NCBI GenBank assembly: GCA_964013895.1
Contig: CAXGYF010000002.1
Coordinates: 35,316 to 99,315 of the forward strand
Reading direction: 5' to 3'
DNA: 64,000 nt
Source of the DNA: an uncultured Acidimicrobiaceae bacterium
GTDB taxonomy: Bacteria > Actinomycetota > Acidimicrobiia > Acidimicrobiales > MedAcidi-G1
The translations under genes were made by a program, and so were the position numbers. Numbering within the stretch: position 1 is the stretch's first letter; the number at the start of each line of letters is the position of its first letter. Under the pieces are notes generated by a model. The model saw only the letters and a program-made list of their open reading frames with translations, had not been told where the DNA came from and searched no databases. Shown piece by piece: positions 1-64,000 of the stretch.

Positions 1-1345
1 TAGCTTCTCCTCTTACAATATGTTTTGGGTCAGCAGTTCTTCCCGCACCTCCTGGTAGTTCCATTTGTTGTGATGCTGCACCTACAGAAAAAGGATGTTG
101 AGCGCATGTCTCTATAACCTCGGCCACTGGAGCTGTCCCCGTAATAGTTTGTCCGGTTATTATCTGATCTCCAGGTTCAAGAGCGTTCTTTACGCGTAAT
201 TCGACAGGGTCCATTCCCAATTCAATAGCTAGCTTGTCCATCTGTGCTTCATGGGCAAAACAAACTTGCACACAGCCAAACCCCCTCATAGCCCCGCATG
301 GAGGATTGTTCGTCCTAACTACCGCACCGTATATTTCTACATTCGGCACCCGATACGGACCGGCCGCAAAACAAGTAGCGTTAGCTAACACGGCGCTACT
401 TGTAGAGGCATAAGCTCCCCCGTCTAAAAGTAGCCGGGCTTCAATTCGTGTAAGTGTTCCGTCGGATTTAGCGTGATGGCGATACCACATCTGGGCCGGG
501 TGACGGTGTACATGACCATGAAAACTTTCAGTTCGAGAGTATGACATCTTTATGGGTTTCCCAGTTCTCATTGCTAGGAGACAAAGATGTATATGAAGAC
601 TGATGTCCTCTCTTGCACCAAATGCTCCTCCAACTCCTGCCAACGTAAGTCTTACTTTTTCAGGAGGAAGATTCAGACAGGCAGCGACTTGATCACGGTC
701 AGCATGTAGCCACTGGGTTGATACAAAAAGGTCAATTCCTCCATCTTCTGATGGAACTGCCATTCCTGATTCTGTTCCCAAAGGCGCTTGATCTTGCATC
801 CCTACTTCATAAGTTCCTTCAACAGTTATTTCTCCCTCTTCTTGAGAATTTCCATAACTTAGATTTATTTCCCTAAAAAGATTTCCATCGGGATGTATAG
901 CCTCATTTTCTTGTGCCAATTTCGAGTCTGAGAGCGGCTCAATTAGTTCGTATTCAACTTCTATTGCTTCCAATGCGCGCCTTACATTTTCAGGATGGTC
1001 TGCTGCAACTATTGCTACAGGCTCACCCTGAAATCTCACAACTCCGTCTGCTAAAACTGGCTGATCTGGATGCTCCAGTCCATACAAAGGCATGTCGTCC
1101 AGATCTTCGCCTGTCAAGACAGCGTGCACTCCCGTCATTTTTAAAGCGGGAATTGTATTTATTGAAACTATCCGTGCAGATGGATGTGGCGAGCGAAGAG
1201 TCCCTCCCCAAATCATGTCGGGATGTCGTAAATCATTGGAAAATACAAATTCTCCTTTGACTTTCGGCACCCCATCGGGCCTAATAGCGTTCTCGCCTAT
1301 TCGAGGTCCTTTGGTAGCCGTTCCTAACGTTTGAAGCCGGCTCAT
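1..1345 (-). CDS. Xanthine dehydrogenase family molybdopterin-binding subunit (PucD/XdhB-like), runs off the left edge
   Basis: Not in ORF track (partial). Read by hand from ATG at 1345 (ATGA overlap with upstream stop): MSRLQTLG...RPDGVPKVKGEFVFSNDLRHPDMIWGGTLRSPHPSARI, a typical Mo-subunit N-terminus. Follows the FAD and 2Fe-2S subunits. Confidence 0.9.
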   Translation of the reverse strand, partial: MSRLQTLGTATKGPRIGENAIRPDGVPKVKGEFVFSNDLRHPDMIWGGTLRSPHPSARIVSINTIPALKMTGVHAVLTGEDLDDMPLYGLEHPDQPVLADGVVRFQGEPVAIVAADHPENVRRALEAIEVEYELIEPLSDSKLAQENEAIHPDGNLFREINLSYGNSQEEGEITVEGTYEVGMQDQAPLGTESGMAVPSEDGGIDLFVSTQWLHADRDQVAACLNLPPEKVRLTLAGVGGAFGAREDISLHIHLCLLAMRTGKPIKMSYSRTESFHGHVHRHPAQMWYRHHAKSDGTLTRIEARLLLDGGAYASTSSAVLANATCFAAGPYRVPNVEIYGAVVRTNNPPCGAMRGFGCVQVCFAHEAQMDKLAIELGMDPVELRVKNALEPGDQIITGQTITGTAPVAEVIETCAQHPFSVGAASQQMELPGGAGRTADPKHIVRGEA

Positions 1346-1842
1346 TTGCTTTTTTCCTCTTGATTCTGAGCTTTTCGGGTTTTACTCGCTATCCGAACAG
1401 CTTCGAGGATCCTTCCATAGCCGGTACACCTGCATAGATTGCCACTAATTGCTTCCCGAACTGTCAAGTCATCTGGATCAGGATCCGTATCCAACAATTG
1501 ATCTATCGCTACCAGTAACCCTGGTGTACAGAATCCGCACTGAACTGCTCCTGCGTCTACAAAAGCTTTCTGAACATCTGAAATTTCATCTTTTGTGCCC
1601 AGTCCTTCAATTGTGGTGATTTCACGACCTACAGCAGAAGCTGCAAGAACTAAACAGCTGCAAACAATTTCTCCGTCAACAAGAACCGTGCAAGAACCGC
1701 ACTCTCCTTCCTCACAGGCATTTTTTGATCCGGAAAGTTCCAGCCGTTCTCTCAAAACCCATAGGAGGCTTTCCGATGGGTGACCATCAGCAACTTGATA
1801 ACTATTACCATTTACTAAAAGGGTGTAGGTTTCAGAAATCAT
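1342..1842 (-). CDS. Molybdo-flavoenzyme small (2Fe-2S) subunit
   Basis: CEEGECGSCTV...CSC, QCGFCTPG and GNLCRCTGY motifs. Confidence 0.95.
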   Translation of the reverse strand: MISETYTLLVNGNSYQVADGHPSESLLWVLRERLELSGSKNACEEGECGSCTVLVDGEIVCSCLVLAASAVGREITTIEGLGTKDEISDVQKAFVDAGAVQCGFCTPGLLVAIDQLLDTDPDPDDLTVREAISGNLCRCTGYGRILEAVRIASKTRKAQNQEEKSK

Positions 1843-2693
1843 TTTATATCTCCCGCGCTAACTCTTTCTAAAGCTCTCTTAGCTAAAACTTTCACTGCAT
1901 GTTTTCGGTAATTTGCAGTTCCGCGATGGTCATCAATGGGTTCTGTTGAATCAGCTACTAGTTCAGAAAATTTGTTTATTACTGCCTCTGAAAGGTTACT
2001 GTTGGTTTCCCAATCAAATTCGTGTGATATGAATTCTTCTGCTTCGGTAGCTCGAAATGGCACAGGGGATACAGAACCAACACCTATTCTTAAATTTCTC
2101 CCTAAATAATCTGTTACTAATGCGAGAGAAACGACTGAAATAACCATTGCATTTCGAGTTCCCACTTTTAGAAATTCTTGGGGCCCCTTGAATACAGGCA
2201 CCCTTATTGATTCAATAATTTCTCCCGGCTTCAGTGAATTTGCTTTAACACCAGTTATAAATTCTGTAATAGAAACTTCTCGAGTTCCTGTTGACGATTT
2301 CAATTGAATACATGCGTCCATTGCTACTAAAACAGGAATTGTGTCTCCGGCAGGTGATGCCGTAGCTAAATTACCTCCCAGGGTTCCTGCGTTACGTATT
2401 TGTGGGGAACCTATAGTTCTTGCTGCCTGTGCTAAAGCAGGAATAAATGATGCTAATTCGGGATGTGTAAAATCTGTATAAGAAACACCTGCCCCTAAAA
2501 TGATTTGGCTATCTTCAATAGTCCACTTTTTTAATTCAGGTATTCGACTTAAGTCTAAAACAGCTTCCATAGAGTGTGCCCCTCTATTTACTTGCACCAT
2601 AAGGTCAGTTCCTCCTGCAAGTACTGTTGTCGCTGGATTTTCTGCCAATACAGCACATGCTTCATTAACTGACTTAGCGATAGTTACCCCCAT
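1839..2693 (-). CDS. Molybdo-flavoenzyme FAD-binding (medium) subunit
   Basis: LAGGTDL, QIRNAGTLGGNLATASPAGD and DDHRGTANYR motifs; 4-bp overlap with the small subunit. Confidence 0.93.
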   Translation of the reverse strand: MGVTIAKSVNEACAVLAENPATTVLAGGTDLMVQVNRGAHSMEAVLDLSRIPELKKWTIEDSQIILGAGVSYTDFTHPELASFIPALAQAARTIGSPQIRNAGTLGGNLATASPAGDTIPVLVAMDACIQLKSSTGTREVSITEFITGVKANSLKPGEIIESIRVPVFKGPQEFLKVGTRNAMVISVVSLALVTDYLGRNLRIGVGSVSPVPFRATEAEEFISHEFDWETNSNLSEAVINKFSELVADSTEPIDDHRGTANYRKHAVKVLAKRALERVSAGDIK

Positions 2694-2721
2694 CTATTAA
2701 GGGTGCCGGAACTTCAACATT

Positions 2722-2749
2722 TTGTCAACGCGTTTGATGCCTGTATCTT
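2722..2749 (+). promoter_or_regulatory. Possible sigma70-type promoter for a leaderless transcript of the HTH gene
   Basis: TTGTCA (2722-2727), 16 bp, TATCTT (2744-2749), then 7 nt to the in-frame GTG at 2757. Confidence 0.3.
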
Positions 2750-2756
2750 TAATCTT

Positions 2757-3122
2757 GTGGACGAGTCAAAACACCCTTTACTGGAAGCTCTATTACCATT
2801 AGCGGATATTCTTGGAATTCAAATTCTCGATAAGAGCGACATATCAGAGTCAGATTTACATCTTGTTTGGGAAGGCGAAATTGTTGGTGGAGTTCGTAGG
2901 CATAATTTGAATGGTGCTTTAACTCGTCTCCTTTCGGCTGTCGAAGTCGAAATGGATCTGAAAGTTGAAGATATGGACAGAATTCAAAAGCAACAGGCAG
3001 TCGCCTTGCTTAATGAATGGGGTGTGTTTAATTTGAGGAAATCCGTAGAAAGTGTTGCAGAAGCTTTGGAGGTTAGCCGTTTTACGGTTTATAACTATCT
3101 TGAGCGTTCTGAAAATGACTAA
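2757..3122 (+). CDS. HTH_22 (YheO/DauR C-terminal-like) helix-turn-helix regulator
   Basis: C-terminus QKQQAVALLNEWGVFNLRKSVESVAEALEVSRFTVYNYL. Track start 2703 is only 9 bp from the divergent start, so GTG 2757 (VDESKHPLL) is preferred. Confidence 0.75.
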   Translation: MDESKHPLLEALLPLADILGIQILDKSDISESDLHLVWEGEIVGGVRRHNLNGALTRLLSAVEVEMDLKVEDMDRIQKQQAVALLNEWGVFNLRKSVESVAEALEVSRFTVYNYLERSEND

Positions 3123-3149
3123 TTCACTTTTAGGCACTAGTTTTCTTCT

Positions 3150-4619
3150 ATGACTGAATCACCATCTAAAACAGACACCAATGATGACTTATCTCGCGTA
3201 GATGCAGTTGCTTTGGCAAAAATGATTAGAGATAAGGAACTTTCTCCAGTCGAAGTCGTTTCAATGACAATTGAAAGAATCGAGCGATTAGATAAAGATC
3301 TAAATTCTGTAATCCACTGCCAATTTGAAAAAGCTTTAGAATTAGCGGCTTCATCTGACCTTCCTGATGGACCTTTCAAAGGTGTCCCGATGTTAATAAA
3401 GGATCTTTGGGCAGAGGAAGATGGGCAACCTCACCATGCTGGAATTAAAGGAATGCGTGATGCTGAATACATCGCTAGAACCGATAGTGATCTTGTCACT
3501 CGATACAAGGAAGCTGGTTTCATAATTGTCGGCAGAACTAACACTCCTGAGATGGGAGCAGTTGCGACCACAGAACCCTTAGCTTATGGTCCGACTAAAA
3601 ATCCATGGAATTTTGATTACGGTCCCGGCGGTTCATCTGGTGGAGCAGCGGCGGCTGTAGCAGCAGGCTTTTTACCTGCCGCTAACGCAAGTGACGGCGG
3701 GGGTTCCATACGAATTCCAGCTGCAATGTGCGGTTTGGTTGGATTGAAACCATCAAGGGGAAGGGTTCCAATGGGGCCAGAAAAAGAGGAATGGGGGGTT
3801 TCTATTCAGCATGTAGTTTCCCATACGGTCAGAGACACTTCGGCAATTCTTGATGCTACTGCGATAAATTTCCCGGGTGATGGGGTTTTCGCCCCTGAAT
3901 TTGGAAGACCGTATTTCAATAAGAATTCTCAGAATTTAAAACCGCTCAAGATTGGCCTCAAAATCTCTGACCCTCGTATAGAGGTGCATCCTGATTGCAT
4001 CGAAGCTGTGCATAACACTGCATCTCTACTATCAGATTTGGGACACCATGTTGAAGAAACATCTCCGGAAGCTCTAAATGACATGGGAAGAGTTAAAGAA
4101 CTGGGCTGGGCGTTTGGAATTAATTGGTCTGTAAATATTGCAGCAAATTTTGCTTACCTATCCAAACGTTTAGGACGTGAAGTAGTGGAAGACGATTTAG
4201 AACCTGGAACTTGGTTTTTGGCCCAAATAGGAAAAGAGGTTTCAGCTATAAATTTTGTCAAAGCTCAAGGGATAATGTCGATTCTTCGCAGAGAATTAGC
4301 AGATTGGTGGTCGAGTGGATTTGACTTACTTCTAACTCCCACCACTGCTCAACCTCCTCCTCTTATTGGTCGGCTACTCCCAACAGAGGAAGACCCTATA
4401 CGAGCATCAACAGAGTCAATTCCTTACTCTGTATTTACTTCGCCTTTCAACACGACTGGCCAACCTGCTATCTCTCTACCAATTGGGAGTTCCGATGGAC
4501 TGCCTGTTGGAATCCAACTCGTAGGTGCTTATGGAAGAGAAGACTTAATTCTAGAGGTCAGCTCCCAATTAGAAGAAGTAGTCAAGTGGTCTGAAAACCG
4601 GGCACCTTTTCACGCTTAA
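3150..4619 (+). CDS. Amidase-signature family amidase
   Basis: GVPMLIKD, GGSSGGAAAAVA and GGGSIRIPA give an intact Lys-Ser-Ser triad. Confidence 0.93.
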   Translation: MTESPSKTDTNDDLSRVDAVALAKMIRDKELSPVEVVSMTIERIERLDKDLNSVIHCQFEKALELAASSDLPDGPFKGVPMLIKDLWAEEDGQPHHAGIKGMRDAEYIARTDSDLVTRYKEAGFIIVGRTNTPEMGAVATTEPLAYGPTKNPWNFDYGPGGSSGGAAAAVAAGFLPAANASDGGGSIRIPAAMCGLVGLKPSRGRVPMGPEKEEWGVSIQHVVSHTVRDTSAILDATAINFPGDGVFAPEFGRPYFNKNSQNLKPLKIGLKISDPRIEVHPDCIEAVHNTASLLSDLGHHVEETSPEALNDMGRVKELGWAFGINWSVNIAANFAYLSKRLGREVVEDDLEPGTWFLAQIGKEVSAINFVKAQGIMSILRRELADWWSSGFDLLLTPTTAQPPPLIGRLLPTEEDPIRASTESIPYSVFTSPFNTTGQPAISLPIGSSDGLPVGIQLVGAYGREDLILEVSSQLEEVVKWSENRAPFHA

Positions 4620-4622
4620 CTT

Positions 4623-5126
4623 TCAAGCGTCGAGAACTCCGTAACCGGCTTGACCGATATCAACAACTGGTGGTTCAGTCGACCATGGAAAATTAACCCA
4701 TTTACCAGTGTGTTTCCAAACGTATTCGCAATCAACGATTGAATGAGGTTTTTGATAAAGAACGGCAGATTTTACTTCTGCAACTTTTTCTAAAGCATGC
4801 CCTCTGACCAAAGCAAGAGTATTTCCAGTATCAGCAACGTCATCAACTATAAGAACTTTTGCTTTTCCTAAATCAACCCAATCCACATACGGTGGAAGCA
4901 CTACTGGGAGGTCTAAGTGTTCGTCAACTCCCGTGTAGTATTCGACATTCATTACATAAAGATTCTTTACTGCTAATGCATAACCGAGCGAACCAGCCAC
5001 AAGCATTCCGCCACGAACAATCGCCAGAATAATATCTGGTTGATAGTTATCGTCTGCGATTGTTTGGGCGAGTTCTCTAACTGCTTTTCCGTAAAGATCC
5101 CAATCCATCTCTTCGCGTTCGGACAC
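4623..5126 (-). CDS. Type I phosphoribosyltransferase (Gpt-like)
   Basis: PRPP-binding loop LIVDDVADTG; AIVRGG; WVNFPW. Confidence 0.88.
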   Translation of the reverse strand: MSEREEMDWDLYGKAVRELAQTIADDNYQPDIILAIVRGGMLVAGSLGYALAVKNLYVMNVEYYTGVDEHLDLPVVLPPYVDWVDLGKAKVLIVDDVADTGNTLALVRGHALEKVAEVKSAVLYQKPHSIVDCEYVWKHTGKWVNFPWSTEPPVVDIGQAGYGVLDA

Positions 5127-5192
5127 AACTCCTCCTGATTGTTGAACACACTAGCGTGCAAATAAAACTATTTCTAAATGGATACAAAATAA

Positions 5193-6512
5193 CTATCCGG
5201 TCATAAGGACCAAACCGAACATCGTATAAAGAACCATTACCGCCAACATCGGATACTGGCTTTGCATTGCTTTCTTGAGTTCAAATTTTTCAATCCCTCT
5301 ATCATGCGAAACCAATACGCCAACTAAGTGGCCACCTACGATCGAAAGGACCTGTACCCACCCTATTACTCCTGACGAAATTAATGTCCAGTTGATCGGG
5401 TCAGTCGCTGTTCCAAAAATATCCCATCCTTTGCCAAACGGGTCCGATATAAGAACTTTGAAAGCTTGCCCTTCGAGTAGCAATAACGAAAAATAATGAG
5501 CCAAGTCATAACCAAAAAGTATTGGAATTAAAGAAGCTCCAAATCTTTCAGAAAATTTTGCATCACCAGTTGTCTTACCACCTAACTTACCGGCCAGATG
5601 GTAAGCCACTCCGACTACAGCAACTATCCATATAAGTCCAACAGTATTTACTAGCGTCAGTTCCCACTTATTCCGTCCAACAATAATCTCACTCCAAAAC
5701 CGAGTTCGGGAGAACCCATCAAAGGCGGTTCCACCTAAAGCAGCTAGTACTACAGCAAGCTGAGACGAAGTCATCTCATAGTTTGCAACTCCAACAAAAG
5801 GAACCCGTATGAACATTTTCTTGGGTTTTTGCGCTTCTGTTTCTTTTACCCTGAAAGGTGAGAGCTCAGCAAACGCACCAAATAAAACACCGAATCCTTC
5901 AGCTTTTCGCGCTTGTGTCCACCCCCATCTCCAGGCTATGGCCATTAGACCAACGGTGTATATCAATATCCACCATCCGAGGACTCTGGGGCTTGCCCCG
6001 TCATGATAAGCCAGTTCAAACCAGTGGAAAATGCTTATTGGAGCCAAGGCAGCCCACCCAGAGGTCAACCATTTTGGAGCAGATTCTCCATTTTCTTTTC
6101 TTATTTGATCTACTAGCTTGCCAAGTGTCTCCCAGGGGCTTATCTCTCTCCAAATATGCCCAAAAAGAGCTGAAGCGAATGCAATCCCTATCCAAAAGAC
6201 AACAAAGACTGTTATTGGTGCAAGATTAGCAACCGTATTGTCCTGACCAATAAAACCGGCGATTAGAACAACCGTAAACAGGGTTAAAGAAATATAACGA
6301 ATAATTGTTTTAAACAAATTGAGCCATGTAAAGACACTGAATGCCGGACGACCAATTGAAAGCTTTTTTAACAAAGGCTTATGCCAAAAATAACCAAGCG
6401 CGGCAAAGGAAAAAACTAGTGCAACTCCTCCAGCCCACGCTACTTGCCATTCAGACAAAGGCAAGTCAAGGCGCCCTCCAATTCCATGCGCAAATATGAA
6501 AACTTCAGTCAC
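5193..6512 (-). CDS. Polytopic membrane protein with conserved His (family often mis-labelled fenitrothion hydrolase)
   Basis: About 10 hydrophobic helices; AHGIGGRLDLP N-terminus; GYDLAHYF and GGHLVG...SHD motifs; 4-bp overlap with the upstream lipoprotein. Confidence 0.7.
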   Translation of the reverse strand: MTEVFIFAHGIGGRLDLPLSEWQVAWAGGVALVFSFAALGYFWHKPLLKKLSIGRPAFSVFTWLNLFKTIIRYISLTLFTVVLIAGFIGQDNTVANLAPITVFVVFWIGIAFASALFGHIWREISPWETLGKLVDQIRKENGESAPKWLTSGWAALAPISIFHWFELAYHDGASPRVLGWWILIYTVGLMAIAWRWGWTQARKAEGFGVLFGAFAELSPFRVKETEAQKPKKMFIRVPFVGVANYEMTSSQLAVVLAALGGTAFDGFSRTRFWSEIIVGRNKWELTLVNTVGLIWIVAVVGVAYHLAGKLGGKTTGDAKFSERFGASLIPILFGYDLAHYFSLLLLEGQAFKVLISDPFGKGWDIFGTATDPINWTLISSGVIGWVQVLSIVGGHLVGVLVSHDRGIEKFELKKAMQSQYPMLAVMVLYTMFGLVLMTG

Positions 6513-7306
6513 GAAACCTGAAGTTCAAATATTCTGAATCCAGCTGAGTGCAATTCAGCTTCAAAAATTCCAGGAATGGTCGCATCCACTTTTATTACTG
6601 CTGGAATGCCAGGCCCAACATCTACCATGTTGTCGTATACATGCAAATGCACTTCATCATTTCTGTCGCTGTATACAGTTATCTCGACGACATCACCTTT
6701 TGAAACTTCAAAACGTGACAAGCCACCTATGACTTTTCCTTCCGAAACCTCTACTTCGAATAAAGCATCAGGAGGCTCGGCTTCATAGCCTCCTGAGATC
6801 GTGACAGTTGCCGTGTCCGCAATGAGTTTTCCATTAAGAGAAAAACTTTGATGATCTATAGACGAGAGTGAAACCACTATCTCATGCTGACCGTTCGACA
6901 AATCACTTAGGTAATAATTTTTTTCGGAAAGCATCGCTACCATTTTGCCGTCCAGTTTAACATGCAAATGACCTTCTCTCGGTTGATTGCCCTTCGGTGC
7001 ATCTAGAGGAACTAATTCAAAATTCTCGAGTTCAATCTCAAGCCTTACTCCACCTTGACTGTCAGGGATTGCGACTATTGAAACATTTGGAGGGTCAGTT
7101 ATAGAACTCAAATCAATAAAGTCGTCACCGCTGTGATGGTCATGCCCGCCATGATTATGTCCTGTGTGGTCATGATCGGTTTTCTCTTCCAACGGAGAAT
7201 CGTTCGTTCTCTGACTTTCACTTCCACAAGCCGAGATCAACAAAACCGATAAAATAAAAAATAACGAAATGACTCGTCGAGGAAATTCAATAATTCTTTT
7301 TTTCAC
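6509..7306 (-). CDS. His-rich lipoprotein with C-terminal cupredoxin-like domain
   Basis: Lipobox LISAC; DHDHTGHNHGGHDHH tract; GHLH, EVHLHVYD and FEAELH motifs. Confidence 0.7.
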   Translation of the reverse strand: MKKRIIEFPRRVISLFFILSVLLISACGSESQRTNDSPLEEKTDHDHTGHNHGGHDHHSGDDFIDLSSITDPPNVSIVAIPDSQGGVRLEIELENFELVPLDAPKGNQPREGHLHVKLDGKMVAMLSEKNYYLSDLSNGQHEIVVSLSSIDHQSFSLNGKLIADTATVTISGGYEAEPPDALFEVEVSEGKVIGGLSRFEVSKGDVVEITVYSDRNDEVHLHVYDNMVDVGPGIPAVIKVDATIPGIFEAELHSAGFRIFELQVS

Positions 7307-7307
7307 A

Positions 7308-8153
7308 TCAATCGTGCCAATCGAGTGCAGTCCTCATAGTTGTTTCAAAATCTTCGAAACTCATCGAAGTTTTAGTGGCATCAATTAATTCGGCATCTTG
7401 TCCTACAAGTGTCCTAAAAGGCGTTTTTGAATCACTTACCGCCCTAACAATTGCATCCGCCACTTCTTGAGGGTCGGGCGGTCCAGCACTTTCTTCTGAT
7501 TCATTGTCGCTTATGTTGTCAAGTCTCATTAAAGCTTCGCGAAAGGCCATAGCACGCTCTTGATGTTGGGAACCCTCCCATGTATCAGGCCTAACAATAT
7601 TTTCAAAAAAGCCTGTCGAAAACCGACCAGGTTCTATCACACATACTCGAATACCCAGGTGAGAAACTTCGAAATGCAAGGACTCACTTAAAGCCTCCAG
7701 AGCATGTTTTGAAGCTGCATACGAACCACTATAAGGAGGTGCAGAACGACCAGCGATACTACTTACATTAACTATTACTCCACTACCTCGTTGGGTCCAA
7801 ACTGGCAATACCGTTCTTATCAGTCTCAACGGGCCCAACAGATTTGTGTCAAGTTGCTTCCACATCAAATCATCTTCTAGCTGTTCAACTGCCGCTTGTA
7901 TTTCAAATCCAGCGTTGTTTACAATCGCCTCTATTTCTTGCGCATCCGCTAAGCAATTTTGCACCATCTCTAGGTTGCATACATCTAGTTCACGAATCTC
8001 TATTGAAAGTCCTTCTTCATTCGCAACCCTACGAATATCATCTCCTTTATTAGGATCTCTCATAGTAGCGATAACTTTTTTACCTTCTCTAGCCAACGAA
8101 AGGGCCGCTAGTTTTCCGAATCCGGTATTAGTTCCTGTAATTAAAATACTCAT
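7308..8153 (-). CDS. Short-chain dehydrogenase/reductase
   Basis: TGTNTGFG, NNAG and YAASK motifs. Confidence 0.93.
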   Translation of the reverse strand: MSILITGTNTGFGKLAALSLAREGKKVIATMRDPNKGDDIRRVANEEGLSIEIRELDVCNLEMVQNCLADAQEIEAIVNNAGFEIQAAVEQLEDDLMWKQLDTNLLGPLRLIRTVLPVWTQRGSGVIVNVSSIAGRSAPPYSGSYAASKHALEALSESLHFEVSHLGIRVCVIEPGRFSTGFFENIVRPDTWEGSQHQERAMAFREALMRLDNISDNESEESAGPPDPQEVADAIVRAVSDSKTPFRTLVGQDAELIDATKTSMSFEDFETTMRTALDWHD

Positions 8154-8214
8154 GCCCTGACTCTAGCAATCTGCCAAATGCAGTTTGGTTCTATATAGAA
8201 ACTTGATTTGAAAA

Positions 8215-8478
8215 TCAACGGTTTTCCTTAGCTTTTTTTTGTGCATATATTTCTTTGCACTTAGGACAGAGAGGGAAACGGTCTGGGTTTCTGTCCGGTA
8301 CCCAAACCTTTCCGCACAAAGCAACTATTGGCTTTCCGGTAACAGCTGATTCAACTATGTCAGCCTTTCTTGCATAATGCGAGAAACGGTCATGGTCACC
8401 TTCATCTAAGAGAGTCTCACTTTTTGTCTCTTGACTAATATCAGTGGAGTTCATAGTGGCAAATAAATGCTTTCTCAT
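8215..8478 (-). CDS. DUF3039 protein (actinobacterial, Cys/His motif)
   Basis: GDHDRFSHY...VALCGKVWVP...CPKCKEIY. Confidence 0.85.
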   Translation of the reverse strand: MRKHLFATMNSTDISQETKSETLLDEGDHDRFSHYARKADIVESAVTGKPIVALCGKVWVPDRNPDRFPLCPKCKEIYAQKKAKENR

Positions 8479-8485
8479 TCTAGTT

Positions 8486-9127
8486 TTAGTTTATTTCTGC
8501 GTGTTGGCGTATCCATGCGTGCATGGCAATACCTGACGCAACGCCTGCATTGATAGATCTAGTCGAACCATATTGAGAAATCGAACAAACCATAGAGCAT
8601 GCATTTTGGGTTGTTGCGGAAAGACCTGGACCCTCTTGTCCAAACACTAATACACACTCTTTCGGCAAAGTAACAGTTTCCAAAGGGACTGATCCGGGTA
8701 AGTTGTCTACCCCTATGAGTGGAATCGACTGCGAGTCCGCCCAGATAAGCATGTCTTCAATTTTCGGATGATATGTGACGTGCTGATACCGATCGGTTAC
8801 CATTGCTCCACGTCTATTCCAACGTCGTCGTCCTATGATGTGGACTCCCGCCGCCAAAAATGCATTAGCGTTTCTTACTACAGTTCCGATATTTAAATCA
8901 TGGTCCCAATTTTCAACAGCAACATGAAAGGAGTGTCGTCGAGTATCCAAATCCTTACTTATAGCCTCTACGGTCCAGTAACGATAACTGTCAATCACAT
9001 TTCGTTTATCGCCTTGCGCTAGGAGTTCAGGATCTAAACGGTCATCTTCAGGCCAAGGCTCAGGATGTGGCCCAACCCCTATGGTAAAATCTCGCATTTC
9101 CTTATCTGATGATTCATTTTCTTTCAC
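8486..9127 (-). CDS. TrmH/SpoU family RNA methyltransferase
   Basis: HDLNIGTVVRNANAF, LVFGQEGPGL and RSINAGVASGIAMH (SPOUT motifs). Confidence 0.9.
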   Translation of the reverse strand: MKENESSDKEMRDFTIGVGPHPEPWPEDDRLDPELLAQGDKRNVIDSYRYWTVEAISKDLDTRRHSFHVAVENWDHDLNIGTVVRNANAFLAAGVHIIGRRRWNRRGAMVTDRYQHVTYHPKIEDMLIWADSQSIPLIGVDNLPGSVPLETVTLPKECVLVFGQEGPGLSATTQNACSMVCSISQYGSTRSINAGVASGIAMHAWIRQHAEIN

Positions 9128-9134
9128 TTCTTTG

Positions 9135-10370
9135 CTATTCCTCTATCGCATGGTTTACCAAAGCACGAAGATCCCAGCGCAACTTTATATGCGTCCCCGA
9201 GGGCACCAACTGGGTTAAAAAAATGCAACTTATTTTCTCAATGGGATCCACCCAGAAAACAGTACTGGCCATTCCCCCCCAAGACGCCTCTCCTTCTCTA
9301 GCTTGAATACGTCCTTTGACAGGATCTTGCACTACGGCAAAACCTAGTCCGAAACCCACCCCATCAAAGAAACCCTTGTAATAAAGCGGATCGCCAGCAT
9401 CTGTCATATCTGCTTTACCGGGCAAATGATTTTCCATCATTTTTTTTAATGTTTGCGAATCTAGGATTCGATTCCCGTCTAGCTCTCCCCCATTAATCAA
9501 CATGTTGCAGAATCGGTGGTAATCATGCATGGTTGAGAGCAAACCACCACCACCACTTTGCCACCTTGATGAACGGTAACTGCTTTCTTCAGGCTTCTCT
9601 AAAAGCACCGGAGAGAGTGTTTCCTCCTCTGCTGCGTAACACGCCGCTAAACGTTCAATTTTTTCATCAGATATCTGAAATGATGTATCTGTCATGCCCA
9701 AAGGGTTCAATACCCTTTCTGCTAGAGTTTCATAAAGAGACCGCCCCTCAATCACTTCTATTACTCTGCCCAATACGTCGGTCGCCATGGAGTAAGACCA
9801 TCTGGTTCCTGGTTGATGCCTTAGGGGAAACTCTGCCAGGAAGTTAGTAAGTTCCTCCAAACTGAGTTTTTCGCGAGCTTTGTCTAATTCTCCTTTTCTG
9901 TACATTTCGTCAACGGGGTGCTGGTTGGTAAACCAATAGGAAAGACCGGCAGTGTGTGTCAAAAGGTCGGCAATATTTATCGGTCTTTCGACGGCTACGG
10001 TTTCGGGTTTTTCAGCTGTTCCTCCCGAAAAAACTTCAGTTTTTTCGAAAGCAGGAACAAAATTAATGAGAGGGTCTTGTAAATGCAACTTTCCGTCTTC
10101 AACCAATTGCATCACTGCGACAGAAACAATTGGTTTAGTCATAGAGAAGATTCGCCATATTGTGTCAGGGCATACACTCTTTTGTGCCTCCCTGTCAGCA
10201 AATCCGAAACTTTCTCTTAAAGCAACTTTCCCATGTCTAGATACCAAGACATCGGTTCCGACCATGAAATTATTGTCTACATAGCTTTTTGCGTAATCAG
10301 ACACTTGTCTTAAACGCTCGTGATTTAGACCCACCGTTGAAGGTTCAACTAAATCTAGTTCCCCAGACAT
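9135..10370 (-). CDS. Beta-lactamase-fold serine hydrolase/esterase
   Basis: SxxK (FSMTK), LLTHTAGL, WSYS and WGGMAST. Confidence 0.9.
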   Translation of the reverse strand: MSGELDLVEPSTVGLNHERLRQVSDYAKSYVDNNFMVGTDVLVSRHGKVALRESFGFADREAQKSVCPDTIWRIFSMTKPIVSVAVMQLVEDGKLHLQDPLINFVPAFEKTEVFSGGTAEKPETVAVERPINIADLLTHTAGLSYWFTNQHPVDEMYRKGELDKAREKLSLEELTNFLAEFPLRHQPGTRWSYSMATDVLGRVIEVIEGRSLYETLAERVLNPLGMTDTSFQISDEKIERLAACYAAEEETLSPVLLEKPEESSYRSSRWQSGGGGLLSTMHDYHRFCNMLINGGELDGNRILDSQTLKKMMENHLPGKADMTDAGDPLYYKGFFDGVGFGLGFAVVQDPVKGRIQAREGEASWGGMASTVFWVDPIEKISCIFLTQLVPSGTHIKLRWDLRALVNHAIEE

Positions 10371-10373
10371 GCT

Positions 10374-10709
10374 CTAGATATCTGATTCGGCTTTCTCATC
10401 GTCATTTGCTACTTCTAATTCGTCATTATAAAAAAGATGTAAATCTGAGATTGTTTCAATTAATTTTTCCACCGAAAGTTCTGATCCATCAGACTTCACA
10501 GTAATCATGTTGGAATTCAGGTGAATCCCAATAATACCCTCCAGGGAAAATAATCTTCTTGCTAACTCATCTGATGGTGTGTCACCAATTATTTCATCAT
10601 CAAATTTAAATCTTTCATGATCCATTCCAGTCAAACACCTATTGACTTCGAAACGGTAAATCTCTGGCTTAGAAGAACGTGTAAAAACTACATTTATTGG
10701 CTGACCCAT
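10374..10709 (-). CDS. Small protein resembling a stand-alone NifU/Nfu N-terminal domain
   Basis: LARRLFSLEGIIGIHLNSNMITV resembles the Nfu_N pattern; no CxxC. Confidence 0.5.
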   Translation of the reverse strand: MGQPINVVFTRSSKPEIYRFEVNRCLTGMDHERFKFDDEIIGDTPSDELARRLFSLEGIIGIHLNSNMITVKSDGSELSVEKLIETISDLHLFYNDELEVANDDEKAESDI

Positions 10710-10764
10710 AATGACGAAGGCTACCTAGGTTGAACGTAGAGTACATTTTTTTCTACTAAAAATG

Positions 10765-11151
10765 CTAAATATTAGTCACTATCGTTTTAAGTCTGTTGAC
10801 TATAAAGGCAAGCGAAATGAAAACTATTGCTAAGCAGGCATGCACTATTTTAAAACCTGTTCCATGGTCTGCAATGAGTATTCCGACAGATCGAACAATC
10901 CAGAAGGTAATGGTCCAAATACAAAATGCTGTAATTAGGCGGGAATTTTTTATATTCCTATCTCGCCAACTGCCTACAAGGATTTTTATAACTGCTAGAG
11001 CTGCTGAGAGAAAAATAGCTGCCACCAAGAGACTCCAAATTCTTTGCGTATTTGAAATTTCATTGTCTTCAAAAAGGTTATAGATCCTAGTTGTCCATAC
11101 TAAGAGAGTTGAACCGGCAAAAACCCATAGGAAAGATGCCAAGCGATTCAT
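10765..11151 (-). CDS. Small 4-TM membrane protein, unknown function
   Basis: Four hydrophobic segments; co-oriented with neighbours. Confidence 0.65.
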   Translation of the reverse strand: MNRLASFLWVFAGSTLLVWTTRIYNLFEDNEISNTQRIWSLLVAAIFLSAALAVIKILVGSWRDRNIKNSRLITAFCIWTITFWIVRSVGILIADHGTGFKIVHACLAIVFISLAFIVNRLKTIVTNI

Positions 11152-11183
11152 AGCAAAAAGGTAACCAATGTCTCAATGATCAA

Positions 11184-11879
11184 CTACTTGAGTTCAAAAA
11201 TATTTGTTTGAGCTTCAATTTTTTTAATGTATGGGGCACCTGTTGAGGGAACATCTTTCATGAATCCCCAAGTTCTTCGGTGGAAAAAAGTTGCTCCCTT
11301 AGTTTCAAGAGCCAACCGGTGTTTTGGGCTCGGGTATCCCTTGTTTTGGGGGAAATCATAATCCGGATAGAGCTTGTCGGCTTCTTTCATTATTCGATCA
11401 CGACTGACTTTTGCCATTATCGAAGCTGCAGCGATAGAAAGACTAGTTTGATCACCGCGAACAATGGTCTCGGATCTGCCATCACCGACAAAATCCCATG
11501 TGCCATCTAATAAAAGACGATCTGGTCTTTTAGCCAATCCGTCGATAGCTCTTCTTGCAGCCACTCTTTGGGCCGCCGACATGCCCAGTTCGTCACATTC
11601 TTCATTACTGGCATGACCTAACGACCAATCTTCCGACCATTTATCTATACGGTCAAATAATTTCTCACGTTCTGCTTCTTTTAGCATTTTGGAATCCCTA
11701 ACTCCATTTATCCGAAAATTACGGTTCGGCACTAATGCAACAATTGTCAAAGGCCCCGCCCATGCCCCCTTACCAACTTCATCTAAACCTGCAACTATTT
11801 CATAACCAGCATCCCAGTAAGAGCGTTCAATGCGTAAATTAGGCGACTTACCAATAAGAGCTTTTCTCATATTTCCCAA
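11184..11879 (-). CDS. rnhB: Ribonuclease HII
   Basis: GLDEVGKGAWAGP, DSK, LLDG, SIAAASIMAKVSRD and NKGY; alternative start 11870. Confidence 0.95.
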   Translation of the reverse strand: MGNMRKALIGKSPNLRIERSYWDAGYEIVAGLDEVGKGAWAGPLTIVALVPNRNFRINGVRDSKMLKEAEREKLFDRIDKWSEDWSLGHASNEECDELGMSAAQRVAARRAIDGLAKRPDRLLLDGTWDFVGDGRSETIVRGDQTSLSIAAASIMAKVSRDRIMKEADKLYPDYDFPQNKGYPSPKHRLALETKGATFFHRRTWGFMKDVPSTGAPYIKKIEAQTNIFELK

Positions 11880-11952
11880 AATTTAAATGATTCCGAAACT
11901 GTTAAACACCTTACGAGATTAATAGGTGTATAACTTTCATAGACTCCAACGG

Positions 11953-12516
11953 ATGAATAAAACGACCGCTGTCTTGATTCCTATTAAATCTTTCCATGAC
12001 GCTAAGGGAAGACTCTCAGAAAGTCTGAGCAAATCTGAACGTTCTGTTCTTATGCAAAAGATGGCAGAAACCGTAATCGATTCATCAGGCCCTTTATCTA
12101 TCTGGGTGGTTTGTGACGATGACGAGGTTGCTGTCTGGGCTGAATCGAAAAATGTTTCGGTGATAAAAGTTGGGGAACCGGGTCTTAATTCTGCCATAGA
12201 AAAGGGTGTCAGCAGTCTTGAAAAAGCTGGTTTCTCTAAAGTAATAATTGCGCATGCTGATCTTCCTAATGCAGACAATCTTCAAAAATGTGCGGAATTT
12301 GAAGGAGTCACTATTGTTCAAGATCATAAAGGTGATGGAACACCCGTTTTAGTAATACCTACTGGTGAAGGTTTTCGTTTTTCATATGGCCCAGATTCAT
12401 TTGCTGCTCATACGTTGGAGGCACAACGTCTTGGGCTTCCGTATCGTCAATTATTCGATCCAAAACTTAGCTTTGATGTAGACGAACCAGAAGATTTAAA
12501 ATTTATTAAGAACTAA
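11953..12516 (+). CDS. cofC: 2-phospho-L-lactate/PEP guanylyltransferase (F420 biosynthesis)
   Basis: LIPIKSFHDAKGRL, GLNSA, AHADLP, DGT, FSYGPDSFAAH and DVDEPEDL; start moved from 11926 to ATG 11953. Confidence 0.9.
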   Translation: MNKTTAVLIPIKSFHDAKGRLSESLSKSERSVLMQKMAETVIDSSGPLSIWVVCDDDEVAVWAESKNVSVIKVGEPGLNSAIEKGVSSLEKAGFSKVIIAHADLPNADNLQKCAEFEGVTIVQDHKGDGTPVLVIPTGEGFRFSYGPDSFAAHTLEAQRLGLPYRQLFDPKLSFDVDEPEDLKFIKN

Positions 12517-13426
12517 ATATTCTTGAATCAAGTAAATCTTCTATAAGTTCTTTAAGTTCAAGCGGCTTGTCACCTTGGATGCTATGCCCCGCCCCTTCTA
12601 CTTTTTTTACAACTATTTCTTGCTGCAAGTTTTTCATCTTTTCAACGTCTTCGTCCCCTACAACGCTCCAGGCGCCACCTAACCACAAATGTAACGGAGA
12701 CTTAATCTCGGCAACCTTGTTCCACAATTCTGAAAAATCAATTGCTTCCGAAGCGTTTTCATTATTTTTATCCTTCCATGCTCTGCCTACGTCATACCTC
12801 CACGACCATTTCCCATCTTCTATTTCGTGAGCGTTGTGAAGAACCCCGCGTCTCAAAGAAGTTTCCGATCTAGTTGGATTGTGTTCAATAGTTCTTTTTA
12901 AGATTTCTTCAAAACTTTCAAAAACTTCAGGTCCTGAAACGAAATTTATTATCGGTTCTGCTTTTGCCTGGTCAGTGCCTGGTGTGACATCGACGATTCC
13001 GAGCCTTTTTACCATTTGTGGACGGTCAGCCGCTATACATAAAGCAGTTAATCCACCTAGTGACATTCCTACAAGCGCTTCAGTTTCTGGAGCCCAATGT
13101 TGTATTGCCTCGGATACCTGATCTGCGAGAACAAAAGGTGTGTAGTCACACTCGGGCCTCCAGTCTGAATGACCATGACCAGGAAGGTCCACTGCTAGTA
13201 GCGGGATATCAAGCGCCAAAGCAACTGTGTCCCACGTGTGAGCATTTTGTGCTCCCCCGTGTAGAAGTACTAACTGGGGTGGTTCTCCACCCCAAAAAAT
13301 TCCACTAATTGAAAACCCTTGCGAACTCGTAAAGAATTTTCGCTCAACTTTCGGTGTTCCTTTCCATGGAATTCCTACTTCATCGGCGTTTTCTTTCAAC
13401 ATTGAAAATTCTTCGTAATCAACCAA
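12506..13426 (-). CDS. Alpha/beta hydrolase
   Basis: HGGAQNAH, DLPGHGHS, GMSLGG nucleophile elbow and GAGHSIQ. Confidence 0.9.
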   Translation of the reverse strand: MVDYEEFSMLKENADEVGIPWKGTPKVERKFFTSSQGFSISGIFWGGEPPQLVLLHGGAQNAHTWDTVALALDIPLLAVDLPGHGHSDWRPECDYTPFVLADQVSEAIQHWAPETEALVGMSLGGLTALCIAADRPQMVKRLGIVDVTPGTDQAKAEPIINFVSGPEVFESFEEILKRTIEHNPTRSETSLRRGVLHNAHEIEDGKWSWRYDVGRAWKDKNNENASEAIDFSELWNKVAEIKSPLHLWLGGAWSVVGDEDVEKMKNLQQEIVVKKVEGAGHSIQGDKPLELKELIEDLLDSRIFSS

Positions 13427-13528
13427 TTGTGATACTCCTTTAAAGCTTTACATATTATTAACACTCTGGAACTGCTTTGCAATATTACGTGATGAGACAA
13501 ATACGGCTATTTGAAATACGATCGGAAT

Positions 13529-14728
13529 ATGACCTCTGGCAATAGGCCCGAAATAAATCTTCTAGATGGAGAATTTTACGTTAACTCTCCATACGATACT
13601 TTTGCTTGGTTGCGCAATAATGAACCCGTTTTCTGGGATGCGAAAAATGAACTATGGGGGGTGTCTCGTTATGACGACATTGTCGCTATAGAACGGGATA
13701 AAAAACGGTTTATTTCTTCAGATACGAAGAAGGGTGGCTACCGACCTAACATTCCAGCAGATCCATCGATAATAGGACTTGACGACCCGCACCATGTCAT
13801 ACGTCGCAATTTGGTATCACGTCGTTTCACCCCGAAGGCAGTCCTTACTTGGGAAGAACATATCAGAGAAACAGTTAAAGAATTATTAGACAATGTTGCC
13901 GCGGCAGGAAGAGCTGAAGTTATTTCTGAGTTGGCAGCCCCGCTTCCAGCGCAAATGATTGGTCTTTTCCTTGGTTTCCCTGATGAAATGTGGCCCAAAC
14001 TTGCAGAGTGGTCTGAGAGATCAATTGCCTTAGGGGGTGGGCCCGAATATATGAACGATGAAGGCATTACTGCAGTTTTTGAGTTCGCTGATGCTTGTAG
14101 CCATCTTTACGAAAATAAAAAGGAATGCCCCGCCGATGATGTCATGTCTAAGTGGGTTGACACAGAGCTAAAAGGGTTAGACGGCCATCCTTTTGGTTTA
14201 GACCAGATAATTTCTGATTGTCTATTAATGCTTGATGGTGGCGCCGAAACAACTCGCACGGTAATCGCAAGAACTTTGGTAGAGCTAGCAAAAAATGAAA
14301 CCGTTTGGAATGACCTACGGCAAGTGAACGATATTTCAATAGCGGTTGAAGAATTTATAAGATTCGTTACTCCAATTCATAATATGTGTCGAGTAGCTAC
14401 TGAAAATGTCATAGTCAATGGCACGCAAATTAAACAAGGTGACCAAGTCGTACTTATGTACTCATCTGCTAATAGAGATTCAGATCATTTTGATGACCCT
14501 GAGACTCTAAAAGTTAACAGAAGCCCAAATCACCATCTGTCTTTTGGTCACGGAACTCATTTTTGTTTAGGAGCATCTCTGGCAAGATTAGAAATAAAAA
14601 TTTTCTTCGAAGAATTTTTAGAGCGTTTCAAAAGTTTGTCGCTTGATGAAAATAATCCCCCAGTCGAAATGCCAAATTCTTTTGTCTATGGTCTTCGTGA
14701 AGCTCACATAGTCCTAGAAGAAAATTAA
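13529..14728 (+). CDS. Cytochrome P450 (CYP142/125-like)
   Basis: GGAETT I-helix, EEFIR, FGHGTHFCLG heme motif; N-terminus resembles CYP142; start moved to ATG 13529. Confidence 0.92.
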   Translation: MTSGNRPEINLLDGEFYVNSPYDTFAWLRNNEPVFWDAKNELWGVSRYDDIVAIERDKKRFISSDTKKGGYRPNIPADPSIIGLDDPHHVIRRNLVSRRFTPKAVLTWEEHIRETVKELLDNVAAAGRAEVISELAAPLPAQMIGLFLGFPDEMWPKLAEWSERSIALGGGPEYMNDEGITAVFEFADACSHLYENKKECPADDVMSKWVDTELKGLDGHPFGLDQIISDCLLMLDGGAETTRTVIARTLVELAKNETVWNDLRQVNDISIAVEEFIRFVTPIHNMCRVATENVIVNGTQIKQGDQVVLMYSSANRDSDHFDDPETLKVNRSPNHHLSFGHGTHFCLGASLARLEIKIFFEEFLERFKSLSLDENNPPVEMPNSFVYGLREAHIVLEEN

Positions 14729-14738
14729 AGTTTTAATA

Positions 14739-15377
14739 TCATTTTTTTTCTTCTACTTCTAGTAGATCTACAAATCCTTCAAAGCCATCAGCTTTTCTTA
14801 AGGACCGATCTATATATAAAAGAGCAATAAGACTAGCCACGAAGCCCGCTGGAAAACCAACCAAACTTCTAATCACCACGTAGCCATCTACAGATGTGTG
14901 TCTATATAACCAGACATCCCAAATAGAGGTCAGAATTTGATAAATCCCTAGTAAGACTGTCATCTGCGACATGACTCTGGAAAATATCTCGTGTTTAATC
15001 GTCTCTTTCTTAAATGGAAGAACGGCCGGGAGAATCTGGCTCAAAAAAGAACGCTTGAAGAGCACAGTTGCTATAAGACCCAAACCGATTGCAGCCTTTG
15101 TCGCTATTCCTATACCGAAATAGACATCTTCTGAATCTGTGATTATTCCAATCAGACCTCTCACTAACAAATAAACAATTAGTAATGGCAGAAACTTTCC
15201 TACCGCTTCTCCTCTCAGACTTCGTCTAACAGCCGCCTGAATTCCCCAAACAGTAGCGCCGCCTACAGCCCAACCAAGACCGGCGAATCTATTGAGTAGC
15301 AAAAAGATAGCTACTGGGGCAACGGAGTCTATTAACCGCCTATAGCTCGCTTCATCCCCTGTGATGTGCGTACTCAA
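14739..15377 (-). CDS. Membrane protein (DUF3159-like)
   Basis: Five to six TM helices; pattern resembles actinobacterial DUF3159/IspZ-like proteins. Confidence 0.55.
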   Translation of the reverse strand: MSTHITGDEASYRRLIDSVAPVAIFLLLNRFAGLGWAVGGATVWGIQAAVRRSLRGEAVGKFLPLLIVYLLVRGLIGIITDSEDVYFGIGIATKAAIGLGLIATVLFKRSFLSQILPAVLPFKKETIKHEIFSRVMSQMTVLLGIYQILTSIWDVWLYRHTSVDGYVVIRSLVGFPAGFVASLIALLYIDRSLRKADGFEGFVDLLEVEEKK

Positions 15378-15439
15378 ATTTTCAATCCTTTTCGTTTTCT
15401 TTAATTTGAATAATCAAGATCTCCAAAACAAATAACATT

Positions 15440-16270
15440 CTATTGACCCTTTTTTGGTAGCCAAGTCCAGCCTAAAGCTGACCATGTATAAGAAGCTCTG
15501 TAGTTCTCATCATTTGGAAATAACGGAAGAGCTTTTGACTCATCAACAATTCTTATATTTTCCGGAGAAGGCTTCGAATCGAGAACTGTAAAAACCTCAT
15601 CCACATTTGCATATGTTTGCAACTGCTGAAGTGTTGCAAGTGTTGGACTTATCATGGTCATTTCTCCTGCTTCCCATTTTTTAAGAGCGTCTGATGGGCT
15701 AATCCAGAAAGCTTCAACGGCTTCCTTACCATCAACTCGAGGAATTGCTGAGCTGTGTGACTGAGCTATGAAGAAATAAGTGTCATAACGCCTAGGTCCT
15801 CCCTTCGGAGTAATCCATCTACTTATAGGTTTAATTCCGGCCAAATCTAAAGAAAGTTGACTTTGTGTAATAATTTGTGAAAAATTTGATGACCCATCTT
15901 CTAAAAACTTTCGATATGTCAGTAGCTCATCTTCTTGACTTCCAACCACAACACCGACCTCTTCAATAGTTTCTCTGATTGCAGCAATCCAATAAGATCT
16001 TGCTTCGTCGGTCCGCAGTTGTGTGTCTGCTTCCTCGTTAGTTAGACCTGTAACAAGGTCATCCCACATGTAGCTTCTATCATCCTGTTCAATAGCGCCA
16101 CCAGGAAAAATCGTATGACTTGCAACAAATCCAGAAGAGTTATTTCTAAGAAGCATCAAAACCTGAAGGTCTGGACGATTGTCTAAAAGAACCATAGTCG
16201 CCGCAGGAAGTATTGGAATTTCGTCAGTTTCTATATCATTTCTCGAAACCCAGGGATCCAAATTATTCAC
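15440..16270 (-). CDS. NUDIX hydrolase (NUDT19-like)
   Basis: AATMVL, FPGGAIE...AAIRETIEEVG, SRWITP and RRYDTYFF; start moved to GTG 16270 to avoid overlapping the divergent SulP. Confidence 0.88.
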   Translation of the reverse strand: MNNLDPWVSRNDIETDEIPILPAATMVLLDNRPDLQVLMLLRNNSSGFVASHTIFPGGAIEQDDRSYMWDDLVTGLTNEEADTQLRTDEARSYWIAAIRETIEEVGVVVGSQEDELLTYRKFLEDGSSNFSQIITQSQLSLDLAGIKPISRWITPKGGPRRYDTYFFIAQSHSSAIPRVDGKEAVEAFWISPSDALKKWEAGEMTMISPTLATLQQLQTYANVDEVFTVLDSKPSPENIRIVDESKALPLFPNDENYRASYTWSALGWTWLPKKGQ

Positions 16271-16352
16271 ATGCTTGAGACTACTTGCAGTTAAGAGAAG
16301 AAACTTGAAGCAATAAATGTGGATTGAGACTTTTAAGACATATGGTTTCTGA

Positions 16353-17603
16353 ATGCGATATTCAGCAACCGAGAAACTGAGAAATGCAGATCGCATGATA
16401 TTTGGCGATGTATTAGCTGGAATAAGTGTCGCTTTGTTACTTATTCCTCAGTCGATGGCTTATGCAGAACTCGCAGGTCTGCCACCAGAGATTGGTCTTT
16501 TTGCATCAGCTTTACCGCCTATTTTTGCGGCCTTTGTAGCTTCGTCTCCTTATTTACAGACAGGACCTGTAGCACTTACGAGTCTTCTAACTCTAGGTGC
16601 GCTGAACGGACTAGCTGATTCGGGCACAACAGAATATATAGAACTTGCAGCCTTACTGGCTTTAATAGTTGGAATTTCAAGACTTATATTTGGATTTCTT
16701 AGAATGGGTAAGATCGTTTACTTCATGAATGCACCTGTAGTAACAGGTTTCACTTCGGCAGCCGTAATATTAATTATTGCTTCTCAGATCCCTAAAACTG
16801 TAGGAAATGAGATTAATGTAAATGGGACTTTAAATCGTGCTTATAGGTCTTTAAGTGATTTTGAAAATTGGCAAATCGAATCCTTGCTGATCTCTGGAGT
16901 GACTATTTTCCTTATAATTGCAGGCAAATATCTACACAAGCTTTTCCCCGGTGCACTTCTTGTACTTGTTGGTGGCTCTATCTATAGCCATTTGGGTGAT
17001 TACAGCGGCCCTGTTGTAGGAGAAATACCGACGGGCATTCCTAATCTTGGATTCGAATTGCCTTGGGGTTCCATAGATGAGCTTTTACTATCAGGAATTG
17101 TTATTGCTCTTATTGGTTTTGCTGAACCGGCTTCAATCTCAAGAATATTTGCTTCTCAAGAGAATCAGCGGTGGAGCGCTAACCGTGAATTTGTTAGTCA
17201 AGGACTAGCAAATGTGGCCTCTGCATTTTCAGGCGCGCTACCTGTTGGAGGTTCATTTAGCAGATCTTCTCTCAACAAGCTCTCCGGCGCTCAAAGCAAG
17301 TGGTCGGGTTTGGTCACCGGGGTCGTGGTTTGTGTTTTCTTACCATTCGCTAATATTTTGGATCGTCTACCAGAAGCGACCCTCGGTGCTGTAGTGATTG
17401 CTGCAGTAATAGGACTTATTCGGCCAAAAAAACTCTTATTTTCAATTCGCGATTCTGCTTCCGAAGGATTTATCACTTGGGGTACTTTTATCGCAACACT
17501 GGCTCTTTCGCCTCATGTGGAAAGAGGCGTTCTTGTTGGAATCGGAATTTCGATAGTTGTCAGTATTTATAAAAAATCAAGACTAGGTGATAACCAGATC
17601 TGA
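16353..17603 (+). CDS. SulP/SLC26 anion permease, TM domain only (no STAS)
   Basis: GDVLAGISVALLLIPQSMAYA, NREFVSQGLAN and GGSFSRS; ends right after the last TM. Confidence 0.88.
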   Translation: MRYSATEKLRNADRMIFGDVLAGISVALLLIPQSMAYAELAGLPPEIGLFASALPPIFAAFVASSPYLQTGPVALTSLLTLGALNGLADSGTTEYIELAALLALIVGISRLIFGFLRMGKIVYFMNAPVVTGFTSAAVILIIASQIPKTVGNEINVNGTLNRAYRSLSDFENWQIESLLISGVTIFLIIAGKYLHKLFPGALLVLVGGSIYSHLGDYSGPVVGEIPTGIPNLGFELPWGSIDELLLSGIVIALIGFAEPASISRIFASQENQRWSANREFVSQGLANVASAFSGALPVGGSFSRSSLNKLSGAQSKWSGLVTGVVVCVFLPFANILDRLPEATLGAVVIAAVIGLIRPKKLLFSIRDSASEGFITWGTFIATLALSPHVERGVLVGIGISIVVSIYKKSRLGDNQI

Positions 17604-17611
17604 AGTTCCCG

Positions 17612-18238
17612 TTAGGACCAAACTTTTGTCAATGATTCAACATCGGTCAATGTTGCTAAAACCGCAAGAGTGTTTTCAATAATAGTTTTTCCATATTCGA
17701 TCGGTACACCTGCTACAGCATCTATAGGGACTACAACTTGATAACCATTGTTTATTAGATCGAAAACACAATTTTGCACAGCAACGTTTAAGGAGACTCC
17801 ACTTACAATCACCGTAGAAATTTCTTCGTTTCTGAGCAAAGCGTCTAATTCGGTTCCCGATGTCGGTGAGAGACCATGAAATCTAGGAAGAAGGACATCT
17901 AGTTCGCTATCGAAACCTACTTCTTTTATCGGTTCTACTGTTTCAGTATCAGGCAACTGTTTTATAGGTGAGCGGCGAGCGGCTCCAAAAAGTCGAGCAT
18001 TATTATTTGACCCCCAACCATCTTCTCTTACCATTGCTAATCCATGAATTACTTTTATTTCTGAATTTCTTGCTGCTTGTGCGAGTTTTCCTAAGTTAGC
18101 AATAATGTTTTTAGAGGCTTCTGCAAGAGCTGGAAAACTAGACTTTTCGCCTATAACTCCATTTTGGCACTCCACCAAAAGTAAGGCAGTGTGATTAGGA
18201 TCTACTAAATCTTTAATTTCAAGATGTTCGCTACTCAT
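17612..18238 (-). CDS. Isochorismatase-fold protein with non-canonical active site
   Basis: TALLLVECQNG, VIVSGVSLNVAVQN and GYQVVVPIDAVAG. Confidence 0.82.
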   Translation of the reverse strand: MSSEHLEIKDLVDPNHTALLLVECQNGVIGEKSSFPALAEASKNIIANLGKLAQAARNSEIKVIHGLAMVREDGWGSNNNARLFGAARRSPIKQLPDTETVEPIKEVGFDSELDVLLPRFHGLSPTSGTELDALLRNEEISTVIVSGVSLNVAVQNCVFDLINNGYQVVVPIDAVAGVPIEYGKTIIENTLAVLATLTDVESLTKVWS

Positions 18239-20591
18239 ATTTGACTCCAGAATCTCTCAATAAGTCAATCCATCTTGTTCCCGCATCAGGAGCTAGTTCT
18301 CCAGGAACATAAGTAACCGAAATTAAACTTCCTTTGTAAGGAAATGGTCCGTGCCGCTCATACAAGGGCCATGAAACTGGCGATCTCCTGTCAATCCCAA
18401 CATCTATTCCTTCAAATGGAGCCATTGCAGTCAGCACAGGAAGATCAGGAGTCTCTGCAACTATGGATCCATCTACATATACCTGCGTATTCCATTTCAA
18501 ATCTCCCATCGCGTCGACTCTCAATTTTATTTCTTTAACACCGTCCGCAAGACTCCCGCAAGAAACCTCCGTCATAGTCCCATACCCGTTATGAACATGA
18601 TGAAGCTCACCGTTTTCTATGTACATGGAGTATCCACCTCCCTGATCCCCGTGAGCCACCAGTATCCCTTCGTCGCCTTTCTTATAATCGAGTGAAATTA
18701 TGATTTCAAAAGAACGAAAATTTATCAACTTGAGAGATCTGTATCTTTCTACTGTCGGCGTGCCAGGCAAGAAAGACTGAGTTTGTTCAAGTTCTTCCTC
18801 CCATTTCGGGCGGACGATATTTTTTAAACCTGTACCTTCATCAAGTGGAAACACCTGATTGGCCCAGGCTTCTTGTTCCCAAATATCTTTCAACTCAGCT
18901 AAAACTTCAGGGTGTGTATCCGACAGGTCGTTTGTTTCTGTCGGGTCGGTTGATAGGTCGAAAAGTTCCCATTTGTCTTCTGCGAATGAAGTTCGTTTCT
19001 GATGACAGGTTACTGCTGACCATCCTTCGCGATAAATACCCCTGTGCCCTTCTTGCTCGTAATACTGCAATGTGTGGGTGCTTTCAGCTTCTTCATTATT
19101 CATTGATTCAAGAAAGCTACTACCGTTAGGTGGTAACAACTTTTGACCTTTTCGTTCGTCTGGTATGTCAATTTCGAGCATTTCAAGAATCGTGGGCAGA
19201 AGATCAGTCACATGTTGATATTGCTTTCTGATTGATCCCGCGTCCTCCAAACCATCAGCTTTTGAAATTACTAAGGGAACTTGGTGGCCACCTTGATGTG
19301 TGTTTGTTTTATACAAGCGGAATGGAGTATTAGAAGCCATTGCCCATCCATTTGGATAATGAGCGAGTGCTTGTGGCCCCCCTAGTAGGTCCAACCTTGA
19401 ATTATCAGCTTCTACCGAATCAAGAGGATTCTCTCTAACTTGGCTGATCAGGGTTCTAAAATATGCCGAAGTTCCATTATCTAGGCCTTCCCTGCTCGCT
19501 CCATTATCCGAAGTGAAAACAACAACGGTGTTTTCCCATTCTCCCATAGCTTCTAATTCTTGTCGTAGCCTTCCAAAATTCTGGTCGACGTTGTCAACCA
19601 TTGCTGCATAAATCTCCTGATAACGGGCAAAAGTCTCTTTTTCCATTTCACTTAATTCATCCCATGGGCTTACTGCATAGTTCCTTTCTGTATTCCTTGG
19701 AGGTAGAACTGTTCCCTCGGGGATCAAACCAGATGAAATCTGGCGTTCGTAACGCTCTGCTCTGATTTTGTCCCATCCTCTGTTATACATTCCTTCATAT
19801 TTCTTTATGTCTTTTTCAGGAGCTTGAAGAGGGGCGTGTACAGCTCCATGGGAGAAATACATAAACCACGGTTTTTTTGGATGCCCTGTCCTCACTTCCT
19901 TTATCATGTCCAGGGCATGATCTGTTAGGTCATTAGTAAAAAAGTAGTTTTCTGGATACGAGTCAACCTGCACTACATGATTGTCTTCATATAAGCGATG
20001 CGGTTGATGAAAGTTTGTAAAACCATCAAGTATCCCGTAATAACGATCAAAGCCGCGTTGACAAGGCCAAGAATTTTTTGGGCCAGCTTCTGAAAGAGTG
20101 TTATCTGGCGTTAAATGCCACTTGCCAACCATAAGGGTTGCCCATCCATTGTCTGAAAGAATCTCAGCCAAAGTTGCAGTATCGCTTCGAATGGATGCTG
20201 CATAGCCAGGAAAACCAGGATCTGCGTGGCAGACCGTAGCTAATCCAGCTAAATGAGAATTTAAACCAGTAAGTAATGAAGCACGTGTTGGGGAACACAT
20301 TGGATTCACATGAAAATTTGTATATCGAATACCTTCGGCTGCTAGAGCATCCAAATTAGGTGTTTCAATCTCAGAACCATAAGAACCTAGATCTGAAAAA
20401 CCAAGGTCATCACATAGAACTATAAGAATGTTTGGTGCGTCTTCGTGAGGCTCATTTCTTTTTGGCCAAGCTGGTGAGGAAGTCGCGTGTAAGCGTCCGA
20501 TTTCTCCTTCGAATCCCGAGTACGCTTTATTCAAATTTTTTTCTTTGTCATTTCTGCCGGTTATTTTTTTGAACATGTCAGTTGCTTTCAT
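18231..20591 (-). CDS. Arylsulfatase (long mycobacterial AtsA/B/D type)
   Basis: DDLGF, formylglycine motif CSPTRASLLTG, GKWH, SDNG and a C-terminal LamG-like extension. Confidence 0.93.
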   Translation of the reverse strand: MKATDMFKKITGRNDKEKNLNKAYSGFEGEIGRLHATSSPAWPKRNEPHEDAPNILIVLCDDLGFSDLGSYGSEIETPNLDALAAEGIRYTNFHVNPMCSPTRASLLTGLNSHLAGLATVCHADPGFPGYAASIRSDTATLAEILSDNGWATLMVGKWHLTPDNTLSEAGPKNSWPCQRGFDRYYGILDGFTNFHQPHRLYEDNHVVQVDSYPENYFFTNDLTDHALDMIKEVRTGHPKKPWFMYFSHGAVHAPLQAPEKDIKKYEGMYNRGWDKIRAERYERQISSGLIPEGTVLPPRNTERNYAVSPWDELSEMEKETFARYQEIYAAMVDNVDQNFGRLRQELEAMGEWENTVVVFTSDNGASREGLDNGTSAYFRTLISQVRENPLDSVEADNSRLDLLGGPQALAHYPNGWAMASNTPFRLYKTNTHQGGHQVPLVISKADGLEDAGSIRKQYQHVTDLLPTILEMLEIDIPDERKGQKLLPPNGSSFLESMNNEEAESTHTLQYYEQEGHRGIYREGWSAVTCHQKRTSFAEDKWELFDLSTDPTETNDLSDTHPEVLAELKDIWEQEAWANQVFPLDEGTGLKNIVRPKWEEELEQTQSFLPGTPTVERYRSLKLINFRSFEIIISLDYKKGDEGILVAHGDQGGGYSMYIENGELHHVHNGYGTMTEVSCGSLADGVKEIKLRVDAMGDLKWNTQVYVDGSIVAETPDLPVLTAMAPFEGIDVGIDRRSPVSWPLYERHGPFPYKGSLISVTYVPGELAPDAGTRWIDLLRDSGVKYE

Positions 20592-21804
20592 CTGTTCTTA
20601 TACGCAAAGCGTAAGCCAAAAGAATCATCATTAGACAAACTGCGATCATCAGCCACAAGACTCCGTCGTACCCAAAAGCTGAATCAGCCATTCTTCCTGC
20701 TGATACTGGCCCTAGGACGCCGCCAATTTCCGCGCTAGCAAACCAAAGACCGTAAGCTGTTCCCATTTGTTTTACATTCAATTTAGGTGATTCCATCAGG
20801 GCGAGAATTACTAGAGGTATTAATGCTGATCTAGAACCGGCAATCATTACTGATATCGGAGTCGTATAGCTCGGCAGAAACATAATTGCGAGCAAAGAGA
20901 TAACAATTACTAAAAGGATGCAAATGAGAATAGAAGAAAAGTTTTCTCTTCGTGTCCGCGAAGGGATTAATAGTGATACAAGAATTCCTATTCCCAAACT
21001 TGCTGCTGTCCAGTTTGATGCCGCCATTGAAGAAAACCCAATATGTTCTCTAAGGATTTCAGGCATCCACCCCCCCAGACCATGAGATAAAAAGAATACG
21101 GTGACCCCTAGAAGAAATATGACTTTAATTTCTTTTGAAACGACTATAGATTTCCAAATTAGGATCGTTTTGCTTCCATTTTTTTTCCCAACATGATCTT
21201 TTTGAATTTTAAATTCAGCTATAAATATCCAAAAAATCAAGGCAAAAGCGATTACGAATGTTTCAATTGCAATTGTCCAACGCCAGGAGTTTGTTAAAGG
21301 CATCAAAAGTGAATTGGACATGACGAGGACTAAAATGCTCCCGACTGCCGGGGCAGCTGTGTAAGCACCAACCGCAAACTTTCTTTCCCTTTCATTCGTG
21401 AACCAAAAACCAACTGCAGTCGGAGCGCAAGCAGATACTAAAGGACCTCCAATACCAAAAAGAGCAACTGCTATACATAAAGTTGTCAGATCATTAGCAA
21501 AAGAACGTGTGATCCCGCTTATAAAAACCAGAGAAGCTCCAATTGTCATTGAATACCCAACGCCTAAACGATCTATTACCCGTCCCGCTATTGGAGATGT
21601 GACTATATAGACCAATTGCCATGTCCCTAATGCAATTCCTATTTCCCCACGAGTCAGATTCAAATCTGACCGTATTTCTCCTACAAGAGGGGCTAGCGAC
21701 ATAGCCACCATGCCGAATCCAAGGTACACAAAGAAAACACCAGAAAAAATAACCCATCTGTATGAATCGTTGTGTACAGGTTCTTGAAGAAATTTCTTAC
21801 GCAC
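20578..21804 (-). CDS. MFS transporter (CynX/NimT-like)
   Basis: About 12 TMs; motif A GRVIDRLG; start moved from 21843 to GTG 21804. Confidence 0.85.
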   Translation of the reverse strand: MRKKFLQEPVHNDSYRWVIFSGVFFVYLGFGMVAMSLAPLVGEIRSDLNLTRGEIGIALGTWQLVYIVTSPIAGRVIDRLGVGYSMTIGASLVFISGITRSFANDLTTLCIAVALFGIGGPLVSACAPTAVGFWFTNERERKFAVGAYTAAPAVGSILVLVMSNSLLMPLTNSWRWTIAIETFVIAFALIFWIFIAEFKIQKDHVGKKNGSKTILIWKSIVVSKEIKVIFLLGVTVFFLSHGLGGWMPEILREHIGFSSMAASNWTAASLGIGILVSLLIPSRTRRENFSSILICILLVIVISLLAIMFLPSYTTPISVMIAGSRSALIPLVILALMESPKLNVKQMGTAYGLWFASAEIGGVLGPVSAGRMADSAFGYDGVLWLMIAVCLMMILLAYALRIRTDESN

Positions 21805-21854
21805 GTCAAATAATCTCACAACAATGAAGAAATGATCGTGCATTAGAACAAAAC

Positions 21855-22730
21855 TTGCGCGATCCTGTTCTAGTGAATGAATTAATCTTAGATTATGACT
21901 CTTTAGATTCTTTGAACAGACCAGTCCTTATTGTGGCTTTTAAAGGGCTTTTTGATGCCAGTGGTTCAGCCACCTCTGCTCTTGAATGGCTAATCGAAAA
22001 GTCAGAGTCTGAGAATATTGGAGAAATTGACTCTGAAACTTTTTTTGACTTCACTCAAGAAAGACCTCTAATCAGTTTCGATAAAAATGGGGAAAGAGCT
22101 CTTACATGGCCTACAAATAAAATAGTAGCAATGAAAACCAAAGAAAATGAAAGAGACCTTCTTGCTATTTCTGGAGTTGAACCACACCTTCGCTGGCGCA
22201 CATTTAGCGAACTTTTAATAGAACTAGTTAACAAATCAAATGCTGAATCTGTTCTTACACTCGGGTCAATGGTCGGAATGACGCCACACAGTCGACCTTT
22301 GACGGTCACAGGGAGCAGTACTAATCCAGAGCTTGCAGAACGCTTGCATCTGGAAAAACCTTCTTATCAAGGGCCAACTGGAATAGTTGGCGTGCTTCAC
22401 GATGCACTCGACCGTTCAAAGATTCCAGTTATATCACTTCGAGTTTCAGTTCCTCACTATGTTCCAGATGCACCTAATCCAAAAGCGACAAGAGCTCTTC
22501 TTAGACGCTTTGAACAAGTAACTGGAGTTACGACAGAGTATGAAGAACTTGATGGACCCGCTGCTGATTGGCAAAAACAAGTAGATTCTGCCGTGGCCAG
22601 TGACGATGAAATAACTGCCTATGTAACCCGCTTAGAAACAGCTATTGATGAAGATGAAAACCTTTTACCTTCAGGAGATGATCTGGCCGCTGAATTTGAA
22701 GCTTTCCTTCGTGAACAAGACCCAGATTAA
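21855..22730 (+). CDS. PAC2 family (proteasome assembly chaperone-like) protein
   Basis: AFKGLFDA, FFDFTQERP, GVEPHLRWR, YQGPTGIVG, VPHY and acidic C-terminus AEFEAFLR. Confidence 0.9.
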   Translation: MRDPVLVNELILDYDSLDSLNRPVLIVAFKGLFDASGSATSALEWLIEKSESENIGEIDSETFFDFTQERPLISFDKNGERALTWPTNKIVAMKTKENERDLLAISGVEPHLRWRTFSELLIELVNKSNAESVLTLGSMVGMTPHSRPLTVTGSSTNPELAERLHLEKPSYQGPTGIVGVLHDALDRSKIPVISLRVSVPHYVPDAPNPKATRALLRRFEQVTGVTTEYEELDGPAADWQKQVDSAVASDDEITAYVTRLETAIDEDENLLPSGDDLAAEFEAFLREQDPD

Positions 22731-22748
22731 GATCGATACAGGAGAAAT

Positions 22749-23450
22749 ATGAATCAGAATAATACCATGGACCTCAAAGAGCTTCTAGCAGTAGCCGAAC
22801 AAGCTGGCCGGTCATTAATAGATTCTGCTGAAAAAGATCTTGACGCAACTGTCCCTACTTGTCCGGAATGGAACAACTTAGAGCTTCTTAACCATATGAA
22901 AATGGTGTGGTGGTTCGCGGCTTCGCAAATCAATGCCGGAAACGAAACTGAAAGAACTGCTCCATCTGGTGAAATGAAAAACTCGCCCTTAGAGCAACTT
23001 GAAACTTTATTAAAAGCATGTCAGGTCAATGATTTTTCGTCTCCTTGCTGGTCGTGGACGACTAATAAAACTGTTGGTTTTTGGGTTAGACGCATGGCTC
23101 ATGAAAACACGGTTCACAATTGGGATTCAGAAGGAACTTTAGACTCACGTTCTTCAATTTCGACGTTATTAGCTCTTGATGGAATCGAAGAGAAACTCTT
23201 TCTGTATCCTGCAGATACCGAATTTCCTACTGCTTCAATTCACTTGCATTGCACTGACTGTGAAGGTGAATGGATGCTGGCTCTATCAAGTGGTGAACTT
23301 GAAATAAAAAGAGAACACGGTAAAGGCGATGCAGCTGTAAAAGGCAGAGCGGAAGATATCCTTCTTTACCTTTGGGGTCGAGGGCAGGAAAATCTTGAAT
23401 GCTTCGGAGATGAAGAGGTGATTAATACTTGGGCACGCATTGGCCCTTAA
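22749..23450 (+). CDS. MDMPI/DinB-superfamily (mycothiol-dependent maleylpyruvate isomerase-like) protein
   Basis: VPTCPEW...LLNH, FWVRRMAHENTVHNWD, DGIEE and an SCP2-like C-terminus. Confidence 0.85.
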   Translation: MNQNNTMDLKELLAVAEQAGRSLIDSAEKDLDATVPTCPEWNNLELLNHMKMVWWFAASQINAGNETERTAPSGEMKNSPLEQLETLLKACQVNDFSSPCWSWTTNKTVGFWVRRMAHENTVHNWDSEGTLDSRSSISTLLALDGIEEKLFLYPADTEFPTASIHLHCTDCEGEWMLALSSGELEIKREHGKGDAAVKGRAEDILLYLWGRGQENLECFGDEEVINTWARIGP

Positions 23451-24644
23451 TCAGGAAAGTTCCGCTCCTACAATGCCTACGAAAGAGACCATCTCACCTG
23501 GATAACCACCCAAGTTATGTACAAGTGCTTGCTGGGATTGTTCAAGAGAAATTGACCTATCAGCTGGCGCCTCTCCTCTTAGTTGCAACCATGTCTCATA
23601 GAACATTCTTAGTCCACTGGCACCCACTGGGTGACCGAAGGCTTTAAGTCCTCCATCAGTATTTACAGGAATTTCCCCATCTATATCGAAAGACCCATCA
23701 AGCACTTCCTGCCATGCTTTACCTTTTTCACAAAAACCCAAGTCTTCCATAAGAATCATCTCTGTTGGGGTGAAACAGTCATGAACTTCCGCCATGGCTA
23801 GTTCTTTTCTCGGTTCCGTAATCCCAGCTTGCATATAGGCGTCTTCAGCTGCAACGGCGCATTCGGGAAGAGTGGTGAAATCGAAATCTGGATCCACTAA
23901 ACCGCTGCTATCTCCAGCAACTACAGAAAGCGCCTTTATATATAAAGGTTTATCAGTATATTTATGAGCATCTTCGGCTCTAACTACTATGGCAGCCGCT
24001 GCCCCATCAGCAACGCCGGCACAATCCATAACTGAGAGGCGTCCAGCAATCGATGGCATTTCACAGATCTTCTCAGCCGAAATCTCACGTCGAAATTGAG
24101 CTAGTTCATTTCTTGACCCATTGAAATGGTTTTTTTGAGCTATGCGAGCCACGACGTATCTGAGCTCGTCTTCATCAACTCCGTATCGCTTCGCATACGC
24201 AGGGATAATCAGACTAAACATGGCTGCTGCTGTCAATGTCCGATTTGTGCCATCAGTCGGAACAGGAAAAGCATTGAGACCTTGGTAACCGCTATCTTTT
24301 ACTTTTTCTGCTCCTAGCGCCATTGCAGAGTCATACGCACCAGAAGCTACTGCGTAACAAGCTTGACGCAGAGACTCAGACCCGGTGGCACAATAATTTT
24401 CTACACGGGTAACAGGTTTGCCTGAAAGTCTCAAAGGTGTAGCTAAAGCTATTCCTGATGCCGCGGACTGCGAAGTTCCGAACCAATAAGCATCTATCAG
24501 GTCAGTCTCAAGACCCGCTGATTTTGTAGCTTTTTCCGATGCCTCGATAATGAGATCGTCAAGTGATTTGTCCCAATGTTCACCAAAATTCGTACAACCC
24601 ATTCCTACAATTGCGACTTGATCTTTAATGCCATGTGACGCCAT
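23451..24644 (-). CDS. SCP2-type/archaeal-type thiolase (PhlC-like)
   Basis: VENYCATGS (Cys), EVHDCFT, GHPVGASG and HNLGG. Confidence 0.9.
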   Translation of the reverse strand: MASHGIKDQVAIVGMGCTNFGEHWDKSLDDLIIEASEKATKSAGLETDLIDAYWFGTSQSAASGIALATPLRLSGKPVTRVENYCATGSESLRQACYAVASGAYDSAMALGAEKVKDSGYQGLNAFPVPTDGTNRTLTAAAMFSLIIPAYAKRYGVDEDELRYVVARIAQKNHFNGSRNELAQFRREISAEKICEMPSIAGRLSVMDCAGVADGAAAAIVVRAEDAHKYTDKPLYIKALSVVAGDSSGLVDPDFDFTTLPECAVAAEDAYMQAGITEPRKELAMAEVHDCFTPTEMILMEDLGFCEKGKAWQEVLDGSFDIDGEIPVNTDGGLKAFGHPVGASGLRMFYETWLQLRGEAPADRSISLEQSQQALVHNLGGYPGEMVSFVGIVGAELS

Positions 24645-26060
24645 TTAAGACTTCCCTCTTTCTCGCCTTATCGGTCTTGCTTTCCAAAAGTAGTTGTGGA
24701 TTCCATCAGCTGTATACAAACAACGAAACGTCATTTCTACCCGATCACCGATTTCAATTTTCTCTGGGTCTGCGTCTGCAAGTTCGACGGGAAGTCGCCC
24801 CCCATCTTCGAAATTAACTACAGCGAAAACTACAGGAGAGTTTGGAGAGTAAACCAAATTATCAACTGTGAAAGTCTCGATCGTTCCTATCGAATCAGCC
24901 ATAGGTAACTGTTCCATGTCATCAATACCGCCGCCTTTTATACCGATGCGAGATGGTGGCATGTGGACTATTCCTGTCGTTGCATCTTTGGATGCAACAA
25001 AACCCATTTTCCAATCATTTCGTCTCATAGCAGCTGATGAGGAAGGCCTAGTCGGAGAAGGGCGATTAGGGAGTTGACTGTCTAACAATCCACGCCATGA
25101 AAGATACTTACCATAGGGAACTGGTGACTGATTTTCTATTTGCTCAGAAACAGGAAAAGAATTTCTCCGATTTTCAATTTCTTGGGTGGTTCGAAAGAAA
25201 AGAATGTCGCAACCATCAGCTAGAACTATTAATGCAACTACCTCATCTGGTTTTGCTTGATCAAGAAAATTAGCCAGAAGAAGTGACGGCTGGGCGGCAC
25301 CTGCATTCCCAATCTTTCCAGTCAAATCATCAGCTACTTCCACATTAAGTAAAGGAGTTGATTTAGCTACAGCACGAGAATGAAGCCCTGATATAAGTGC
25401 AAAGTTTATATCTTCAGTTTTCATGCCGACTTTCTTTAAGGCTTCATTCCAGGCTCTGTCAACCAGTGGCTTATATGCTTGTTCCCCAAACCGCTCTTCC
25501 CATACTTGAGAATAAGAACTTCCTGGCACGCGCCACCTATCAGTAAAATCAGAAGTTATTGAAACTCCACCTAGGTACTCTGCGAGTAAAGCCCCTTGTT
25601 CGTCTGTTCCGATTAATAGAGCTGTAGCAGCATCTCCACCGGAAGATTCTTCAGTTCCGCCTGATGGCCCTGTTCTTAAATCCGCAGCAACTACCAAAGT
25701 CGAGAGATCACTTTCTAAAGCATTGGATAAAGCACCTACTGCCGACCGGGTTGAATTCCCGAAGTCGACTACTTCTACAAAATCATCCAACTGAAGGGCT
25801 GAGTGTATATTTGTTGCGTTTGTTTTATCCATGTATGCAGGAACAACAGTTGAGAAGGACAGCTTTTTCGGATTCATGTCTGATCCTTTTAAAGCACTTC
25901 GGGCAGCCTCAACTCCCATGGTGGTGGTATTTTCATCATAAGATGCAACGGATCTAGAGCCCTTATTTGACCCTTTACCTGTGAATTCAACTATTGATGA
26001 ACGCAGCAGGCAACCTCTGGGTATGTAGGCGCCATATGAAATAATTCCATGGACTCCCAT
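24645..26060 (-). CDS. HMG-CoA-synthase-like domain fused to a DUF35 OB-fold
   Basis: GIISYGAYIP, DENTTTMGVEAA and GGDAATA, then a C-terminal OB-fold GTIETFTVD...IGDRVEMTFR...NYFWKARP. Confidence 0.85.
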   Translation of the reverse strand: MGVHGIISYGAYIPRGCLLRSSIVEFTGKGSNKGSRSVASYDENTTTMGVEAARSALKGSDMNPKKLSFSTVVPAYMDKTNATNIHSALQLDDFVEVVDFGNSTRSAVGALSNALESDLSTLVVAADLRTGPSGGTEESSGGDAATALLIGTDEQGALLAEYLGGVSITSDFTDRWRVPGSSYSQVWEERFGEQAYKPLVDRAWNEALKKVGMKTEDINFALISGLHSRAVAKSTPLLNVEVADDLTGKIGNAGAAQPSLLLANFLDQAKPDEVVALIVLADGCDILFFRTTQEIENRRNSFPVSEQIENQSPVPYGKYLSWRGLLDSQLPNRPSPTRPSSSAAMRRNDWKMGFVASKDATTGIVHMPPSRIGIKGGGIDDMEQLPMADSIGTIETFTVDNLVYSPNSPVVFAVVNFEDGGRLPVELADADPEKIEIGDRVEMTFRCLYTADGIHNYFWKARPIRRERGKS

Positions 26061-26176
26061 TATTAAGCCCCCAATTGCCTATTATCTGAATTAGTAAGAA
26101 TCAACTTAATCCAATCCAATGAACCTTAAGGAAGTATCCTAGGCTTAAATCTTTATTCTCCCGACACAAGGAGTTC

Positions 26177-27430
26177 TTGATGGATTTAGGAGATATATCA
26201 AATGAAGACGCCGTCAAGTACGGAAAACCACTTGATGGTGTGAAAATACTTGCGGCCGAGCAGATGCAGGCCCTACCATTTGCTACTCAATTACTAGCCC
26301 GCTTGGGCGCTGAAGTAGTGAAAATTGAGCACCCAATCAAAGGTGAGTCTGCACGTGGTTCTGTACCTTTCATGAACGATCCATATGGGAATCCTGTAGG
26401 AGCTACTTTCCTTCGAAATAACTTAAATAAAAAAAGTGTTGGAATTGATCTCTCGACATCAGAAGGTCAGGATCTTTTTCTTCGTTTAGTTCCAAATTTT
26501 GATGTAATCGGCGACAATTTTAAACCAGGAACCATGAAAAAATTTGGACTTGATTACAAATCAATCAACTCTAAGTATCCAAATGTGATAGTTATATCTA
26601 TTTCAGGTTTTGGGAACTCCGGAGACTCGCCTTATCAGAACTGGCCAGCTTACAATTCAGTGGCCGAAGCAATGTCAGGCCTTTACGATTTCAAGCGCCG
26701 TGACGGAGAACCCCCCATAGTTAATCCGATGGGTGCAGTAGGTGATATTGCAACGAGTTTATTCGGTGTTATCGGGATACTTGCTGCTCTTAGACATAGA
26801 GAAGATACAGGTAAAGGTCAATACATTGATATAGCCATGTTTGATTGCATGGCGTCTTTAGCTGATGTTGCTATAAATTTTCATTCAATGGGAATCCCAC
26901 GAGAGCCAAACCCAGCACCTTATGTCATTGCTCCCTTTCGCTGTAGTGACGGCTATTTAGTTCTTCAATTTGTTCGGGAGCATCAGTTCGAGAACCTCGC
27001 AAATCTGATCGACAAAACTGACTGGATCGGAGACCCGCGTTTTCAAGAGAGGTCAGGATGGGGAGAACATTTACATTCAGACATTATTCCTGCATTAGAA
27101 GAATGGTCTAAAAACCGAACTAGATCTGAGACTTCAAGTTTGCTCGCTGAGGCAAACGTGGCATCGGGGCCTGTTTTAACTACCTCAGAAGTGGTTGAGG
27201 ACCCACACTTAGAAGAAAGAAATATGATCGTGTCATTGCCTAGGACCGATGAGATAAGCGACCCTGTTCTTCTACCCGGAAATCCTATAAAAATGTCAAA
27301 AGTAGCTGAAGGGCCCGAAATCAGAGTTCCATGGGTTGGAGAGCATACAAATCAGGTTCTTACCGAAGAACTAGATCTCAGCGTTACAGAACTAGAAGAT
27401 CTTAGAAAAATGGGCGTTATTAGCCAATAA
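26177..27430 (+). CDS. Family III CoA-transferase (CaiB/BaiF)
   Basis: PLDGVKIL, GAEVVKIE, NLNKKSVGIDL, NFKPG, catalytic VGD and GEHT. Confidence 0.93.
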   Translation: MMDLGDISNEDAVKYGKPLDGVKILAAEQMQALPFATQLLARLGAEVVKIEHPIKGESARGSVPFMNDPYGNPVGATFLRNNLNKKSVGIDLSTSEGQDLFLRLVPNFDVIGDNFKPGTMKKFGLDYKSINSKYPNVIVISISGFGNSGDSPYQNWPAYNSVAEAMSGLYDFKRRDGEPPIVNPMGAVGDIATSLFGVIGILAALRHREDTGKGQYIDIAMFDCMASLADVAINFHSMGIPREPNPAPYVIAPFRCSDGYLVLQFVREHQFENLANLIDKTDWIGDPRFQERSGWGEHLHSDIIPALEEWSKNRTRSETSSLLAEANVASGPVLTTSEVVEDPHLEERNMIVSLPRTDEISDPVLLPGNPIKMSKVAEGPEIRVPWVGEHTNQVLTEELDLSVTELEDLRKMGVISQ

Positions 27431-27432
27431 AT

Positions 27433-28716
27433 TCATTCCTCAATATATTTATCTAGAAGCTGAGCGACTGTCATCTCTACCGGAATTTTTTCAACTCCGA
27501 TTACGCGATCAATCACTTCTTGCATGTTGTATATTCTTCGCTCCTGATAACACAAAGGCGTTCCGTCATAGGTTGGGGACTCCATCGCTTTCTGCATTGC
27601 ATCAAGATTCCAAACGTCTTCATCTATTACTCCAGCAAATTCAGATATCCGTTGTTTCCATGCTTCGGGCGGGTCACCATCTCCCCAATCTGGAGCGTAG
27701 TGATATATACGAATCTTAGTTTTATCAATACCTGCGGGGAAAAATAGCATGACAGGAAAGCCTGTAGCCGCTAGGGGCGTAATGAAATTTGGAAAGATCG
27801 TAAATGAATAACTAGTGCAATGGACAATAGGATGAACGGTTGAAATGTTTTCAAGCCCTAACGGGTCTTTCACTGTCTTAAAATCTTTCCATGATTCCAT
27901 TCCAAGCTTCTCTACCATTTGTTTTGAACGTGGAACTACCATTCTGGAATTACCGTGTTTTAAAAGACCCATCGTTCCACCGCGCGAGTCAAGACTTGTC
28001 CATCCCCCACGATCATGTATGAAGCGAAAATGGTAGACCTCTTGAAATGCTTCGATTGCAACTTTCCAGTTGCAATTGACTTCACGGTGATCTGTGCCCA
28101 CTAAACGAAGATTCTCACATTGATACTGTTTCATTTCTTCAGGGATTTTTCCTAAGAAATCAATCAGAGGAGATGCGTTTGGATTCACGTTGATCCAGAT
28201 CCATCCCCCCCATGTGTCACAACTTATTTCTGGTAATCCTCGGTCTTCCTTACATAGGTCAACGAAATCCCTTTCGTCTGGTACAGCTAAAAGTTCGCCG
28301 TTATCTATTCCGTATGTCCACGAATGGTACTGACACTGTAAACGACGTATGGTGCCTTTTTTCTCTCTTACAACCGGTGCTCCGCGATGTCTGCAGGTAT
28401 TTGAAAAACATCGAATTTTATTATCGTTCCCTCTTACTACTATTAATGGGATTCCGGTCTCTTCAAATAGAAAGTAGTTTCCTGGATCGGGTATGTCTTC
28501 AACTCGACCCGCTGCAAGCCAACTGTTATTCCATAAATATTTTTGTTCTAGCTCATAAAAATCTTCGTCCGTATAACGCGCCGAAGGGATATCAGGAAAC
28601 TGAGGGAAATTTTCTGGTGGGGCTTTTCTGTCTAATTCATACTCCATGTCTGCAACTAGTCGATCAACTAATTTTTGATCAAGTAAAAATTCACTCATAA
28701 TTTTCCCCTTAAGCAA
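27433..28716 (-). CDS. Rieske non-heme iron oxygenase alpha subunit
   Basis: NTCRHRG...CQYHSW Rieske cluster; EAFQEVYHFRFIH and ED iron ligands. Confidence 0.93.
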   Translation of the reverse strand: MLKGKIMSEFLLDQKLVDRLVADMEYELDRKAPPENFPQFPDIPSARYTDEDFYELEQKYLWNNSWLAAGRVEDIPDPGNYFLFEETGIPLIVVRGNDNKIRCFSNTCRHRGAPVVREKKGTIRRLQCQYHSWTYGIDNGELLAVPDERDFVDLCKEDRGLPEISCDTWGGWIWINVNPNASPLIDFLGKIPEEMKQYQCENLRLVGTDHREVNCNWKVAIEAFQEVYHFRFIHDRGGWTSLDSRGGTMGLLKHGNSRMVVPRSKQMVEKLGMESWKDFKTVKDPLGLENISTVHPIVHCTSYSFTIFPNFITPLAATGFPVMLFFPAGIDKTKIRIYHYAPDWGDGDPPEAWKQRISEFAGVIDEDVWNLDAMQKAMESPTYDGTPLCYQERRIYNMQEVIDRVIGVEKIPVEMTVAQLLDKYIEE

Positions 28717-28782
28717 GCCTAAATCGCATAAACACTAAATTAAAACTTTAAGAACGGAATGTTCGTTCGAGGTCTCTGTTGT

Positions 28783-29415
28783 TTATTTACAGAGCACCCC
28801 TGTCCCAGCAATACCGCAATAGCCATTCGGATTCTTATGTAAGTATTGTTGGTGGTATTCCTCCGCGTAGTAGAAATTTTTTTGAATTTCAACTGTCGTT
28901 TTAATCTCATCAAAACCAGAAGCAAGTAACGACCCTTCATAAGCCTTAAGGCTTTCATCAGCTTCGACTAACTGCTCTTGATCCGTTACCCAAATTCCGG
29001 ACCTGTATTGTGTACCGATATCGTTTCCTTGCCGCATGCCTTGCGTTGGATCATGACTCTCCCAAAAAACCTTTAACAAATCTTTTAAGTCAAGCAATTC
29101 TTTCTGAAAGACCACCAACACAACCTCTGCGTGTCCAGTTAGCCCAGAGCAAACTTCTTCGTAAGTCGGATTGGGTGTATGACCACCGCTGTATCCAACT
29201 GCTGTAACCCATACCCCATCAAGTTCCCAAAAAAATCTTTCAGCTCCCCAAAAACAACCCATTCCGACTACCAATGAATCCATCTCTTCAGAAAAGGGCG
29301 GGGTCATGTTATTACCGTTAAAAGTGTGAACCCCTGATATAGAAGTTGGCGTTGATCGGCCGGGTAGACAATCTTCGCTCTTGGGTATGTTTAAAAGCTT
29401 CTGGTGAAAAGACAT
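28783..29415 (-). CDS. msrA: Peptide methionine sulfoxide reductase A
   Basis: GCFWGAE, GHAEVV, RQGNDIGTQYRS and AEEYHQQY...GYC. Confidence 0.97.
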   Translation of the reverse strand: MSFHQKLLNIPKSEDCLPGRSTPTSISGVHTFNGNNMTPPFSEEMDSLVVGMGCFWGAERFFWELDGVWVTAVGYSGGHTPNPTYEEVCSGLTGHAEVVLVVFQKELLDLKDLLKVFWESHDPTQGMRQGNDIGTQYRSGIWVTDQEQLVEADESLKAYEGSLLASGFDEIKTTVEIQKNFYYAEEYHQQYLHKNPNGYCGIAGTGVLCK

Positions 29416-29427
29416 GGTTAAATTCTC

Positions 29428-30249
29428 CTAAATTGTATAGGCAAGATTCTCTGCGATTCGTCTTGCTACTTCCAGATCACCGCCTAGGAGCACTCGCCCA
29501 TCTTCTATATATCTTGTTGAATCGTCACGTCCTCCTGTTAAGGCAGTGAAATCCAATGACGACATTGTCAGGGTACTAGTCGGATCTTCGTCAAAAGATT
29601 CTACTAATGAGGCCCTCCCATCACTTACTTCGACTCTTAGGGTTCTCTCGACAGGTCCTGAAATGATAATTTGGATACGGCTACCTTCTGGGGCTCCACC
29701 TTTTTTACCCACTATGTATCCAGCAGCGGAAGAGACTTCGTCAATTGCTATTTCAGCCGGCAAACCATCTTCGTCTCCGGGAAGACCTAGAGGTTCTCTG
29801 CAATCCTGCATGTGCAACCATGCGTCATAAACTCTAATTTGCATAAACCTTCCGTATGGCGCTTCGCCGGCTGGTGTCCATCCAACAGCTTGAAACTCTT
29901 CGTCACTCATTTCTGATAGGACATTAAATCTTTCAGCTGTTACTTCGTTAAACAAAGCAAGTATTTCACTACCTTCCTTTTCACGAAAACTATGTATCGC
30001 TTTTTCGTTTGCTTCGCCTACAGGATTTTTTACATGATCGGCCGACACCTCTACTTCTGGTAGTTTCTGACCACTTAACATGTATTCGCCCCCGACAAGA
30101 TGAGATAGGTTGTCTTTGACAGTCCAACCAGGAAGACGGCTATAAGTTTGCCATTGGCTTTCGTTCAATTGTGAGCCAAACTGACTCCATTTTCCCCAAA
30201 TTTGATTGAGTCCTTCAACAATCTGGGTTTTGTTTATACTCATTTTCAC
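29428..30249 (-). CDS. MDMPI/DinB-superfamily protein with SCP2-like C-terminus
   Basis: PGWTVKDNLSHL, IRVYDAWLHMQD. Confidence 0.85.
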   Translation of the reverse strand: MKMSINKTQIVEGLNQIWGKWSQFGSQLNESQWQTYSRLPGWTVKDNLSHLVGGEYMLSGQKLPEVEVSADHVKNPVGEANEKAIHSFREKEGSEILALFNEVTAERFNVLSEMSDEEFQAVGWTPAGEAPYGRFMQIRVYDAWLHMQDCREPLGLPGDEDGLPAEIAIDEVSSAAGYIVGKKGGAPEGSRIQIIISGPVERTLRVEVSDGRASLVESFDEDPTSTLTMSSLDFTALTGGRDDSTRYIEDGRVLLGGDLEVARRIAENLAYTI

Positions 30250-30255
30250 TCCTAT

Positions 30256-30942
30256 TTAAGGTGTAGGGTTCGCTCTTGTCTCCCAATCTCTTGCTTTGAC
30301 GTAAGGATTGAATGCGTCGCTGATCATTTCAAGATCGGAGGGCATTTTGGGTCTTTGCATCTCGTACAAATTAGGAAATTCCAGCCACCCGGTTATTAAA
30401 TGCCATAATTTATCAGCCTTCTCACCTGTAGGTGGATTAATTAAAACCGGTCCGAAAATCCTTTCATTTTGACTAAAAACAAGTGTTGGAACCCCGAAAC
30501 CTCCCAAGGAAACAACAAGTTCGTGATCTTTTTTCACATCATCGTGTGTTGTTGGGTCGGCAAGTGCTTCTTCAACGATCTGAGGGTCTTGATCCATTTC
30601 TTTCAAAAGTAAGCGAGCTACATCGGGATCATGGGGCTTGCGTCCTTCAATGTGGAGAGCTGTTCCTGATTTTAGATACCAAGCGTCATTTAGGGCTGGG
30701 TCAATTCTTTTGAGAAAAGCTCCTATTCTCATCATTGACCACCCATAAGACCATTCACGCTCCCATGGGTGTTTTTTACCTTCTTCGTGATTAATTTCTT
30801 CAAGACTAAAAAAACACCAGTCAACTTCTATGTTTAACCTGTCTCTAACTTCGCGCATCCAGATCGATGTTTGATACGCCCAAGGGCACATGACGTCAAA
30901 GTGAAATGCCACATGGCTCGGACTGTTTTCATTTTCCATCAA
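30256..30942 (-). CDS. DsbA-fold thioredoxin-like protein (Rv2466c mycothiol-dependent reductase-like)
   Basis: FHFDVMCPWAY single Cys, GVPT, IFGPV and LYEMQRP. Confidence 0.78.
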   Translation of the reverse strand: MMENENSPSHVAFHFDVMCPWAYQTSIWMREVRDRLNIEVDWCFFSLEEINHEEGKKHPWEREWSYGWSMMRIGAFLKRIDPALNDAWYLKSGTALHIEGRKPHDPDVARLLLKEMDQDPQIVEEALADPTTHDDVKKDHELVVSLGGFGVPTLVFSQNERIFGPVLINPPTGEKADKLWHLITGWLEFPNLYEMQRPKMPSDLEMISDAFNPYVKARDWETRANPTP

Positions 30943-32424
30943 TTACTCCTTTTCTTGCAATTTATGACGTAAAACCTTACCAAGTGCGTTCCTAGGTAAT
31001 TCTTTCACAATTACCAATCTTTTAGGAATTTTGTAGGGGGCTAAATATTGTGAAGCATGTTTTCTGACTTCGGCGATATTAATACTGTTAATTCCTTTTT
31101 CCATCACAATCCAAGCTACGACTTCCTCTCCCCACTCTTGTGATTTGACTCCTGATACTGCCGCTTCAGCAATTTCTGGGTGTGCTTGCATGACTTCGTC
31201 AACTTCTTGTGGGTAAACATTTAGTCCACCAGTAATTATTAGCTCTTTTATACGACCGTTAATCGTCACATAGTTATCGTCAGATACCTCTGCTATGTCT
31301 CCTGTTTTAAACCACCCTGAGTTAAAAGAATCATTAGTTTCTTTCTGTTTAGACCAATACCCTTTGAATACAGATTCACCACGGACTAATACTTCCTTGC
31401 TTTCTTCCTCTATTTGAATCTCTACACCTGGCAAAGGAAATCCAACTGAGCCAGCACGTCGTTCACCTATATAAGGGTTGGAAATCGTAAGCATCGTCTC
31501 GGTGGTTCCGTAACGTTCCAGTACATCAACTCCTCCTTTGTCTTTTAATTGTTGATGTAAATCTGCTGGTAGAGGTGCAGAGCCAGAAACACATAAACGC
31601 AATGAGGCTAGCTGACTGATTCTTTCATCTTCAACAAGTCTTTGATACATGGTTGGGACTCCAAAAAACATCGAACAATTATTCTCAGCTATTTCAGAAA
31701 ATACCAAATCTTTGTCGAAACCTTCCTGCAGAACAGCTGAGCCTCCGACTAGCAATGTTCCGTGTAAACCTATACCCATTCCATGAATATGGAATAAAGG
31801 TAGACATAGCAAAAGACGGTCTGACTCTGTCCACTCCCATGCTCTAGCGACTGAAAGGGCTCCAGCTAATAACGATCTCTGGGTGTGGGTAGCTCCTTTG
31901 GGTTTGCCAGTAGTTCCTGATGTGTATGCGATCAAGGCCGGGTCTTCTGGTTTAGCAAGATCCAAATCTGGATTGGGTCCGCTTCTTGTTTCAACTGCTG
32001 TGGAAGAGACAAATAATTCAGAATCGATTGAATTTAGAAGTTTGTGCCATTCCTCTTGATCTACTAAGGCTGCTCGTGGTTTCGAATCTTCAATTAGAAA
32101 TGCTAATTCTGTTTCCGTGTATGAGATATTTACAGGCACAACAACAAGACCGAGTCTTAAACATGCGACGTGAGAAATGACTAAATCTAGCGAATTTTCT
32201 CCAGCGATTAGAACACGATCTCCGGGGAGTAGCCCAGAATTAGCTAGGTTAGATGCTGTTTTGGAAGTCAGATCTAGAAAACTTCCTCGATCTATTTCAC
32301 GACCATTGAAAGAAAAAAGTTTTCTTTCGGGTTCTATTTCTAAAGTTTTTACCCAAGACCCCACAAGGGTTTCTTCGTCTGGTATCCGTAATTTATGCCC
32401 TGATATTACAAGTTGAGTTCCCAT
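30943..32424 (-). CDS. Acyl-CoA synthetase (AMP-binding, MatB-like)
   Basis: YTSGTTGKPKG, ERYGTTE, FKTGD and PRNALGKV. Confidence 0.92.
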   Translation of the reverse strand: MGTQLVISGHKLRIPDEETLVGSWVKTLEIEPERKLFSFNGREIDRGSFLDLTSKTASNLANSGLLPGDRVLIAGENSLDLVISHVACLRLGLVVVPVNISYTETELAFLIEDSKPRAALVDQEEWHKLLNSIDSELFVSSTAVETRSGPNPDLDLAKPEDPALIAYTSGTTGKPKGATHTQRSLLAGALSVARAWEWTESDRLLLCLPLFHIHGMGIGLHGTLLVGGSAVLQEGFDKDLVFSEIAENNCSMFFGVPTMYQRLVEDERISQLASLRLCVSGSAPLPADLHQQLKDKGGVDVLERYGTTETMLTISNPYIGERRAGSVGFPLPGVEIQIEEESKEVLVRGESVFKGYWSKQKETNDSFNSGWFKTGDIAEVSDDNYVTINGRIKELIITGGLNVYPQEVDEVMQAHPEIAEAAVSGVKSQEWGEEVVAWIVMEKGINSINIAEVRKHASQYLAPYKIPKRLVIVKELPRNALGKVLRHKLQEKE

Positions 32425-32483
32425 ACAAATTTTTCAATACCTTTTCTTACATTTCGAACATACAAGCAACCACGCCCGTGGCC

Positions 32484-32512
32484 TTGACACAACAGGCAAA
32501 ATCAGGCATACT
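32484..32512 (+). promoter_or_regulatory. Sigma70/HrdB-type promoter for the LLM-TetR genes
   Basis: TTGACA (32484-32489), 17 bp, CATACT (32507-32512), 29 nt before the ATG. Confidence 0.65.
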
Positions 32513-32541
32513 AATGGAAGCCATTAAATAAAGGGGTTTCT

Positions 32542-33753
32542 ATGGAATTCGGTATTTTCAGCAACGGTTACATACCTGGACCGGCTGCCCATGACACAGA
32601 GTCCGAACATACGGAACTAATGCGTGAAGCTAGTTACGGGGTCTTAGCTGATAAAAACAACTGGAAATATATGTGGTTTGGCGAGCACCATGCTCTTACT
32701 GAATACAGTCACATGTCAGCCCCATCACCGTTGATGGGATGGGTAGCAGCACAAACAGACTACATACATCTTGGTTCGGCAATCACGAGTTTGCCGACGA
32801 ACAAAGAGCATCCGGTTCGCATCGCCGAAAGAGCTGCAATGCTTGATCATGTAACCGAAAATCGCTTTGAATTTGGAACTGGGCGCGGTGCAGGAAGCCA
32901 TGAACTTCTAAGTTTTAACGTCACAGATCCTAGTGAAACTAAAGCACAGTGGGATGAGGTTATTCGCGAGATACCTCGAATGTGGGAACAGAAAGACTAT
33001 GACTTTAAAGGAGAATTTTTTACTGTACCGACTCCACACAATATCCTTCCTAAACCATACGGTAAAGGCCACCCCCCTCTTTGGGTGGCTTGTGGGAATC
33101 CGCCAACATTTGCAAAAGCAGGATCACTTGGCATTGGTGCCATAGCATTCAACTTCGAACCTATTCATAACCTCAAAGGGCGTGTTGACGCATACAAAGA
33201 GGCTATTCAGGATCCAGCAGAACAAATTGGACAGTTTAAAAACGACAATGTCATGATGACTAACGCTGTTATTTGCCTTGAAAATCGAGATGAAGCAAGA
33301 GCTATCGCTAAAACAAAAGGTAGAGGCTACCTAGTAACCATGGTCAACATGTATCACGATACGATGCCCAAATCCCCCGACGCTGTGACTTGGCCTGACT
33401 CACCAATAGATCCGAACTGGACAGATGAAATGCTTGACTGGGCAATCGGCGAGGGATACATGCTCTGCGGAACACCTGAAGAGGTGTGTGAGCAACTGGT
33501 TCGTTACCAAGACGTAGGTTGCGATCAGGTCGTGTTCGGTTTACCAATCGAAGGAATGGCTCATGAACAGGTCCTGGAAATGCTCGAAATTTTTGGGCAA
33601 CGTGTGATTCCTGAATTCGACAAAGACCCTATTCATTCAACAGATCGCTATAGAGCAGAAGCGCAAAGAAAGTTTCCTGACTTTCAGTATGAACTTCCAG
33701 AAGACATATCGGTTTCTGTTTTGCCTTCGAATGCCCTATTGCCACTCGGATAA
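32542..33753 (+). CDS. LLM (luciferase-like) flavin/F420-dependent oxidoreductase
   Basis: WFGEHH, IHLGSAI, HPVRIAERAAMLD, RFEFGTGRG, HPPLWVA and CGTPEEV. Confidence 0.9.
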   Translation: MEFGIFSNGYIPGPAAHDTESEHTELMREASYGVLADKNNWKYMWFGEHHALTEYSHMSAPSPLMGWVAAQTDYIHLGSAITSLPTNKEHPVRIAERAAMLDHVTENRFEFGTGRGAGSHELLSFNVTDPSETKAQWDEVIREIPRMWEQKDYDFKGEFFTVPTPHNILPKPYGKGHPPLWVACGNPPTFAKAGSLGIGAIAFNFEPIHNLKGRVDAYKEAIQDPAEQIGQFKNDNVMMTNAVICLENRDEARAIAKTKGRGYLVTMVNMYHDTMPKSPDAVTWPDSPIDPNWTDEMLDWAIGEGYMLCGTPEEVCEQLVRYQDVGCDQVVFGLPIEGMAHEQVLEMLEIFGQRVIPEFDKDPIHSTDRYRAEAQRKFPDFQYELPEDISVSVLPSNALLPLG

Positions 33754-34371
33754 GTGCCCCGAAGTAGCGTCAAAACGCGCGAACAACTGCTTTTAGAAGC
33801 TGAAAGGCTTTTTGCGCTAAAAGGAATCTGGCAAGTTCAAGTTCAAGAAATTGTAGTAGCTGCGGATCAACGTAATACCTCCGCTGTTACATATCATTTT
33901 GGTTCAAGAGAAGGTCTGCTTGAAGGAATACTCACCTCACACGGAAGCCCTATCGATGAACGTAGAGGGGAACTTCTCTTGTCTCTTGATCAAAAATCCT
34001 CTACTAGAGCACTAGTGAATTCTCTGGTTGTACCGATGGTTAGCTGCCTGGAAACCCAAAGCGGCTGTCGTTACCTTCAAATAATTTCCCAGTTGTCAGA
34101 TCAGTTCTCAAATTGGAGGAGTCTTTCTGGAGATCTCTCTTCTCCTCACCTTTCTAAAGCACTGGAATTACTTGAGAGTCGTCCAGTGTTCTTACCAATC
34201 CCCGTGCGACAAGAACGCCTTATTGCAATGATTCAATTAATGACCTCCTCTCTTTCAGAGAGAGCTCGTTCTTTGGAAGCTGGAGTGCAAATGGTGTTAG
34301 GTAATTCAGAATATGAAGAAAACTTGATTGACATGCTCGTGGGAATCCTTGAAGCCCCTGTAGGCAACTAA
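33754..34371 (+). CDS. TetR/AcrR family regulator
   Basis: N-terminal HTH ending AVTYHFGSREGLL; starts immediately after the LLM stop. Confidence 0.88.
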   Translation: MPRSSVKTREQLLLEAERLFALKGIWQVQVQEIVVAADQRNTSAVTYHFGSREGLLEGILTSHGSPIDERRGELLLSLDQKSSTRALVNSLVVPMVSCLETQSGCRYLQIISQLSDQFSNWRSLSGDLSSPHLSKALELLESRPVFLPIPVRQERLIAMIQLMTSSLSERARSLEAGVQMVLGNSEYEENLIDMLVGILEAPVGN

Positions 34372-34375
34372 TTTA

Positions 34376-35599
34376 TTATTCTGTTCTGCTGATTAACTCT
34401 TTAGTCAGGTCATCAACTGAAGCGGCTCCAGTTAAAGACATTGTCCTTTCAACCCCTTCATGAAGTAAATCAAGAACGTGGTCAACTCCCCTTTCACCAC
34501 ATGCTGCTAGAGCGTAAAGGTAGGGTCTTCCAGCCATGACTGCAGTGGCCCCTAAGGAAACCGCCTTCACGATGTCTGAACCTCTGCGGGCCCCGCCATC
34601 ACAAATAATCTCTAAACGGTCTTGAACCGCTTCAGCAACTTCTGGCAGTAGATCGAATGGTGTTGGCGCCTCGTCCAGTTGTCTTCCTCCATGGTTAGAG
34701 ATTGCAATTGCCTCCACGCCAGAGTCAACAGCAATTAAAGCATCCTCGACAGTTTGGATTCCTTTTATCAAAATTGGCCCTTTCCAGATAGATCTAAGCC
34801 ATTCAACATCCTTCCAAGAAAGACCAGGATCGAACTGAGATTTCATATGTTCTGCAAGATCAACTGCTGTTGAACCGTCAATAGAAGTTAGACCTTCAAC
34901 ATTTGCGAAACGAATAGGATCTGCTGTTAAAAAATCCCATGTCCAACCCGGATTTTTTACGCCATCAATTATCGTTCCAAGACCGATTTCGGGGGGCAAA
35001 GTGAATCCCCGTCGCACATCACGCTCTCGGCGTCCAAGAACTGCGGTGTCAACGGTGAGACACACTGCCTCAAAGCCTGCAGCGTCAGCTCTTTCAACAA
35101 GGTTTTTAACGACAGAACGGTCTTTCCATGTGTATATCTGAAACCAGAGACGAGAATCCTTTTCAGCTACTGATGCGCATTCCTCTATGGAACGTGTAGC
35201 CATTGTTGACAAGGTAAATGGAATACCTGCCCGAGTTGCTGCCCTAACAACCGCTAATTCACCTTCAGAATGTGCGATTCGAGTGAAACCTGTTGGCGCC
35301 AGAACAAGAGGGAAAGCTAACTTACGGCCGAACAAAGAAGTAGACGTATCGATATTCGCCATGTCTCTTAATACTCTGGGTTTGAACGAAACCTTTCTGT
35401 AAGCTTCAACGTTTTTCCGTAAAGTAATTTCATCTTCTGCGCCACCGTCTATATAGTCAAAAACTCCTATTGGGAGACGCCGTTTAGCCAATTTCCTCAA
35501 ATCTTCAACGTTTGCAGCTTTTCTAAGAAGTCGTTTTGTTCTGTTAATCTCCAACTTCCGGAACTTGACAACAGAACGAATACTGTTTACAAATGCCAT
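34376..35599 (-). CDS. FMN-dependent alpha-hydroxy acid dehydrogenase (L-lactate dehydrogenase-like)
   Basis: FDYIDGGA, LAPTG, LTVD, IKG, SNHGGRQ and DGGARRGSD. Confidence 0.92.
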   Translation of the reverse strand: MAFVNSIRSVVKFRKLEINRTKRLLRKAANVEDLRKLAKRRLPIGVFDYIDGGAEDEITLRKNVEAYRKVSFKPRVLRDMANIDTSTSLFGRKLAFPLVLAPTGFTRIAHSEGELAVVRAATRAGIPFTLSTMATRSIEECASVAEKDSRLWFQIYTWKDRSVVKNLVERADAAGFEAVCLTVDTAVLGRRERDVRRGFTLPPEIGLGTIIDGVKNPGWTWDFLTADPIRFANVEGLTSIDGSTAVDLAEHMKSQFDPGLSWKDVEWLRSIWKGPILIKGIQTVEDALIAVDSGVEAIAISNHGGRQLDEAPTPFDLLPEVAEAVQDRLEIICDGGARRGSDIVKAVSLGATAVMAGRPYLYALAACGERGVDHVLDLLHEGVERTMSLTGAASVDDLTKELISRTE

Positions 35600-35613
35600 T
35601 TATAAACCAGCCT

Positions 35614-36057
35614 TTAGGGATCGATCTTGGAGTCAAGCTTGGCTACTCGCGCTTCGTGGCGCCCACCTTCAAATTCTTCATTTAACCAAGCATTCAAAGC
35701 AGTAACAGCAACTTCTGGGTCAATCAGACGTTCTCCAAAACAAAGAACATTTGCATTATTGTGAGCTTTCGCCCACTTCGCAGTTTCAACATCATTTACA
35801 GTCGCTGCTCTAATACCGGAAACTTTGTTCGCTGCTATTCCAATTCCGATGCCAGAACCGCAAACCGCAACCCCTAAATCTGCAGGGCCTTCCGAAACCT
35901 TGATGCCAACTGCAAATCCATAATCAGGATAATCAACTCGTTCGGTTGAGTCCGTACCACAGTCAATAACTTCATGACCTATTTCAGTGAGCTCACTCTT
36001 CAAACGTTCCTTAAGTTCATAACCTGCGTGATCACAACCAATTGCTATTACTTTCAT
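35614..36057 (-). CDS. rpiB: Ribose-5-phosphate isomerase B
   Basis: GCDHAG, VDYPD, CGSGIG, HNNAN and FEGGRH..R. Confidence 0.95.
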   Translation of the reverse strand: MKVIAIGCDHAGYELKERLKSELTEIGHEVIDCGTDSTERVDYPDYGFAVGIKVSEGPADLGVAVCGSGIGIGIAANKVSGIRAATVNDVETAKWAKAHNNANVLCFGERLIDPEVAVTALNAWLNEEFEGGRHEARVAKLDSKIDP

Positions 36058-36075
36058 GACAACAGACTAGCCGTC

Positions 36076-36696
36076 TTACAGTCGAAGACCTGCAGCGATT
36101 AGATCTTCGGCACTTAAAGCCCCTTCTCGAAGAATCTCAGTTCCATTTGCCAATAAATTAATAACGGTTGATGGTTTACCCTTACACTTCCCTCCATCTA
36201 CCACTAACAAATTTTCACCTAATTGCTCTGCTGCCTCTTTAGCGTTTTCCGGCGTTTGTACACCCGAACGATTTGCTGAAGTAACAGCCAAAGGCCCCAC
36301 AACCTCTGTTAAGGATCGAACAAAATCATTATCAGGACACCTGACTCCTATCGAGCTTTCATCACCGCCCAAGAAGTAATCCAAATGGTCTGCACGTTCA
36401 ATTACAACTGTGAGCGGCCCTGGCCAAAATTTTTGGGACAAAAGTTCGAACTCTGCTGAAGAGACAACAAGCTCTGAAGCTTGGGAAGCTTCTGAAACCA
36501 GAACCGCACATGCTTGATCATCTAAACGATTTTTACGTTGAAATATCTCTTCAACAGCACTCTTATTAGTCGGTATGGCCGCTACTCCATAAACTGTGTC
36601 GGTTGGAAGCAGAACTAATCGTCCATCTTTCAATACTTGAGACGACTCAGAAACTGCTAACTCGAAATCTGAATCTAAATCCAAAAAATAATTCAT
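36076..36696 (-). CDS. tsaC: L-threonylcarbamoyladenylate synthase (YrdC/Sua5)
   Basis: PTDTVYG, KNR, WPGPLT, GVRCP and TSANRSG. Confidence 0.93.
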   Translation of the reverse strand: MNYFLDLDSDFELAVSESSQVLKDGRLVLLPTDTVYGVAAIPTNKSAVEEIFQRKNRLDDQACAVLVSEASQASELVVSSAEFELLSQKFWPGPLTVVIERADHLDYFLGGDESSIGVRCPDNDFVRSLTEVVGPLAVTSANRSGVQTPENAKEAAEQLGENLLVVDGGKCKGKPSTVINLLANGTEILREGALSAEDLIAAGLRL

Positions 36697-37583
36697 AGCG
36701 GTTTTTTTGCCATTAAAACACGGTCTCGGCCCGTCAAGTCATTTCGCAACTGAACTTCTCTGAAATTTAAATTTTTAGCCTCTTCAACCATTTGATCTGC
36801 CTGCATGGGTGCTAATTCTAAAATTAATTGCCCCTCCGCGGACAACCACTCAATCGAATTATTCAATAGAAAACTTAAATCCTCTGTTCCTAGAGGTCCA
36901 GAGCGTAAAGAAGAAGAAGGTTCCCATTCACTTACCTCTAGTGGTAATTCTTCACTATCACTTATATACGGGGGGTTAGAAATAATAACGTCAAATTTCT
37001 CCAACATCTCTTGCGGTAAAGCTTCAAACCAAGACCCTTGACTAATTGAAACTTTTTGCCCAACCATCCCTAGGCCCGCAAGATTAGCACGCGTAACTGC
37101 AATCGCTCCTTCTGAAACATCCGTACACCACACAGATACTTCTTGGATCTCTCTGGCTATAGACAGCCCTATCGCCCCCGAACCACAACCTAAATCTGCG
37201 ACGTTTAAAGATCTTGTTTCATCCAATTGATTTTTCTTGCTCTTGCATTCTTCTAACGCATAGCCAACTAAAATTTCAGTTTCTGGCCTCGGTATCAAAA
37301 CTCTGTCATCTACAAATAAATCGAGTTCTCTAAACTGCCATCTACCTAGTACGTACTGGAGAGGCTCACCAGTTAATCGCCTCGCAATCAATTTACTCAA
37401 TCTTTTCAATTGGATGGGTTTGGCTTGTTCCTGATAGTCATGCAGGTTCGTTACACCAGAAACTTCTTCTATCATCCATTTCGCTTCAAGTTCAGCGTTA
37501 TCAACTTCAAGCCTCCGAGTTGTTTCAGAAAGCAGTTCCTCCCAACTCACTGAAGCATCTTGACTAAACAACTCTCTATCCAT
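36693..37583 (-). CDS. prmC: Release factor glutamine methyltransferase
   Basis: GEPLQYVLG, VLIPRPETE, DLGCGSGAI and NPPY; directly after prfA. Confidence 0.95.
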   Translation of the reverse strand: MDRELFSQDASVSWEELLSETTRRLEVDNAELEAKWMIEEVSGVTNLHDYQEQAKPIQLKRLSKLIARRLTGEPLQYVLGRWQFRELDLFVDDRVLIPRPETEILVGYALEECKSKKNQLDETRSLNVADLGCGSGAIGLSIAREIQEVSVWCTDVSEGAIAVTRANLAGLGMVGQKVSISQGSWFEALPQEMLEKFDVIISNPPYISDSEELPLEVSEWEPSSSLRSGPLGTEDLSFLLNNSIEWLSAEGQLILELAPMQADQMVEEAKNLNFREVQLRNDLTGRDRVLMAKKPL

Positions 37584-37595
37584 TACTACTGCCGA

Positions 37596-38663
37596 TTATT
37601 CAAAGCTCTCAGCTAATTGTCGATCTCTTTCTGCAATTAGTAACGTTTCAACGACCTCGTCAAGATCTCCCGCAAGAATACTGTCTAGCCGATGCAGAGT
37701 TAGTCCTACTCGATGATCAGTAACTCGATTCTCTTTAAAATTGTATGTCCTTATTTTTTCTGATCGGCCACCACCGCCCACTTGATCTCGTCTAGCTGAT
37801 GCCGCCTCTGACTGTTGACGTTCCTGTTCAATCTGAAACAACCTTGCTCTAAGAACACGCAAAGCTTTTGTTTTATTCTGGAGCTGACTTTTCTCATCTT
37901 GCATAGTCACGACTAGACCGGTTGGGATGTGAGTGATTCGAACAGCCGAATCCGTAGTGTTAACCGATTGCCCACCAGGACCAGATGACCTATAAACATC
38001 AACCTGTAAATCTTTTTCTTCTATAGCTATCTCTACTTCATCTACCTCCGGTAAGACGGTTACAGTTGCGGATGATGTATGAACACGTCCCTGAGTTTCT
38101 GTAACCGGAACTCTTTGGACCCTGTGAACGCCCCCTTCGTGTTTTAAGTGAGTCCAGGCTGTTTCGCCGCGGATTAAAAAAACCACCTCTGTAAATCCAC
38201 CCATATCAGACTCTTTACTCTCAAGATGTTCAACAGCCCATCCTTTGGTGGCAGCAATAGCTACATACATGTCACGGAGATTACGTGCAAAAAGATTGGC
38301 CTCTTCTCCACCTTCCGCGCCTCTAATTTCTATAATTACTGTTCTTCCGTCATTCGGATCTTGAGGTAACAAGAAAACTCGCAATTCGGCTTCTAGTTTC
38401 TCAATCTCATTCTTTAATTCTGTCACTTCTTCCTGAAGTTGATCACGTTCATCACCTTCGGTGACTTCCATCAACTCTTTTGCAGTCTCAAGATTTTCAT
38501 ATGCAGATTGCAGAGGACGTCCAACTAAAAGAGTATTTCCTAATTCTTTGTGCCTTCGACCAAGTGTTTCTAACAGTTTTGAATCAGAAACTACTTCTGG
38601 GGCAGCTAATCGTTTTTCGACGTCTTCAAACTCGGCAATTAAAGCTTTTACTTGATCGATCAT
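37596..38663 (-). CDS. prfA: Peptide chain release factor 1
   Basis: EGGVHRVQRVPVTE, GGQ motif and RSEKIRTYNF; start moved to ATG 38663. Confidence 0.97.
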   Translation of the reverse strand: MIDQVKALIAEFEDVEKRLAAPEVVSDSKLLETLGRRHKELGNTLLVGRPLQSAYENLETAKELMEVTEGDERDQLQEEVTELKNEIEKLEAELRVFLLPQDPNDGRTVIIEIRGAEGGEEANLFARNLRDMYVAIAATKGWAVEHLESKESDMGGFTEVVFLIRGETAWTHLKHEGGVHRVQRVPVTETQGRVHTSSATVTVLPEVDEVEIAIEEKDLQVDVYRSSGPGGQSVNTTDSAVRITHIPTGLVVTMQDEKSQLQNKTKALRVLRARLFQIEQERQQSEAASARRDQVGGGGRSEKIRTYNFKENRVTDHRVGLTLHRLDSILAGDLDEVVETLLIAERDRQLAESFE

Positions 38664-38725
38664 TAACTCAGGGTATCGGTATGTGACTTGCTGCAATATG
38701 CATTCTGGTTTTACACAAAAACAAT

Positions 38726-39715
38726 TTAACTAGTTGGAATCTCCCACGCTCCTACAACCCCTTTAATCTCTAAAGGAATATCTAAATAGCTAAGGCATTT
38801 TTTCACCGGAACTAAAATGTCTTTTTCGGGAAGTACTACTTCAACACGGTTAGGGCATTCAATCGAAATTAAATCTGCAATAAATGAAACTAGACAAATA
38901 TCAACACCAACTGAGAAAACAATGAGAACTTTTTCACCCATCGCATCAATACCGGTTGCTGCTGCTGGCATCGTTTCTCGTAATGATTCCCTTTCTCTAG
39001 GAGGATCAACGCAAGTCAGATTTTCGAAACCGAATATTTCTGGACTGGCTAAAGCATCTGCTCTAAGCCATCTTTCCCTAGCGAGCCTCGATAATGGATG
39101 GAAACCAGACTCCGGGTTTCTAGAAGAAGTAACAATCTCTACTGCTGATGCAAGAACTTCCGACAACGGTCTACCGCTACTTATTAATGAAGTAGCTTCG
39201 CGATCAAATTTCCCCACTCCCACTTCAATTTCATCACCAGTAACTCTCATCACTTCAAGTCCTAAAATCTCACCTTTCCATATTCCACACTCATAAATTG
39301 GTTGCAAACCAAATTTCGAACACAAATCATAAAACTCAGAAGGTGCATCTTGCAGGTTATCCCTGCGAGCAATAGTGGCTGGTTCCACAGGAATAGGCTT
39401 CCCATCAGAAAGGAAGAAAATACTGGGTGATGGGTTCAAAATACTTGCCCGCCTTTGTGTCACTTGAGCACCCTCCAGATCTTCAAAAAAGATAACTAAC
39501 TCGAGCTGATCCTGAGTTGTTAATTCTAAAAGAGATGCGCCCAGCAAGCTTTCTGGACTTTCTTCGTCAGCAATAACCCATAAGGTCGAATTGTTATGAA
39601 TTCCACTCCCAGAAGAGTCTGTCAAATTTCCAAATTCTTGAAGAGAGTCTTCGGCAAGAATTTTTCGTAATTTGCTTCGGTTTAGAGATAACCGTTGTTC
39701 TTCGTCTAAAGGCAA
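38726..39715 (-). CDS. Uncharacterised soluble protein between rpmE and prfA
   Basis: 329-aa ORF filling the space in the operon; no motif confidently recognised. Confidence 0.75.
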   Translation of the reverse strand: MPLDEEQRLSLNRSKLRKILAEDSLQEFGNLTDSSGSGIHNNSTLWVIADEESPESLLGASLLELTTQDQLELVIFFEDLEGAQVTQRRASILNPSPSIFFLSDGKPIPVEPATIARRDNLQDAPSEFYDLCSKFGLQPIYECGIWKGEILGLEVMRVTGDEIEVGVGKFDREATSLISSGRPLSEVLASAVEIVTSSRNPESGFHPLSRLARERWLRADALASPEIFGFENLTCVDPPRERESLRETMPAAATGIDAMGEKVLIVFSVGVDICLVSFIADLISIECPNRVEVVLPEKDILVPVKKCLSYLDIPLEIKGVVGAWEIPTS

Positions 39716-39744
39716 TTTTTAAAAAATACTATCTGTAGCTAGTT

Positions 39745-40005
39745 CTACTCAGAACCCTTTTTACGACCTTTGCCGTACCTGCGCTCAAATCTTTCAACTC
39801 GACCCGCTGTATCAATGATCTGCATCTTGCCTGTGAAAAATGGGTGACTCGCAGAAGAAACTTCAACTTTAACCAACGGGTACTCAACCCCGTCAACAAT
39901 TGTTGTTTCTCCGGATTCAGCCGTTGAAGGAATTAAAAACGTGGTCCCCTCACTAGTGTCTTGGAACGCAACTGTTCTATATTCAGGGTGTATTTCAGAT
40001 CTCAT
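39745..40005 (-). CDS. rpmE: 50S ribosomal protein L31, type B (Cys-free)
   Basis: [19 protein letters not shown] and [13 protein letters not shown]; 86 aa with no Cys. Confidence 0.95.
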
Positions 40006-40055
40006 AGCTGTCCAGTCTGTTGGAATTGTTTAGTATTAACAACCTTTTTTTTAAT

Positions 40056-41696
40056 TCAAGAAGCTTCTATTGAGGGACCTTTAGCAACTTCTGCCAAAAA
40101 TTCATCATTGTTAGGAAAAGTTTTTAATCGGTCGATGAGTAGTTCTAGGCCTGCGCCTGAACCATTATCCCCATCTGAGGCCAAACCGTTTAAAACTCTT
40201 CTTAATTTCCATACTTGGTTCAATTGCTTACGATCAAATAAGAGTTCTTCATGACGGGTTGAAGAAGCGTTCACATCAATAGCGGGGTAAACGCGCCTTT
40301 CCGCTATTCTTCGATCCAAGCGAAGCTCCATGTTTCCTGTTCCTTTGAACTCTTCAAATATTACTTCATCCATCTTTGATCCTGTTTCCACAAGGGCCGT
40401 AGCTAAAATTGTTAAAGAGCCACCTTCTTCGACATTTCTAGCAGCACCGAAAAATTTCTTTGGTGGATATAAAGCTCCACTATCAACACCACCAGACATA
40501 ATTCGACCTGTTGCCGGGGCAGCCAAATTATATGCTCTCGCTAATCTTGTGATTCCGTCAAGAATGATCACTACATCTTCGCCGTATTCGACGAGTCTCC
40601 GTGCTCGCTCTATGGTGACCTCGGCAATAGCAGTGTGCTCTTCTGCTGGTCTATCAAAAGTCGATGCAGCAACTTCGCCATTCATAAGCCATCTTTTCAT
40701 GTCGGTGACCTCTTCAGGTCTTTCGTCAACCAACAAGACAATTAATTTAACCTCAGGATTATTTGTCTCTATTGATCTCGCTATCTGCTTCATGATTGTT
40801 GTCTTACCAGCTTTCGGAGGAGAGACAATAAGACCTCTTTGTCCCTTACCTATTGGGGATAAAAGGTCAACGATGCGGGCTGTCATATTAGTTGGGTCAG
40901 CGGCCAATTCTAGGTTTAATCTCTCGTCCGGAAAGAGTGGTGTTAGATCTTCGAAATGAGGTCGTTTCAGTGCATCTTCAGGTGGGTTCCCATTCACAGT
41001 ATCTAATCTCAATAAAGCAGGATTTTTTTCACTTCTATTTGCTGGTCTTGCCCCACCAACTAAATAGTCTCCGCGTCGGAGATCAAATTGCTTCACCTGT
41101 TTCACAGACACATAAGCATCTTGTTTCGAAGGGCGGAATCCTGTTGTTCGCAAAAAGCCATAACCTTCATTACGCAAATCTAGATAGCCCTCTATAGAAA
41201 CAGGTTCGCCATCCCAAGAATCATCTTGGCCTTCTGGTCCTCTCCCACGACGACGACGACGACGGTTTCCAGGTTCGGTGTATTCATTATTACGTTTTTC
41301 TCGATTATTGTTCGAACTTCTTGAATCAGAATCTTTACTTGACGATGCTCTTGCGCTACTTGCGTTATCAGAAGTTTCAGATTTAAGGGACTTGCTAGAA
41401 TCATCGCCCTTGCCTTCTTCTTCAGCCTCATCTTTGAGAGCTATCTCCCAATCAGCTAACGGTTCCTCTTCATCTTTTGTCGCTGTGTCTCCAACGTCTG
41501 GAGGTGTCGCTTTTTCCGATTCTTCGGTATTAGCACTAGAAGGCGTACCCCCAGAAGCCAAATCAAGGATCATCTCAACTATCTCCGCTTTTCTAGCACG
41601 TGAAGCAGGTTTCCCTCCTAAGGCCGTGGCGATAGTAATAAGTTCATCTCGCCCTTTGGCTTCCAATGAATCGCTTTGTAACTCAGTCGAGTCCAT
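40056..41696 (-). CDS. rho: Transcription termination factor Rho with N-terminal insertion
   Basis: [25 protein letters not shown] and FKGTGNME; acidic/Ser-rich plus RRRRRR insertion typical of Actinobacteria. Confidence 0.98.
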
Positions 41697-41865
41697 ACTT
41701 AAACACCTCTGTGTTCTGTGTGTTGAGTGTTAAACCCCTCTAGAAAATTGGCTTAACACCGAAATTGAATTGCCGTTAAAACGAAACACGATCTGGGTCG
41801 TACACTCGTGTAACCATCAGACCTGATGAATGTCAATCAGGCCCTTAGCCATAACGACATCTAGT

Positions 41866-41894
41866 ACTGTATGCGAACCTCAAGTAGTCGACAA
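41866..41894 (-). promoter_or_regulatory. Candidate rho promoter
   Basis: On the minus strand TTGTCG (41894-41889), 17 bp, TACAGT (41871-41866), implying a 5' UTR of about 160 nt. Confidence 0.4.
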
Positions 41895-41947
41895 CACAAA
41901 AACTTACTTAAATAGAGTTTTTATTTTTTCCTGTAAAAATCTTTTAT

Positions 41948-43096
41948 TTAATTGGCTAAAAGGGCTTTCATCAGCTCATGCCCCTTAATTAAAGGCTTGT
42001 CCGAAACTCCAATTTCAGTAAAAACACCACCATCTGAATCTTTTTCTGAATCAAACAGAAGATAAGGAACAGGATCAGGCGTATGTGTCCGAAGGGTTAA
42101 AGGTGTTGCATGATCTGGGAGCATCAACATTCTCCACGGTCCTAAATCCTCTAAGCCTGAAATCAAATCTTTCAAAATGCGGCTATCCCAATTTTCGAGC
42201 GATTCGACTTTCGCTTCGACATTTCCAGCATGGCCGGCTTCATCAGTAGCCTCAACATGGATGATGAATAAATCTAAACCATCTTCCAACTCTTTGAGAG
42301 CTATATCTCTCTTACCTTCGTAATCCGTGTCATACCAACCAGTTGCACCTGGGATATCACATACTTTCATATCAGCTAACTTTCCAATACCTCTGACAAG
42401 ATCAACTGCTGTTACTAAACCCCCATTAACACCATTAACACCAGCAAACGATGGGAATTGAGGTTGTGTTCCCTGCCCCCATAACCAAATTCCCGTTGCT
42501 TCCAGACTTGATGCAGCCAATATCTCCTCAGATGCGGCCATCAGATCAGTGATTTTTTGACCTGATTTACCAGACGGAAATACGACCGAATCACCTGTTA
42601 GATCATGTGGTGGCACACAAACCGCATCAAGAAAATCTATGGGGGCAATCATTGCGTTGCGAAAACTAACACCTGCTAGAAAGGAGATTCCTTCGTCCGG
42701 GTTTCCCAGTTCCCTATTTAACTGTTCGATGACCTTCGCTGCTTCATCCGAAGAGGGATTCCCGCCCGCGTAATCGACCATCACACCATCAACTACTTTT
42801 ACAAAATTGCACCTGAATGCAGTTTGGTCCGGTCTTAGTTTCACTCCAAGCGCAGCGACTTCGATCGGGGCGCGTCCTGTGTGATACTTGCTTGGGTCAT
42901 AACCAAAAATTGACATATTCCCGACATCACTTCCCGGTGGCATGCCACTGGGTATTACTTCTGCCCTACCCAGAGTGCTTCTAGCAGCAAGTGCATCGAG
43001 ATTTGGCATGTTGGCCACTTCTAATGGAGTCTTTCCGCCAAGTTCTGGGACCGGCAAATCAGCACAACCATCTGGTACACAAATAACATATTTCAT
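41948..43096 (-). CDS. ApgM-like cofactor-independent phosphoglycerate mutase family; proposed homoserine kinase
   Basis: DGCAD, PGSDVGN (phosphorylated Ser), HVEATDEAGH and DHATP metal ligands; located after hom-thrC. Confidence 0.88.
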   Translation of the reverse strand: MKYVICVPDGCADLPVPELGGKTPLEVANMPNLDALAARSTLGRAEVIPSGMPPGSDVGNMSIFGYDPSKYHTGRAPIEVAALGVKLRPDQTAFRCNFVKVVDGVMVDYAGGNPSSDEAAKVIEQLNRELGNPDEGISFLAGVSFRNAMIAPIDFLDAVCVPPHDLTGDSVVFPSGKSGQKITDLMAASEEILAASSLEATGIWLWGQGTQPQFPSFAGVNGVNGGLVTAVDLVRGIGKLADMKVCDIPGATGWYDTDYEGKRDIALKELEDGLDLFIIHVEATDEAGHAGNVEAKVESLENWDSRILKDLISGLEDLGPWRMLMLPDHATPLTLRTHTPDPVPYLLFDSEKDSDGGVFTEIGVSDKPLIKGHELMKALLAN

Positions 43097-43135
43097 ACTT
43101 TTCCTACCCTGACAAAAATCTCTATAATCTTCAAC

Positions 43136-44533
43136 TTATTTTTCGTTTATTCTGGAACAACTAATCACGTGGTCTTTCACGACTTCTAGATCATTCGGTA
43201 ACTGGGTAAAAAACTCAGGACGTTCATGTAAATCAGCAAGACGATCTGGAAGGGGCGGACACTGCCCTAATGCCCTTTCAACTGCTTTAGGAAATTTAGC
43301 TGGATGTGCCGTAGCCAAAGAAACAATCGGAATTCCAGGATCAATTTGTTTGTCTCGATGTAAACGGGCAGCTAAAACCCCTACAGCAGAATGCGGGTCG
43401 AGAATTATGTCTGAACTTTCTGCTTGTGAAGAAATACACTTAACTACTTCTTCATCATCAAAGCTGTATCCGGCCCAGCTATTGGAGAACTTGGCTTTTA
43501 TATCGGAACCCACTTTTGCATTTCCATCTAATCGAAACTTTTCAAAGAGATTCCTAACTTTTTCTCCATCTCTTTCGAATAGTTCGAAAATGAATCTTTC
43601 TAAATTAGATGAGATTTGGATGTCCATGCTCGGGGAAAGAGTAGGTATAACTTCGTTAATTTTCATTTCGGCTGAAGTAAAGAACTGTGTGAGAATGTCA
43701 TTTTTGTTACTCGCAACCAACAATTTGGGGATGTTCAAACCACAATTTCTCGCTGCGTGACCAGCAAATACATTTCCAAAATTTCCAGTAGGAACTGAGA
43801 AAATTACTGGCTTGTCGTGAGACCCTAATCTTTCGGATGCCACCACATAATAAACTATCTGCGCCATAACCCTTGCCCAGTTAATTGAATTCACTGCACC
43901 TAACTTCAATTTATTTCTATATTCAAGATCGTTAAACATCGCTTTTACCAAATCTTGACAATCGTCAAAAGTTCCTTCGATGGCAACGTTGTGAACGTTG
44001 AAAGAGTCGACTGTAGTCATCTGTCTCCGCTGCACCTCCGAAACTCTGTTTGAGGGGTGGAAAATAACTATGTCTAAATTCTCGCGATCTTTGCAAGCTT
44101 CAATTGCCGCAGAACCTGTATCCCCAGAAGTCGCTCCTACGATCGTGAGATGCTCTCCGCGACTATTTAACTCATAATCAAATAGACCTCCGACCAGTTG
44201 GAGAGCTATATCTTTGAAGGCAAGAGTGGGACCGTGGAATAATTCCATCAAGAAAATCTGCTCATCTAATTCAATTAAGGAAACAATTTCTTGGACATCG
44301 AAAGAGTCATATGCCTCATCTATAATTTTTTTTAACGTTGCGTGATTGAGGCTTTCCGACGTAAAAAGACTCATTACCGCGAGAGCTGTTTCTAAATAAT
44401 TTCCATTACCTGAGCCTTCTAATGAAGGCCATGCATCTGGAACATATAGACCTCCATCATCAGCGAGACCTGCCAGTAAAGCTTCACTGAAGGTTTTTTC
44501 TGGCGCTGAACCTCTTGTACTTACGTACTTCAC
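43136..44533 (-). CDS. thrC: Threonine synthase (long class II type)
   Basis: YVSTRG, ELFHGPTLAFKD (PLP Lys), ATSGDTG, NSINWAR and VPTGNFG; start GTG 44533. Confidence 0.96.
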   Translation of the reverse strand: MKYVSTRGSAPEKTFSEALLAGLADDGGLYVPDAWPSLEGSGNGNYLETALAVMSLFTSESLNHATLKKIIDEAYDSFDVQEIVSLIELDEQIFLMELFHGPTLAFKDIALQLVGGLFDYELNSRGEHLTIVGATSGDTGSAAIEACKDRENLDIVIFHPSNRVSEVQRRQMTTVDSFNVHNVAIEGTFDDCQDLVKAMFNDLEYRNKLKLGAVNSINWARVMAQIVYYVVASERLGSHDKPVIFSVPTGNFGNVFAGHAARNCGLNIPKLLVASNKNDILTQFFTSAEMKINEVIPTLSPSMDIQISSNLERFIFELFERDGEKVRNLFEKFRLDGNAKVGSDIKAKFSNSWAGYSFDDEEVVKCISSQAESSDIILDPHSAVGVLAARLHRDKQIDPGIPIVSLATAHPAKFPKAVERALGQCPPLPDRLADLHERPEFFTQLPNDLEVVKDHVISCSRINEK

Positions 44534-44546
44534 TCGGACCCCTGAC

Positions 44547-45851
44547 TCAATCGATACCGATGACCCTGAGAACAGTGCCCACACTTCTAACTGCGTCTAG
44601 TTCATTCAAAGCCTCAATTGCTGCTTGTAAATTACTTTCAAAAGCCTTGTGAGTAATAAAAATAAGCCTTGCCTCCTTATCGAGGCCCTCTTGTTCCATA
44701 GATCGTATCGAAACGTGACGTTCCCCAAGAGCAGTTGCTACTTGTGCCAGCACACCTGGCTGATCATCAACTTCTACTTCTAAGAAATACTGGCTTTCTA
44801 AATCTGCAATTGGCGAAATTTTCATGGGCTTGAATTCGCCAATTGCGGCACTATTAGATCTTTTTAAATTGCAGGAAGCGTCGATTAAGTCACCTAGAAC
44901 CGCTGATGCTGTAGGTGCGCCTCCGGCACCTCTGCCGTAAAACATCAACTCCCCCATAGCGTCACCTTCGACGAAAATAGCGTTAAAGCTCTCACGAACC
45001 GTGGCTAATGGGTGCGTTAACGGAACCATACTTGGATGCACGCGAACACATAAAGAATCTTCACCATTGATTTTTTGTCTTTCTGTAATCGCTAAAAGCT
45101 TTATGCAGTGATCTAAACGATTAGCAAAATCTATATCTTCAGGGGTTATCTTTGTTATTCCCTCAACGTGCACGTCACTGAGAGTTACCTGAGCGCCAAA
45201 TGCAAAGCTTGCAATTATTGCAGCTTTAGCAGCCGCGTCATGACCTTCAACATCGGCTGTTGGATCGCTTTCTGCGTAACCAAGCTTTTGTGCTTCGTCA
45301 AGGGCATCTGAATACGGCATATTCTCTTCGGTCATTTTCGTGAGAATGAAGTTTGTGGTCCCATTGACTATTCCCATTACTCGTGTAATTGGTTCCCCTG
45401 CTAATGATTCACGCAAAGGGCGAATAATGGGAATTGCAGCTGCAACAGCAGCTTCAAATAAAAGATCGACTTCAGATTGTTTTGCTAAAGAATACAATTC
45501 ATCTCCATGAACGGCTAAAAGTTCTTTATTTGCTGTAACTACCGGTTTTCCTAGTGTAAGAGCTTTGACGATTAGATCTTTAGAAGGGTTTATTCCTCCC
45601 ATTACTTCAACTACAACATCCACATCAGGACTTTCTATAACTGAATTCGAGTCATCGGTAAATAAGGAGGGGTCTATTGACACATCTCGCGATTGGGAAA
45701 CATTACGAACAGCCACCTTGACGACATCAAGTTTTAGTCCTGTGCGTTCGGCAATAGCGTCGTTCTGCTCGTCTATTAATTTACACAGAGAGGCTCCAAC
45801 TGTTCCACAACCTAGAAGCCCTATGTTGACATTAACTAATTCCATACCCAT
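44547..45851 (-). CDS. hom: Homoserine dehydrogenase with C-terminal ACT domain
   Basis: GCGTVG, VTANK, FEAAVAAAIP, NGTTNFIL, DAAAK and ACT DDQPGVLA. Confidence 0.96.
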   Translation of the reverse strand: MGMELVNVNIGLLGCGTVGASLCKLIDEQNDAIAERTGLKLDVVKVAVRNVSQSRDVSIDPSLFTDDSNSVIESPDVDVVVEVMGGINPSKDLIVKALTLGKPVVTANKELLAVHGDELYSLAKQSEVDLLFEAAVAAAIPIIRPLRESLAGEPITRVMGIVNGTTNFILTKMTEENMPYSDALDEAQKLGYAESDPTADVEGHDAAAKAAIIASFAFGAQVTLSDVHVEGITKITPEDIDFANRLDHCIKLLAITERQKINGEDSLCVRVHPSMVPLTHPLATVRESFNAIFVEGDAMGELMFYGRGAGGAPTASAVLGDLIDASCNLKRSNSAAIGEFKPMKISPIADLESQYFLEVEVDDQPGVLAQVATALGERHVSIRSMEQEGLDKEARLIFITHKAFESNLQAAIEALNELDAVRSVGTVLRVIGID

Positions 45852-45904
45852 ACAGTACTTGGCGAAAGGCGCTAGTCAGGTACTGTTTTAACTTCTTTAA
45901 TATG

Positions 45905-47176
45905 TTAAATGTCACGTCTTGTTAGATCTTCGTAGGATTCTCTAGCTACAACCAATCGTGAAGATCCACCAGATACGAAAACCACTGCTGGTCTGAGCAT
46001 TTGATTATAATTCGAACCCATTGAATGACCGTAAGCACCTGTTACGGGAGTAGCGAGAATGTCTCCTACTGATAGATCTTCAGGCACCCATGCTTCTTTA
46101 ATGAGAAAGTCTCCAGATTCACAATGTTTACCTACAAGACGTACCGAATTTCGCCTTTCTGCTTGGTTAGAACGCGGTAAAAAAGTCTCGTACCCAGACC
46201 CGTAAAGTGCGGGTCTAGGATTGTCACTCATTCCGCCATCGACCGAAACATAGGTTCTATGGTCGGGAACTTCTTTTATTGTTCCTACTGTATAAAGCGT
46301 TACGGCAGCACTAGCGACTATGGAACGACCTGGCTCTGCACCAACTGAAGATTTAACTCCAGCTTCTGCGCAAGCATCAAAAATAGCGTCTGCCCACTCT
46401 TGTATGGAAGGAGCAGACTCTCCTTCGACGTAAGGGACTCCTAATCCTCCCCCCACGACTAATTCGGGAAAGTCATAAGGGGCCGCAAATTCTGCTAATA
46501 CCCCTACTGCTTTCGCAAATGGGCGAACATCAAAAACCTGACTGCCTATATGGGCATGTAGACCCAATAACTCTATGTGCTTAGAATTTCGAGCTCGCTG
46601 AACAGCTTCTTCAGCTACACCCGAACTAACTGTGAATCCAAATTTTGAATCTTCTTGTCCTGTGGAAACGAATTCATGAGTATGCGCTTCAACTCCGGGG
46701 GTAACTCTTAAAAGAACTTTGCTTGACGTATTAAGATTTGCACACAATTCCTCTAAGCGGTCTAGTTCGTCGAAAGAATCTACAACTATACGCCCCACGC
46801 CCTCTTTGAGGGCCATGTTAAGTTCTTCGAGACTCTTGTTATTTCCGTGCATTACTATTCGCTCACCGGGAACACCGGCTTTTCGAGCTATATACAGTTC
46901 CCCTCCGGTTGCAACGTCAAGGTTCATACCTTCTTGATAAGCAAGTTTCGCCATCTCTATGCATAGAAAAGCTTTTGTGGCATATGCAACATTGCCATCG
47001 AAAGCTTGTACCGCTTCGCGGCATCTTGACCGCAGATGGTCTTCGTCATAAACGAAAAGTGGCGTACCAAATTCATCCGCAAGTTCTACTAAGTTGCAAC
47101 CCCCTATAAGAGTGTGTTCCTCTGACGAAATATCTGCGGTATCTGGTAACAAATTACTTTGTATAGGACCTGCCAT
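45905..47176 (-). CDS. lysA: Diaminopimelate decarboxylase
   Basis: GTPLFVYD, YATKAF, HAHIGSQ, EPGRS, GKHCESGD and GAYG. Confidence 0.96.
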   Translation of the reverse strand: MAGPIQSNLLPDTADISSEEHTLIGGCNLVELADEFGTPLFVYDEDHLRSRCREAVQAFDGNVAYATKAFLCIEMAKLAYQEGMNLDVATGGELYIARKAGVPGERIVMHGNNKSLEELNMALKEGVGRIVVDSFDELDRLEELCANLNTSSKVLLRVTPGVEAHTHEFVSTGQEDSKFGFTVSSGVAEEAVQRARNSKHIELLGLHAHIGSQVFDVRPFAKAVGVLAEFAAPYDFPELVVGGGLGVPYVEGESAPSIQEWADAIFDACAEAGVKSSVGAEPGRSIVASAAVTLYTVGTIKEVPDHRTYVSVDGGMSDNPRPALYGSGYETFLPRSNQAERRNSVRLVGKHCESGDFLIKEAWVPEDLSVGDILATPVTGAYGHSMGSNYNQMLRPAVVFVSGGSSRLVVARESYEDLTRRDI

Positions 47177-48813
47177 TAGCCTTCTCCGTCTTCAATAATT
47201 TCATCACGCCACATCTCTTCAGGAGCGCTAACACCAAGTAGGTCCATTCCTATCTCAAGTCCAATTAGCACACCTCTCATTAACAGAAAACGGGCTTGTG
47301 CTAGAGATGGTTCTACATCATCACCAAGAATACGACAATCATGGTAGAAGCCGTGTAGATCTGCGGCGAATTCCCGCAACCAAGTGGTTATTTGATGCGG
47401 GGCCAGTTCACGGCCAGCTCTCTCAACTACATCTGGTAACTCATGTAGAGATCGAATTAAAACTAGTTCGCGACTGTGCTGTAGTTGCGATAAGTCAACT
47501 TCAGAAAGAGGCAACGGTATAAAACCAATTTGATCAGCTTTTTTCATCATTGAACGGATTCGTGCGTATGCATATTGAACGTAAAAAATCGGATTTTCAT
47601 TCACTCTTTTTGAAACTAAATCCAAATCAAATGTTTGAGTCGTGTCGATAGATTGAAGTAGATAAGTAAAACGTGCAGCATCAGGACCCACTTCCTTAAC
47701 TACTTCAGAAAGTTCAACGATTTCACCTGTTCTTTTTGAAAGTTTTACTTCTTTTCCGGAACGTTGAAGATTCACCATTTGAGTCACTTCTACTTCTAGC
47801 CTTTCAGGTTCGTACCCTAAGGATTCGATAGCTGCTTTCATACGCGTTATATAACCGTGATGATCAGCACCCCAAACATTGATTAGACGTTCGGCTCTAA
47901 CCAACTTGTCAAGATGATATGCAACATCAGGCAATAGATAGGTGTACTCGCCATCTGATTTGACTAATACTCGGTCTTTGTCGTCACCATATTCTGTGCT
48001 TTTTAACCAAATAGCTCCATCTTTTTCATAAGAAGCATTGACTTTCTCGAGCATAGAGAGGGTCTGTTCAATTGAACCCGACTCAACCATCGAGGTTTCA
48101 CTAAACCATGAATCGAATTCTATGTTCAGATCACTAAGAACTTCTTTATGAGCAGATAGGGCTCGCTGCATACCCCAGCTAAGAGGGTCTGTATCGACAG
48201 GTATCTCGGTAGCCCATTCCTTTATGTAACCTCCGTGATATCCACCCTCAGGAATGTCCTTGCCTGAAGCGCAAGCCTCTAGAGAAGCGGCAAATAGATT
48301 CATCTGTGTGCCTCGGTCATTAACGTAAAACTCTCTAGCTACGGAATAGCCTGACCTTTCTAAGATTCTGGCAATAGAGTCCCCGTAACACGCACCTCTT
48401 CCGTGTCCGGCATGTAAGGGTCCCGTTGGGTTTGCACTGACAAACTCAACGATGACTGTACTATTAGCTCCTTCTTCCGACCGTGCCCAATCTCGTGAAC
48501 CAGCATTTACTGCTTCCAATAAGACGTCGTAAAGCCAAGTTTTGTTTAAATAAAAATTTATAAATCCGGGTCCAGCTACCTCTAATCTAGACACATGCTC
48601 GGATGCGAATCCTTCTAGGGTGCTTACCAACTGAGTGGCTAAATCTCGTGGATTGGATCCTGCCTTTTTCGCTAAAACCAAGCCGACATTGGTCGACCAA
48701 TCCCCGTGTTCAATATTTGCAGGTCTTTCTAAATGAATCTCAGTCGACGATTCAAGACCCAAAATAGACAGCGCTTCTCTTATCAGATTCTTAAGACTTT
48801 CGCGAACGTCCAT
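47176..48813 (-). CDS. argS: Arginine--tRNA ligase
   Basis: HGDWSTN, GPGFIN, EFVSANPTGPLHAGHGRG, YVQYAYAR and GVSAPEEM. Confidence 0.97.
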   Translation of the reverse strand: MDVRESLKNLIREALSILGLESSTEIHLERPANIEHGDWSTNVGLVLAKKAGSNPRDLATQLVSTLEGFASEHVSRLEVAGPGFINFYLNKTWLYDVLLEAVNAGSRDWARSEEGANSTVIVEFVSANPTGPLHAGHGRGACYGDSIARILERSGYSVAREFYVNDRGTQMNLFAASLEACASGKDIPEGGYHGGYIKEWATEIPVDTDPLSWGMQRALSAHKEVLSDLNIEFDSWFSETSMVESGSIEQTLSMLEKVNASYEKDGAIWLKSTEYGDDKDRVLVKSDGEYTYLLPDVAYHLDKLVRAERLINVWGADHHGYITRMKAAIESLGYEPERLEVEVTQMVNLQRSGKEVKLSKRTGEIVELSEVVKEVGPDAARFTYLLQSIDTTQTFDLDLVSKRVNENPIFYVQYAYARIRSMMKKADQIGFIPLPLSEVDLSQLQHSRELVLIRSLHELPDVVERAGRELAPHQITTWLREFAADLHGFYHDCRILGDDVEPSLAQARFLLMRGVLIGLEIGMDLLGVSAPEEMWRDEIIEDGEG

Positions 48814-48918
48814 GCTTCACCCCGGTAGATTTTATAACACCTTTCGGGCGTTATGGGTCCTCCAAGATATTACCGGACATATCGATGTCTAATGAAAGAC
48901 TTTTATTAAAGAACTTCG

Positions 48919-48940
48919 ATTAGTTAAAGCTTTAACTAAT
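48919..48940. terminator. Perfect 22-bp palindrome after the small hypothetical gene (terminator hairpin or operator)
   Basis: ATTAGTTAAAGCTTTAACTAAT is its own reverse complement; 17 bp past the stop of 48958..49254. Confidence 0.4.
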
Positions 48941-48957
48941 ACAGCCAAAAAGTTATT

Positions 48958-49254
48958 TCAGGCTCTTGACCCTTCAAAGGTCGCCGTTCCAAAAGCACCA
49001 AGCTTGGCTTCACCACTAATCTGATCACCATCAATGGTTGCCGTGGCATCGATTGTTATAGGCATTGGTTGTGTCATGTTCACTGTCCAAGAAAGATTGT
49101 CTCCATCTACAGTGCCATTTTCCAGTTCCATACTGCCTTGTGGTCCTGACATAGTACCTGTAAGGGCATTTCCATCAGAAGTAAGCTCAAGAGTTCCTGC
49201 TTGGGCTCCCATTGGGCTATTAAGAGTTACATTCCATGTACCGTCAGCACTCAC
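48958..49254 (-). CDS. Small beta-rich hypothetical protein
   Basis: GGAGG SD then GTG 49254; DGTWNVTLNSPMGAQAGTLELTSDG...GAFG. Confidence 0.75.
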   Translation of the reverse strand: MSADGTWNVTLNSPMGAQAGTLELTSDGNALTGTMSGPQGSMELENGTVDGDNLSWTVNMTQPMPITIDATATIDGDQISGEAKLGAFGTATFEGSRA

Positions 49255-49357
49255 TTTTTTCCTCCATTGATTGTTGTCGCTACTCGGATAAACGTAGATC
49301 AAAAACTTTCAATTGTCCCATACGGGATCAACTTTTAATTGATTGAAAATTCTCTAG

Positions 49358-50263
49358 TTAACTCTCTAAGACTGTTTCTTTTTCTTTGCTCTGGGAACTC
49401 ACATCATCTCTTGTCACGACTATCAAAGCAGCTATAACAATTACCCCTCCTACTATCTGCACGAGCGAGACACTCTGATCTAGGAAAATCCAAGCTCCTC
49501 CCGCAGAAAACACTGGAATAGCTAACATAAGTAAACCTGTGAGACTCAAAGAAACGTGCAAATGAGCCCAATTCATTAAAAAATGGCCACTTCCAGGTAT
49601 TGCTAACAAAACTAATATCCAAAGAAATTCATTTCCGGTAAGAGCCGGAAAACCCGAAGTTGAACTTCGGAAGATAATTAGAAAAGGTAGCAGACCTATA
49701 GAACCTATGAGCATGGCCAACGTCTGAAGGGTAAAGGTATCTATTCTCGAACGAACTGATTTAACAGCAACGAAATAACCTGAAAATAAAATCATCGCCA
49801 ATAAGGCAAGCAAGTCGCCTACCGGACTCCATGAAATATCATTACTTGACCCTAAAACAACTACAGCCACACCGCCTGTAGCGAAAATAGAAATTCCGAT
49901 CAGCCTCTTAGTAATAATTTCTCCAAACTTTCCACCGGCCACAAATATCAAAACGATTGTTTGCAAGGCACCTATAATTGTTGCATTTGCAACGGTTGTG
50001 ATACTAAGAGCCGAAAAGAAGACCACTATTTCAGAACAAAATAAAACTGCAACAGGAAATGCGATTTTTATTTGCTCCCATGTAACTCTTTTCCCCATCG
50101 CAAAAAAGACCACGCCATAAACAGCTACTCCCAAAGATTGGCGCCAAAATGCAATTTCAATACCTGATAAACCGAGGCGAGCGACAATAATATTTCCGGT
50201 CGACCAACAAACGACTGCAGCCACAGCTGCAAAGCGTCCTAAGTGGGACAAATTCAAATTCAT
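49358..50263 (-). CDS. EamA/DMT family transporter
   Basis: Ten TM helices in two repeats; GDLLALLAM..FSGY; start moved to ATG 50263. Confidence 0.88.
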   Translation of the reverse strand: MNLNLSHLGRFAAVAAVVCWSTGNIIVARLGLSGIEIAFWRQSLGVAVYGVVFFAMGKRVTWEQIKIAFPVAVLFCSEIVVFFSALSITTVANATIIGALQTIVLIFVAGGKFGEIITKRLIGISIFATGGVAVVVLGSSNDISWSPVGDLLALLAMILFSGYFVAVKSVRSRIDTFTLQTLAMLIGSIGLLPFLIIFRSSTSGFPALTGNEFLWILVLLAIPGSGHFLMNWAHLHVSLSLTGLLMLAIPVFSAGGAWIFLDQSVSLVQIVGGVIVIAALIVVTRDDVSSQSKEKETVLES

Positions 50264-50324
50264 TTGAATATTCTCATTACTGAACAATAGGGTAAATCTT
50301 TTACCCACTTGGAACTATAGATAT

Positions 50325-50379
50325 TTTCTAAAATGTTTAAACAAAAGTTAGAAAACAGTTTGCGAAAAGTTAATTCGCC
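50325..50379 (+). promoter_or_regulatory. Candidate PHO-box-like 11-bp direct repeats upstream of phnD
   Basis: TTTCTAAAATG TTTAAACAAAA GTTAGAAAACA GTTTGCGAAAA GTTAATTCGCC; GTT at 50347, 50358 and 50369. Confidence 0.4.
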
Positions 50380-50472
50380 GAAAGATGTATTTTTCTAATT
50401 TATTTACTAATGTTGATTTATATTTAGCCACACAAAATTTGTGGCATCTAAAATTCAAAATTGGAGATTTGA

Positions 50473-51531
50473 ATGAAAATCATTAAAAGAGTTGCTGTAG
50501 TTTTAGCACTATCACTTTTAGTCGCATCTTGCGGAAGTGAAGAATCCGGGCAATCCAGCGGAGAGGAATGGCCAGACAAAATTGTCTTTGGTTTTGTTCC
50601 AAGTCAAGAACAAGAAGCTCTACAAGATGACATCCAGCCAATGATGGATCATCTCACCGAAAAACTAGGAATTAAAGTAGAGGGTGTTGTAACTACTGAC
50701 TTCGTCGGTCTGGGAACAGCTATGGGAACAGGCCAAGCAGATCTTGGTGCTTTCGGACCTGCTGGTTTCGTTATGGCTCAACAAAAGTTCGGGAATATGA
50801 GTGTTATGGCCCAAGCTATTCGCTATGGAGCGCCTACATATCATGGTCAATGGATGACAAATGATTCCAGCATCTGCAATGCTGGCACGTTGAAATCTGG
50901 AACAGCTCTGATAAATGGGTCAGATGGTATGGAGCAAGTCAGTGCAATAGATGCTGTTGCCTTGCAAGTAGGTGTTTATTTCGGAGATTCTGGTAAAGCA
51001 CTTGGAGAAACTGTTGATGCAGGAACAGTCTCGCCAGGAATGTCATGTATGGCAGACATAAGTAATGTGATCGGAAAGACTGTCGCATTCACAAACGAAA
51101 GCTCAACTTCTGGGTATCAGTACCCAACTTTGCAACTTCGGAATGCAGGGATAGCAGACGATCAGTACGAGAAAGTTTTCGCGGGTGGACATGACGGTGC
51201 CGTGGCTGCCGTTTACAACGGTGATGCAGACTTTGGTGTTGCCTATGATGACGCTCGACGAACAATGAGAAAAACTAATCCAGACGTAGGGGACAAAGTA
51301 ATTATTTTTAACTTGACTGCGGAAATTCCTAACGACGTCGTGGCTGTAAGAACCGACTTGCCTGACAGTTTGAAAGGTGCCATCTATTACAATATGGACG
51401 CATACCTTAAAACTGAAGAAGGCGAAGCAGTTTCTGACGAAGTGTTTGGCTGGACTGATATGCAAGTAGCTAAAGACTCCGACTTTGATGTCGTTCGTGA
51501 AGCAAATGAAAAACTAGGAATCAACGACTAA
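50473..51531 (+). CDS. phnD: Phosphate/phosphite/phosphonate ABC substrate-binding lipoprotein
   Basis: Lipobox LVASC; FGFVP, STSGY, GGHD and IPND motifs. Confidence 0.9.
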   Translation: MKIIKRVAVVLALSLLVASCGSEESGQSSGEEWPDKIVFGFVPSQEQEALQDDIQPMMDHLTEKLGIKVEGVVTTDFVGLGTAMGTGQADLGAFGPAGFVMAQQKFGNMSVMAQAIRYGAPTYHGQWMTNDSSICNAGTLKSGTALINGSDGMEQVSAIDAVALQVGVYFGDSGKALGETVDAGTVSPGMSCMADISNVIGKTVAFTNESSTSGYQYPTLQLRNAGIADDQYEKVFAGGHDGAVAAVYNGDADFGVAYDDARRTMRKTNPDVGDKVIIFNLTAEIPNDVVAVRTDLPDSLKGAIYYNMDAYLKTEEGEAVSDEVFGWTDMQVAKDSDFDVVREANEKLGIND

Positions 51532-51571
51532 TACTTGAGTCTCAGATTCTCTAATAATTTAGGAAAAGCGC

Positions 51572-52372
51572 GTGATAAAAATCGAACGTGTCTCAGTCAC
51601 CTACCCCGGTGGAGTTGAGGCTCTGCGAAACGTAGACATTGAGATTGATGATGGAGAGTTCGTAGTCATAGTTGGGCTATCCGGAGCAGGCAAATCAACA
51701 CTGCTTCGGGTGCTCAACGGACTCGTTCCTGCAACCTCAGGTTCGATACTTGTTGACGGAACTGAAGTGGTGAATGCTAACTCTCAAACGCTAAGACAGG
51801 TTCGTTCCAAAACAGGAATGATTTTTCAAACATTCAATCTTGTTAACAGAACGACGGTTTTGAATAACGTGCTTATGGGTCGCCTTGCTAATGTCCCTTC
51901 GTGGCGATCGACTTTAGGTTTATGGCCGGCCGAAGATAAAGAAGCGGCAATGCTTTCCTTGGAAAGAGTCGGCATCGTAGACAAAACCTATGTCCGCGCT
52001 TCGAACCTTTCGGGAGGGCAACAGCAACGGGTAGGAATTGCTAGAGCATTGGCTCAGGAGCCTTCTCTTATGCTCGCAGATGAACCTGTTGCTGCACTCG
52101 ATCCGGTAACAAGTCGTCAAGTAATGGGCGACTTACAAAAAATTAATCGCGAATTAGGGATCACCACTCTCGTGAATCTTCATTTTTTGGACTTAGCCAA
52201 AGAGTATGGCAAGCGACTGATTGGTTTACGTGATGGCGTATTAGTTTACGACGGCGATATAGGTGACGTGACTGACGAAACTTTCCGTGAAATTTATGGA
52301 AGAGCTATTACCTCGGAAGATCTTCACGCTATGAATGAAGAACCGCAACAAAGTATCGGCAATGGTAAATGA
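51572..52372 (+). CDS. phnC: Phosphonate-type ABC ATPase
   Basis: GLSGAGKS, FQTFNLV, LSGGQQQRVGIARAL, DEPVAALDP and NLH. Confidence 0.93.
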   Translation: MIKIERVSVTYPGGVEALRNVDIEIDDGEFVVIVGLSGAGKSTLLRVLNGLVPATSGSILVDGTEVVNANSQTLRQVRSKTGMIFQTFNLVNRTTVLNNVLMGRLANVPSWRSTLGLWPAEDKEAAMLSLERVGIVDKTYVRASNLSGGQQQRVGIARALAQEPSLMLADEPVAALDPVTSRQVMGDLQKINRELGITTLVNLHFLDLAKEYGKRLIGLRDGVLVYDGDIGDVTDETFREIYGRAITSEDLHAMNEEPQQSIGNGK

Positions 52373-53169
52373 ATGACTATACAAATACTTCTGAGAGGCC
52401 AGTAAAACCGAAACCTCGAGCACGCTCGTTTTTTATAGCATTAATGCTTTTAGCTTTAACTTCTTGGGCAGCGATTAAGGTTTCTTTTGATATTTCTACT
52501 TTTTGGGAGGTTTGGACTAATCCTATATGGAGCATGTTCTGGCCTATTCCTTGGGATTGGGTTTTTACAAAGGAGAACACTTTTGATCCGTTAATTGAAA
52601 CTCTACAAATTGCCATAACATCAACACTCGTAGGTTGCTTATTGGCTCTTCCCATTAGTTTCGCGATGTCATCTCTTACGACACCTAATAAAGTTGTCTA
52701 CTTTATAAGTAAAACTGTTATGAACTTGGTGCGTGCTGTGCCAGATCTTTTCTGGGCGAAATTACTTGTAACAGCAATAGGAATTGGAGCTTTTGCTGGA
52801 GCTTGGTCGCTTACAATTTTTTCTTTAGCTGTAATGGTCAAGCTATTTAGCGAAACGGTGGATGCGGCTGACCCGAGACCTCTTGAGGCTGCCCGCTCTT
52901 CAGGAGCTCGACATCTACCTGCCGTAAAAGCGGGTGTACTTCCAACTGTTTTCCCTTCCTACGTGGCTTATTCCCTTTATATTTTTGAACTTAATATCAG
53001 GGCATCAGTTGTACTTGGTCTAGTTGGAGCCGGTGGCGTAGGCAGAGTCATTGAAACTCAACGCCAGTTCTTCCGCTTTGACCGCATATTGGGATTGCTA
53101 ATAATTATTTTTGGAATCGTATGGGTGATAGAACAAGTTAGTGTCTCGTTAAGAAAGAGACTCGTTTAA
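52369..53169 (+). CDS. phnE: Phosphonate-type ABC permease 1
   Basis: RAVPDL, KLFSETVD and FELNIRASVVLGLVGAGGVG. Confidence 0.92.
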   Translation: MNDYTNTSERPVKPKPRARSFFIALMLLALTSWAAIKVSFDISTFWEVWTNPIWSMFWPIPWDWVFTKENTFDPLIETLQIAITSTLVGCLLALPISFAMSSLTTPNKVVYFISKTVMNLVRAVPDLFWAKLLVTAIGIGAFAGAWSLTIFSLAVMVKLFSETVDAADPRPLEAARSSGARHLPAVKAGVLPTVFPSYVAYSLYIFELNIRASVVLGLVGAGGVGRVIETQRQFFRFDRILGLLIIIFGIVWVIEQVSVSLRKRLV

Positions 53170-54047
53170 TGGAAACTCTTTCGGATACATCTACCCCCGC
53201 TAAAAGGCCTCCTGCGCCAAAAACTATTCACCGTTGGTTTATTGCAATCCCGTTTTTGGTTGCAATTGTTTGGTCTCTAATTGGACTGAACGTAACTCTT
53301 TCACGCTTACTTGATGCACCCGGTGACGCCTGGTCAATTTTAAGGCAAATGGCTCCGCCAGCTTTCGGTGAAGTGTATGAACGTGGTGCGGTAGGGAAAA
53401 TTTTCGAATCAGTTTACATAGCTTGGATTGGAACAATCATCGGAGCTTTTGTGTCGCTTCCCTTAGCCTTCTTAGCTGCCCATAATGTTGCTCCAATATG
53501 GATCAGATCTCCTGTCCGTCAGTTATTTAATGCAATCAGAGCGGTACCCGAATTAATCCTTGCCGTTATTCTCATACCAGTTACAGGCTTAGGCGCTTGG
53601 GCAGGAACTCTCGCTATTGGCTTACACTCAATCGGTACTTTGGGCAAATGGGCTTGTGAGTCAATTGAAGACATAGACGAAGGACCCATAGAGGCAACGA
53701 AAGCGTGCGGTGGTAAATGGGTTAGTGGGATGCGGTGGGGAGTTCTTCCTCAAGTAATGCCAGTAATAAGTTCTTACTGGTTATTCAGATTTGAAATCAA
53801 TGTAAGAGCATCCGCTGTTCTAGGGATGATCGGGGCAGGAGGAGTTGGCTCAGAGTTAGTTTCCCAACTTTCATTTAGAAACTTTCCCGCAGCAAGTGCT
53901 GTTTTACTGATGACAATGGCGGTGGTGCTGACAATAGATACTGTTTCTGCTGCTGTAAGGCGCAGAATAATAAAGGGGGCAGTCACCACCGATGAGGATT
54001 CTCGCACTCTTGCGGCCATAACAGATCTGACCGGCATCAGGGGCTAA
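53169..54047 (+). CDS. phnE: Phosphonate-type ABC permease 2
   Basis: RAVPELI, HSIGTLGK and RFEINVRASAVLGMIGAGGVG. Confidence 0.92.
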   Translation: METLSDTSTPAKRPPAPKTIHRWFIAIPFLVAIVWSLIGLNVTLSRLLDAPGDAWSILRQMAPPAFGEVYERGAVGKIFESVYIAWIGTIIGAFVSLPLAFLAAHNVAPIWIRSPVRQLFNAIRAVPELILAVILIPVTGLGAWAGTLAIGLHSIGTLGKWACESIEDIDEGPIEATKACGGKWVSGMRWGVLPQVMPVISSYWLFRFEINVRASAVLGMIGAGGVGSELVSQLSFRNFPAASAVLLMTMAVVLTIDTVSAAVRRRIIKGAVTTDEDSRTLAAITDLTGIRG

Positions 54048-54090
54048 TAAACAAACCACCACTTTTTTAACTGACTGCTTTAACCTTTCA

Positions 54091-55041
54091 ATGATGGAAG
54101 AGTACGTCATTGGCATTGATATTGGTGGCACATTAGCCAGAGCAGTGGTCCTTGAGTCGACCACTTTTGAAATAAAAGATCAACTGACAAAAGCGAGCAG
54201 CGACGATGGTCAAGAGCTAGTCCAAATCATAAAATCTCTTTTTAGGAAACTCGAAGATAATACAAAGCAATCTTTCGCTTCACTAGGTTTAGGGATAGCT
54301 GGATTGGCGCATAAGTCAGGAATAGTCAGATACTCACCAAACCTTCCTAGCCTTGTCGAATTTCCTATCGCCGATGAAATCAAGAAAGAGCTTGGAATTC
54401 CAGTTGTTATGGGAAACGACGCAACCGTCGGAACGATTGCAGAATGGGAAATAGGTGCGGGAAAAGGCAGCGAAAACTTTGCCCTAGTGACACTAGGGAC
54501 CGGAATCGGAACAGGCTTCGTTGTAAATGGGCATCTACTTCTTGGAAGCAACGGTTTCGCCGGCGAAGCCGGGCATATGACAATAGATGTTAACGGTCCG
54601 GTGCATTTAACAGGTCAAAAAGGGCCCTGGGAATACTTTGCTTCCGGCAATGCCTTAAACCGCATTGTTCAAAACGAGGCATCAGACGGGAACTACCCTT
54701 GGGCCGTAAATAAGGCTGGCAACTGGGAAAATGTTACCAGTGAGCATTTGTCATCTGGTGTACAAGATCTCGAACCAGACTCTTTAAGAATTTTGGACAA
54801 CTTCTGTCTAGAGATTAGCAAAGGTCTAATAAATCTAGTTTTACTTTTAGATTTGGACAGAGTTGTACTAGGTGGTGGAGTTTGCGAAATCGGAGAACCA
54901 CTGAGACACGGGGTTGAAAAATGGATTGAAGAAACTCTTATTGGCAGTGCGCACCGTCCAAAAATTGAAGTAAAACTAGCAAAACTAGGTTCAAATGCTG
55001 GAGCTATTGGAGCAGCTATATCTACAACAAATTATTTTTAA
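54091..55041 (+). CDS. ROK family sugar kinase (glucokinase-like), lacking the Cys Zn motif
   Basis: IDIGGT, GNDA, LGTGIG, GEAGH and LGGGV; no N-terminal HTH. Confidence 0.88.
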   Translation: MMEEYVIGIDIGGTLARAVVLESTTFEIKDQLTKASSDDGQELVQIIKSLFRKLEDNTKQSFASLGLGIAGLAHKSGIVRYSPNLPSLVEFPIADEIKKELGIPVVMGNDATVGTIAEWEIGAGKGSENFALVTLGTGIGTGFVVNGHLLLGSNGFAGEAGHMTIDVNGPVHLTGQKGPWEYFASGNALNRIVQNEASDGNYPWAVNKAGNWENVTSEHLSSGVQDLEPDSLRILDNFCLEISKGLINLVLLLDLDRVVLGGGVCEIGEPLRHGVEKWIEETLIGSAHRPKIEVKLAKLGSNAGAIGAAISTTNYF

Positions 55042-55736
55042 CTACCACCTAGCTCTTCGTTAAACATGTCTAGAACTTTACCCCATGCAACATCAGCAAT
55101 CTCAGCGTTGTAAGTACCAAGAGGGTTTTCCTCATTAGCAAAAGCATGACCTGTTTGAGGGTAAATATTAAAAGTCACGTCTTTACCCATTCCCATAAGC
55201 TTATTTTCTAGTTCAGTAACAGAGTCAGGAGGAAAAAAATCATCAACACTTGCAAAATGACCTTCAACACGGGCTTTAAGATTTGTCCAGTCAGGTTCAC
55301 TGTCTCCTAGAGGAGCTCCGTAAAAAGGAGCCACAGCAGCGATTCGCTCACCTTCTGAAGCTCCAATTAAAAGACTCAGCATTCCTCCCATACAAAACCC
55401 AACCACTCCTACAGATTCACCCTCAACGTTAGAATTTTTTAATAGATAATCAATAGCACCAGACATATCCCGAACAGCTCTATCGGGCGGCAGAGTGCTC
55501 ATAAGCTCTCCGGCCTTATCCATTTCAGAGTGTTGAGCTAACTCACCGTGATACAAATCTGGAGCTAACGCCACGAACCCGTTTTCTGCTAGTCGGTCAC
55601 AGACAGACTTGATTTGAGGTGCTAATCCCCACCATTCTTGAATAACCATTACGCCTGGGCCTGATCCTTCAGGTGTAGCTAAGTAACCGCGAGCTGCAGC
55701 ATCACCTGCTTCAAAATCAACCATTTCACCGACCAT
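55038..55736 (-). CDS. Dienelactone hydrolase family
   Basis: IQEWWGL, GFCMGG and GHAF; GGAGG SD before ATG 55736; the track's longer ORF runs across the tRNA. Confidence 0.9.
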   Translation of the reverse strand: MVGEMVDFEAGDAAARGYLATPEGSGPGVMVIQEWWGLAPQIKSVCDRLAENGFVALAPDLYHGELAQHSEMDKAGELMSTLPPDRAVRDMSGAIDYLLKNSNVEGESVGVVGFCMGGMLSLLIGASEGERIAAVAPFYGAPLGDSEPDWTNLKARVEGHFASVDDFFPPDSVTELENKLMGMGKDVTFNIYPQTGHAFANEENPLGTYNAEIADVAWGKVLDMFNEELGGS

Positions 55737-55859
55737 GTTCACTCCTCCAATAGAAATAATTCCGTCACTTTTTACAAACCTTATGGAAAACAATATAAGG
55801 AAATGTTGTTGACTGATGCGTCCAGCAAAAAGAGGACGTAACCTTCCTTTTGTGACCAA

Positions 55860-55931
55860 GCCCCTGTAGCTCAGCGGATAGAGCATCGGCTTCCGGAGCC
55901 GTGTGCGCAGGTTCGATTCCTGCCAGGGGCG
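55860..55931 (+). tRNA. tRNA-Arg(CCG)
   Basis: Acceptor GCCCCTG/CAGGGGC, D-arm GCTC/GAGC, anticodon loop TTCCGGA, T-arm GCAGG-TTCGATT-CCTGC; CCA not encoded. Confidence 0.96.
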
Positions 55932-56007
55932 CAAAACACGATGAACATTAAATTGAATAGACTATGGTTATATCTGACCCAGATAAAAAGAGAGTTGCAC
56001 CCTAGAA

Positions 56008-57162
56008 ATGTCAAATCAAAAACAACCACGATGGACTTTCCAATGGAAAGAATTGTACGAAGAAGTCATCGATACAGGGCTTTGTACCGGTTGTGCTGGG
56101 TGTGTGATCTCATGCCCGCATGATGTAATTGGATATGAACACGCTCCTGGTGCTTATAAGCCCTTCCACCTTGAAGACGAACTAGGAATAGACAACTGCG
56201 TGCATGGTGAAAAAGGTTGCACTTCCTGCACCCGAGCATGTCCAAGATTTAGGGACTGGGAAACTGAAGCAGAAATGCACCTGTTCGACCGTCACCGAAA
56301 GCCAGACGAACTTTCCGGAGTGTATAAAGACGTTCTACTCACTAGAGCTAGCGATTCGACAGTTCATGAACTTGGTCAAGATGGAGGTCTTGTCTCTGCG
56401 ATACTCATCTGGTGTTTAGACAATAAAATTATTGATGGAGCTTTAACTTCGCATCTAGAAAACGACGAAGAGAATGGAAACTCTTGGAAAGCTATTCCTG
56501 CATTAGCCACCGATAAAGAATCGGTATTAGCTGGAGCTGGGAGCAGATACACCTATTCTGCTAACACACTTGCTATTAATGAAGCGCGAGAAAAAAATCT
56601 TGAATCATTAGCTCTTGTAGGAATGAGTTGCCAAACTTCAATTGGTCCTGTTATGTGGAACCGTAAAGTCGGCAAAGCGGGGAAAACTATCAAATTGAAC
56701 ATCGGATTGTTATGTTCGAAATCTTTTGATGATTCAATTTTTGAAGAATTATTCTGGGCCAAGTACAGACTCCCTAAGGAAGAAATGACCAAAATGAACA
56801 TAAAAGGCGTTTTTCAAATATGGATGAAAAACGGTGACTATCATGAAATCAACCTTAAAGAATGTCACGCTTGGACAAGAGAAGGATGCAATCATTGTCC
56901 CGACTTTGCGGCCGAACACGCTGATATATCGACAGGCGGTATTGGTAAGTACAACGATTGGACATTGACTGTTGTCCGTACGGAACTAGGCCGTCAAATA
57001 ATCATGCGAATGCTTGAAGAAGGTGTGATAGAGGGCAGACCCGGCGACAGTGACCCAGATGCTATTGAACTAATGCACAAGTTGGCTGCAAAAAGTCGGT
57101 CTAGGTGGCCTGATTGGGCGAATTCTTCAGCAAGGGTAGGATTGCCTCAATATCAAGGGTGA
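56008..57162 (+). CDS. F420 hydrogenase/dehydrogenase beta-subunit family (FrhB) with N-terminal 2x[4Fe-4S], FpoF/FqoF-like
   Basis: CTGCAGCVISCP and C...CTSCTRACP; QDGGLVS, GSRY, VGMSCQ, IGLLC and CNHCPDFAAEHADISTG. Confidence 0.88.
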   Translation: MSNQKQPRWTFQWKELYEEVIDTGLCTGCAGCVISCPHDVIGYEHAPGAYKPFHLEDELGIDNCVHGEKGCTSCTRACPRFRDWETEAEMHLFDRHRKPDELSGVYKDVLLTRASDSTVHELGQDGGLVSAILIWCLDNKIIDGALTSHLENDEENGNSWKAIPALATDKESVLAGAGSRYTYSANTLAINEAREKNLESLALVGMSCQTSIGPVMWNRKVGKAGKTIKLNIGLLCSKSFDDSIFEELFWAKYRLPKEEMTKMNIKGVFQIWMKNGDYHEINLKECHAWTREGCNHCPDFAAEHADISTGGIGKYNDWTLTVVRTELGRQIIMRMLEEGVIEGRPGDSDPDAIELMHKLAAKSRSRWPDWANSSARVGLPQYQG

Positions 57163-57170
57163 GTGTTTAC

Positions 57171-57515
57171 TTACGCGCAAGCTTCGCTTGAGTCGTTCAA
57201 CCAACCATAATTTTCTGAAATCATTTGGGAATTCAAATCATCTCTGTGCTTACGAATAAAATCATCTAATTCTTTAAACTTTTCATAGGTGACTACATCT
57301 TGAACACGTTCAATGACACATTCGCAGTAACTTTTAGCTTTAAATGTTGACATGTCTGCATTAGATTCCTGACATGCTTCTACAAAGTTCCTAACTACCA
57401 GACCGTCTTGATCTTCCCATGTCTCAGGCTTACCATCGTTCGCACAACCTGTAGCCAGTAAGGCGCAAACAAAGATTCCTGCCAACAAACTCCTTTTTGA
57501 TGAAAACTTACCCAC
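57171..57515 (-). CDS. Small Cys-containing lipoprotein
   Basis: Lipobox LATGC; EAC...YCEC...EAC pattern. Confidence 0.7.
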   Translation of the reverse strand: MGKFSSKRSLLAGIFVCALLATGCANDGKPETWEDQDGLVVRNFVEACQESNADMSTFKAKSYCECVIERVQDVVTYEKFKELDDFIRKHRDDLNSQMISENYGWLNDSSEACA

Positions 57516-57544
57516 AGCGTGAGGTTAGCGTAATACAAGCGATA

Positions 57545-58219
57545 TCAATCGCTAGCAATGATTTTGGCTCGTTTAATAACTGTGTCGAACATCGATTCTG
57601 TCAATCGTCCAGTAAAAGTATTTTGCTGGCTTACATGATAAGAGCATAAAAGTTTTCTATTCGTATCAATTTCTATTTCCAAACCGTGAGAAAACTTAGG
57701 TTTTGGACTCAAACCAAACTCAATTGCCGCAGATGTGTAACCAATCTGACCTAAAGCAACAACAACTTTTATGTTAATCAAAGCCGAAATCTCTCTTTCA
57801 AAGAAAGGTCGACATCTACTCTGTTCTTTTATATTTGGTTTATTTGCTGGTGGGACACACTTAACAGGAGAAGTTATGAATACGTTTTCTAATTTAAGTC
57901 CATCTTCCAAACCGACTGATTCAGGTTGATTTGCGAGGCCTGACCTGTGAAGAGCCGCGTACAAAAAGTCTCCTGATCTGTCGCCGGTAAACACTCTTCC
58001 TGTTCTATTGGCTCCATGTGCACCCGGAGCCAATCCAACAATAAGTATTCGAGCTTTCGGATCTCCAAAACCTGGTACCGGCAAACCCCAATATTCCTGA
58101 TCTTTGTAGGCCGCACGTTTTTCTTTCGCAACTTTTTCGCGCCACGCGACCAACCTCGGACAAGCTCTGCATGAAACAACTTCTTGTTCTATTGCGTCTA
58201 ATTTAAGAACATGATCCAC
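57545..58219 (-). CDS. Uracil-DNA glycosylase family 5 (UdgB-like, 4Fe-4S)
   Basis: CRACPRL, GLAPGAHGANRTGRVF, KC.PPANKP and YHVSQQN. Confidence 0.92.
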   Translation of the reverse strand: MDHVLKLDAIEQEVVSCRACPRLVAWREKVAKEKRAAYKDQEYWGLPVPGFGDPKARILIVGLAPGAHGANRTGRVFTGDRSGDFLYAALHRSGLANQPESVGLEDGLKLENVFITSPVKCVPPANKPNIKEQSRCRPFFEREISALINIKVVVALGQIGYTSAAIEFGLSPKPKFSHGLEIEIDTNRKLLCSYHVSQQNTFTGRLTESMFDTVIKRAKIIASD

Positions 58220-58244
58220 ATCTGAAGGGTAGGTTAAACTATTA

Positions 58245-58886
58245 ATGGCAGCTACTTTAATAATCTTCGTACGTCATGGAAAAACTCCTACTACGGGGAC
58301 CAAACTCCCGGGAAGGGCACCCAACTTACATCTGTCAAATGAAGGAAAGTTGCAAGCAGAAATAGTTGCGGAAGAGATTGGGAAATCTTCAAATAGCTTT
58401 CTAGGCAAAAAAGTCTCTGCTATTTACGCATCACCCATGGAACGAACGCAAGAAACCGCTAAACCAATCGCTAAAACTCTTAATTTGCGTATTCGTACAC
58501 TTCAAGGACTGAATGAGTGCGATTTTGGCGACTGGACAGGTCGCAGATTGCGTGACCTCTCAAAACTGAAATCTTGGTCGATAATACAAAAACAGCCATC
58601 AAACTTTAGATTCCCCAATGGTGAGTCTTTTACTGAAATGCAGAATCGGATGATAAAGACCATCGACAAATTAGTTGAACGTCATTCCGGAGAAACAGTT
58701 ATATGCGTTTCGCATGCTGACCCTATTAAAGCAATACTGGCCTCTGCTGTTGGAACACCATTAGATCTATTTCAAAGAATAGTGGTGGGACCTTGCTCGG
58801 CTTCAGTAGTTCTCTACACAAAAGAAAGACCATTAGTCCTAAGTTTGAATTCAAACGGGAATTTTAGTGGTTCTTTAGGTTCGTAA
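58245..58886 (+). CDS. Histidine phosphatase (MSMEG_4193 family)
   Basis: RHG, SPMERTQET, LNECDFGDW and VSHADPIK. Confidence 0.9.
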   Translation: MAATLIIFVRHGKTPTTGTKLPGRAPNLHLSNEGKLQAEIVAEEIGKSSNSFLGKKVSAIYASPMERTQETAKPIAKTLNLRIRTLQGLNECDFGDWTGRRLRDLSKLKSWSIIQKQPSNFRFPNGESFTEMQNRMIKTIDKLVERHSGETVICVSHADPIKAILASAVGTPLDLFQRIVVGPCSASVVLYTKERPLVLSLNSNGNFSGSLGS

Positions 58887-58949
58887 AACAACTAACTTAT
58901 TATTGTTTCTGTTAAAAAAATTTAAATATGAAAGGTAGCGTCTATAGCA

Positions 58950-59453
58950 ATGGAACGCCCTGAAATAAACTGGGATCGAACTGAAAGTTTTACTGCAGGT
59001 ACTGTTGGCCCTCAGGGGCGGCGTATCTTTTTTCTGCAAGCCTCGTATGAAGATCAAGTTCTTTCTTTAAAAGTTGAGAAACAGCAAATGGCTGGGCTAG
59101 CTGATTTTCTAATGAGCATGCTCAATGATTTGCCTCCAAAAGATGCATCCGACCTTCTAGATAACACTGTGCAGGAAACAAAGTTTATTGATCCAGGGGA
59201 ACCTGACTGGGTAATAGGAAGTTTGGGTATCACTTATGAGCAATCAGGAGATCAACTAATACTTATAGCAGAAGAGCTAATAAGAGATGAAGACTCCGAA
59301 CCGGCTCAAGCTCGATTGGCATTAAGCCGACTTCAAGTTGAACATTTTATTCAAATAGCACAAGAATTAGTTTCGGCCGGCCGGCCGCCGTGCCCTTACT
59401 GCGGCTCCCCGCTAGAACCAGACGCTGCAGGCTGGTGTCCGTGTTTCAACTAG
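58950..59453 (+). CDS. DUF3090 family protein
   Basis: FTAGTVGPQGRRIFFLQA, LKVEKQQ and C-terminal GRPPCPYCG.P...CP. Confidence 0.88.
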   Translation: MERPEINWDRTESFTAGTVGPQGRRIFFLQASYEDQVLSLKVEKQQMAGLADFLMSMLNDLPPKDASDLLDNTVQETKFIDPGEPDWVIGSLGITYEQSGDQLILIAEELIRDEDSEPAQARLALSRLQVEHFIQIAQELVSAGRPPCPYCGSPLEPDAAGWCPCFN

Positions 59454-59466
59454 AAAGAAAAACGCC

Positions 59467-60225
59467 TTGAAAAAGGATCAAGAATCCAAAACTGAGCAAA
59501 ACCCTTTCAAAGATCGTGAACCCATCGAAAACGAACTTGCGCTCGAAATAATGCACTTTGGAGAAATCGAGATAGTTGGTCGCATGCCTTGGGCTTCGAA
59601 TGGGACGTTCCTAATAAACTTAGAATACAACGAGTCAAGTATCCAAGGCATATATAAACCTAGTAAAGGTGAAAGACCTTTGTACGATTTCCCGCATGGT
59701 ATCTACAAACGAGAGATAGCTGCTTTCGAACTGGCAAATTATTTGGGATGGGATCTGATACCGCCGACTGTCTCTAGAGATGGTCCTCTGGGAGTTGGTT
59801 CTTTGCAACTTTATGTGCCGTGTGATTATGAGATGCACTATTTCACTATCCGTGAGGACCCAGAGTTCAAAAATGATCTGATTCGTTTAGCTACTTTTGA
59901 TCTCCTAGTCAATAACACTGACAGGAAAGCGGGTCATGTCCTAGTAGGGAAAGATGGTTTTATTTGGGCTATCGACAATTCTCTGTGTTTTCACGAAGAA
60001 TTAAAAATTCGAACAGTTATTTGGGACTTCAGCGGAGAAGAAATCCCAAAAAACCTTATTTCAGACCTCACCGATCTAATGAATAAGGGAATACCGGAAA
60101 AATTCTCTGAACTACTGAATCCAAATGAAATTGAAGCTCTGATGCAAAGAACTAGAGCCTTGGTTACAAATGGTTCCTTACCGTATGATCCGTCAGGAAG
60201 GCAGGTTCCCTGGCCTCTACTATGA
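59467..60225 (+). CDS. SCO1664 family PI3/4-kinase-like protein
   Basis: GRMPWASNGTF, YKP..GERPL.DFP, REIAA and NNTDRKAGH...IDN. Confidence 0.88.
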   Translation: MKKDQESKTEQNPFKDREPIENELALEIMHFGEIEIVGRMPWASNGTFLINLEYNESSIQGIYKPSKGERPLYDFPHGIYKREIAAFELANYLGWDLIPPTVSRDGPLGVGSLQLYVPCDYEMHYFTIREDPEFKNDLIRLATFDLLVNNTDRKAGHVLVGKDGFIWAIDNSLCFHEELKIRTVIWDFSGEEIPKNLISDLTDLMNKGIPEKFSELLNPNEIEALMQRTRALVTNGSLPYDPSGRQVPWPLL

Positions 60226-60235
60226 CGGCGAACAT

Positions 60236-61201
60236 TTATTGAGCCTCAAGGGCCTCAATAAGTTTCGGCAAAACTTTGTGGACGTCGCCTACTATTCCAA
60301 GATCTGCAATACCAAAAATTGGTGCTTCCTCATCTTTATTGATAGCAATAATATTTGCTGAACCCTTCATCCCTACTAAATGTTGTGTAGCTCCGGAAAT
60401 ACCACATGCAAGGTAAACCGTTGGCTTAACAACTTTTCCAGTTTGTCCAACTTGATATGAATAAGGCACCCAACCCGCATCCACAATGGCACGAGAAGCT
60501 CCGGGAGCTCCTTTAATTAGACTTGCCAACTTTTCTATCATTTCGTACTTGTCGGCTTCTCCAAGACCTCGACCTCCAGATACGACAATGTTTGCTTCAT
60601 CTAAACGCGGGCCACTACTTTCTTCAACAAATTGATCCTTGACAACTGCTGTTCCTGTACTGCCAAGATCTCCTACTTGAAGAACCGATACAGATGCCGG
60701 ATCCCCACCTGTGGATTCCGCTACGAAAGATTTTGGTCGAACAACAAAAATATTTAAACCTTCAGCTGTGATGCCAGTAAAAACATCTTTAGTTCCACCA
60801 AATACAGGTTCGTGACCTAAAAGACGCTCACCATCCTCTTTCAAATCAATAACATTTGTAATAACAGGGGTATCAAGTTTCACGGAAAGGCGACCTGCTA
60901 GATCCCTTCCGTCATAAGTCGTACCGCATAAAAGAACGTCTGGACCTGATCCCTGTGAACAGGCTTCAGCTATTGCAGAAGCGATTCTCGGACCAGCGAG
61001 TCCATTCTCTAATGATCCAATTGAATAAACTACTGAAGCGCCGTGGTCTCCTAACTCTGCGGCAACCGAGTCTGCATCACCTGCGACTACAACCTCAACT
61101 GTTTCTGCCAATTCACGAGCTTTAGCCAAAAGTTCAAGGGTAATTGAAGCTACAACACCATCATTGGCTTCGCCGTGGACCCATATCTTTGAAAATCCCA
61201 T
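60236..61201 (-). CDS. etfA: Electron transfer flavoprotein alpha subunit
   Basis: VVSGGRG, GASRAIVDAG, QVGQTGK, GISGATQH and AINKD. Confidence 0.96.
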   Translation of the reverse strand: MGFSKIWVHGEANDGVVASITLELLAKARELAETVEVVVAGDADSVAAELGDHGASVVYSIGSLENGLAGPRIASAIAEACSQGSGPDVLLCGTTYDGRDLAGRLSVKLDTPVITNVIDLKEDGERLLGHEPVFGGTKDVFTGITAEGLNIFVVRPKSFVAESTGGDPASVSVLQVGDLGSTGTAVVKDQFVEESSGPRLDEANIVVSGGRGLGEADKYEMIEKLASLIKGAPGASRAIVDAGWVPYSYQVGQTGKVVKPTVYLACGISGATQHLVGMKGSANIIAINKDEEAPIFGIADLGIVGDVHKVLPKLIEALEAQ

Positions 61202-61212
61202 TTTCGTACCTC

Positions 61213-61992
61213 CTAAAGAACTTTAAGATCATCGAGAAAAGCCATGATTCGTTCATGAGCTTCACCTTCATCAACAACTACTTCACCGGCCTCGCGGGCT
61301 GGGGAGTCAGCTATTTCAGTTATCTCTTGACGAGCACCTGCCCAACCAACTGTTGTCGGATCAATTTCTAGCGCCGAAAGGTCTAGTTCTTCAACAGGTT
61401 TGTTCTTCGCAGCCATAATTCCTTTAAACGACGGATATCGAGGTTCTACTACACCAGCTGTGACTGAAATGACTGCTGGAAGAGGACACTCGACCACGTC
61501 GTATCCAGATTCAGTCTGGCGTTTAACAGTTGCTAGTTCCCCGTCTACTGAAACTTCTTTACCGAAAGTTACAGACGGAAGACCTAAAAGTTCTGCTATT
61601 TGTTCTGGAACTGTTCCGGTGTATCCGTCACTTGACTCTGTAGCCGTGAGAACTAAATCAGGATTCGAACGTTTGATAGCAGCTGCTAAAACTTTTGCGG
61701 TAGAAAGAGCATCAGAACCAGCAAGTGCTTCATCGCTTACCAGTATTGCACTTTCAGCTCCCATGGCTAATGCTGTGCGGAGACCACCAGTCTCTCCCCC
61801 TGGAGTCATCGATACAAGACGGACTTCTCCTGACCCTGCAGCATCGACGAGCTGTAAAGCCATTTCGACTCCATAAGAGTCAGACTCATCAAGAATTAAT
61901 TTAGTATCACGCTTTAAAGTTTTGGTATCCGGATTCAACTCACCTGGGTCAGCCGGGTCCGGAATCTGTTTAACACAAACAACTACATCCAT
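61213..61992 (-). CDS. etfB: Electron transfer flavoprotein beta subunit
   Basis: VCVKQIPD, ALAMGA, GSDALST and EPRYPSFKGIMAAK. Confidence 0.96.
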   Translation of the reverse strand: MDVVVCVKQIPDPADPGELNPDTKTLKRDTKLILDESDSYGVEMALQLVDAAGSGEVRLVSMTPGGETGGLRTALAMGAESAILVSDEALAGSDALSTAKVLAAAIKRSNPDLVLTATESSDGYTGTVPEQIAELLGLPSVTFGKEVSVDGELATVKRQTESGYDVVECPLPAVISVTAGVVEPRYPSFKGIMAAKNKPVEELDLSALEIDPTTVGWAGARQEITEIADSPAREAGEVVVDEGEAHERIMAFLDDLKVL

Positions 61993-62161
61993 TTCGCTAT
62001 TTTGCCCTTTATCTGATCAAACTGGTACATCAAGTGACTAATTTCATGGATTTTATAAAATTTTTTTAATTACGTTCGGAAGGGAAACTAGTTCAAATAC
62101 TTAGACAACACTTAGGCTTCAACACAGATATTTGGGCAATTCACAACTAGCGTTATTGAAC

Positions 62162-63136
62162 ATGAAAGTTCTTTTGATAGTCAACCCTTTAGCTTCAGCT
62201 GTAACCGGAAGAACAAGATCCGTTATTCAAAAAGCACTATCGGCTGACCACCGTCTTGAAGTGGCAGTGACAAATCGCAGAGGTCACGCTACGCGAATCG
62301 CTCAAAATGCAGCTAAAGACGGCATAGACATCGTGGTAGTACTCGGAGGAGATGGAACATTAAATGAAGTAGCCAATGGCTTAGTGGATTCAGGAACCGC
62401 CATGGCTGCAATTCCTGGTGGTTCTACAAATGTTTTTGCTCGCACTTTGGGCGTTCCTGATGACCCTATTGAAGCTACAGGGGCTTTATTGGATTCTCTT
62501 GAAGCTGGAACAACTCACAGGATAGGCCTAGGGTCAGTAAATGAAAGGTATTTTCTTTTTCATTCTGGAATAGGTTTTGATGCGGCCGTCGTCGAACAAG
62601 TTGAAAAAAAAGGCGGAGTTCTCAAACGTTTCGCTGGCCACCCTCTCTTCGTTATTGCTGCGATAGGAACTTGGCTTCGAAATTATGATAAGAAACGTCC
62701 CGCTTTCCGCATCTCGACTCGAAAAATTGGCGAAGAAGAAATCGGTGACTTGGAAATTACAGGCGTTGAAGGATTATTTTCAGTCTGTTTGAATACCGAT
62801 CCTTATACTTATCTCGGAACAAGAAAAATTTCTCTAGCTCCAAATGCAAATTTGGACACTCCATTAGCCATTGCGACATTCAAGAATCTGACTTTAAAAA
62901 AATTACTTCCGGTTGTGTTGGGGTCTTTGGGGATAGGCAAAACTACAACTACATCTAGTCGTATCGTAGATTTGCGTGGTGACGTAACCGAAGCACAAGC
63001 AGTAGCTTATAAATCGGTACCCTTGCAAGTAGACGGCGATTTTCTAGGAAATTTCAAAGAGTTTTCATTTCAATATAAAGCAGCATGTTTAGACGTGGTT
63101 ATGCCTATAAAGCCATCTAACTTTAAAAATTATTGA
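62162..63136 (+). CDS. Diacylglycerol kinase family lipid kinase (Rv3218-like)
   Basis: IVNP, GGDGTLNEVANG, IPGGSTNVFAR and QVDGD; start moved to ATG 62162. Confidence 0.92.
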   Translation: MKVLLIVNPLASAVTGRTRSVIQKALSADHRLEVAVTNRRGHATRIAQNAAKDGIDIVVVLGGDGTLNEVANGLVDSGTAMAAIPGGSTNVFARTLGVPDDPIEATGALLDSLEAGTTHRIGLGSVNERYFLFHSGIGFDAAVVEQVEKKGGVLKRFAGHPLFVIAAIGTWLRNYDKKRPAFRISTRKIGEEEIGDLEITGVEGLFSVCLNTDPYTYLGTRKISLAPNANLDTPLAIATFKNLTLKKLLPVVLGSLGIGKTTTTSSRIVDLRGDVTEAQAVAYKSVPLQVDGDFLGNFKEFSFQYKAACLDVVMPIKPSNFKNY

Positions 63137-63828
63137 TTTAAAACTTCTACTGCTAGACCTGGAAAATTAGTGATTATCCCATCAACTCCCCATTCAGCTA
63201 ACTCCGAAATTCTACTTTCATCATCAACAGTCCAAACATTTACATTTAGCCCTCGAGAATGTGCTTCTTCTATCAAAGACTCATCGACTAGATCGTCCCA
63301 AGGATTAATTGATGAGTGATTATGTGATTTCGCTCGATCGAGTATTTGAATACCATCGCTTCTTTCGGCAACAAGCCAACCAGTAGGAATTAAGGGGTCC
63401 GTTTCTCTAATTCGATTAATCGCATTCATATCAAAAGACGAAACTAAAATTTTGTCAGCTGGTTTATAAGCCCTTACTAATCCCACTACTGCTTCGCACA
63501 CCAGGTCCACTTCATCAAAATCGGGTTCACCAGGAAGATGCTTTATTTCTACATTGACTCCCATGTTTTCAGACGCCTCGAAAGCTTCAGCTAAACTTGG
63601 GATCCCTTCTGGAAGACTGTTGGAATCTAAATCTTTAATTAAAGCACCTTCATTAAGATGGGCATCGTGGTGAACCACTAAAACCCCGTCTTTTGAACGA
63701 CGCACATCTAGTTCAATCCAGTCAGCACCTTGTTGCAATGCACCTGTAAAAGCATCTAAGGAATTTTCAGGAAAGTCAGCTGAAGCCCCCCGATGCGCAA
63801 TTACCAAAGGTCGTTTCTGAAAGTTCAC
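63130..63828 (-). CDS. Glycerophosphodiester phosphodiesterase
   Basis: AHRGAS..PENS, ELDV, VHHD, NVEIK, VWTVD and GVDGIITN. Confidence 0.93.
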   Translation of the reverse strand: MNFQKRPLVIAHRGASADFPENSLDAFTGALQQGADWIELDVRRSKDGVLVVHHDAHLNEGALIKDLDSNSLPEGIPSLAEAFEASENMGVNVEIKHLPGEPDFDEVDLVCEAVVGLVRAYKPADKILVSSFDMNAINRIRETDPLIPTGWLVAERSDGIQILDRAKSHNHSSINPWDDLVDESLIEEAHSRGLNVNVWTVDDESRISELAEWGVDGIITNFPGLAVEVLNQ

Positions 63829-63842
63829 AAATTTACTCTGCC

Positions 63843-64000
63843 TTATAAATCAATTTTTTTAAATATTTTTTCAGATGGTAGACGGATCTGAAATCTCACA
63901 CCTTCACCTGTTCCATTTGAAACTACATTAAGAAATCCTTCTAGTTCCTGTTGGATTAATGTTTTCACTATCGTAAGGCCGAGTCCCACATTATCTTCTA
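63843..64000 (-). CDS. C-terminus of a sensor histidine kinase (PdtaS-like HATPase), runs off the right edge
   Basis: Read by hand: EDNVGLGLTIVKTLIQQELEGFLNVVSNGTGEGVRFQIRLPSEKIFKKIDL* (G2 box GLGL). Confidence 0.75.
   Translation of the reverse strand, partial: EDNVGLGLTIVKTLIQQELEGFLNVVSNGTGEGVRFQIRLPSEKIFKKIDL

Follow-up and report, generated by a model that had tools for sequence, protein, structure and literature searches.

The closest described relatives of the gene pair reported here are complexes of a thiolase (ACAT) with an HMG-CoA synthase (HMGS) or HMGS-like protein and a DUF35 protein. In the archaeal thiolase/HMGS/DUF35 complex, the HMGS is active (catalytic tetrad E82, C114, H238, and N270 in the M. 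thermolithotrophicus enzyme, which serves as our residue reference), a separate C4-zinc DUF35 protein acts as connector, and the role is anabolic, within the mevalonate pathway. The acyltransferases PhlABC (PpATase, 5M3K/5MG5; CsATase, 9SKH) and MucABC (9VBO/9VBT) combine a dead HMGS-like subunit, a DUF35 protein, and a thiolase fold with a nucleophilic Cys as three individual subunits, whose genes belong to type III PKS or NRPS-PKS clusters; what defines PhlC and MucB is that HDxF has been lost and the acceptor pockets remodelled, and neither complex cleaves acetoacetyl-CoA (PMC12960953). A fused HMGS-DUF35/ACAT complex was described from P. fluorescens in Nature Communications in 2026: its HMGS tetrad is dead, and its ACAT carries the Cys, HDxF, and GHx motifs (PMC12960953). 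This PfACAT complex performs thiolytic cleavage of acetoacetyl-CoA but neither acetyl-CoA condensation nor C-acylation, and is inactivated by the substitution H294Y in the HDxF motif; 1,001 of 1,030 mined bacterial loci fall in the PfACAT/HMGS-DUF35 class, and the study shows such a fused complex with HDxF retained to be a thiolase, not a C-acylase (PMC12960953).

The window analyzed here, 64,000 nucleotides of contig CAXGYF010000002.1 from an uncultured Acidimicrobiaceae bacterium, contains a fusion gene (P0002) and a thiolase gene (P0001) in adjacent, co-oriented arrangement (Table 1), with no PKS or NRPS neighbours in the window region examined. A first-pass annotation, made from the sequence alone, had described two abutting genes, and the ORF boundaries agree exactly: the fusion gene ends in TAA, the thiolase begins with the ATG that comes immediately after it, and a GAGGGA motif within the 3′ end of the fusion gene provides a ribosome-binding site for P0001. 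Translation of P0001 is coupled to that of the fusion gene at this junction. In 77 of the 80 loci compared, the thiolase gene is the next one downstream of the fusion.

Table 1. Features of the gene pair and its surroundings (positions in the window)
Feature	Position	Strand	Description or basis
Fusion gene P0002	24645-26060	minus	471 aa; HMG-CoA-synthase-like domain + DUF35 OB-fold
Thiolase gene P0001	23451-24644	minus	397 aa; SCP2/archaeal-type thiolase
P0002 N-terminal HMGS-like (thiolase-fold) domain, aa 1-325	25086-26060	minus	6esq_I and 5m3k_A matches; Foldseek
P0002 linker, ribbon remnant, and DUF35 OB-fold, stop codon included	24645-25085	minus	PF01796; 6esq_E
Divergent intergenic region between CoA-transferase gene and fusion-thiolase operon	26061-26176	none	Identity to L001-L003
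Family-III (CaiB/Frc-type) CoA-transferase CoAT1	26177-27430	plus	PF02515, 2e-90
Rieske oxygenase	27433-28716	minus	Neighbour annotation
AMP-ligase (acyl-CoA ligase)	30943-32424	minus	Neighbour annotation

P0001 carries the motifs NYCATGS (aa 83-89, with Cys85), HDCF (aa 288-291), and GHP (aa 337-339), all of which are conserved in every one of the 68 partner thiolases compared, in keeping with the initial observation that the thiolase retains Cys-His-His. It scores 566 bits against the NCBIfam acetyl-CoA acetyltransferase model NF004810 (PRK06157; cut-off 403) and is the only protein in its own genome to pass that cut-off; the partner thiolases of Actinomycetota and Pseudomonadota all lie above it as well (575-686 bits). 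By contrast, P0001 falls below the cut-offs of the archaeal ACAT equivalog model (289 bits; cut-off 600) and the BbsB model NF053628 (124 bits; cut-off 750). Phylogenetic analysis places the partner thiolases in one clade (support 97/96), apart from the other SCP2-type paralogues of the genome.

The HMGS-like region of P0002 (aa 5-325) matches archaeal HMGS (6esq_I; E 1.5e-18, 70 bits) and PhlA (5m3k_A; E 5e-14, 50-55 bits) in phmmer searches of the PDB, while remaining below the cut-offs of both HMGS family models applied to it (PRK04262 in NCBIfam, 142 bits against 244; a second model, 88 bits against 353). An AlphaFold2 model of the protein (pTM 0.82) gives Foldseek TM scores of 0.81 to the 6esq HMGS, 0.79-0.80 to PhlA, and 0.76-0.78 to MucA. 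At the tetrad positions, the alignment places E82 within a deletion at Val72, in the motif FSTVVPAY (aa 69-76), and C114 opposite Thr104, in FGNSTRS (aa 100-106). H238 falls near Ser224, with two HMMER alignments putting the His at or just before that residue, and N270 is retained as Asn252, a position that is Asn in 77% of the family. In the alignment of 177 family members, residue 72 varies among V, A, T, and S and residue 104 among V, L, A, Q, and T. Neither is ever Glu or Cys, so that the absence noted in the first-pass annotation for this one sequence holds throughout the family. A displaced catalytic Cys was sought in all columns of the same alignment. It is excluded because no column exceeds 19% Cys and 57 of the 177 proteins contain no Cys at all. 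These data indicate that the HMGS-like domain is non-catalytic, having lost the Glu and Cys that any acyl-enzyme chemistry would require.

Loss of these residues is accompanied by conservation elsewhere in the domain. D99, R105, and R229 are conserved at approximately 100% and H227 at 96%; the latter, considered as a candidate for the retained tetrad His, lies three residues past the canonical His position, is clade-specific, and is not conserved outside Acidimicrobiia. Across 20 members with pairwise identities down to 52%, the fusion shows a mean column identity of 68% and many invariant residues, a pattern that indicates strong purifying selection on the protein. Conservation of the dead domain exceeds what a passive scaffold might need, an observation that counts against the explanation favored below.

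The suggested fusion to a DUF35 OB-fold is likewise confirmed within the single 471-aa ORF, by a PF01796 match at aa 391-446 (E 6e-11); the DUF35 protein of the archaeal complex (6esq_E) aligns with aa 354-464 (E 1e-3). Residues 326-352 form a low-confidence linker (pLDDT <50 at aa 327-353), followed by a zinc-ribbon remnant without Cys (aa ~353-378) and the OB-fold (aa ~380-465). The four ribbon Cys are present in homologues from Rhodococcus, M. avium, Azoarcus, and Novosphingobium and missing both in P0002 and in other Acidimicrobiia, the DUF35 domain being zinc-less across this clade.

The fusion family is matched in at least 577 species genomes. In a separate sample of 126 high-quality Acidimicrobiia genomes it occurs in 48, and it is retained in a streamlined marine genome of 1.7 Mb. 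Because the family is large, widespread in Acidimicrobiia, and kept in so small a genome, there is probably a dissolved organic acid whose flux through it is real. Its members bear the public names "3-hydroxy-3-methylglutaryl CoA synthase" and "OB-fold domain-containing protein"; the former label would falsely point to a mevalonate pathway in Acidimicrobiia.

The CoA-transferase, Rieske oxygenase, and acyl-CoA ligase named in the first-pass annotation as functional neighbours are all present, and the proposed association stands for the first and fails for the other two. An orthologue of the CoA-transferase CoAT1 (50-59% identity) is divergently adjacent to the pair in approximately 35 of 80 loci, a count that, like the others from our neighbourhood clustering, is approximate, as this was noisy and run with a GC3 filter against shadow ORFs in high-GC loci. 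In a class sample of 151 genomes, CoAT1 occurs in 41 of 49 fusion-positive genomes and in none of 102 fusion-negative ones. This distribution marks CoAT1 as a true, tightly co-inherited partner of the fusion-thiolase pair. The nearest PDB entries of CoAT1 are 4ed9, formyl-CoA transferases, and SUGCT (9br7); matches to BbsE/F reach only 91-106 bits. The intergenic region separating CoAT1 from the pair is 98, 91, and 86% identical to its counterparts in the three closest MAGs (L001, L002, and L003, respectively), as against 75-89% for the flanking genes, and probably holds promoters and an operator. A search of the same region for an RNA element found no Rfam match and folding no better than that of shuffled sequences (z-scores -0.6 and 0.2).

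The Rieske oxygenase and the AMP-ligase co-occur with the pair only in L001-L003 among the 80 loci, and the Rieske protein is GbcA/CntA-like and lacks a beta subunit. Both were considered as pathway partners, following an ibuprofen ipf-like logic, and rejected for this locus on these grounds; conservation gives clear evidence that they are incidental neighbours. Approximately 30 of the 80 loci, in Acidimicrobiia, contain a PimC/PimD-like acyl-CoA dehydrogenase pair, a MaoC/HadA-like hydratase pair, and a second CoA-transferase, and the homologues on plasmids of Rhodococcus, M. avium, Variovorax, and Azoarcus are likewise embedded among beta-oxidation genes. No 3-hydroxyacyl-CoA dehydrogenase (SDR or HADH) was found within 8 kb in 26 of the 30 loci with dehydrogenase and hydratase pairs; as this enzyme is mostly missing from the Acidimicrobiia clusters, a gap stands ahead of the thiolase step. 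Within the genome under study, no convincing orthologues of the accessory dehydrogenase/hydratase operon were detected, the best matches reaching 32-35% identity.

We consider the pair to be a heteromeric degradative thiolase of the ACAT/HMGS-DUF35 type, thiolysing a 3-oxoacyl-CoA that arises by CoA transfer, with a probability of about 0.72. P0001 would be the sole catalytic subunit, with Cys85 as nucleophile, His288 and Cys290 as acid/base residues, and His338 in the oxyanion hole. P0002 would serve as a non-catalytic partner, its fused, zinc-less DUF35 clamping it to the thiolase, a role modelled on the separate DUF35 proteins of the archaeal and PhlABC complexes. CoAT1 belongs to the same unit and most likely converts an organic acid, either a 3-oxo acid or a dicarboxylate, to its CoA thioester. 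The complex would then cleave the 3-oxoacyl-CoA with CoA to acetyl-CoA and a shorter acyl-CoA, and the latter may be the CoA donor for the next CoAT1 round. The analysis itself establishes the architecture, the residue states, the joint inheritance of the three genes, and the family membership, whereas the physical association of P0001 with P0002, the degradative direction, and the substrate class are inferred.

The absence of a nearby 3-hydroxyacyl-CoA dehydrogenase would be explained if the pair were instead a retro-aldolase or other lyase acting on 3-hydroxyacyl-CoA, as are ChsE-ChsH-Ltp2 and Shy-Sal, and the dehydrogenase and hydratase pairs described above do follow the gene logic of the igr operon. 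The residues of P0001 make this unlikely. In SCP2-fold aldolases the nucleophile is replaced by Gly, and YDHF or YDCY stands in place of HDCF (PMC12329534), whereas P0001 and its partners invariably keep Cys and HDCF; the same genome carries a separate Ltp2-type paralogue with exactly these aldolase substitutions (Cys to Gly and YDHF/YDCY-type). The missing dehydrogenase may also simply be encoded elsewhere.

It is also conceivable that no obligate complex is formed, the thiolase being a stand-alone beta-oxidation enzyme and the fusion having an unrelated role or being a decaying relic. An AlphaFold2 prediction of both proteins as one read-through chain (869 aa, with the in-frame TAA between the genes read through; 13 paired and 39 unpaired rows) reached a pTM of only 0.62 and holds no interface information, which leaves some room for such independence. 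The purifying selection on the fusion, its constant pairing with one specific thiolase clade, its translational coupling to the thiolase, and the insolubility and inactivity of the related MucABC thiolase subunit when alone make this reading quite improbable.

The first-pass annotation had called the pair a PhlABC-like acyltransferase. Its placement of the pair among relatives of the archaeal and PhlABC complexes holds; the acyltransferase label does not. A Friedel-Crafts C-acyltransferase of the PhlABC/MucABC kind would pass a Cys-bound acyl group to an aromatic or other carbon acceptor, possibly one supplied by the Rieske oxygenase. The fold of P0002 is similarly distant from PhlA and archaeal HMGS, and the Rieske oxygenase and AMP-ligase genes lie within 7 kb. 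The universal retention of HDCF in the partner thiolases is nevertheless at odds with the motif loss that defines PhlC and MucB; P0001 scores 199 bits (E 1.2e-57) against archaeal ACAT (6esq_A) as compared with 97-103 bits against PhlC; PKS and NRPS genes are missing from the vicinity; the Rieske and ligase genes are conserved with the pair in only 3 of the 80 loci, and the Rieske protein is of the GbcA/CntA-like type without a beta subunit; and C-acylation is absent from the characterized fused complex (PMC12960953). Such an activity is therefore very improbable here. Biosynthetic Claisen condensation, on the lines of the archaeal complex or of archaeal fatty-acid synthesis and with the dead domain retained to draw the equilibrium forward by way of a shared CoA site, is just as hard to credit: thiolases are reversible and the closest solved relative is the archaeal acetoacetyl-CoA-forming enzyme, but the characterized fused complex yielded no acetoacetyl-CoA or HMG-CoA when given acetyl-CoA (PMC12960953), nothing pulls an unfavourable condensation without an active HMGS, and the neighbourhoods, with their CoA-transferases, acyl-CoA dehydrogenases, and hydratases, are catabolic.

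The degradative thiolase reading can be carried further, in a form that we hold as tentative and rather doubtful. CoAT1, P0002, and P0001 might constitute a self-contained three-gene module for use of a 3-oxo acid or dicarboxylate, in which what the thiolase releases re-charges CoAT1; the strongly conserved dead pocket (D99, R105, H227, R229, and N252) might be more than a scaffold and use a shared CoA site to bind the CoA thioester or hand it over, with no need of the zinc ribbon on which every solved DUF35 complex relies.

Among known systems, the archaeal complex is the best match to both P0001 and P0002 in sequence and fold, and shares with the pair the CxS/T, HDxF, and GHx thiolase motifs and the DUF35 domain as connector. 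It differs in its active HMGS, separate zinc-binding DUF35, and anabolic role, where the present pair has a dead HMGS-like domain, a fused zinc-less DUF35, and a catabolic context. PhlABC and MucABC likewise contain a dead HMGS-like component, DUF35, and a thiolase fold with a nucleophilic Cys, though in three subunits as opposed to two genes with DUF35 fused. The benzoylsuccinyl-CoA thiolase BbsAB (7PXP) resembles the pair in binding an SCP2-type thiolase with HDxF to a DUF35-type subunit and in working with a family-III CoA-transferase (BbsEF) whose donor is the thiolase product; unlike the pair, it has no HMGS-like domain. The steroid side-chain aldolases ChsH1-ChsH2(DUF35)-Ltp2 and Shy-Sal also dock an SCP2-fold enzyme to DUF35, and many relatives of the pair, like the Ltp2 and Sal systems, adjoin a heteromeric acyl-CoA dehydrogenase pair and a MaoC hydratase pair; P0001 differs from these aldolases in being a complete thiolase, with Cys85 and HDCF.

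The closest correspondence is with PfACAT/HMGS-DUF35, which shares the two-gene layout, the dead HMGS-like domain fused to DUF35, the thiolase with Cys, HDxF, and GHx, and the absence of PKS/NRPS neighbours. This architecture, PRK06157 membership, and the common clade with proteobacterial partners (approximately 30% identity between the fusions) point indirectly to orthology. Because P0002 has no PF08541 match, the mining probe of the 2026 study (PMC12960953) would have missed it. P0002 is set apart by its identity of approximately 30-34% to the proteobacterial members examined, by its retention of the tetrad Asn (N252) alongside the clade-specific, invariant His227-x-Arg229, by the loss of all four zinc-ribbon Cys from its DUF35 domain, and by coupling to a specific family-III CoA-transferase. 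The co-inherited CoA-transferase, the clade-wide zinc-less DUF35, and the incidental nature of the Rieske and ligase neighbours are new beyond the 2026 description. The pair is a further member of a widespread enzyme type of which one representative was characterized in 2026, and not an acyltransferase of the PhlABC type.

The genes for the HMGS-like/DUF35 fusion protein (P0002) and its partner thiolase (P0001) abut, with no base between the TAA that closes the fusion gene and the ATG that opens the thiolase gene; the Shine-Dalgarno sequence of the latter (GAGGGA) lies within the 3' end of the former. P0001 matches Pfam Thiolase_C_1 and Thiolase_N and is assigned as a thiolase by NCBIfam PRK06157 (566 bits, above the curated cut-off of 403); its best solved relative is the archaeal acetoacetyl-CoA thiolase of the thiolase/HMGS/DUF35 complex (6esq_A, 1.2e-57), and its scores against BbsB, PhlC, and Ltp2 are much lower (118, 97-103, and 80 bits, respectively). 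Residues 391-446 of P0002 correspond to the DUF35 OB-fold. Its N-terminal domain is HMGS-like, matching archaeal HMGS (6esq_I, 1.5e-18), PhlA (5e-14), and MucA (1e-6), and falls under every HMGS cut-off among the NCBIfam profiles. An AF2 model of P0002 from 20 homologues (pLDDT 76, pTM 0.82) superposes on archaeal HMGS (TM 0.81), PhlA (0.79-0.80), and MucA (0.76-0.78).

Both genes share one reading frame, broken by just one stop codon at the junction, in the window (24642-24647) and in 13 complete related loci (L001, L002, L008, L012, L021, L027, L042, L044, L048, L052, L063, L071, L076), so that loss of one stop codon would yield a three-domain HMGS-like/DUF35/thiolase polypeptide. The 869-aa chain obtained by reading through the TAA was modelled with 13 paired (read-through) and 39 unpaired rows and scored a pTM of 0.62 over the whole chain. 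Directly downstream of the thiolase gene, on the opposite strand, are a PAC2 (proteasome-assembly-chaperone-like) gene and an MDMPI-like gene; the same stretch (18231-23450) holds a 786-aa sulfatase gene overlapping MFS transporter and isochorismatase-family genes.

Coordinates of features in the window and, with contig prefix (C), in the remainder of its genome
Feature	Position	Strand	Remarks
P0002 gene	24645-26060	minus	ORF, 471 aa
P0001 gene	23451-24644	minus	ORF, 397 aa
Family-III CoA-transferase gene	26177-27430		Divergent to fusion gene
Rieske oxygenase, MsrA, DinB/MDMPI+SCP2 protein, Rv2466c-like DsbA protein, AMP-ligase	27433-32424	minus	Block shared with three closest MAGs only
Luciferase-like monooxygenase, TetR regulator	32542-34371	plus	Block continued, three closest MAGs only
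DUF35/thiolase-paralogue site	C4:63344-65869		Loci L086, L092
DUF35/thiolase-paralogue site	C4:24928-27982		
DUF35/thiolase-paralogue site	C8:2877-4321		
DUF35/thiolase-paralogue site	C10:8598-10022		
DUF35/thiolase-paralogue site	C29:6515-7974		

The HMGS tetrad of M. thermolithotrophicus consists of E82, C114, H238, and N270 (PMC12960953). Alignment of P0002 to solved relatives places the Glu position within a deletion (Val72), the Cys position at Thr104, and the His position at Ser224 or immediately ahead of it; the Asn persists as Asn252. Across the fusion family (n = 177), position 72 is V, A, T, or S and position 104 is V, L, A, Q, or T. A shifted catalytic Cys was sought in these 177 members: Cys reaches at most 19% in any alignment column and 57 members lack Cys entirely, excluding a displaced nucleophile in the HMGS-like domain. 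P0001 retains Cys85 (NYCATGS), His288-Asp-Cys290-Phe, and Gly-His338-Pro, all three motifs being invariant among 68 partner thiolases. The first-pass annotation observed the locus correctly in every detail: the ORFs, the loss of the HMGS Cys and Glu, the DUF35 fusion, and the intact thiolase motifs. Within P0002, His227-x-Arg229 is nearly invariant inside the Acidimicrobiia clade and is not conserved outside it. Every solved DUF35 domain binds zinc, C4 or C3H1 (PMC12329534); the CxxC...CxxC zinc ribbon is kept in the Rhodococcus, M. avium, Azoarcus, and Novosphingobium fusions, and all four Cys are gone in P0002 and other Acidimicrobiia fusions.

More than 6,500 of 8,000 candidate proteins scored match P0002, their source names being 'OB-fold domain-containing protein' or 'HMG-CoA synthase'. 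Relatives occur in at least 577 species genomes; Acidimicrobiia account for almost all of the 80 best matches, and the closest among the matches listed (90% identity) come from MedAcidi-G1-type marine MAGs. The window's genome (1.73 Mb, 92% complete) has a single fusion copy, and of the 126 high-quality genomes in a class-wide Acidimicrobiia sample 48 carry the fusion, as do 38 of 82 genera. Plasmids of Rhodococcus, M. avium, sphingomonads, Variovorax, and Azoarcus carry homologues with 28-44% identity. The partner thiolases of these homologues all exceed the PRK06157 cut-off (575-686 bits) and group with P0001 in a single clade of the tree (97/96 support), separate from the five other SCP2-type paralogues of the window's genome, which indicates that the two subunits have been co-inherited across phyla. 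That 1.7-Mb genome encodes seven DUF35 domains, each adjoining a thiolase paralogue of SCP2 type. In the one at C4:64754-65869, which follows a MaoC-DUF35 ORF, Gly stands where the nucleophilic Cys is expected and YDHF where HDCF is, by sequence the signature of a ChsH2-Ltp2-type aldolase; others carry Cys+QDTE, Cys+YDLA, or no Cys and YVPF at these positions.

The thiolase gene directly follows the fusion gene in 77 of 80 loci. An orthologous family-III CoA-transferase gene (50-59% identity) divergently adjoins the fusion in about 35 of the 80 and lies a few kb away in others. In a 151-genome sample it occurs in 41 genomes, all fusion-positive (41/49 fusion-positive versus 0/102 fusion-negative genomes), with the caveat that related genomes do not count as independent samples. 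The enzyme's nearest relatives are Frc, YfdW, SUGCT, and mesaconate-type dicarboxylate transferases. The 116-bp divergent intergenic region (26061-26176) contains the palindromes CCTAGG and CCTTAAGG. Its identity to the three nearest relatives is 98, 91, and 86%, a higher level of conservation than the 75-89% of the flanking genes, with no Rfam match and no unusual or stable RNA fold; it is probably the operator of some regulator.

About 30 loci have an additional divergent operon encoding one pair each of PimC/PimD-like acyl-CoA dehydrogenases and HadA/MaoC-like hydratases, together with a second CoA-transferase; hydroxyacyl-CoA dehydrogenase is mostly absent from it, and the window's genome yielded no convincing orthologues of the operon. 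The Rieske oxygenase and acyl-CoA ligase, previously named as neighbours of the pair, are discounted as partners: the oxygenase, MsrA, DinB/MDMPI-like proteins, and AMP-ligase are shared with the three closest relatives' loci (L001-L003) only. The oxygenase lacks a beta subunit, and its best NCBIfam match, GbcA (134 bits), is far under cut-off.

Pairs of 3-oxoacid CoA-transferase and thiolase include AtoDA/AtoB, PcaIJ/PcaF, and BbsEF/BbsAB, and by analogy the three-gene core in this streamlined genome fits their logic. In the proposed mechanism, the CoA-transferase would activate an organic acid as its putative substrate, and a putative P0001/P0002 complex would then cleave a 3-oxoacyl-CoA via the normal thiolase route: Cys85 would be acylated, His288 and Cys290 would act as acid/base, and CoA would attack. 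The dead HMGS-DUF35 would serve as clamp and scaffold and would probably contribute to the CoA site. Distant plasmid homologues lie in beta-oxidation-type operons, with a CoA-transferase of some family in three of five loci inspected. Two such operons, on M. avium plasmid pP7a (L090, 1691-11548) and a Variovorax sp. SRS16 plasmid (L101, 3167-17440), encode both subunits (alpha and beta) of a ring-hydroxylating dioxygenase together with enoyl-CoA hydratases and either an AMP-ligase or a CoA-transferase. We take these to resemble the ibuprofen ipf cluster (dioxygenase, CoA ligase, SCPx thiolase, DUF35), a likeness suggesting that the fusion-thiolase module may serve aryl-acid side-chain removal in some hosts.

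A survey mined 1,030 bacterial loci that combine HMGS-like, ACAT, and DUF35 domains, 1,001 of them without secondary-metabolism neighbours; one locus of the latter class, from P. fluorescens, was characterised (PMC12960953, Nat Commun 2026). Its complex catalyses thiolytic cleavage of acetoacetyl-CoA but not condensation of acetyl-CoA, and the substitution H294Y in the HDxF motif inactivates it (PMC12960953). As in P0002/P0001, the tetrad of its fused HMGS-DUF35 is dead and its ACAT keeps Cys, HDxF, and GHx (PMC12960953). Given the full thiolase signature of P0001, the pair is, as judged from its residues, a member of this PfACAT/HMGS-DUF35 class, to which the present analysis adds a co-inherited CoA-transferase, clade-wide zinc-ribbon loss, and the dismissal of the Rieske and ligase genes as partners. 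The first-pass annotation had proposed a PhlABC-type acyltransferase beside a CoA-transferase; the co-inherited neighbour stands, whereas the acyltransferase, like an aldolase, is judged very unlikely on that signature. The Friedel-Crafts enzymes PhlC and MucB, set apart by HDxF loss and specialised acceptor pockets, do not cleave acetoacetyl-CoA (PMC12960953), whereas P0001 has HDCF; and in aldolases of the same SCP2 fold Gly replaces the nucleophile and YDHF or YDCY replaces HDCF (PMC12329534), whereas P0001 has both Cys85 and HDCF.

Follow-up and report, generated by a model that had tools for sequence, protein, structure and literature searches.

A DUF35-fused, degenerate HMGS-like scaffold and its SCP2-type thiolase in a marine Acidimicrobiales genome: a probable degradative CoA-dependent complex

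The locus and its gene pair

The window analysed in this work is a stretch of 64,000 nucleotides (contig CAXGYF010000002.1, assembly GCA_964013895.1) from an uncultured marine member of the Acidimicrobiales, a planktonic bacterium with a streamlined genome of 1.7 Mb. It contains a gene for a scaffold protein, P0001, in which an HMGS-like domain is joined to a DUF35 part, and a gene for a thiolase, P0002 (Table 1). The initial annotation had described two abutting genes here, and both minus-strand ORFs were found exactly in that arrangement: in the window sequence the TAA stop codon of P0001 directly abuts the ATG of P0002 with zero spacer, and a Shine-Dalgarno-like site for P0002, GAGGGAAG, is located within the 3' end of the P0001 gene. 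The same order, with the thiolase gene immediately downstream of the scaffold gene, was present in 79 of 80 genome loci. According to the number of P0001 homologues (more than 6,500 in the homologue search) and the match of P0002 to a curated family (see below), both ORFs can be taken as real genes. The fused form was detected in 68 of the 162 high-quality Acidimicrobiia genomes searched, and the purifying selection acting on it is strong in the present locus, which comes from a streamlined and abundant marine actinobacterium. The region between the pair and the divergent CoA-transferase gene presumably holds promoter and regulatory signals; no consensus promoter above chance was found in these 116 bp.

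Table 1. Genes, domains and residues of the scaffold-thiolase locus, in window coordinates
Feature	Position	Strand	Remarks
Scaffold gene (P0001), pseudo-HMGS domain, linker and DUF35, 471 aa	24645..26060	(-)	stop codon 24645-24647
HMGS/PhlA-like thiolase-fold domain, aa 1-326 of P0001	25083..26060	(-)	catalytic tetrad degenerate
V72, in place of HMGS Glu	25845-25847	(-)	profile and family alignment
T104, in place of HMGS Cys	25749-25751	(-)	profile and family alignment
R105, family-specific invariant	25746-25748	(-)	family alignment
S224, in place of HMGS His	25389-25391	(-)	profile and family alignment
H227, family-specific invariant	25380-25382	(-)	family alignment
R229, family-specific invariant	25374-25376	(-)	family alignment
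N252, retained tetrad Asn	25305-25307	(-)	profile and family alignment
Pro/Ser/Arg-rich linker, aa 327-353	25002..25082	(-)	low pLDDT, many invariant residues
DUF35 part, aa 354-471	24648..25001	(-)	Cys-less zinc-ribbon remnant, then OB-fold
SCP2-type thiolase gene (P0002), 397 aa	23451..24644	(-)	NCBIfam NF004810
Cys85 of P0002, catalytic	24390-24392	(-)	alignment of orthologues
HDCF 288-291 of P0002, catalytic	23772-23783	(-)	alignment of orthologues
GHP 337-339 of P0002, catalytic	23628-23636	(-)	alignment of orthologues
Intergenic region, 116 bp, between divergent scaffold-thiolase operon and CoA-transferase gene	26061..26176	(.)	
Family-III (CaiB/BaiF) CoA-transferase	26177..27430	(+)	divergent from scaffold-thiolase pair
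Rieske alpha subunit	27433-28716		within 8 kb of pair
AMP-ligase (acyl-CoA ligase)	30943-32424		within 8 kb of pair

Residues lost and retained in the two proteins

Pfam detects only the DUF35 OB-fold in P0001 (PF01796, residues 391-446), and the HMGS-like domain stays below the threshold of NCBIfam NF003274 (141.7 bits, cut-off 244). Its relatives are nevertheless evident from the sequence matches of P0001 in the PDB, which are archaeal HMGS (6ESQ_I), PhlA (5M3K_A) and MucA (9VBO_A), and from the top Foldseek matches of its AF2 model (6ESQ, 9SKH, 5M3K and 9VBO), so the fusion of an HMGS-like domain to a DUF35 OB-fold proposed in the initial annotation is borne out. In the profile alignment, Glu82, Cys114 and His238 of 6ESQ_I align with Val72, Thr104 and Ser224 of P0001 and Asn270 is kept as Asn252, so that three of the four tetrad residues are lost. 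Moreover, T104 occupies the position of the nucleophile elbow in the AF2 model, where it opens helix 104-116 following strand 96-100. Across 206 homologues Glu and Cys never occupy the former catalytic columns, 71 of these proteins contain no cysteine at all, and the loss of HMGS residues is also seen in distant fusions from Rhodococcus, Mycobacterium, Streptomyces and proteobacteria. The loss of the Cys and the Glu had been read initially from FGNSTRSAVGAL (residues 100-111) and FSTVVPAY (residues 69-76); both stretches are present in P0001, and the profile and family alignments agree with that reading and add the loss of the catalytic His. Judging from these alignments, the HMGS domain is catalytically dead throughout the family, and with Glu, Cys and His all gone P0001 would not carry out Claisen chemistry. 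The former HMGS pocket contains three invariant residues, R105, H227 and R229, suggesting that this domain could have a role beyond that of a passive scaffold.

The linker that follows has its counterpart in the N-terminal arm of DUF35 proteins that stand alone, and many of the linker residues are invariant (P331, R333, P334, P336, R338, S340, A343, R346, W350 and K351). A contact between the linker and the thiolase is predicted; the role of the PhlB tail has been described previously (PMC6392133). In the DUF35 part, the positions of the zinc-ribbon ligands are now D359, T362, G373 and G376. Every zinc-ribbon cysteine has thus disappeared, a feature that the initial annotation did not include, and there is no Cys between residues 285 and 446 of P0001.

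P0002, by contrast with the dead HMGS domain, is an intact SCP2-type thiolase. C85, H288-D289-C290-F291 and G337-H338-P339 are invariant in the 20 aligned orthologues (P0002 and 19 others), and the Cys-His-His set first recognised in NYCA (residues 83-86), VHD (287-289) and GHP (337-339) is accompanied by a second catalytic cysteine, Cys290 of the HDCF motif. P0002 also passes the curated NCBIfam equivalog NF004810 (PRK06157, 'acetyl-CoA acetyltransferase') with 566.2 bits (cut-off 403), and partner thiolases encoded beside distant fusions, in Novosphingobium, M. avium and Rhodococcus loci, pass it too (575-657 bits). Its best PDB match is the thiolase of the archaeal complex (6ESQ_A, 1e-57), ahead of BbsB, PhlC and Ltp2. 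[quoted passage not shown]

Predicted complex, conserved neighbours and probable function

For the association of the two proteins that the initial annotation had envisaged, the complex prediction scored 0.63 while the best of three controls scored 0.00. Among 80 solved complexes 58 attained this mark, as did 2 of 110 mismatched pairs; these counts are only a rough guide to the score because our own alignments were used. At least 76% of the contacts agreed between runs, partner pLDDT was at least 90, and the predicted interface on the P0001 side comprises residues 332-458. As similar complexes have already been solved (6ESQ, 5M3K and 9VBO), the prediction speaks for likeness only and may be a recall of these homologous structures. 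A heteromeric complex of P0001 and P0002 is plausible.

The initial annotation had listed a CoA-transferase, a Rieske oxygenase and an acyl-CoA ligase as neighbours of the pair, and only the first of them proved to be a conserved partner. The divergent family-III CoA-transferase is linked to the pair in 43 of 80 related loci, is the sole neighbour whose linkage is conserved beyond the genus, and is closer to true transferases (formyl-CoA transferase, SUGCT) than to AMACR. The Rieske gene is near the pair in just 3 of the 80 loci, all from genus-level relatives with at least 81% identity, and the ligase gene in 9, the two being neighbours of the pair in genus-level relatives only; a relative with 61% identity has an acyl-CoA dehydrogenase (ACAD) and a second CoA-transferase where the Rieske gene would be. 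Furthermore, about 33-37 of the 80 loci carry a CoAT-ACAD-CoAT-MaoC-MaoC-ACAD block, which in larger Acidimicrobiia genomes provides a second CoA-transferase, ChsE-like acyl-CoA dehydrogenases and a ChsH-like hydratase pair (the best matches are ChsE4/5 and Tcur3481/3483 for the ACADs and ChsH1/H2 for the MaoC protein). This ACAD/hydratase block is absent from the host genome itself, so that the pathway there is guessed from one neighbour only. The strong purifying selection on the fused form, its pairing with a CoA-transferase and the frequent presence of ChsE/ChsH-like genes argue for a working catabolic enzyme, and the conserved neighbours offer a concrete set of genes leading towards the substrate of the fused complex.

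We consider it probable that P0001 and P0002 together make up a CoA-dependent thiolase, a heteromeric complex of the bacterial ACAT/HMGS-DUF35 type, and a degradative thiolase is most likely, rather than a Friedel-Crafts acylase in the style of PhlABC. Cys85 of P0002 would be the acyl-accepting nucleophile, the HDCF loop would provide His288 and Cys290 as acid/base residues and the GHP motif would contribute His338. The linker and the DUF35 OB-fold of P0001 would clamp P0002, and the pseudo-HMGS domain would maintain its solubility and correct shape and, by analogy with the archaeal, Phl and Muc complexes, probably help to form a common CoA/acyl-binding chamber. We infer that a 3-oxoacyl-CoA is split thiolytically into two acyl-CoA molecules. 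In the streamlined genome the substrate would most likely be supplied by the divergent CoA-transferase activating a 3-oxo acid or a dicarboxylate, the transferase and the thiolase complex working as a module of two steps like PcaIJ/PcaF or SCOT/thiolase. In the bigger Acidimicrobiia genomes the pair would end a β-oxidation-like route involving the second CoA-transferase, two ChsE-like ACADs and the ChsH-like MaoC pair, a machinery that would fit bulky or branched acyl-CoAs.

As a more tentative extension of this proposal, which we regard as possible and no better than that, the pseudo-HMGS domain might not be just a relic of evolution: the ex-HMGS pocket with its near-invariant Arg105, His227 and Arg229 might have been repurposed for the recognition of anionic or bulky acyl-CoAs, such as a dicarboxylyl-CoA or a branched 3-oxoacyl-CoA, and the zinc-free fused complex might serve as the dedicated last enzyme in a catabolic pathway that has not been described and is started by the CoA-transferase. 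Such a pathway would exist in about half of the sampled Acidimicrobiia genera, would use the ChsE-like ACAD pair and the ChsH-like hydratase in larger genomes, and would have been cut down to the CoA-transferase and the thiolase complex in planktonic MedAcidi-G1.

No dedicated 3-hydroxyacyl-CoA dehydrogenase was found in the conserved Acidimicrobiia cluster, and as this enzyme is needed upstream of thiolysis there is room for non-thiolytic chemistry. P0002 could then be a retro-aldol lyase like Ltp2 or Sal, cleaving the 3-hydroxyacyl-CoA delivered by the ChsH-like hydratase without a dehydrogenase, as happens in the final round of steroid side-chain breakdown; the ChsE-like ACADs and ChsH-like MaoC pair of the relatives would suit this reaction. 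Ltp2-type aldolases are in general not known to have the nucleophilic Cys. The host genome contains an Ltp2-type YDHF paralogue with Gly at the position of Cys85, encoded elsewhere (contig C4) beside a MaoC/DUF35 protein, and the thiolase and Ltp2 types are thus distinguishable in this organism. DUF35-bound thiolase-fold aldolases are indeed known, but Ltp2 has YDHF and Sal has YDCY (PMC12329534), whereas HDCF and Cys85 are invariant in P0002. With the hydratase/ACAD block also missing from the host genome, we find a retro-aldol function unlikely.

The initial annotation favoured a PhlAB-fusion/PhlC system. On this reading Cys85 would be acylated and an aromatic or enolic small molecule would accept the acyl group on a nucleophilic carbon, with the HMGS and DUF35 parts as scaffold. 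The architecture stands, as the subunit set is that of PhlABC, the degenerate motifs of P0001 are closer to PhlA than to active HMGS, PhlA homologues score as high as archaeal HMGS with the P0001 family profile, and the PhlA entries 9SKH and 5M3K rank beside 6ESQ in Foldseek. However, the Friedel-Crafts function is quite improbable. [quoted passage not shown] Neither a type III PKS nor any other PKS/NRPS was detected by Pfam scans of the 19 neighbouring ORFs (14.7-35.6 kb), only 29 of 1,030 such loci have been tied to secondary metabolism (Liao et al., PMC12960953), and the host has a small planktonic genome.

The ibuprofen genes ipfABDEF have been proposed to remove the side chain from a ring-dihydroxylated aryl-alkanoyl-CoA. 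The pair could do the same together with the Rieske and ligase encoded nearby, and homologous pairs on M. avium and Variovorax plasmids do share their operons with genes for both Rieske subunits, alpha and beta, and for enoyl-CoA hydratases, the M. avium operon also including a ligase. We give this option equally little weight. Between the pair and the window's Rieske and ligase genes lie the CoA-transferase gene, on the opposite strand, and unrelated redox-repair genes (MsrA, DinB/MDMPI, Rv2466c-like), and the Rieske linkage is confined to genus-level relatives. The window Rieske is just ~26-27% identical to the plasmid Rieskes, in its N-terminal half, has GbcA type as its best NCBIfam match, and has no beta subunit gene beside it. 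Finally, a biosynthetic complex forming acetoacetyl-CoA or HMG-CoA, as in archaeal mevalonate entry, is close to refuted, although among solved structures the archaeal subunits are the closest homologues of P0001 and P0002, as the tetrad is broken family-wide, mutation of the tetrad abolishes HMG-CoA formation by archaeal HMGS and the fused complex of P. fluorescens yields neither compound (PMC12960953), and HMG-CoA reductase (PF00368) was not found in the host genome, which at 92% completeness leaves its absence unproven.

Comparison with known systems

The archaeal complex (6ESQ) gives the best sequence and fold matches of both proteins, and its thiolase has the same kind of Cys, HDCF and GHx motifs. 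In contrast, its HMGS is active (E82/C114/H238/N270), its DUF35 protein is separate and binds zinc, and it serves the mevalonate pathway. PhlABC of Pseudomonas protegens (5M3K/5MG5) and MucABC of Streptococcus macacae (9VBO) share with our pair an inactive HMGS-like scaffold without Glu and Cys, a bridging DUF35 component and a catalytic thiolase-fold subunit with a Cys nucleophile, and the degenerate motifs of P0001 resemble those of PhlA (GNSTRSA and GKSGTSA, GNAGAAQP and GDAGSASP, respectively). However, scaffold and DUF35 are encoded by separate genes in both systems, which lie in PKS or NRPS-PKS clusters. The acceptor and proton-relay residues of PhlC are His56, Tyr124, His347, Glu116, Asp137-Thr132-His144 and Trp211, P0002 and PhlC having been compared by overall score only.

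BbsAB (7PXP) also combines a DUF35 subunit with an SCP2-type thiolase containing HDxF. It closes a β-oxidation route begun by family-III CoA-transferases (BbsEF) and an ACAD (BbsG), a layout that resembles the conserved Acidimicrobiia cluster. Unlike our pair, BbsAB has no HMGS-like domain; P0002 reaches 124 bits on NF053628 (cut-off 750), and BbsB is a weaker PDB match to it than the archaeal thiolase. In ChsH1-ChsH2(DUF35)-Ltp2 and Shy-Sal a fused DUF35 domain likewise recruits a thiolase-fold enzyme, and ChsE-like ACADs and a ChsH-like hydratase occur in the clusters of P0001/P0002 relatives as in steroid side-chain systems. DUF35 is joined to a MaoC hydratase in ChsH2/Shy systems and to a pseudo-HMGS in P0001; Ltp2 and Sal are aldolases, and P0002 has the full thiolase set.

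By architecture, motifs and gene context, the pair matches the bacterial ACAT/HMGS-DUF35 class, a fused dead HMGS-DUF35 with a thiolase, published in January 2026 (Liao et al., Nat Commun, PMC12960953). These authors see the fused class as an intermediate of evolution that belongs to no pathway, and 1,001 of the 1,030 bacterial HMGS/ACAT/DUF35 loci in their study (~97%) have no known one. The P. fluorescens complex has the same fusion, no tetrad and a thiolase with Cys/HDxF/GHx; it cleaves acetoacetyl-CoA in vitro, makes no acetoacetyl-CoA or HMG-CoA, and loses the cleavage activity with the H294Y change (PMC12960953). This proteobacterial complex is the sole assayed relative; the assays used acetoacetyl-CoA only, and its substrate in nature may be a different one. 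Like it, our system consists of two genes with no PKS/NRPS neighbours, and its thiolase belongs to NF004810 as those of proteobacterial and actinobacterial fusions do. P0001 is, however, only about 30-33% identical to the proteobacterial fusions, keeps the tetrad Asn and has H227 and R229 as clade-specific invariants. The Acidimicrobiia clade further differs from the P. fluorescens complex in having lost all the DUF35 zinc-ribbon cysteines and in its link to a family-III CoA-transferase, which in larger genomes is extended by ChsE/ChsH-like genes.

The gene pair and its scaffold with a dead HMGS domain

The scaffold P0001, an HMGS-like domain joined by a linker to DUF35, and the SCP2-type thiolase P0002 are encoded by two abutting minus-strand ORFs that fill positions 23451-26060 exactly, and all the motifs quoted for them in the initial annotation were found at the places it had assigned. 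The TAA stop codon of P0001 is directly followed by the ATG of P0002, and a ribosome-binding-like site for the latter (GAGGGAAG) lies within the 3' end of the P0001 gene, which is how an operon with translational coupling is laid out. When positions 23000-27600 were scanned for promoters and terminators, the number of sites did not exceed that in shuffled sequence, and the divergent intergenic region had none. Seven marine metatranscriptome libraries contain only 5-12% of the sampled words, and from four of these libraries a dozen contigs, 151-283 nt long, fell on all three genes, one contig, at ∼96% identity, crossing the scaffold/thiolase junction (24592-24855); because these RNA libraries may contain DNA, the contigs do not establish transcription or co-transcription. 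The genome is of 1.73 Mb and 92% complete, and the named genomes closest to it are Acidimicrobiales MAGs of marine MedAcidi-G1, which encode a protein of 90% identity. A single scaffold-thiolase polypeptide was considered when some Acidimicrobiia matches fell in open frames of at least 900 aa, and was ruled out at the three loci inspected, where the thiolase has its own ORF of ∼397 aa and the frames owe their length to upstream extension in high-GC DNA.

Features of the locus and of a related gene pair elsewhere in the genome (window positions unless stated)
Feature	Position	Strand	Remarks
P0002, thiolase gene	23451-24644	minus	397 aa
P0001, scaffold gene	24645-26060	minus	471 aa
Zinc-ribbon remnant	24920-25001		P0001 aa 354-380
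R105, H227, R229 codons	25374-25382 and 25746-25748		former HMGS pocket of P0001
Family-III CoA-transferase gene	26177-27430		divergent from the pair
Rieske oxygenase alpha subunit	27433-28716	minus
ORF wholly inside the Rieske gene	28212-28700	plus	162 aa, opposite strand; probably not a gene
Block downstream of the thiolase	16353-23450
Two MDMPI/DinB-type proteins and Rv2466c-like reductase homologue	22749-23450, 29428-30249, 30256-30942		within 8 kb
MaoC + DUF35 open frame (505 aa), then YDHF thiolase-fold protein without nucleophile Cys	contig C4, 63227-65920		outside the window

In P0001, Pfam recognizes only the C-terminal DUF35 OB-fold (PF01796, aa 391-446). Against NF003274, the model for archaeal-type HMG-CoA synthase, the N-terminal 326 residues score 141.7 bits, short of the 244-bit cut-off, and their PDB matches are the HMGS chain 6ESQ_I from the archaeal thiolase/HMGS/DUF35 complex, PhlA (5M3K_A and 9SKH_A) and MucA (9VBO_A). 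The same four structures headed a Foldseek search with the AF2 model of P0001 (mean pLDDT 72, pTM 0.77). The HMGS catalytic tetrad is E-C-H-N (PMC12960953), and we mapped it by aligning a profile of 20 family members to 6ESQ_I. E82, C114 and H238 of the archaeal enzyme correspond to V72, T104 and S224 of P0001, and only the asparagine (N270, here N252) is kept. According to the AF2 model, T104 occupies the nucleophile-elbow position, at the start of helix 104-116 and after strand 96-100. In an alignment of 206 sequences no protein has Glu in the column of E82 or Cys in that of C114, 71 of these proteins having no cysteine whatever, and the tetrad is also lost in distant fusions from Rhodococcus, M. 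avium, Streptomyces, Novosphingobium, Variovorax and Azoarcus. As the alignment and the distant fusions agree on the loss, the catalytic residues are not retained at shifted positions, the outcome that the initial annotation had named as refuting a dead HMGS domain; the architecture that it described, a thiolase with a dead HMGS fused to DUF35, was confirmed.

Two features are particular to the Acidimicrobiia-type proteins. The DUF35 zinc ribbon (CxxC...CxxC), three cysteines of which (Cys31, Cys44 and Cys47) are conserved across DUF35 homologues (PMC12329534), is present in the Rhodococcus, Mycobacterium, Streptomyces, Novosphingobium and Azoarcus fusions, and is retained in actinomycetes and most proteobacterial fusions; all four cysteines are replaced by D359, T362, G373 and G376 in ∼200 of the 206 sequences. 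Moreover, the former HMGS pocket contains the near-invariant residues R105 (205/206), H227 (191/206) and R229 (201/206). The linker (aa 327-353) is predicted to be disordered yet is rich in invariant residues.

The thiolase and the predicted complex

P0002 passes the curated NCBIfam equivalog NF004810/PRK06157 (566 vs 403 bits), and among solved structures it is closest to the archaeal-complex thiolase (6ESQ_A; 1e-57, 199 bits), followed by BbsB (118 bits), PhlC (97-103 bits) and Ltp2 (6OK1, 80 bits). An alignment of 20 orthologues shows no variation at C85 (NYCATG), H288-D-C290-F or G337-H338-P, HDCF being the SCP2-thiolase signature, while the aldolases Ltp2 and Sal have YDHF and YDCY, respectively (PMC12329534). 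A paralogue on contig C4 of the same genome has YDHF, lacks the nucleophile Cys and adjoins a MaoC/DUF35 protein, so that thiolase and aldolase types coexist in this genome and can be told apart; the C4 pair resembles the hydratase-aldolase pairs of Ltp2/ChsH type, here in a planktonic marine actinobacterium. The genome has seven DUF35 domains, on C4, C8, C10, C29 and the contig of the window (C2), each beside a thiolase-fold gene. Among these seven, only the window thiolase and that of C10 have the full Cys/HDCF/GHP set, and the rest are degenerate.

The predicted P0001/P0002 complex scored 0.63, and the best of three controls 0.00. Of 80 solved complexes 58 attained this score, as did 2 of 110 mismatched pairs; because our own alignments were used for the prediction, these counts apply only approximately. 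The runs share at least 76% of contacts, with partner pLDDT of at least 90, and the predicted interface places P0001 residues 332-458, that is, the conserved linker and DUF35, against thiolase residues 118-149, 198-201 and 245-256. Because homologous complexes have been solved (6ESQ, 5M3K, 9VBO), this result measures likeness to them and is no proof of binding. The nearly obligate pairing of the genes lends independent support, the thiolase being directly downstream in 79 of 80 related genome loci.

Gene neighbourhood and distribution

Beyond the divergent CoA-transferase gene lie those for the Rieske alpha subunit, MsrA, a DinB/MDMPI protein, an Rv2466c-like protein and an AMP-ligase. The initial annotation had placed the pair next to a CoA-transferase, a Rieske oxygenase and an acyl-CoA ligase. 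Across the 80 loci the first association holds, an orthologous CoA-transferase being present in 43, and the other two do not (AMP-ligase in 9; Rieske in 3, all from relatives of at least 81% identity). A second CoA-transferase was found in 37 loci, a MaoC-N/MaoC-C pair in 32-33 and two ACAD types in ∼33-37 each. A 61%-identical relative has an ACAD and the second CoA-transferase in place of the Rieske gene, with downstream synteny retained. For the ACADs of the relatives, the best matches are ChsE4/E5 (4X28) and Tcur3481/3483 (6WY8), heterotetrameric enzymes that act on steroid side chains, and the relatives' MaoC protein matches only ChsH1/ChsH2. Neither an orthologue of this ACAD/hydratase block nor HMG-CoA reductase was found in the 92% complete genome of the window. 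The window CoA-transferase is closer to formyl-CoA transferase, SUGCT and YfdE than to alpha-methylacyl-CoA racemase (150-186 vs ∼85 bits), and an AMACR-like racemase is thus unlikely.

The window Rieske protein has no adjoining beta subunit or reductase, and its best NCBIfam match, the GbcA type, is below threshold (134 vs 670 bits). The genome encodes at least six Rieske alpha paralogues. On two plasmids the pair lies beside alpha and beta Rieske dioxygenase subunits; orthology of the window protein to these M. avium and Variovorax genes was ruled out (∼26-27% identity, over the N-terminal half). The M. avium plasmid pP7a and Variovorax sp. SRS16 plasmid 3 carry the pair in operons with several enoyl-CoA hydratases, the former also with an AMP-ligase, a layout reminiscent of the ibuprofen ipf genes. 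On plasmid pDK3 of Rhodococcus sp. DK180, an HMG-CoA-lyase-family gene lies between two ACADs beside the pair, in a cluster with a CaiB/BaiF CoA-transferase and a MaoC pair.

Downstream of the thiolase are genes for MDMPI, PAC2, an MFS transporter, a 786-aa sulfatase, an isochorismatase-like hydrolase and a SulP permease, a block syntenic in relatives (loci L009 and L010) whose scaffold protein is only 58-61% identical. The two MDMPI/DinB-type proteins and the homologue of the mycothiol-dependent reductase Rv2466c hint that this lineage of Acidimicrobiales uses redox chemistry of the mycothiol type. The fusion occurs in 68 of 162 high-quality Acidimicrobiia genomes (50 of the 103 genera searched), with a near all-or-none distribution by family. 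In other phyla the pair is found among enoyl-CoA hydratases, SDRs, 3-hydroxyacyl-CoA dehydrogenases, ACADs and CoA ligases or transferases. Taken across loci, the gene context points to catabolism of unusual acyl-CoAs, and nothing in it indicates biosynthesis.

Proposed mechanism and comparison with known complexes

Beyond the observed architecture, residue status, family membership and synteny of the pair, we infer its binding, reaction direction, substrate and coupling to the CoA-transferase as follows. P0002 would be the catalyst: a 3-oxoacyl-CoA would be attacked by Cys85 at its 3-oxo carbon and cleaved between C2 and C3, with His338 and the HDCF loop (His288, Cys290) handling protons, and CoA would then release the acyl-enzyme. 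P0001 would contribute no HMGS-type catalytic residue, its DUF35 and linker holding the thiolase and its pseudo-HMGS domain completing the oligomer and probably also a shared CoA/acyl chamber. The adjacent CoA-transferase could plausibly supply the 3-oxoacyl-CoA or an upstream acyl-CoA.

A similar class has been described from a set of 1,030 mined bacterial loci in which genes for HMGS, ACAT and DUF35 lie together, 1,001 of these loci being without secondary-metabolism neighbours (Liao et al. 2026; PMC12960953), the only paper in which a full-text search found the term 'HMGS-DUF35'. Its one characterized representative, from P. fluorescens, pairs a fused HMGS-DUF35, devoid of the E-C-H-N tetrad, with an ACAT in which Cys, HDxF and GHx are present; this complex forms neither acetoacetyl-CoA nor HMG-CoA from acetyl-CoA, and cleaves acetoacetyl-CoA thiolytically, an activity abolished by the HDxF mutation H294Y (PMC12960953). 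PhlC and MucB, in contrast, have lost HDxF and perform Friedel-Crafts C-acetylation (PMC12960953). The PhlABC-type Friedel-Crafts chemistry put forward in the initial annotation is therefore not upheld for P0001/P0002, as P0002 keeps HDCF and the pair lacks the defining Phl/Muc feature. The interest of the locus rests mainly on the unexplained conservation of the dead pocket and on its conserved, uncharacterized pathway context. The pair fits every sequence-testable feature of the ACAT/HMGS-DUF35 class, and the locus adds a new member, actinobacterial and devoid of the zinc ribbon, to this complex type published in 2026.

Follow-up and report, generated by a model that had tools for sequence, protein, structure and literature searches.

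Two adjacent genes at positions 23451-26060 of the window, the 64,000-nucleotide stretch of DNA analysed here, probably encode the two proteins of a thiolase complex that belongs to the bacterial ACAT/HMGS-DUF35 type. The first gene (24645..26060, minus strand) encodes P0002, a 471-aa protein in which profile, PDB and structure matches identify a dead HMGS-like domain fused to DUF35. The second (23451..24644, minus strand) encodes P0001, a 397-aa SCP-x-type thiolase of NF004810 (PRK06157), assigned as the catalytic subunit from profile, PDB and Foldseek matches. The two minus-strand ORFs fill the interval exactly and, as a sequence-only reading of this DNA had claimed, they abut: the TAA stop codon of P0002 is followed directly by the ATG of P0001, with a purine-rich GAAAGAGGGAAG just upstream of this ATG. 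The thiolase gene lies directly downstream of the HMGS-DUF35 gene in 70 of 73 assessable loci. The host is a streamlined marine Acidimicrobiales genome of 1.7 Mb that is 92% complete.

P0001 has the features of an intact thiolase. On NF004810, whose curated cut-off is 403 bits, the whole protein scores 566.2 bits, and its best match by both sequence and fold is the archaeal acetoacetyl-CoA thiolase 6esq_A (E 1.2e-57; Foldseek TM 0.87). The nucleophilic Cys85 (codon at 24390..24392, minus strand), in NYCATGS, is invariant in 73/73 orthologs. H288-D-C-F (23772..23783, minus strand), the HDxF motif of true SCP2-type thiolases, reads EVH288DCF in context, aligns with the archaeal HDCF and is invariant in all 71 ungapped orthologs, while the second catalytic His, in G-H338-P (23628..23636, minus strand), is invariant in 72/72. 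The Cys-His-His set that the sequence-only reading had described as intact is therefore present and conserved. The dN/dS of P0001 is about 0.05. Among other PDB sequence matches, BbsB (6e-33) precedes PhlC, which ranks only 12th-14th (about 1e-27).

The HMGS-like part of P0002 is a thiolase-fold domain that spans aa 1-330 (25071..26060, minus strand). Residues 5-326 score 141.7 bits on the archaeal HMG-CoA synthase profile NF003274, under its 244-bit cut-off, and P0002 scores 87.9 bits on TIGR00748 against a cut-off of 353. The best PDB sequence match is 6esq_I (E 1.5e-18), followed by PhlA (5m3k_A; 5e-14). An AlphaFold2 model of P0002 (pLDDT 94.5, pTM 0.94) is confidently HMGS-like; its best Foldseek match is the HMGS of the archaeal complex, 6esq_J (TM 0.86), and the next are PhlA homologs (TM 0.82-0.84) and MucA.

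The catalytic residues of this domain are nevertheless missing, as judged by alignment to 6esq_I and PhlA, column counts and Foldseek. The catalytic E82 of 6esq_I falls at a gap or a Val in P0002, C114 is aligned to Thr104, and H238 falls at a gap; N270 is aligned to Asn252 and is kept, this Asn being variable across the wider family. The two segments in which the loss had originally been noticed, FSTVVPAY and FGNSTRSAVGAL, are residues 69-76 and 100-111. The earlier claim that the catalytic Cys and Glu are gone thus holds, and it extends to the His. Across 99 representatives of the wider family, the HMGS catalytic positions show no conserved Glu, Cys or His, indicating that the loss is a trait of the family and not a product of chance or a shifted alignment. 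In comparisons with relatives from the same genus, the HMGS-like part has a dN/dS of 0.09-0.13 and the DUF35 part one of 0.05, which argues that purifying selection maintains the gene.

The fusion to a DUF35 OB-fold, likewise proposed in the sequence-only reading, is supported by a match of aa 391-446 (24723..24890, minus strand) to PF01796 OB_ChsH2_C (E 6.1e-11) and by a match of residues 354-464 to the archaeal DUF35 chain 6esq_E. A feature absent from that reading is the degeneration of the DUF35 zinc ribbon (aa 355-378; 24927..24998, minus strand), in which all four Cys ligands are gone, replaced by D359, T362, G373 and G376. Cys occupies all four columns in about 83% of the wider family, whereas these residues are absent from 80/80 Acidimicrobiia-type orthologs. 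This loss could change the way in which DUF35 interacts with its partners in the Acidimicrobiia clade. The archaeal thiolase/HMGCS/DUF35 complex, the best sequence and fold match of both window proteins, has a thiolase that shares the residues corresponding to Cys85, HDCF and GHP. It differs from the window pair in that its HMGS is active (E82, C114, H238, N270), its DUF35 protein is separate and zinc-binding, and it feeds the mevalonate pathway.

Functional data are available for a system of the same design. In P. fluorescens, PfACAT/HMGS-DUF35 (Liao et al., Nat Commun 2026, PMC12960953) combines a fused dead HMGS-DUF35 protein with an intact ACAT, in which Cys, HDxF and GHx are all retained. 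The complex cleaves acetoacetyl-CoA thiolytically but makes neither HMG-CoA nor acetoacetyl-CoA, and an H294Y substitution in the HDxF motif of PfACAT nearly abolished the thiolytic activity (PMC12960953). Cleavage of acetoacetyl-CoA in vitro is not proof of the physiological substrate. The likeness of the window pair to this system rests on shared architecture and motifs: two genes, an HMGS-like/DUF35 fusion that has lost the HMGS catalytic residues, a thiolase with Cys, HDxF and GHx, and no PKS or NRPS neighbours. By analogy, the activity expected of the window pair would be thiolytic cleavage of a 3-oxoacyl-CoA. The two systems differ in several respects. The window pair comes from another phylum, it is linked to a family III CoA-transferase, P0002 retains the Asn of the E-C-H-N tetrad, and its clade is without the DUF35 zinc-ribbon cysteines. 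No Pseudomonas protein was among the best 120 matches of a search seeded by a betaproteobacterial member of the family.

We infer that P0001 and P0002 form a complex in which P0002 is a non-catalytic scaffold, and that the pair is coupled to the CoA-transferase. In the proposed mechanism, Cys85 of P0001 would attack the 3-oxo group of a 3-oxoacyl-CoA, with the H288-D-C290-F loop and His338 acting as in SCP2-type thiolases, and CoA would then release the products in a retro-Claisen cleavage. P0002, which has no catalytic residues, would scaffold the thiolase dimer via its DUF35 OB-fold. Like its counterparts in the archaeal and PhlABC complexes, it would probably also help to form the CoA/substrate cavity at the interface. 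The family III CoA-transferase of Acidimicrobiia would load CoA onto a carboxylic acid, probably supplying the substrate of the thiolase.

Gene contexts across the family argue for a catabolic role, as opposed to no role in a pathway. The HMGS-DUF35 family is very large and almost unstudied: it comprises 503 clusters at 50% identity (E <= 1e-30) and thousands of 90% clusters, and more than 590 stretches of species-representative genomes match it, a number that is a lower bound. In cultured bacteria, the pair is located in acyl-CoA catabolic clusters. Bacillus ectoiniformans has a single run of genes for a ligase, the pair, an ACAD, a hotdog protein, a MaoC protein, an SDR and a CoA-transferase, similar sets occur in other bacteria, and no PKS or NRPS genes lie beside the pair in the contexts of other bacteria examined. 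About 20 of 55 relatives carry a block of ACAD, CoA-transferase, hotdog, MaoC and ACAD genes along with the pair; this block is absent from the window's genus. These contexts contrast with the view of the PfACAT/HMGS-DUF35 authors that their complex is an evolutionary intermediate without a pathway (PMC12960953).

BbsAB, the benzoylsuccinyl-CoA thiolase of the anaerobic toluene pathway, is a further point of comparison, since it also pairs an SCP2-type thiolase carrying HDxF with a DUF35 partner. An HMGS-like component is missing from BbsAB, and its BbsA is a zinc-finger subunit in its own right, whereas the DUF35 domain of the window is fused and has no zinc ligands. P0001 scores 124.1 bits on the BbsB equivalog model NF053628, against a cut-off of 750 bits. 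The pathway that BbsAB serves begins with a family III CoA-transferase and proceeds via an ACAD and a hydratase, which makes it a close parallel to the extended Acidimicrobiia cluster.

The neighbour that is linked to the pair in Acidimicrobiia is the family III (CaiB/BaiF) CoA-transferase gene (26177..27430, plus strand; probable start ATG at 26180), which is divergently transcribed. An AT-rich intergenic region of 116 bp (26061..26176), as read from the sequence, separates it from the HMGS-DUF35/thiolase operon and presumably contains a promoter or regulatory region common to both. The CoA-transferase had been noted earlier as a neighbour, and the link proves to be real: in 30 of the 68 Acidimicrobiia loci that could be assessed, an ortholog lies next to the pair in divergent orientation, and within the window's family the genera with this ortholog are exactly those with the pair. 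The CoA-transferase is therefore likely the activating enzyme of the same pathway. It is closest to the CaiB/BaiF family protein 4ed9, then to formyl-CoA transferase and succinate-hydroxymethylglutarate CoA-transferase, with racemases far away. These relatives, together with the lack of dehydrogenase and hydratase genes at the window locus, lead us to guess that the substrate is a 3-oxo-acid or a 3-oxo-dicarboxylate.

A broader proposal, which we put forward tentatively and hold to be less probable than not, is that orphan bacterial HMGS/ACAT/DUF35 loci are not remnants of evolution but provide a dedicated thiolytic step in specialised routes that resemble beta-oxidation and handle bulky or carboxylated acyl-CoAs. 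Among the streamlined marine Acidimicrobiia, such a route might have been pared down to a minimal two-step module. The first step would be activation of a 3-oxo (di)carboxylic acid by a SUGCT/formyl-CoA-transferase-like family III CoA-transferase. In the second, the zinc-free scaffolded thiolase would split the product into CoA esters of central metabolism, and the cavity of the dead HMGS would aid binding of the distal portion of the substrate. That the pair and one CoA-transferase are kept in a 1.7-Mb ocean genome suggests that the substrate is important in seawater.

The alternative that survives best, although it is unlikely, is removal of a side chain as in the ipf system. An aryl- or alicyclic-alkanoic acid would be converted to its CoA ester and oxidised by a Rieske enzyme, and the thiolase/DUF35 pair would release the side chain as an acyl-CoA. 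IpfDE has been proposed to carry out this release in ibuprofen degradation, and the ipfDE-encoded thiolase has been described as propionyl-CoA-releasing (PMC9195938). The IpfDE proteins of ibuprofen-degrading sphingomonads are an SCP-x thiolase and a DUF35 protein that work alongside a Rieske dioxygenase and a CoA ligase. The ipf system is not known to contain an HMGS-like domain. In the window, genes for an AMP-binding acyl-CoA ligase (30943..32424, minus strand) and a Rieske oxygenase alpha subunit (27433..28716, minus strand), both identified from annotation, lie upstream of the pair on the same strand. Moreover, in Rhodococcus, Mycobacterium and Variovorax the fused pair is bordered by ipf-like gene sets. 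A ligase gene is followed by Rieske alpha and beta genes, a small ORF and then the pair in Rhodococcus qingshengii, R. opacus PD630 and Mycobacterium avium plasmids (the M. avium order includes an extra thiolase gene in between), and in Variovorax SRS16 and one proteobacterial contig Rieske genes lie beside the pair. Rieske genes thus flank the pair in unrelated lineages as well.

The arrangement in the window nonetheless differs from ipf, in that neither the Rieske gene nor the ligase gene shares an operon with the pair. They are parted from it by the opposite-strand CoA-transferase gene and, in the case of the ligase, by MsrA, DinB-like and DsbA-like genes and by the Rieske gene itself. The Rieske and ligase genes stay close to the pair within the window's genus only (6 loci for the Rieske gene). 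The Rieske protein is 23-27% identical to the Rhodococcus and Variovorax alpha subunits, in the N-terminal part only, and the named proteins closest to it are N-demethylating enzymes (GbcA, for example), with a score far under the cut-off. Among the annotated neighbours (window positions 9135-44584), we saw neither a beta subunit nor a ferredoxin or reductase. The sequence-only reading had listed the Rieske oxygenase and the acyl-CoA ligase as lying next to the pair; given the genus-restricted proximity and the intervening genes, we regard both genes as neighbours only.

That reading had also interpreted the pair as a PhlABC-like acyltransferase, and the architectural part of this interpretation stands: P0002 corresponds in topology to a fusion of PhlA and PhlB, and P0001 to a PhlC-like partner. 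PhlABC of P. protegens and MucABC of Streptococcus macacae combine the same HMGS-like, thiolase and DUF35 components, their HMGS-like part is without Cys and Glu, and the catalytic Cys is carried by the thiolase-like subunit. Acceptor binding in PhlC involves His56, Tyr124 and the Trp211 lid. The rank of PhlA as second-best PDB sequence match of P0002, the fold similarity to PhlA homologs and the presence of a Rieske oxygenase gene nearby could all be read in favour of a shared function. That function, Friedel-Crafts C-acylation, would involve transfer of an acetyl group from the Cys of the thiolase-like subunit to an aromatic or enolic acceptor, and for the window pair we consider it quite improbable. 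Loss of HDxF separates the PhlC and MucB acylases from true thiolases and has been tied to acylase function (PMC12960953), whereas HDCF is kept in P0001 and in all of its orthologs. The HDxF motif is a quick discriminator between thiolytic complexes and PhlABC-like acylases. Acetoacetyl-CoA thiolysis was observed for the P. fluorescens complex but not for the acylases PpATase and SmaATase (PMC12960953). By both sequence and fold, the archaeal thiolase and BbsB are nearer to P0001 than PhlC or MucB. PhlABC and MucABC are encoded by three separate genes and are associated with a type III PKS (phlD) or NRPS-PKS machinery; in the window two of the three parts are fused, no PKS or NRPS machinery was found among the neighbours annotated at 9135-44584, and no type III PKS (PF00195) was found in the 92%-complete genome.

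Less probable still is a retro-aldolase of the Ltp2-ChsH2(DUF35) or Sal-Shy(DUF35) kind, which would cleave a 3-hydroxyacyl-CoA with no need of a dehydrogenase step. In these enzymes, as in the window, an SCP-x-fold enzyme is held by a DUF35 domain fused to another protein, and Ltp2 and Sal are detectable structural relatives of P0001. The extended Acidimicrobiia cluster, with two ACADs, a hotdog/MaoC pair and no SDR, resembles the steroid side-chain set ChsE1E2, ChsH1H2 and Ltp2. Against this, the DUF35 domain is fused to an HMGS-like domain here and to a MaoC hydratase in the aldolases, and P0001 scores well under the cut-offs of the lipid-transfer-protein models (191 against 436 for NF006102; 131 against 424 for NF004715). 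In addition, Gly substitutes for the nucleophilic Cys in the Ltp2 and Sal aldolases, where YDHF or YDCY stands at the site of HDCF (PMC12329534), whereas P0001 has both Cys85 and HDCF, which are invariant among its orthologs.

Biosynthetic formation of acetoacetyl-CoA and HMG-CoA, as in the archaeal mevalonate complex, which provides the top PDB match of each protein (its thiolase and its HMGS), is close to refuted, given that the HMGS tetrad has lost its Glu, Cys and His, that tetrad replacement in the archaeal complex abolished HMG-CoA formation and PfACAT/HMGS-DUF35 forms neither product (PMC12960953), and that neither a true HMGS nor HMG-CoA reductase (PF00368; control genomes as expected) was found in the 92%-complete genome. 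The names "HMG-CoA synthase" and "acetyl-CoA acetyltransferase", which databases give to members of the family, invite a wrong mevalonate or ketone-body annotation. NF004810 appears to be a cross-phylum marker of the thiolase partner of fused dead-HMGS/DUF35 proteins: at eight loci from three phyla (Actinomycetota, Bacillota and Alpha-/Betaproteobacteria), all of the partner thiolases score 575-686 bits on this model.

Two open reading frames on the minus strand fill 23451-26060 exactly. The first gene of the pair encodes P0002, an HMGS-like/DUF35 fusion of 471 aa (24645-26060), and the second encodes P0001, an SCP-x-type thiolase of 397 aa (23451-24644). Because the ATG of P0001 directly follows the TAA stop of P0002, with a purine-rich stretch just upstream, the arrangement points to a single operon with coupled translation. 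At the far end of the pair (23448-23453), the TGA stop of the thiolase gene abuts the TAA stop of a convergent, plus-strand DinB-like gene with zero intergenic bases, and there is therefore no room between the two for a terminator hairpin.

The C-terminus of P0002 matches the DUF35 OB-fold PF01796 in a domain search, and aa 5-326 match two HMG-CoA synthase models below their cut-offs: NF003274 (archaeal HMG-CoA synthase; 141.7 vs 244) and TIGR00748 (87.9 vs 353). The best PDB sequence matches were to HMGS from the archaeal thiolase/HMGS/DUF35 complex (chain 6esq_I, 1.5e-18), to PhlA (5e-14) and to one PhlA homolog; aa 354-464 matched the DUF35 chain of that archaeal complex. The sequence-only reading had held that the HMGS-like domain is catalytically dead, quoting two strings that are indeed present at residues 69-76 and 100-111. 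Alignment with 6esq_I agrees: E82 lies opposite a gap, or opposite Val when the alignment is anchored on the next Tyr; C114 is replaced by Thr104; H238 lies opposite a gap; and N270 corresponds to Asn252. Nor are the catalytic residues retained at shifted positions, since column counts across 99 full-length family representatives revealed no conserved Glu, Cys or His around these sites. The near-invariant positions of that alignment are instead D99, R105, D127, R129, E138, R177, R190, R346, D400, R446, Y457, W459 and K460. The HMGS-like domain is not decaying, as judged by low dN/dS values against same-genus relatives (0.09-0.13, with about 0.05 for the DUF35 part). An AlphaFold2 model of P0002 from a 39-sequence alignment was compact and confident (pLDDT 94.5, pTM 0.94), and its closest folds were the HMGS of the archaeal complex (TM 0.86, rmsd 2.2), PhlA homologs (0.82-0.84) and MucA (0.82), with free-standing bacterial HMGS ranking below all of these.

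The thiolase P0001 scored 566 bits on NCBIfam NF004810 (PRK06157; cut-off 403); its scores on the models for archaeal thiolase, BbsB and lipid-transfer proteins were all far short of the cut-offs. Its position relative to PhlC, BbsB and Ltp2 was taken from ranked HMM, PDB and Foldseek scores rather than from a tree. The PDB sequence ranking was headed by the thiolase of the archaeal complex (1.2e-57), followed by other archaeal thiolases and the zebrafish SCP2 thiolase; lower down came BbsB (5.6e-33), PhlC and its homologs (about 1e-27 to 2e-28), Ltp2 (2e-21) and MucB (5e-21). Foldseek searches with the P0001 model gave the same order. P0001 carries the motifs NYC85ATGS, EVH288DCF and GH338P, which are invariant among orthologs (Cys85 in 73 of 73, HDCF in 71 of 71 ungapped sequences, GHP in 72). 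The thiolase is also far more conserved than its partner, with 58% vs 33% identity to the Bacillus ectoiniformans proteins and 63% vs 44% to those of Rhodococcus sp. DK17, as would be expected of a catalytic thiolase with a structural partner.

A 2026 study, the only paper found on HMGS-DUF35 fusions, described four functional states of HMGS/ACAT/DUF35 complexes (PMC12960953). The archaeal complex makes HMG-CoA, while PhlABC and the newly found MucABC are Friedel-Crafts C-acetyltransferases in which the E-C-H-N tetrad is missing from the HMGS-like subunit and HDxF from the thiolase-like one (PMC12960953). Genome mining in the same work recovered 1,030 bacterial loci, 1,001 of them without PKS/NRPS neighbors, and one representative of this majority, PfACAT/HMGS-DUF35 from Pseudomonas fluorescens, was characterized (PMC12960953). 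In that complex HMGS and DUF35 are fused and the tetrad is dead, and ACAT retains Cys, HDxF and GHx. The complex formed no HMG-CoA and no acetoacetyl-CoA. Thiolytic cleavage of acetoacetyl-CoA was observed with it but not with the acylases SmaATase and PpATase, and the substitution H294Y in HDxF nearly abolished this activity (PMC12960953). By architecture and motifs, the window pair shows exactly the same pattern. The pair is thus most likely of the thiolytic ACAT/HMGS-DUF35 type.

The main alternative, proposed by the sequence-only reading, is a PhlABC-type acylase. Its underlying observation, the architecture with a dead HMGS-like part, stands. In the PhlABC structure, catalysis relies on PhlC residues only, and PhlA lacks Cys and Glu (PMC6392133). 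The assignment as an acylase does not hold up, however, as the pair has the PfACAT/HMGS-DUF35 pattern, including HDCF. An aldolase role was rejected as well: in the aldolases Ltp2 and Sal, Gly occupies the site of the nucleophile and HDCF gives way to YDHF or YDCY (PMC12329534), whereas Cys85 and HDCF are invariant in P0001 and its orthologs. A mevalonate role was dismissed because the HMGS catalytic Glu, Cys and His have no counterpart in the alignment with 6esq_I and no HMG-CoA reductase was found in the 92%-complete genome, where true HMGS and type III PKS were also looked for and not found.

As a thiolytic ACAT/HMGS-DUF35 complex, the pair would work through P0001, which is predicted to carry out CoA-dependent retro-Claisen cleavage, with P0002 serving as a non-catalytic scaffold maintained by selection; in this clade, the substrate is probably fed by a neighboring family III CoA-transferase. 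The kind of complex is already known from the recent work on P. fluorescens, and the window pair would be a further example, with a zinc-free DUF35. A search with the Variovorax homolog did not recover the characterized P. fluorescens complex among its best 120 matches, which were Comamonadaceae and Burkholderiales-type only.

The variation in DUF35 concerns the zinc ribbon. In P0002 (aa 355-378; 24927-24998) the four Cys are replaced by D359, T362, G373 and G376, and the region is still modeled at high confidence by AlphaFold2. In the 99-representative alignment of the wider family of fused proteins, about 83% keep the four Cys (CxxC...CxxC); all 80 Acidimicrobiia-type orthologs (loci L015-L094) lack them. 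This pattern indicates a clade-specific variation, an Acidimicrobiia-type clade with a predicted zinc-free DUF35.

The family as a whole is large. With P0002 as query, 8,000 candidates were scored and 6,501 90%-identity clusters were recovered; at the 50% level, 503 clusters reached E <= 1e-30; a betaproteobacterial member used as query added at least 4,430 more clusters. Named members come from Acidimicrobiales, Rhodococcus, Mycobacterium, Bacillus, Sphingomonadaceae, Comamonadaceae, Azoarcus and Paraburkholderia. The partner thiolases of eight loci from Actinomycetota, Bacillota, Alphaproteobacteria and Betaproteobacteria all scored 575-686 bits on NF004810, suggesting that a match to this model works as a signature of the thiolase that accompanies a fused dead-HMGS/DUF35 protein.

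Gene contexts across the family favor a role in catabolism. Outside the clade, all contexts examined were acyl-CoA catabolic, and none held PKS/NRPS genes. Bacillus ectoiniformans has a single run of ligase, pair, ACAD, hotdog, MaoC, SDR and CoA-transferase genes, and a metagenomic relative is similar. On Rhodococcus DK17 pDK3 the pair is accompanied by thiolase, SDR and crotonase genes, with a CaiB-type transferase, ACAD and HMG-CoA lyase upstream. Plasmids of R. qingshengii, R. opacus PD630 and M. avium carry enoyl-CoA hydratases, a ligase and Rieske alpha and beta genes before the pair, and the two Rhodococcus plasmids have a hydratase and ACAD after it. In Variovorax SRS16 the order is Rieske alpha and beta, hydratase, SDR, hydrolase, pair, hydratases, 3-hydroxyacyl-CoA dehydrogenase, ACAD and CoA-transferase; in sphingomonads and Azoarcus, SDR, MaoC, ETF, CoA-ester lyase and ligase genes lie near the pair. 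Where dehydrogenase and hydratase genes adjoin the pair, the thiolase would most naturally close a beta-oxidation-like round. Clusters with ligase and Rieske genes beside the pair recall the ipf ibuprofen genes, in which release of propionyl-CoA is attributed to the thiolase/DUF35 pair IpfDE (PMC9195938).

Within the clade, neighbors were counted by tblastn of defined proteins across 80 Acidimicrobiia-type loci, since de novo ORF clustering was confounded by spurious antisense ORFs in these high-GC genomes. The thiolase lies directly downstream of the fused gene in 70 of 73 assessable loci. On the upstream side of the window pair are a divergent family III CoA-transferase, Rieske alpha, MsrA, DinB-like, DsbA-like and acyl-CoA ligase genes; the Rieske gene adjoins the pair only within the window's genus. 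An ortholog of the CoA-transferase (>= 45% identity) is divergent upstream in 30 of 68 loci and present anywhere in the locus in 40 of 68. Among the relatives' genomes (G001-G040), its orthologs in the window's family occur in exactly the genera with the HMGS-DUF35 gene (g1, g3, g4, g5 and g6) and were found in neither g2 nor g7, which lack it; in g5 the two genes are on different contigs. Because the genomes are kin, this co-occurrence reflects few independent events. The CoA-transferase is closest to the CaiB/BaiF family protein 4ed9, then to formyl-CoA transferase and succinate-hydroxymethylglutarate CoA-transferase; identity as an alpha-methylacyl-CoA racemase was rejected (1e-23, vs 1e-44 to 1e-54 for transferases). 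The predicted reading frame opens with a TTG at 26177, but the ATG directly after it at 26180, six bases after AAGGAG, is the more likely start, which places the gene at 26180-27430. A block of ACAD, second CoA-transferase, hotdog, MaoC and second ACAD genes lies beside the pair in about 20 of 55 related loci; no ortholog of the block was found in the window's genome, so it offers no explanation of the pathway at this locus.

Related loci were found with a 12-member alignment, a 39-member one being too diverse for searching. The closest among the matches listed were marine Acidimicrobiales MAGs, one labeled MedAcidi-G1. All 10 genomes sampled from the window's genus carry the pair, and so do about half of the other families sampled within the order; two further genera of the family, with 3 genomes each, gave no match. 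The P0002 match shows one in-frame TGA in G013, G015, G019 and G022, four genomes of the window's family; this probably reflects read-through past the normal stop codon where the C-terminus varies. Published work describes MedAcidi-G1 as a fatty-acid oxidizer using the glyoxylate bypass (PMC4337565), and acetyl-CoA from the predicted thiolysis could therefore be assimilated in this organism.

The window's genome (1.73 Mb, 92% complete) carries the fused gene once, and a single thiolase in it exceeds the NF004810 cut-off. It also holds seven DUF35 OB-fold domains, each adjoining an SCP-x-type thiolase, which is many for a streamlined genome; beyond the pair, five thiolase/DUF35 loci lie at C4:63986-65869, C29:6515-7974, C4:24928-27982, C10:8598-10022 and C8:2877-4321, and the C29 thiolase frame has one TAG inside. 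Downstream of the pair in the window are DinB-like (DinB/MDMPI-like), PAC2, MFS transporter, sulfatase (786 aa), isochorismatase-like hydrolase and SulP transporter genes (16353-23450), an order that also accompanies the pair at two loci from more remote relatives (L012 and L014), whose P0002 orthologs are 58-61% identical. A 329-aa ORF between a release-factor gene and rho (38726-39715, minus strand) has no Pfam match at E <= 1e-5. Genes for a CofC-like guanylyltransferase of F420 biosynthesis (11926-12516), a luciferase-like monooxygenase (32542-33753) and an FMN-dependent alpha-hydroxy-acid dehydrogenase (34376-35599) hint at flavin/F420-dependent oxidation chemistry near the locus.
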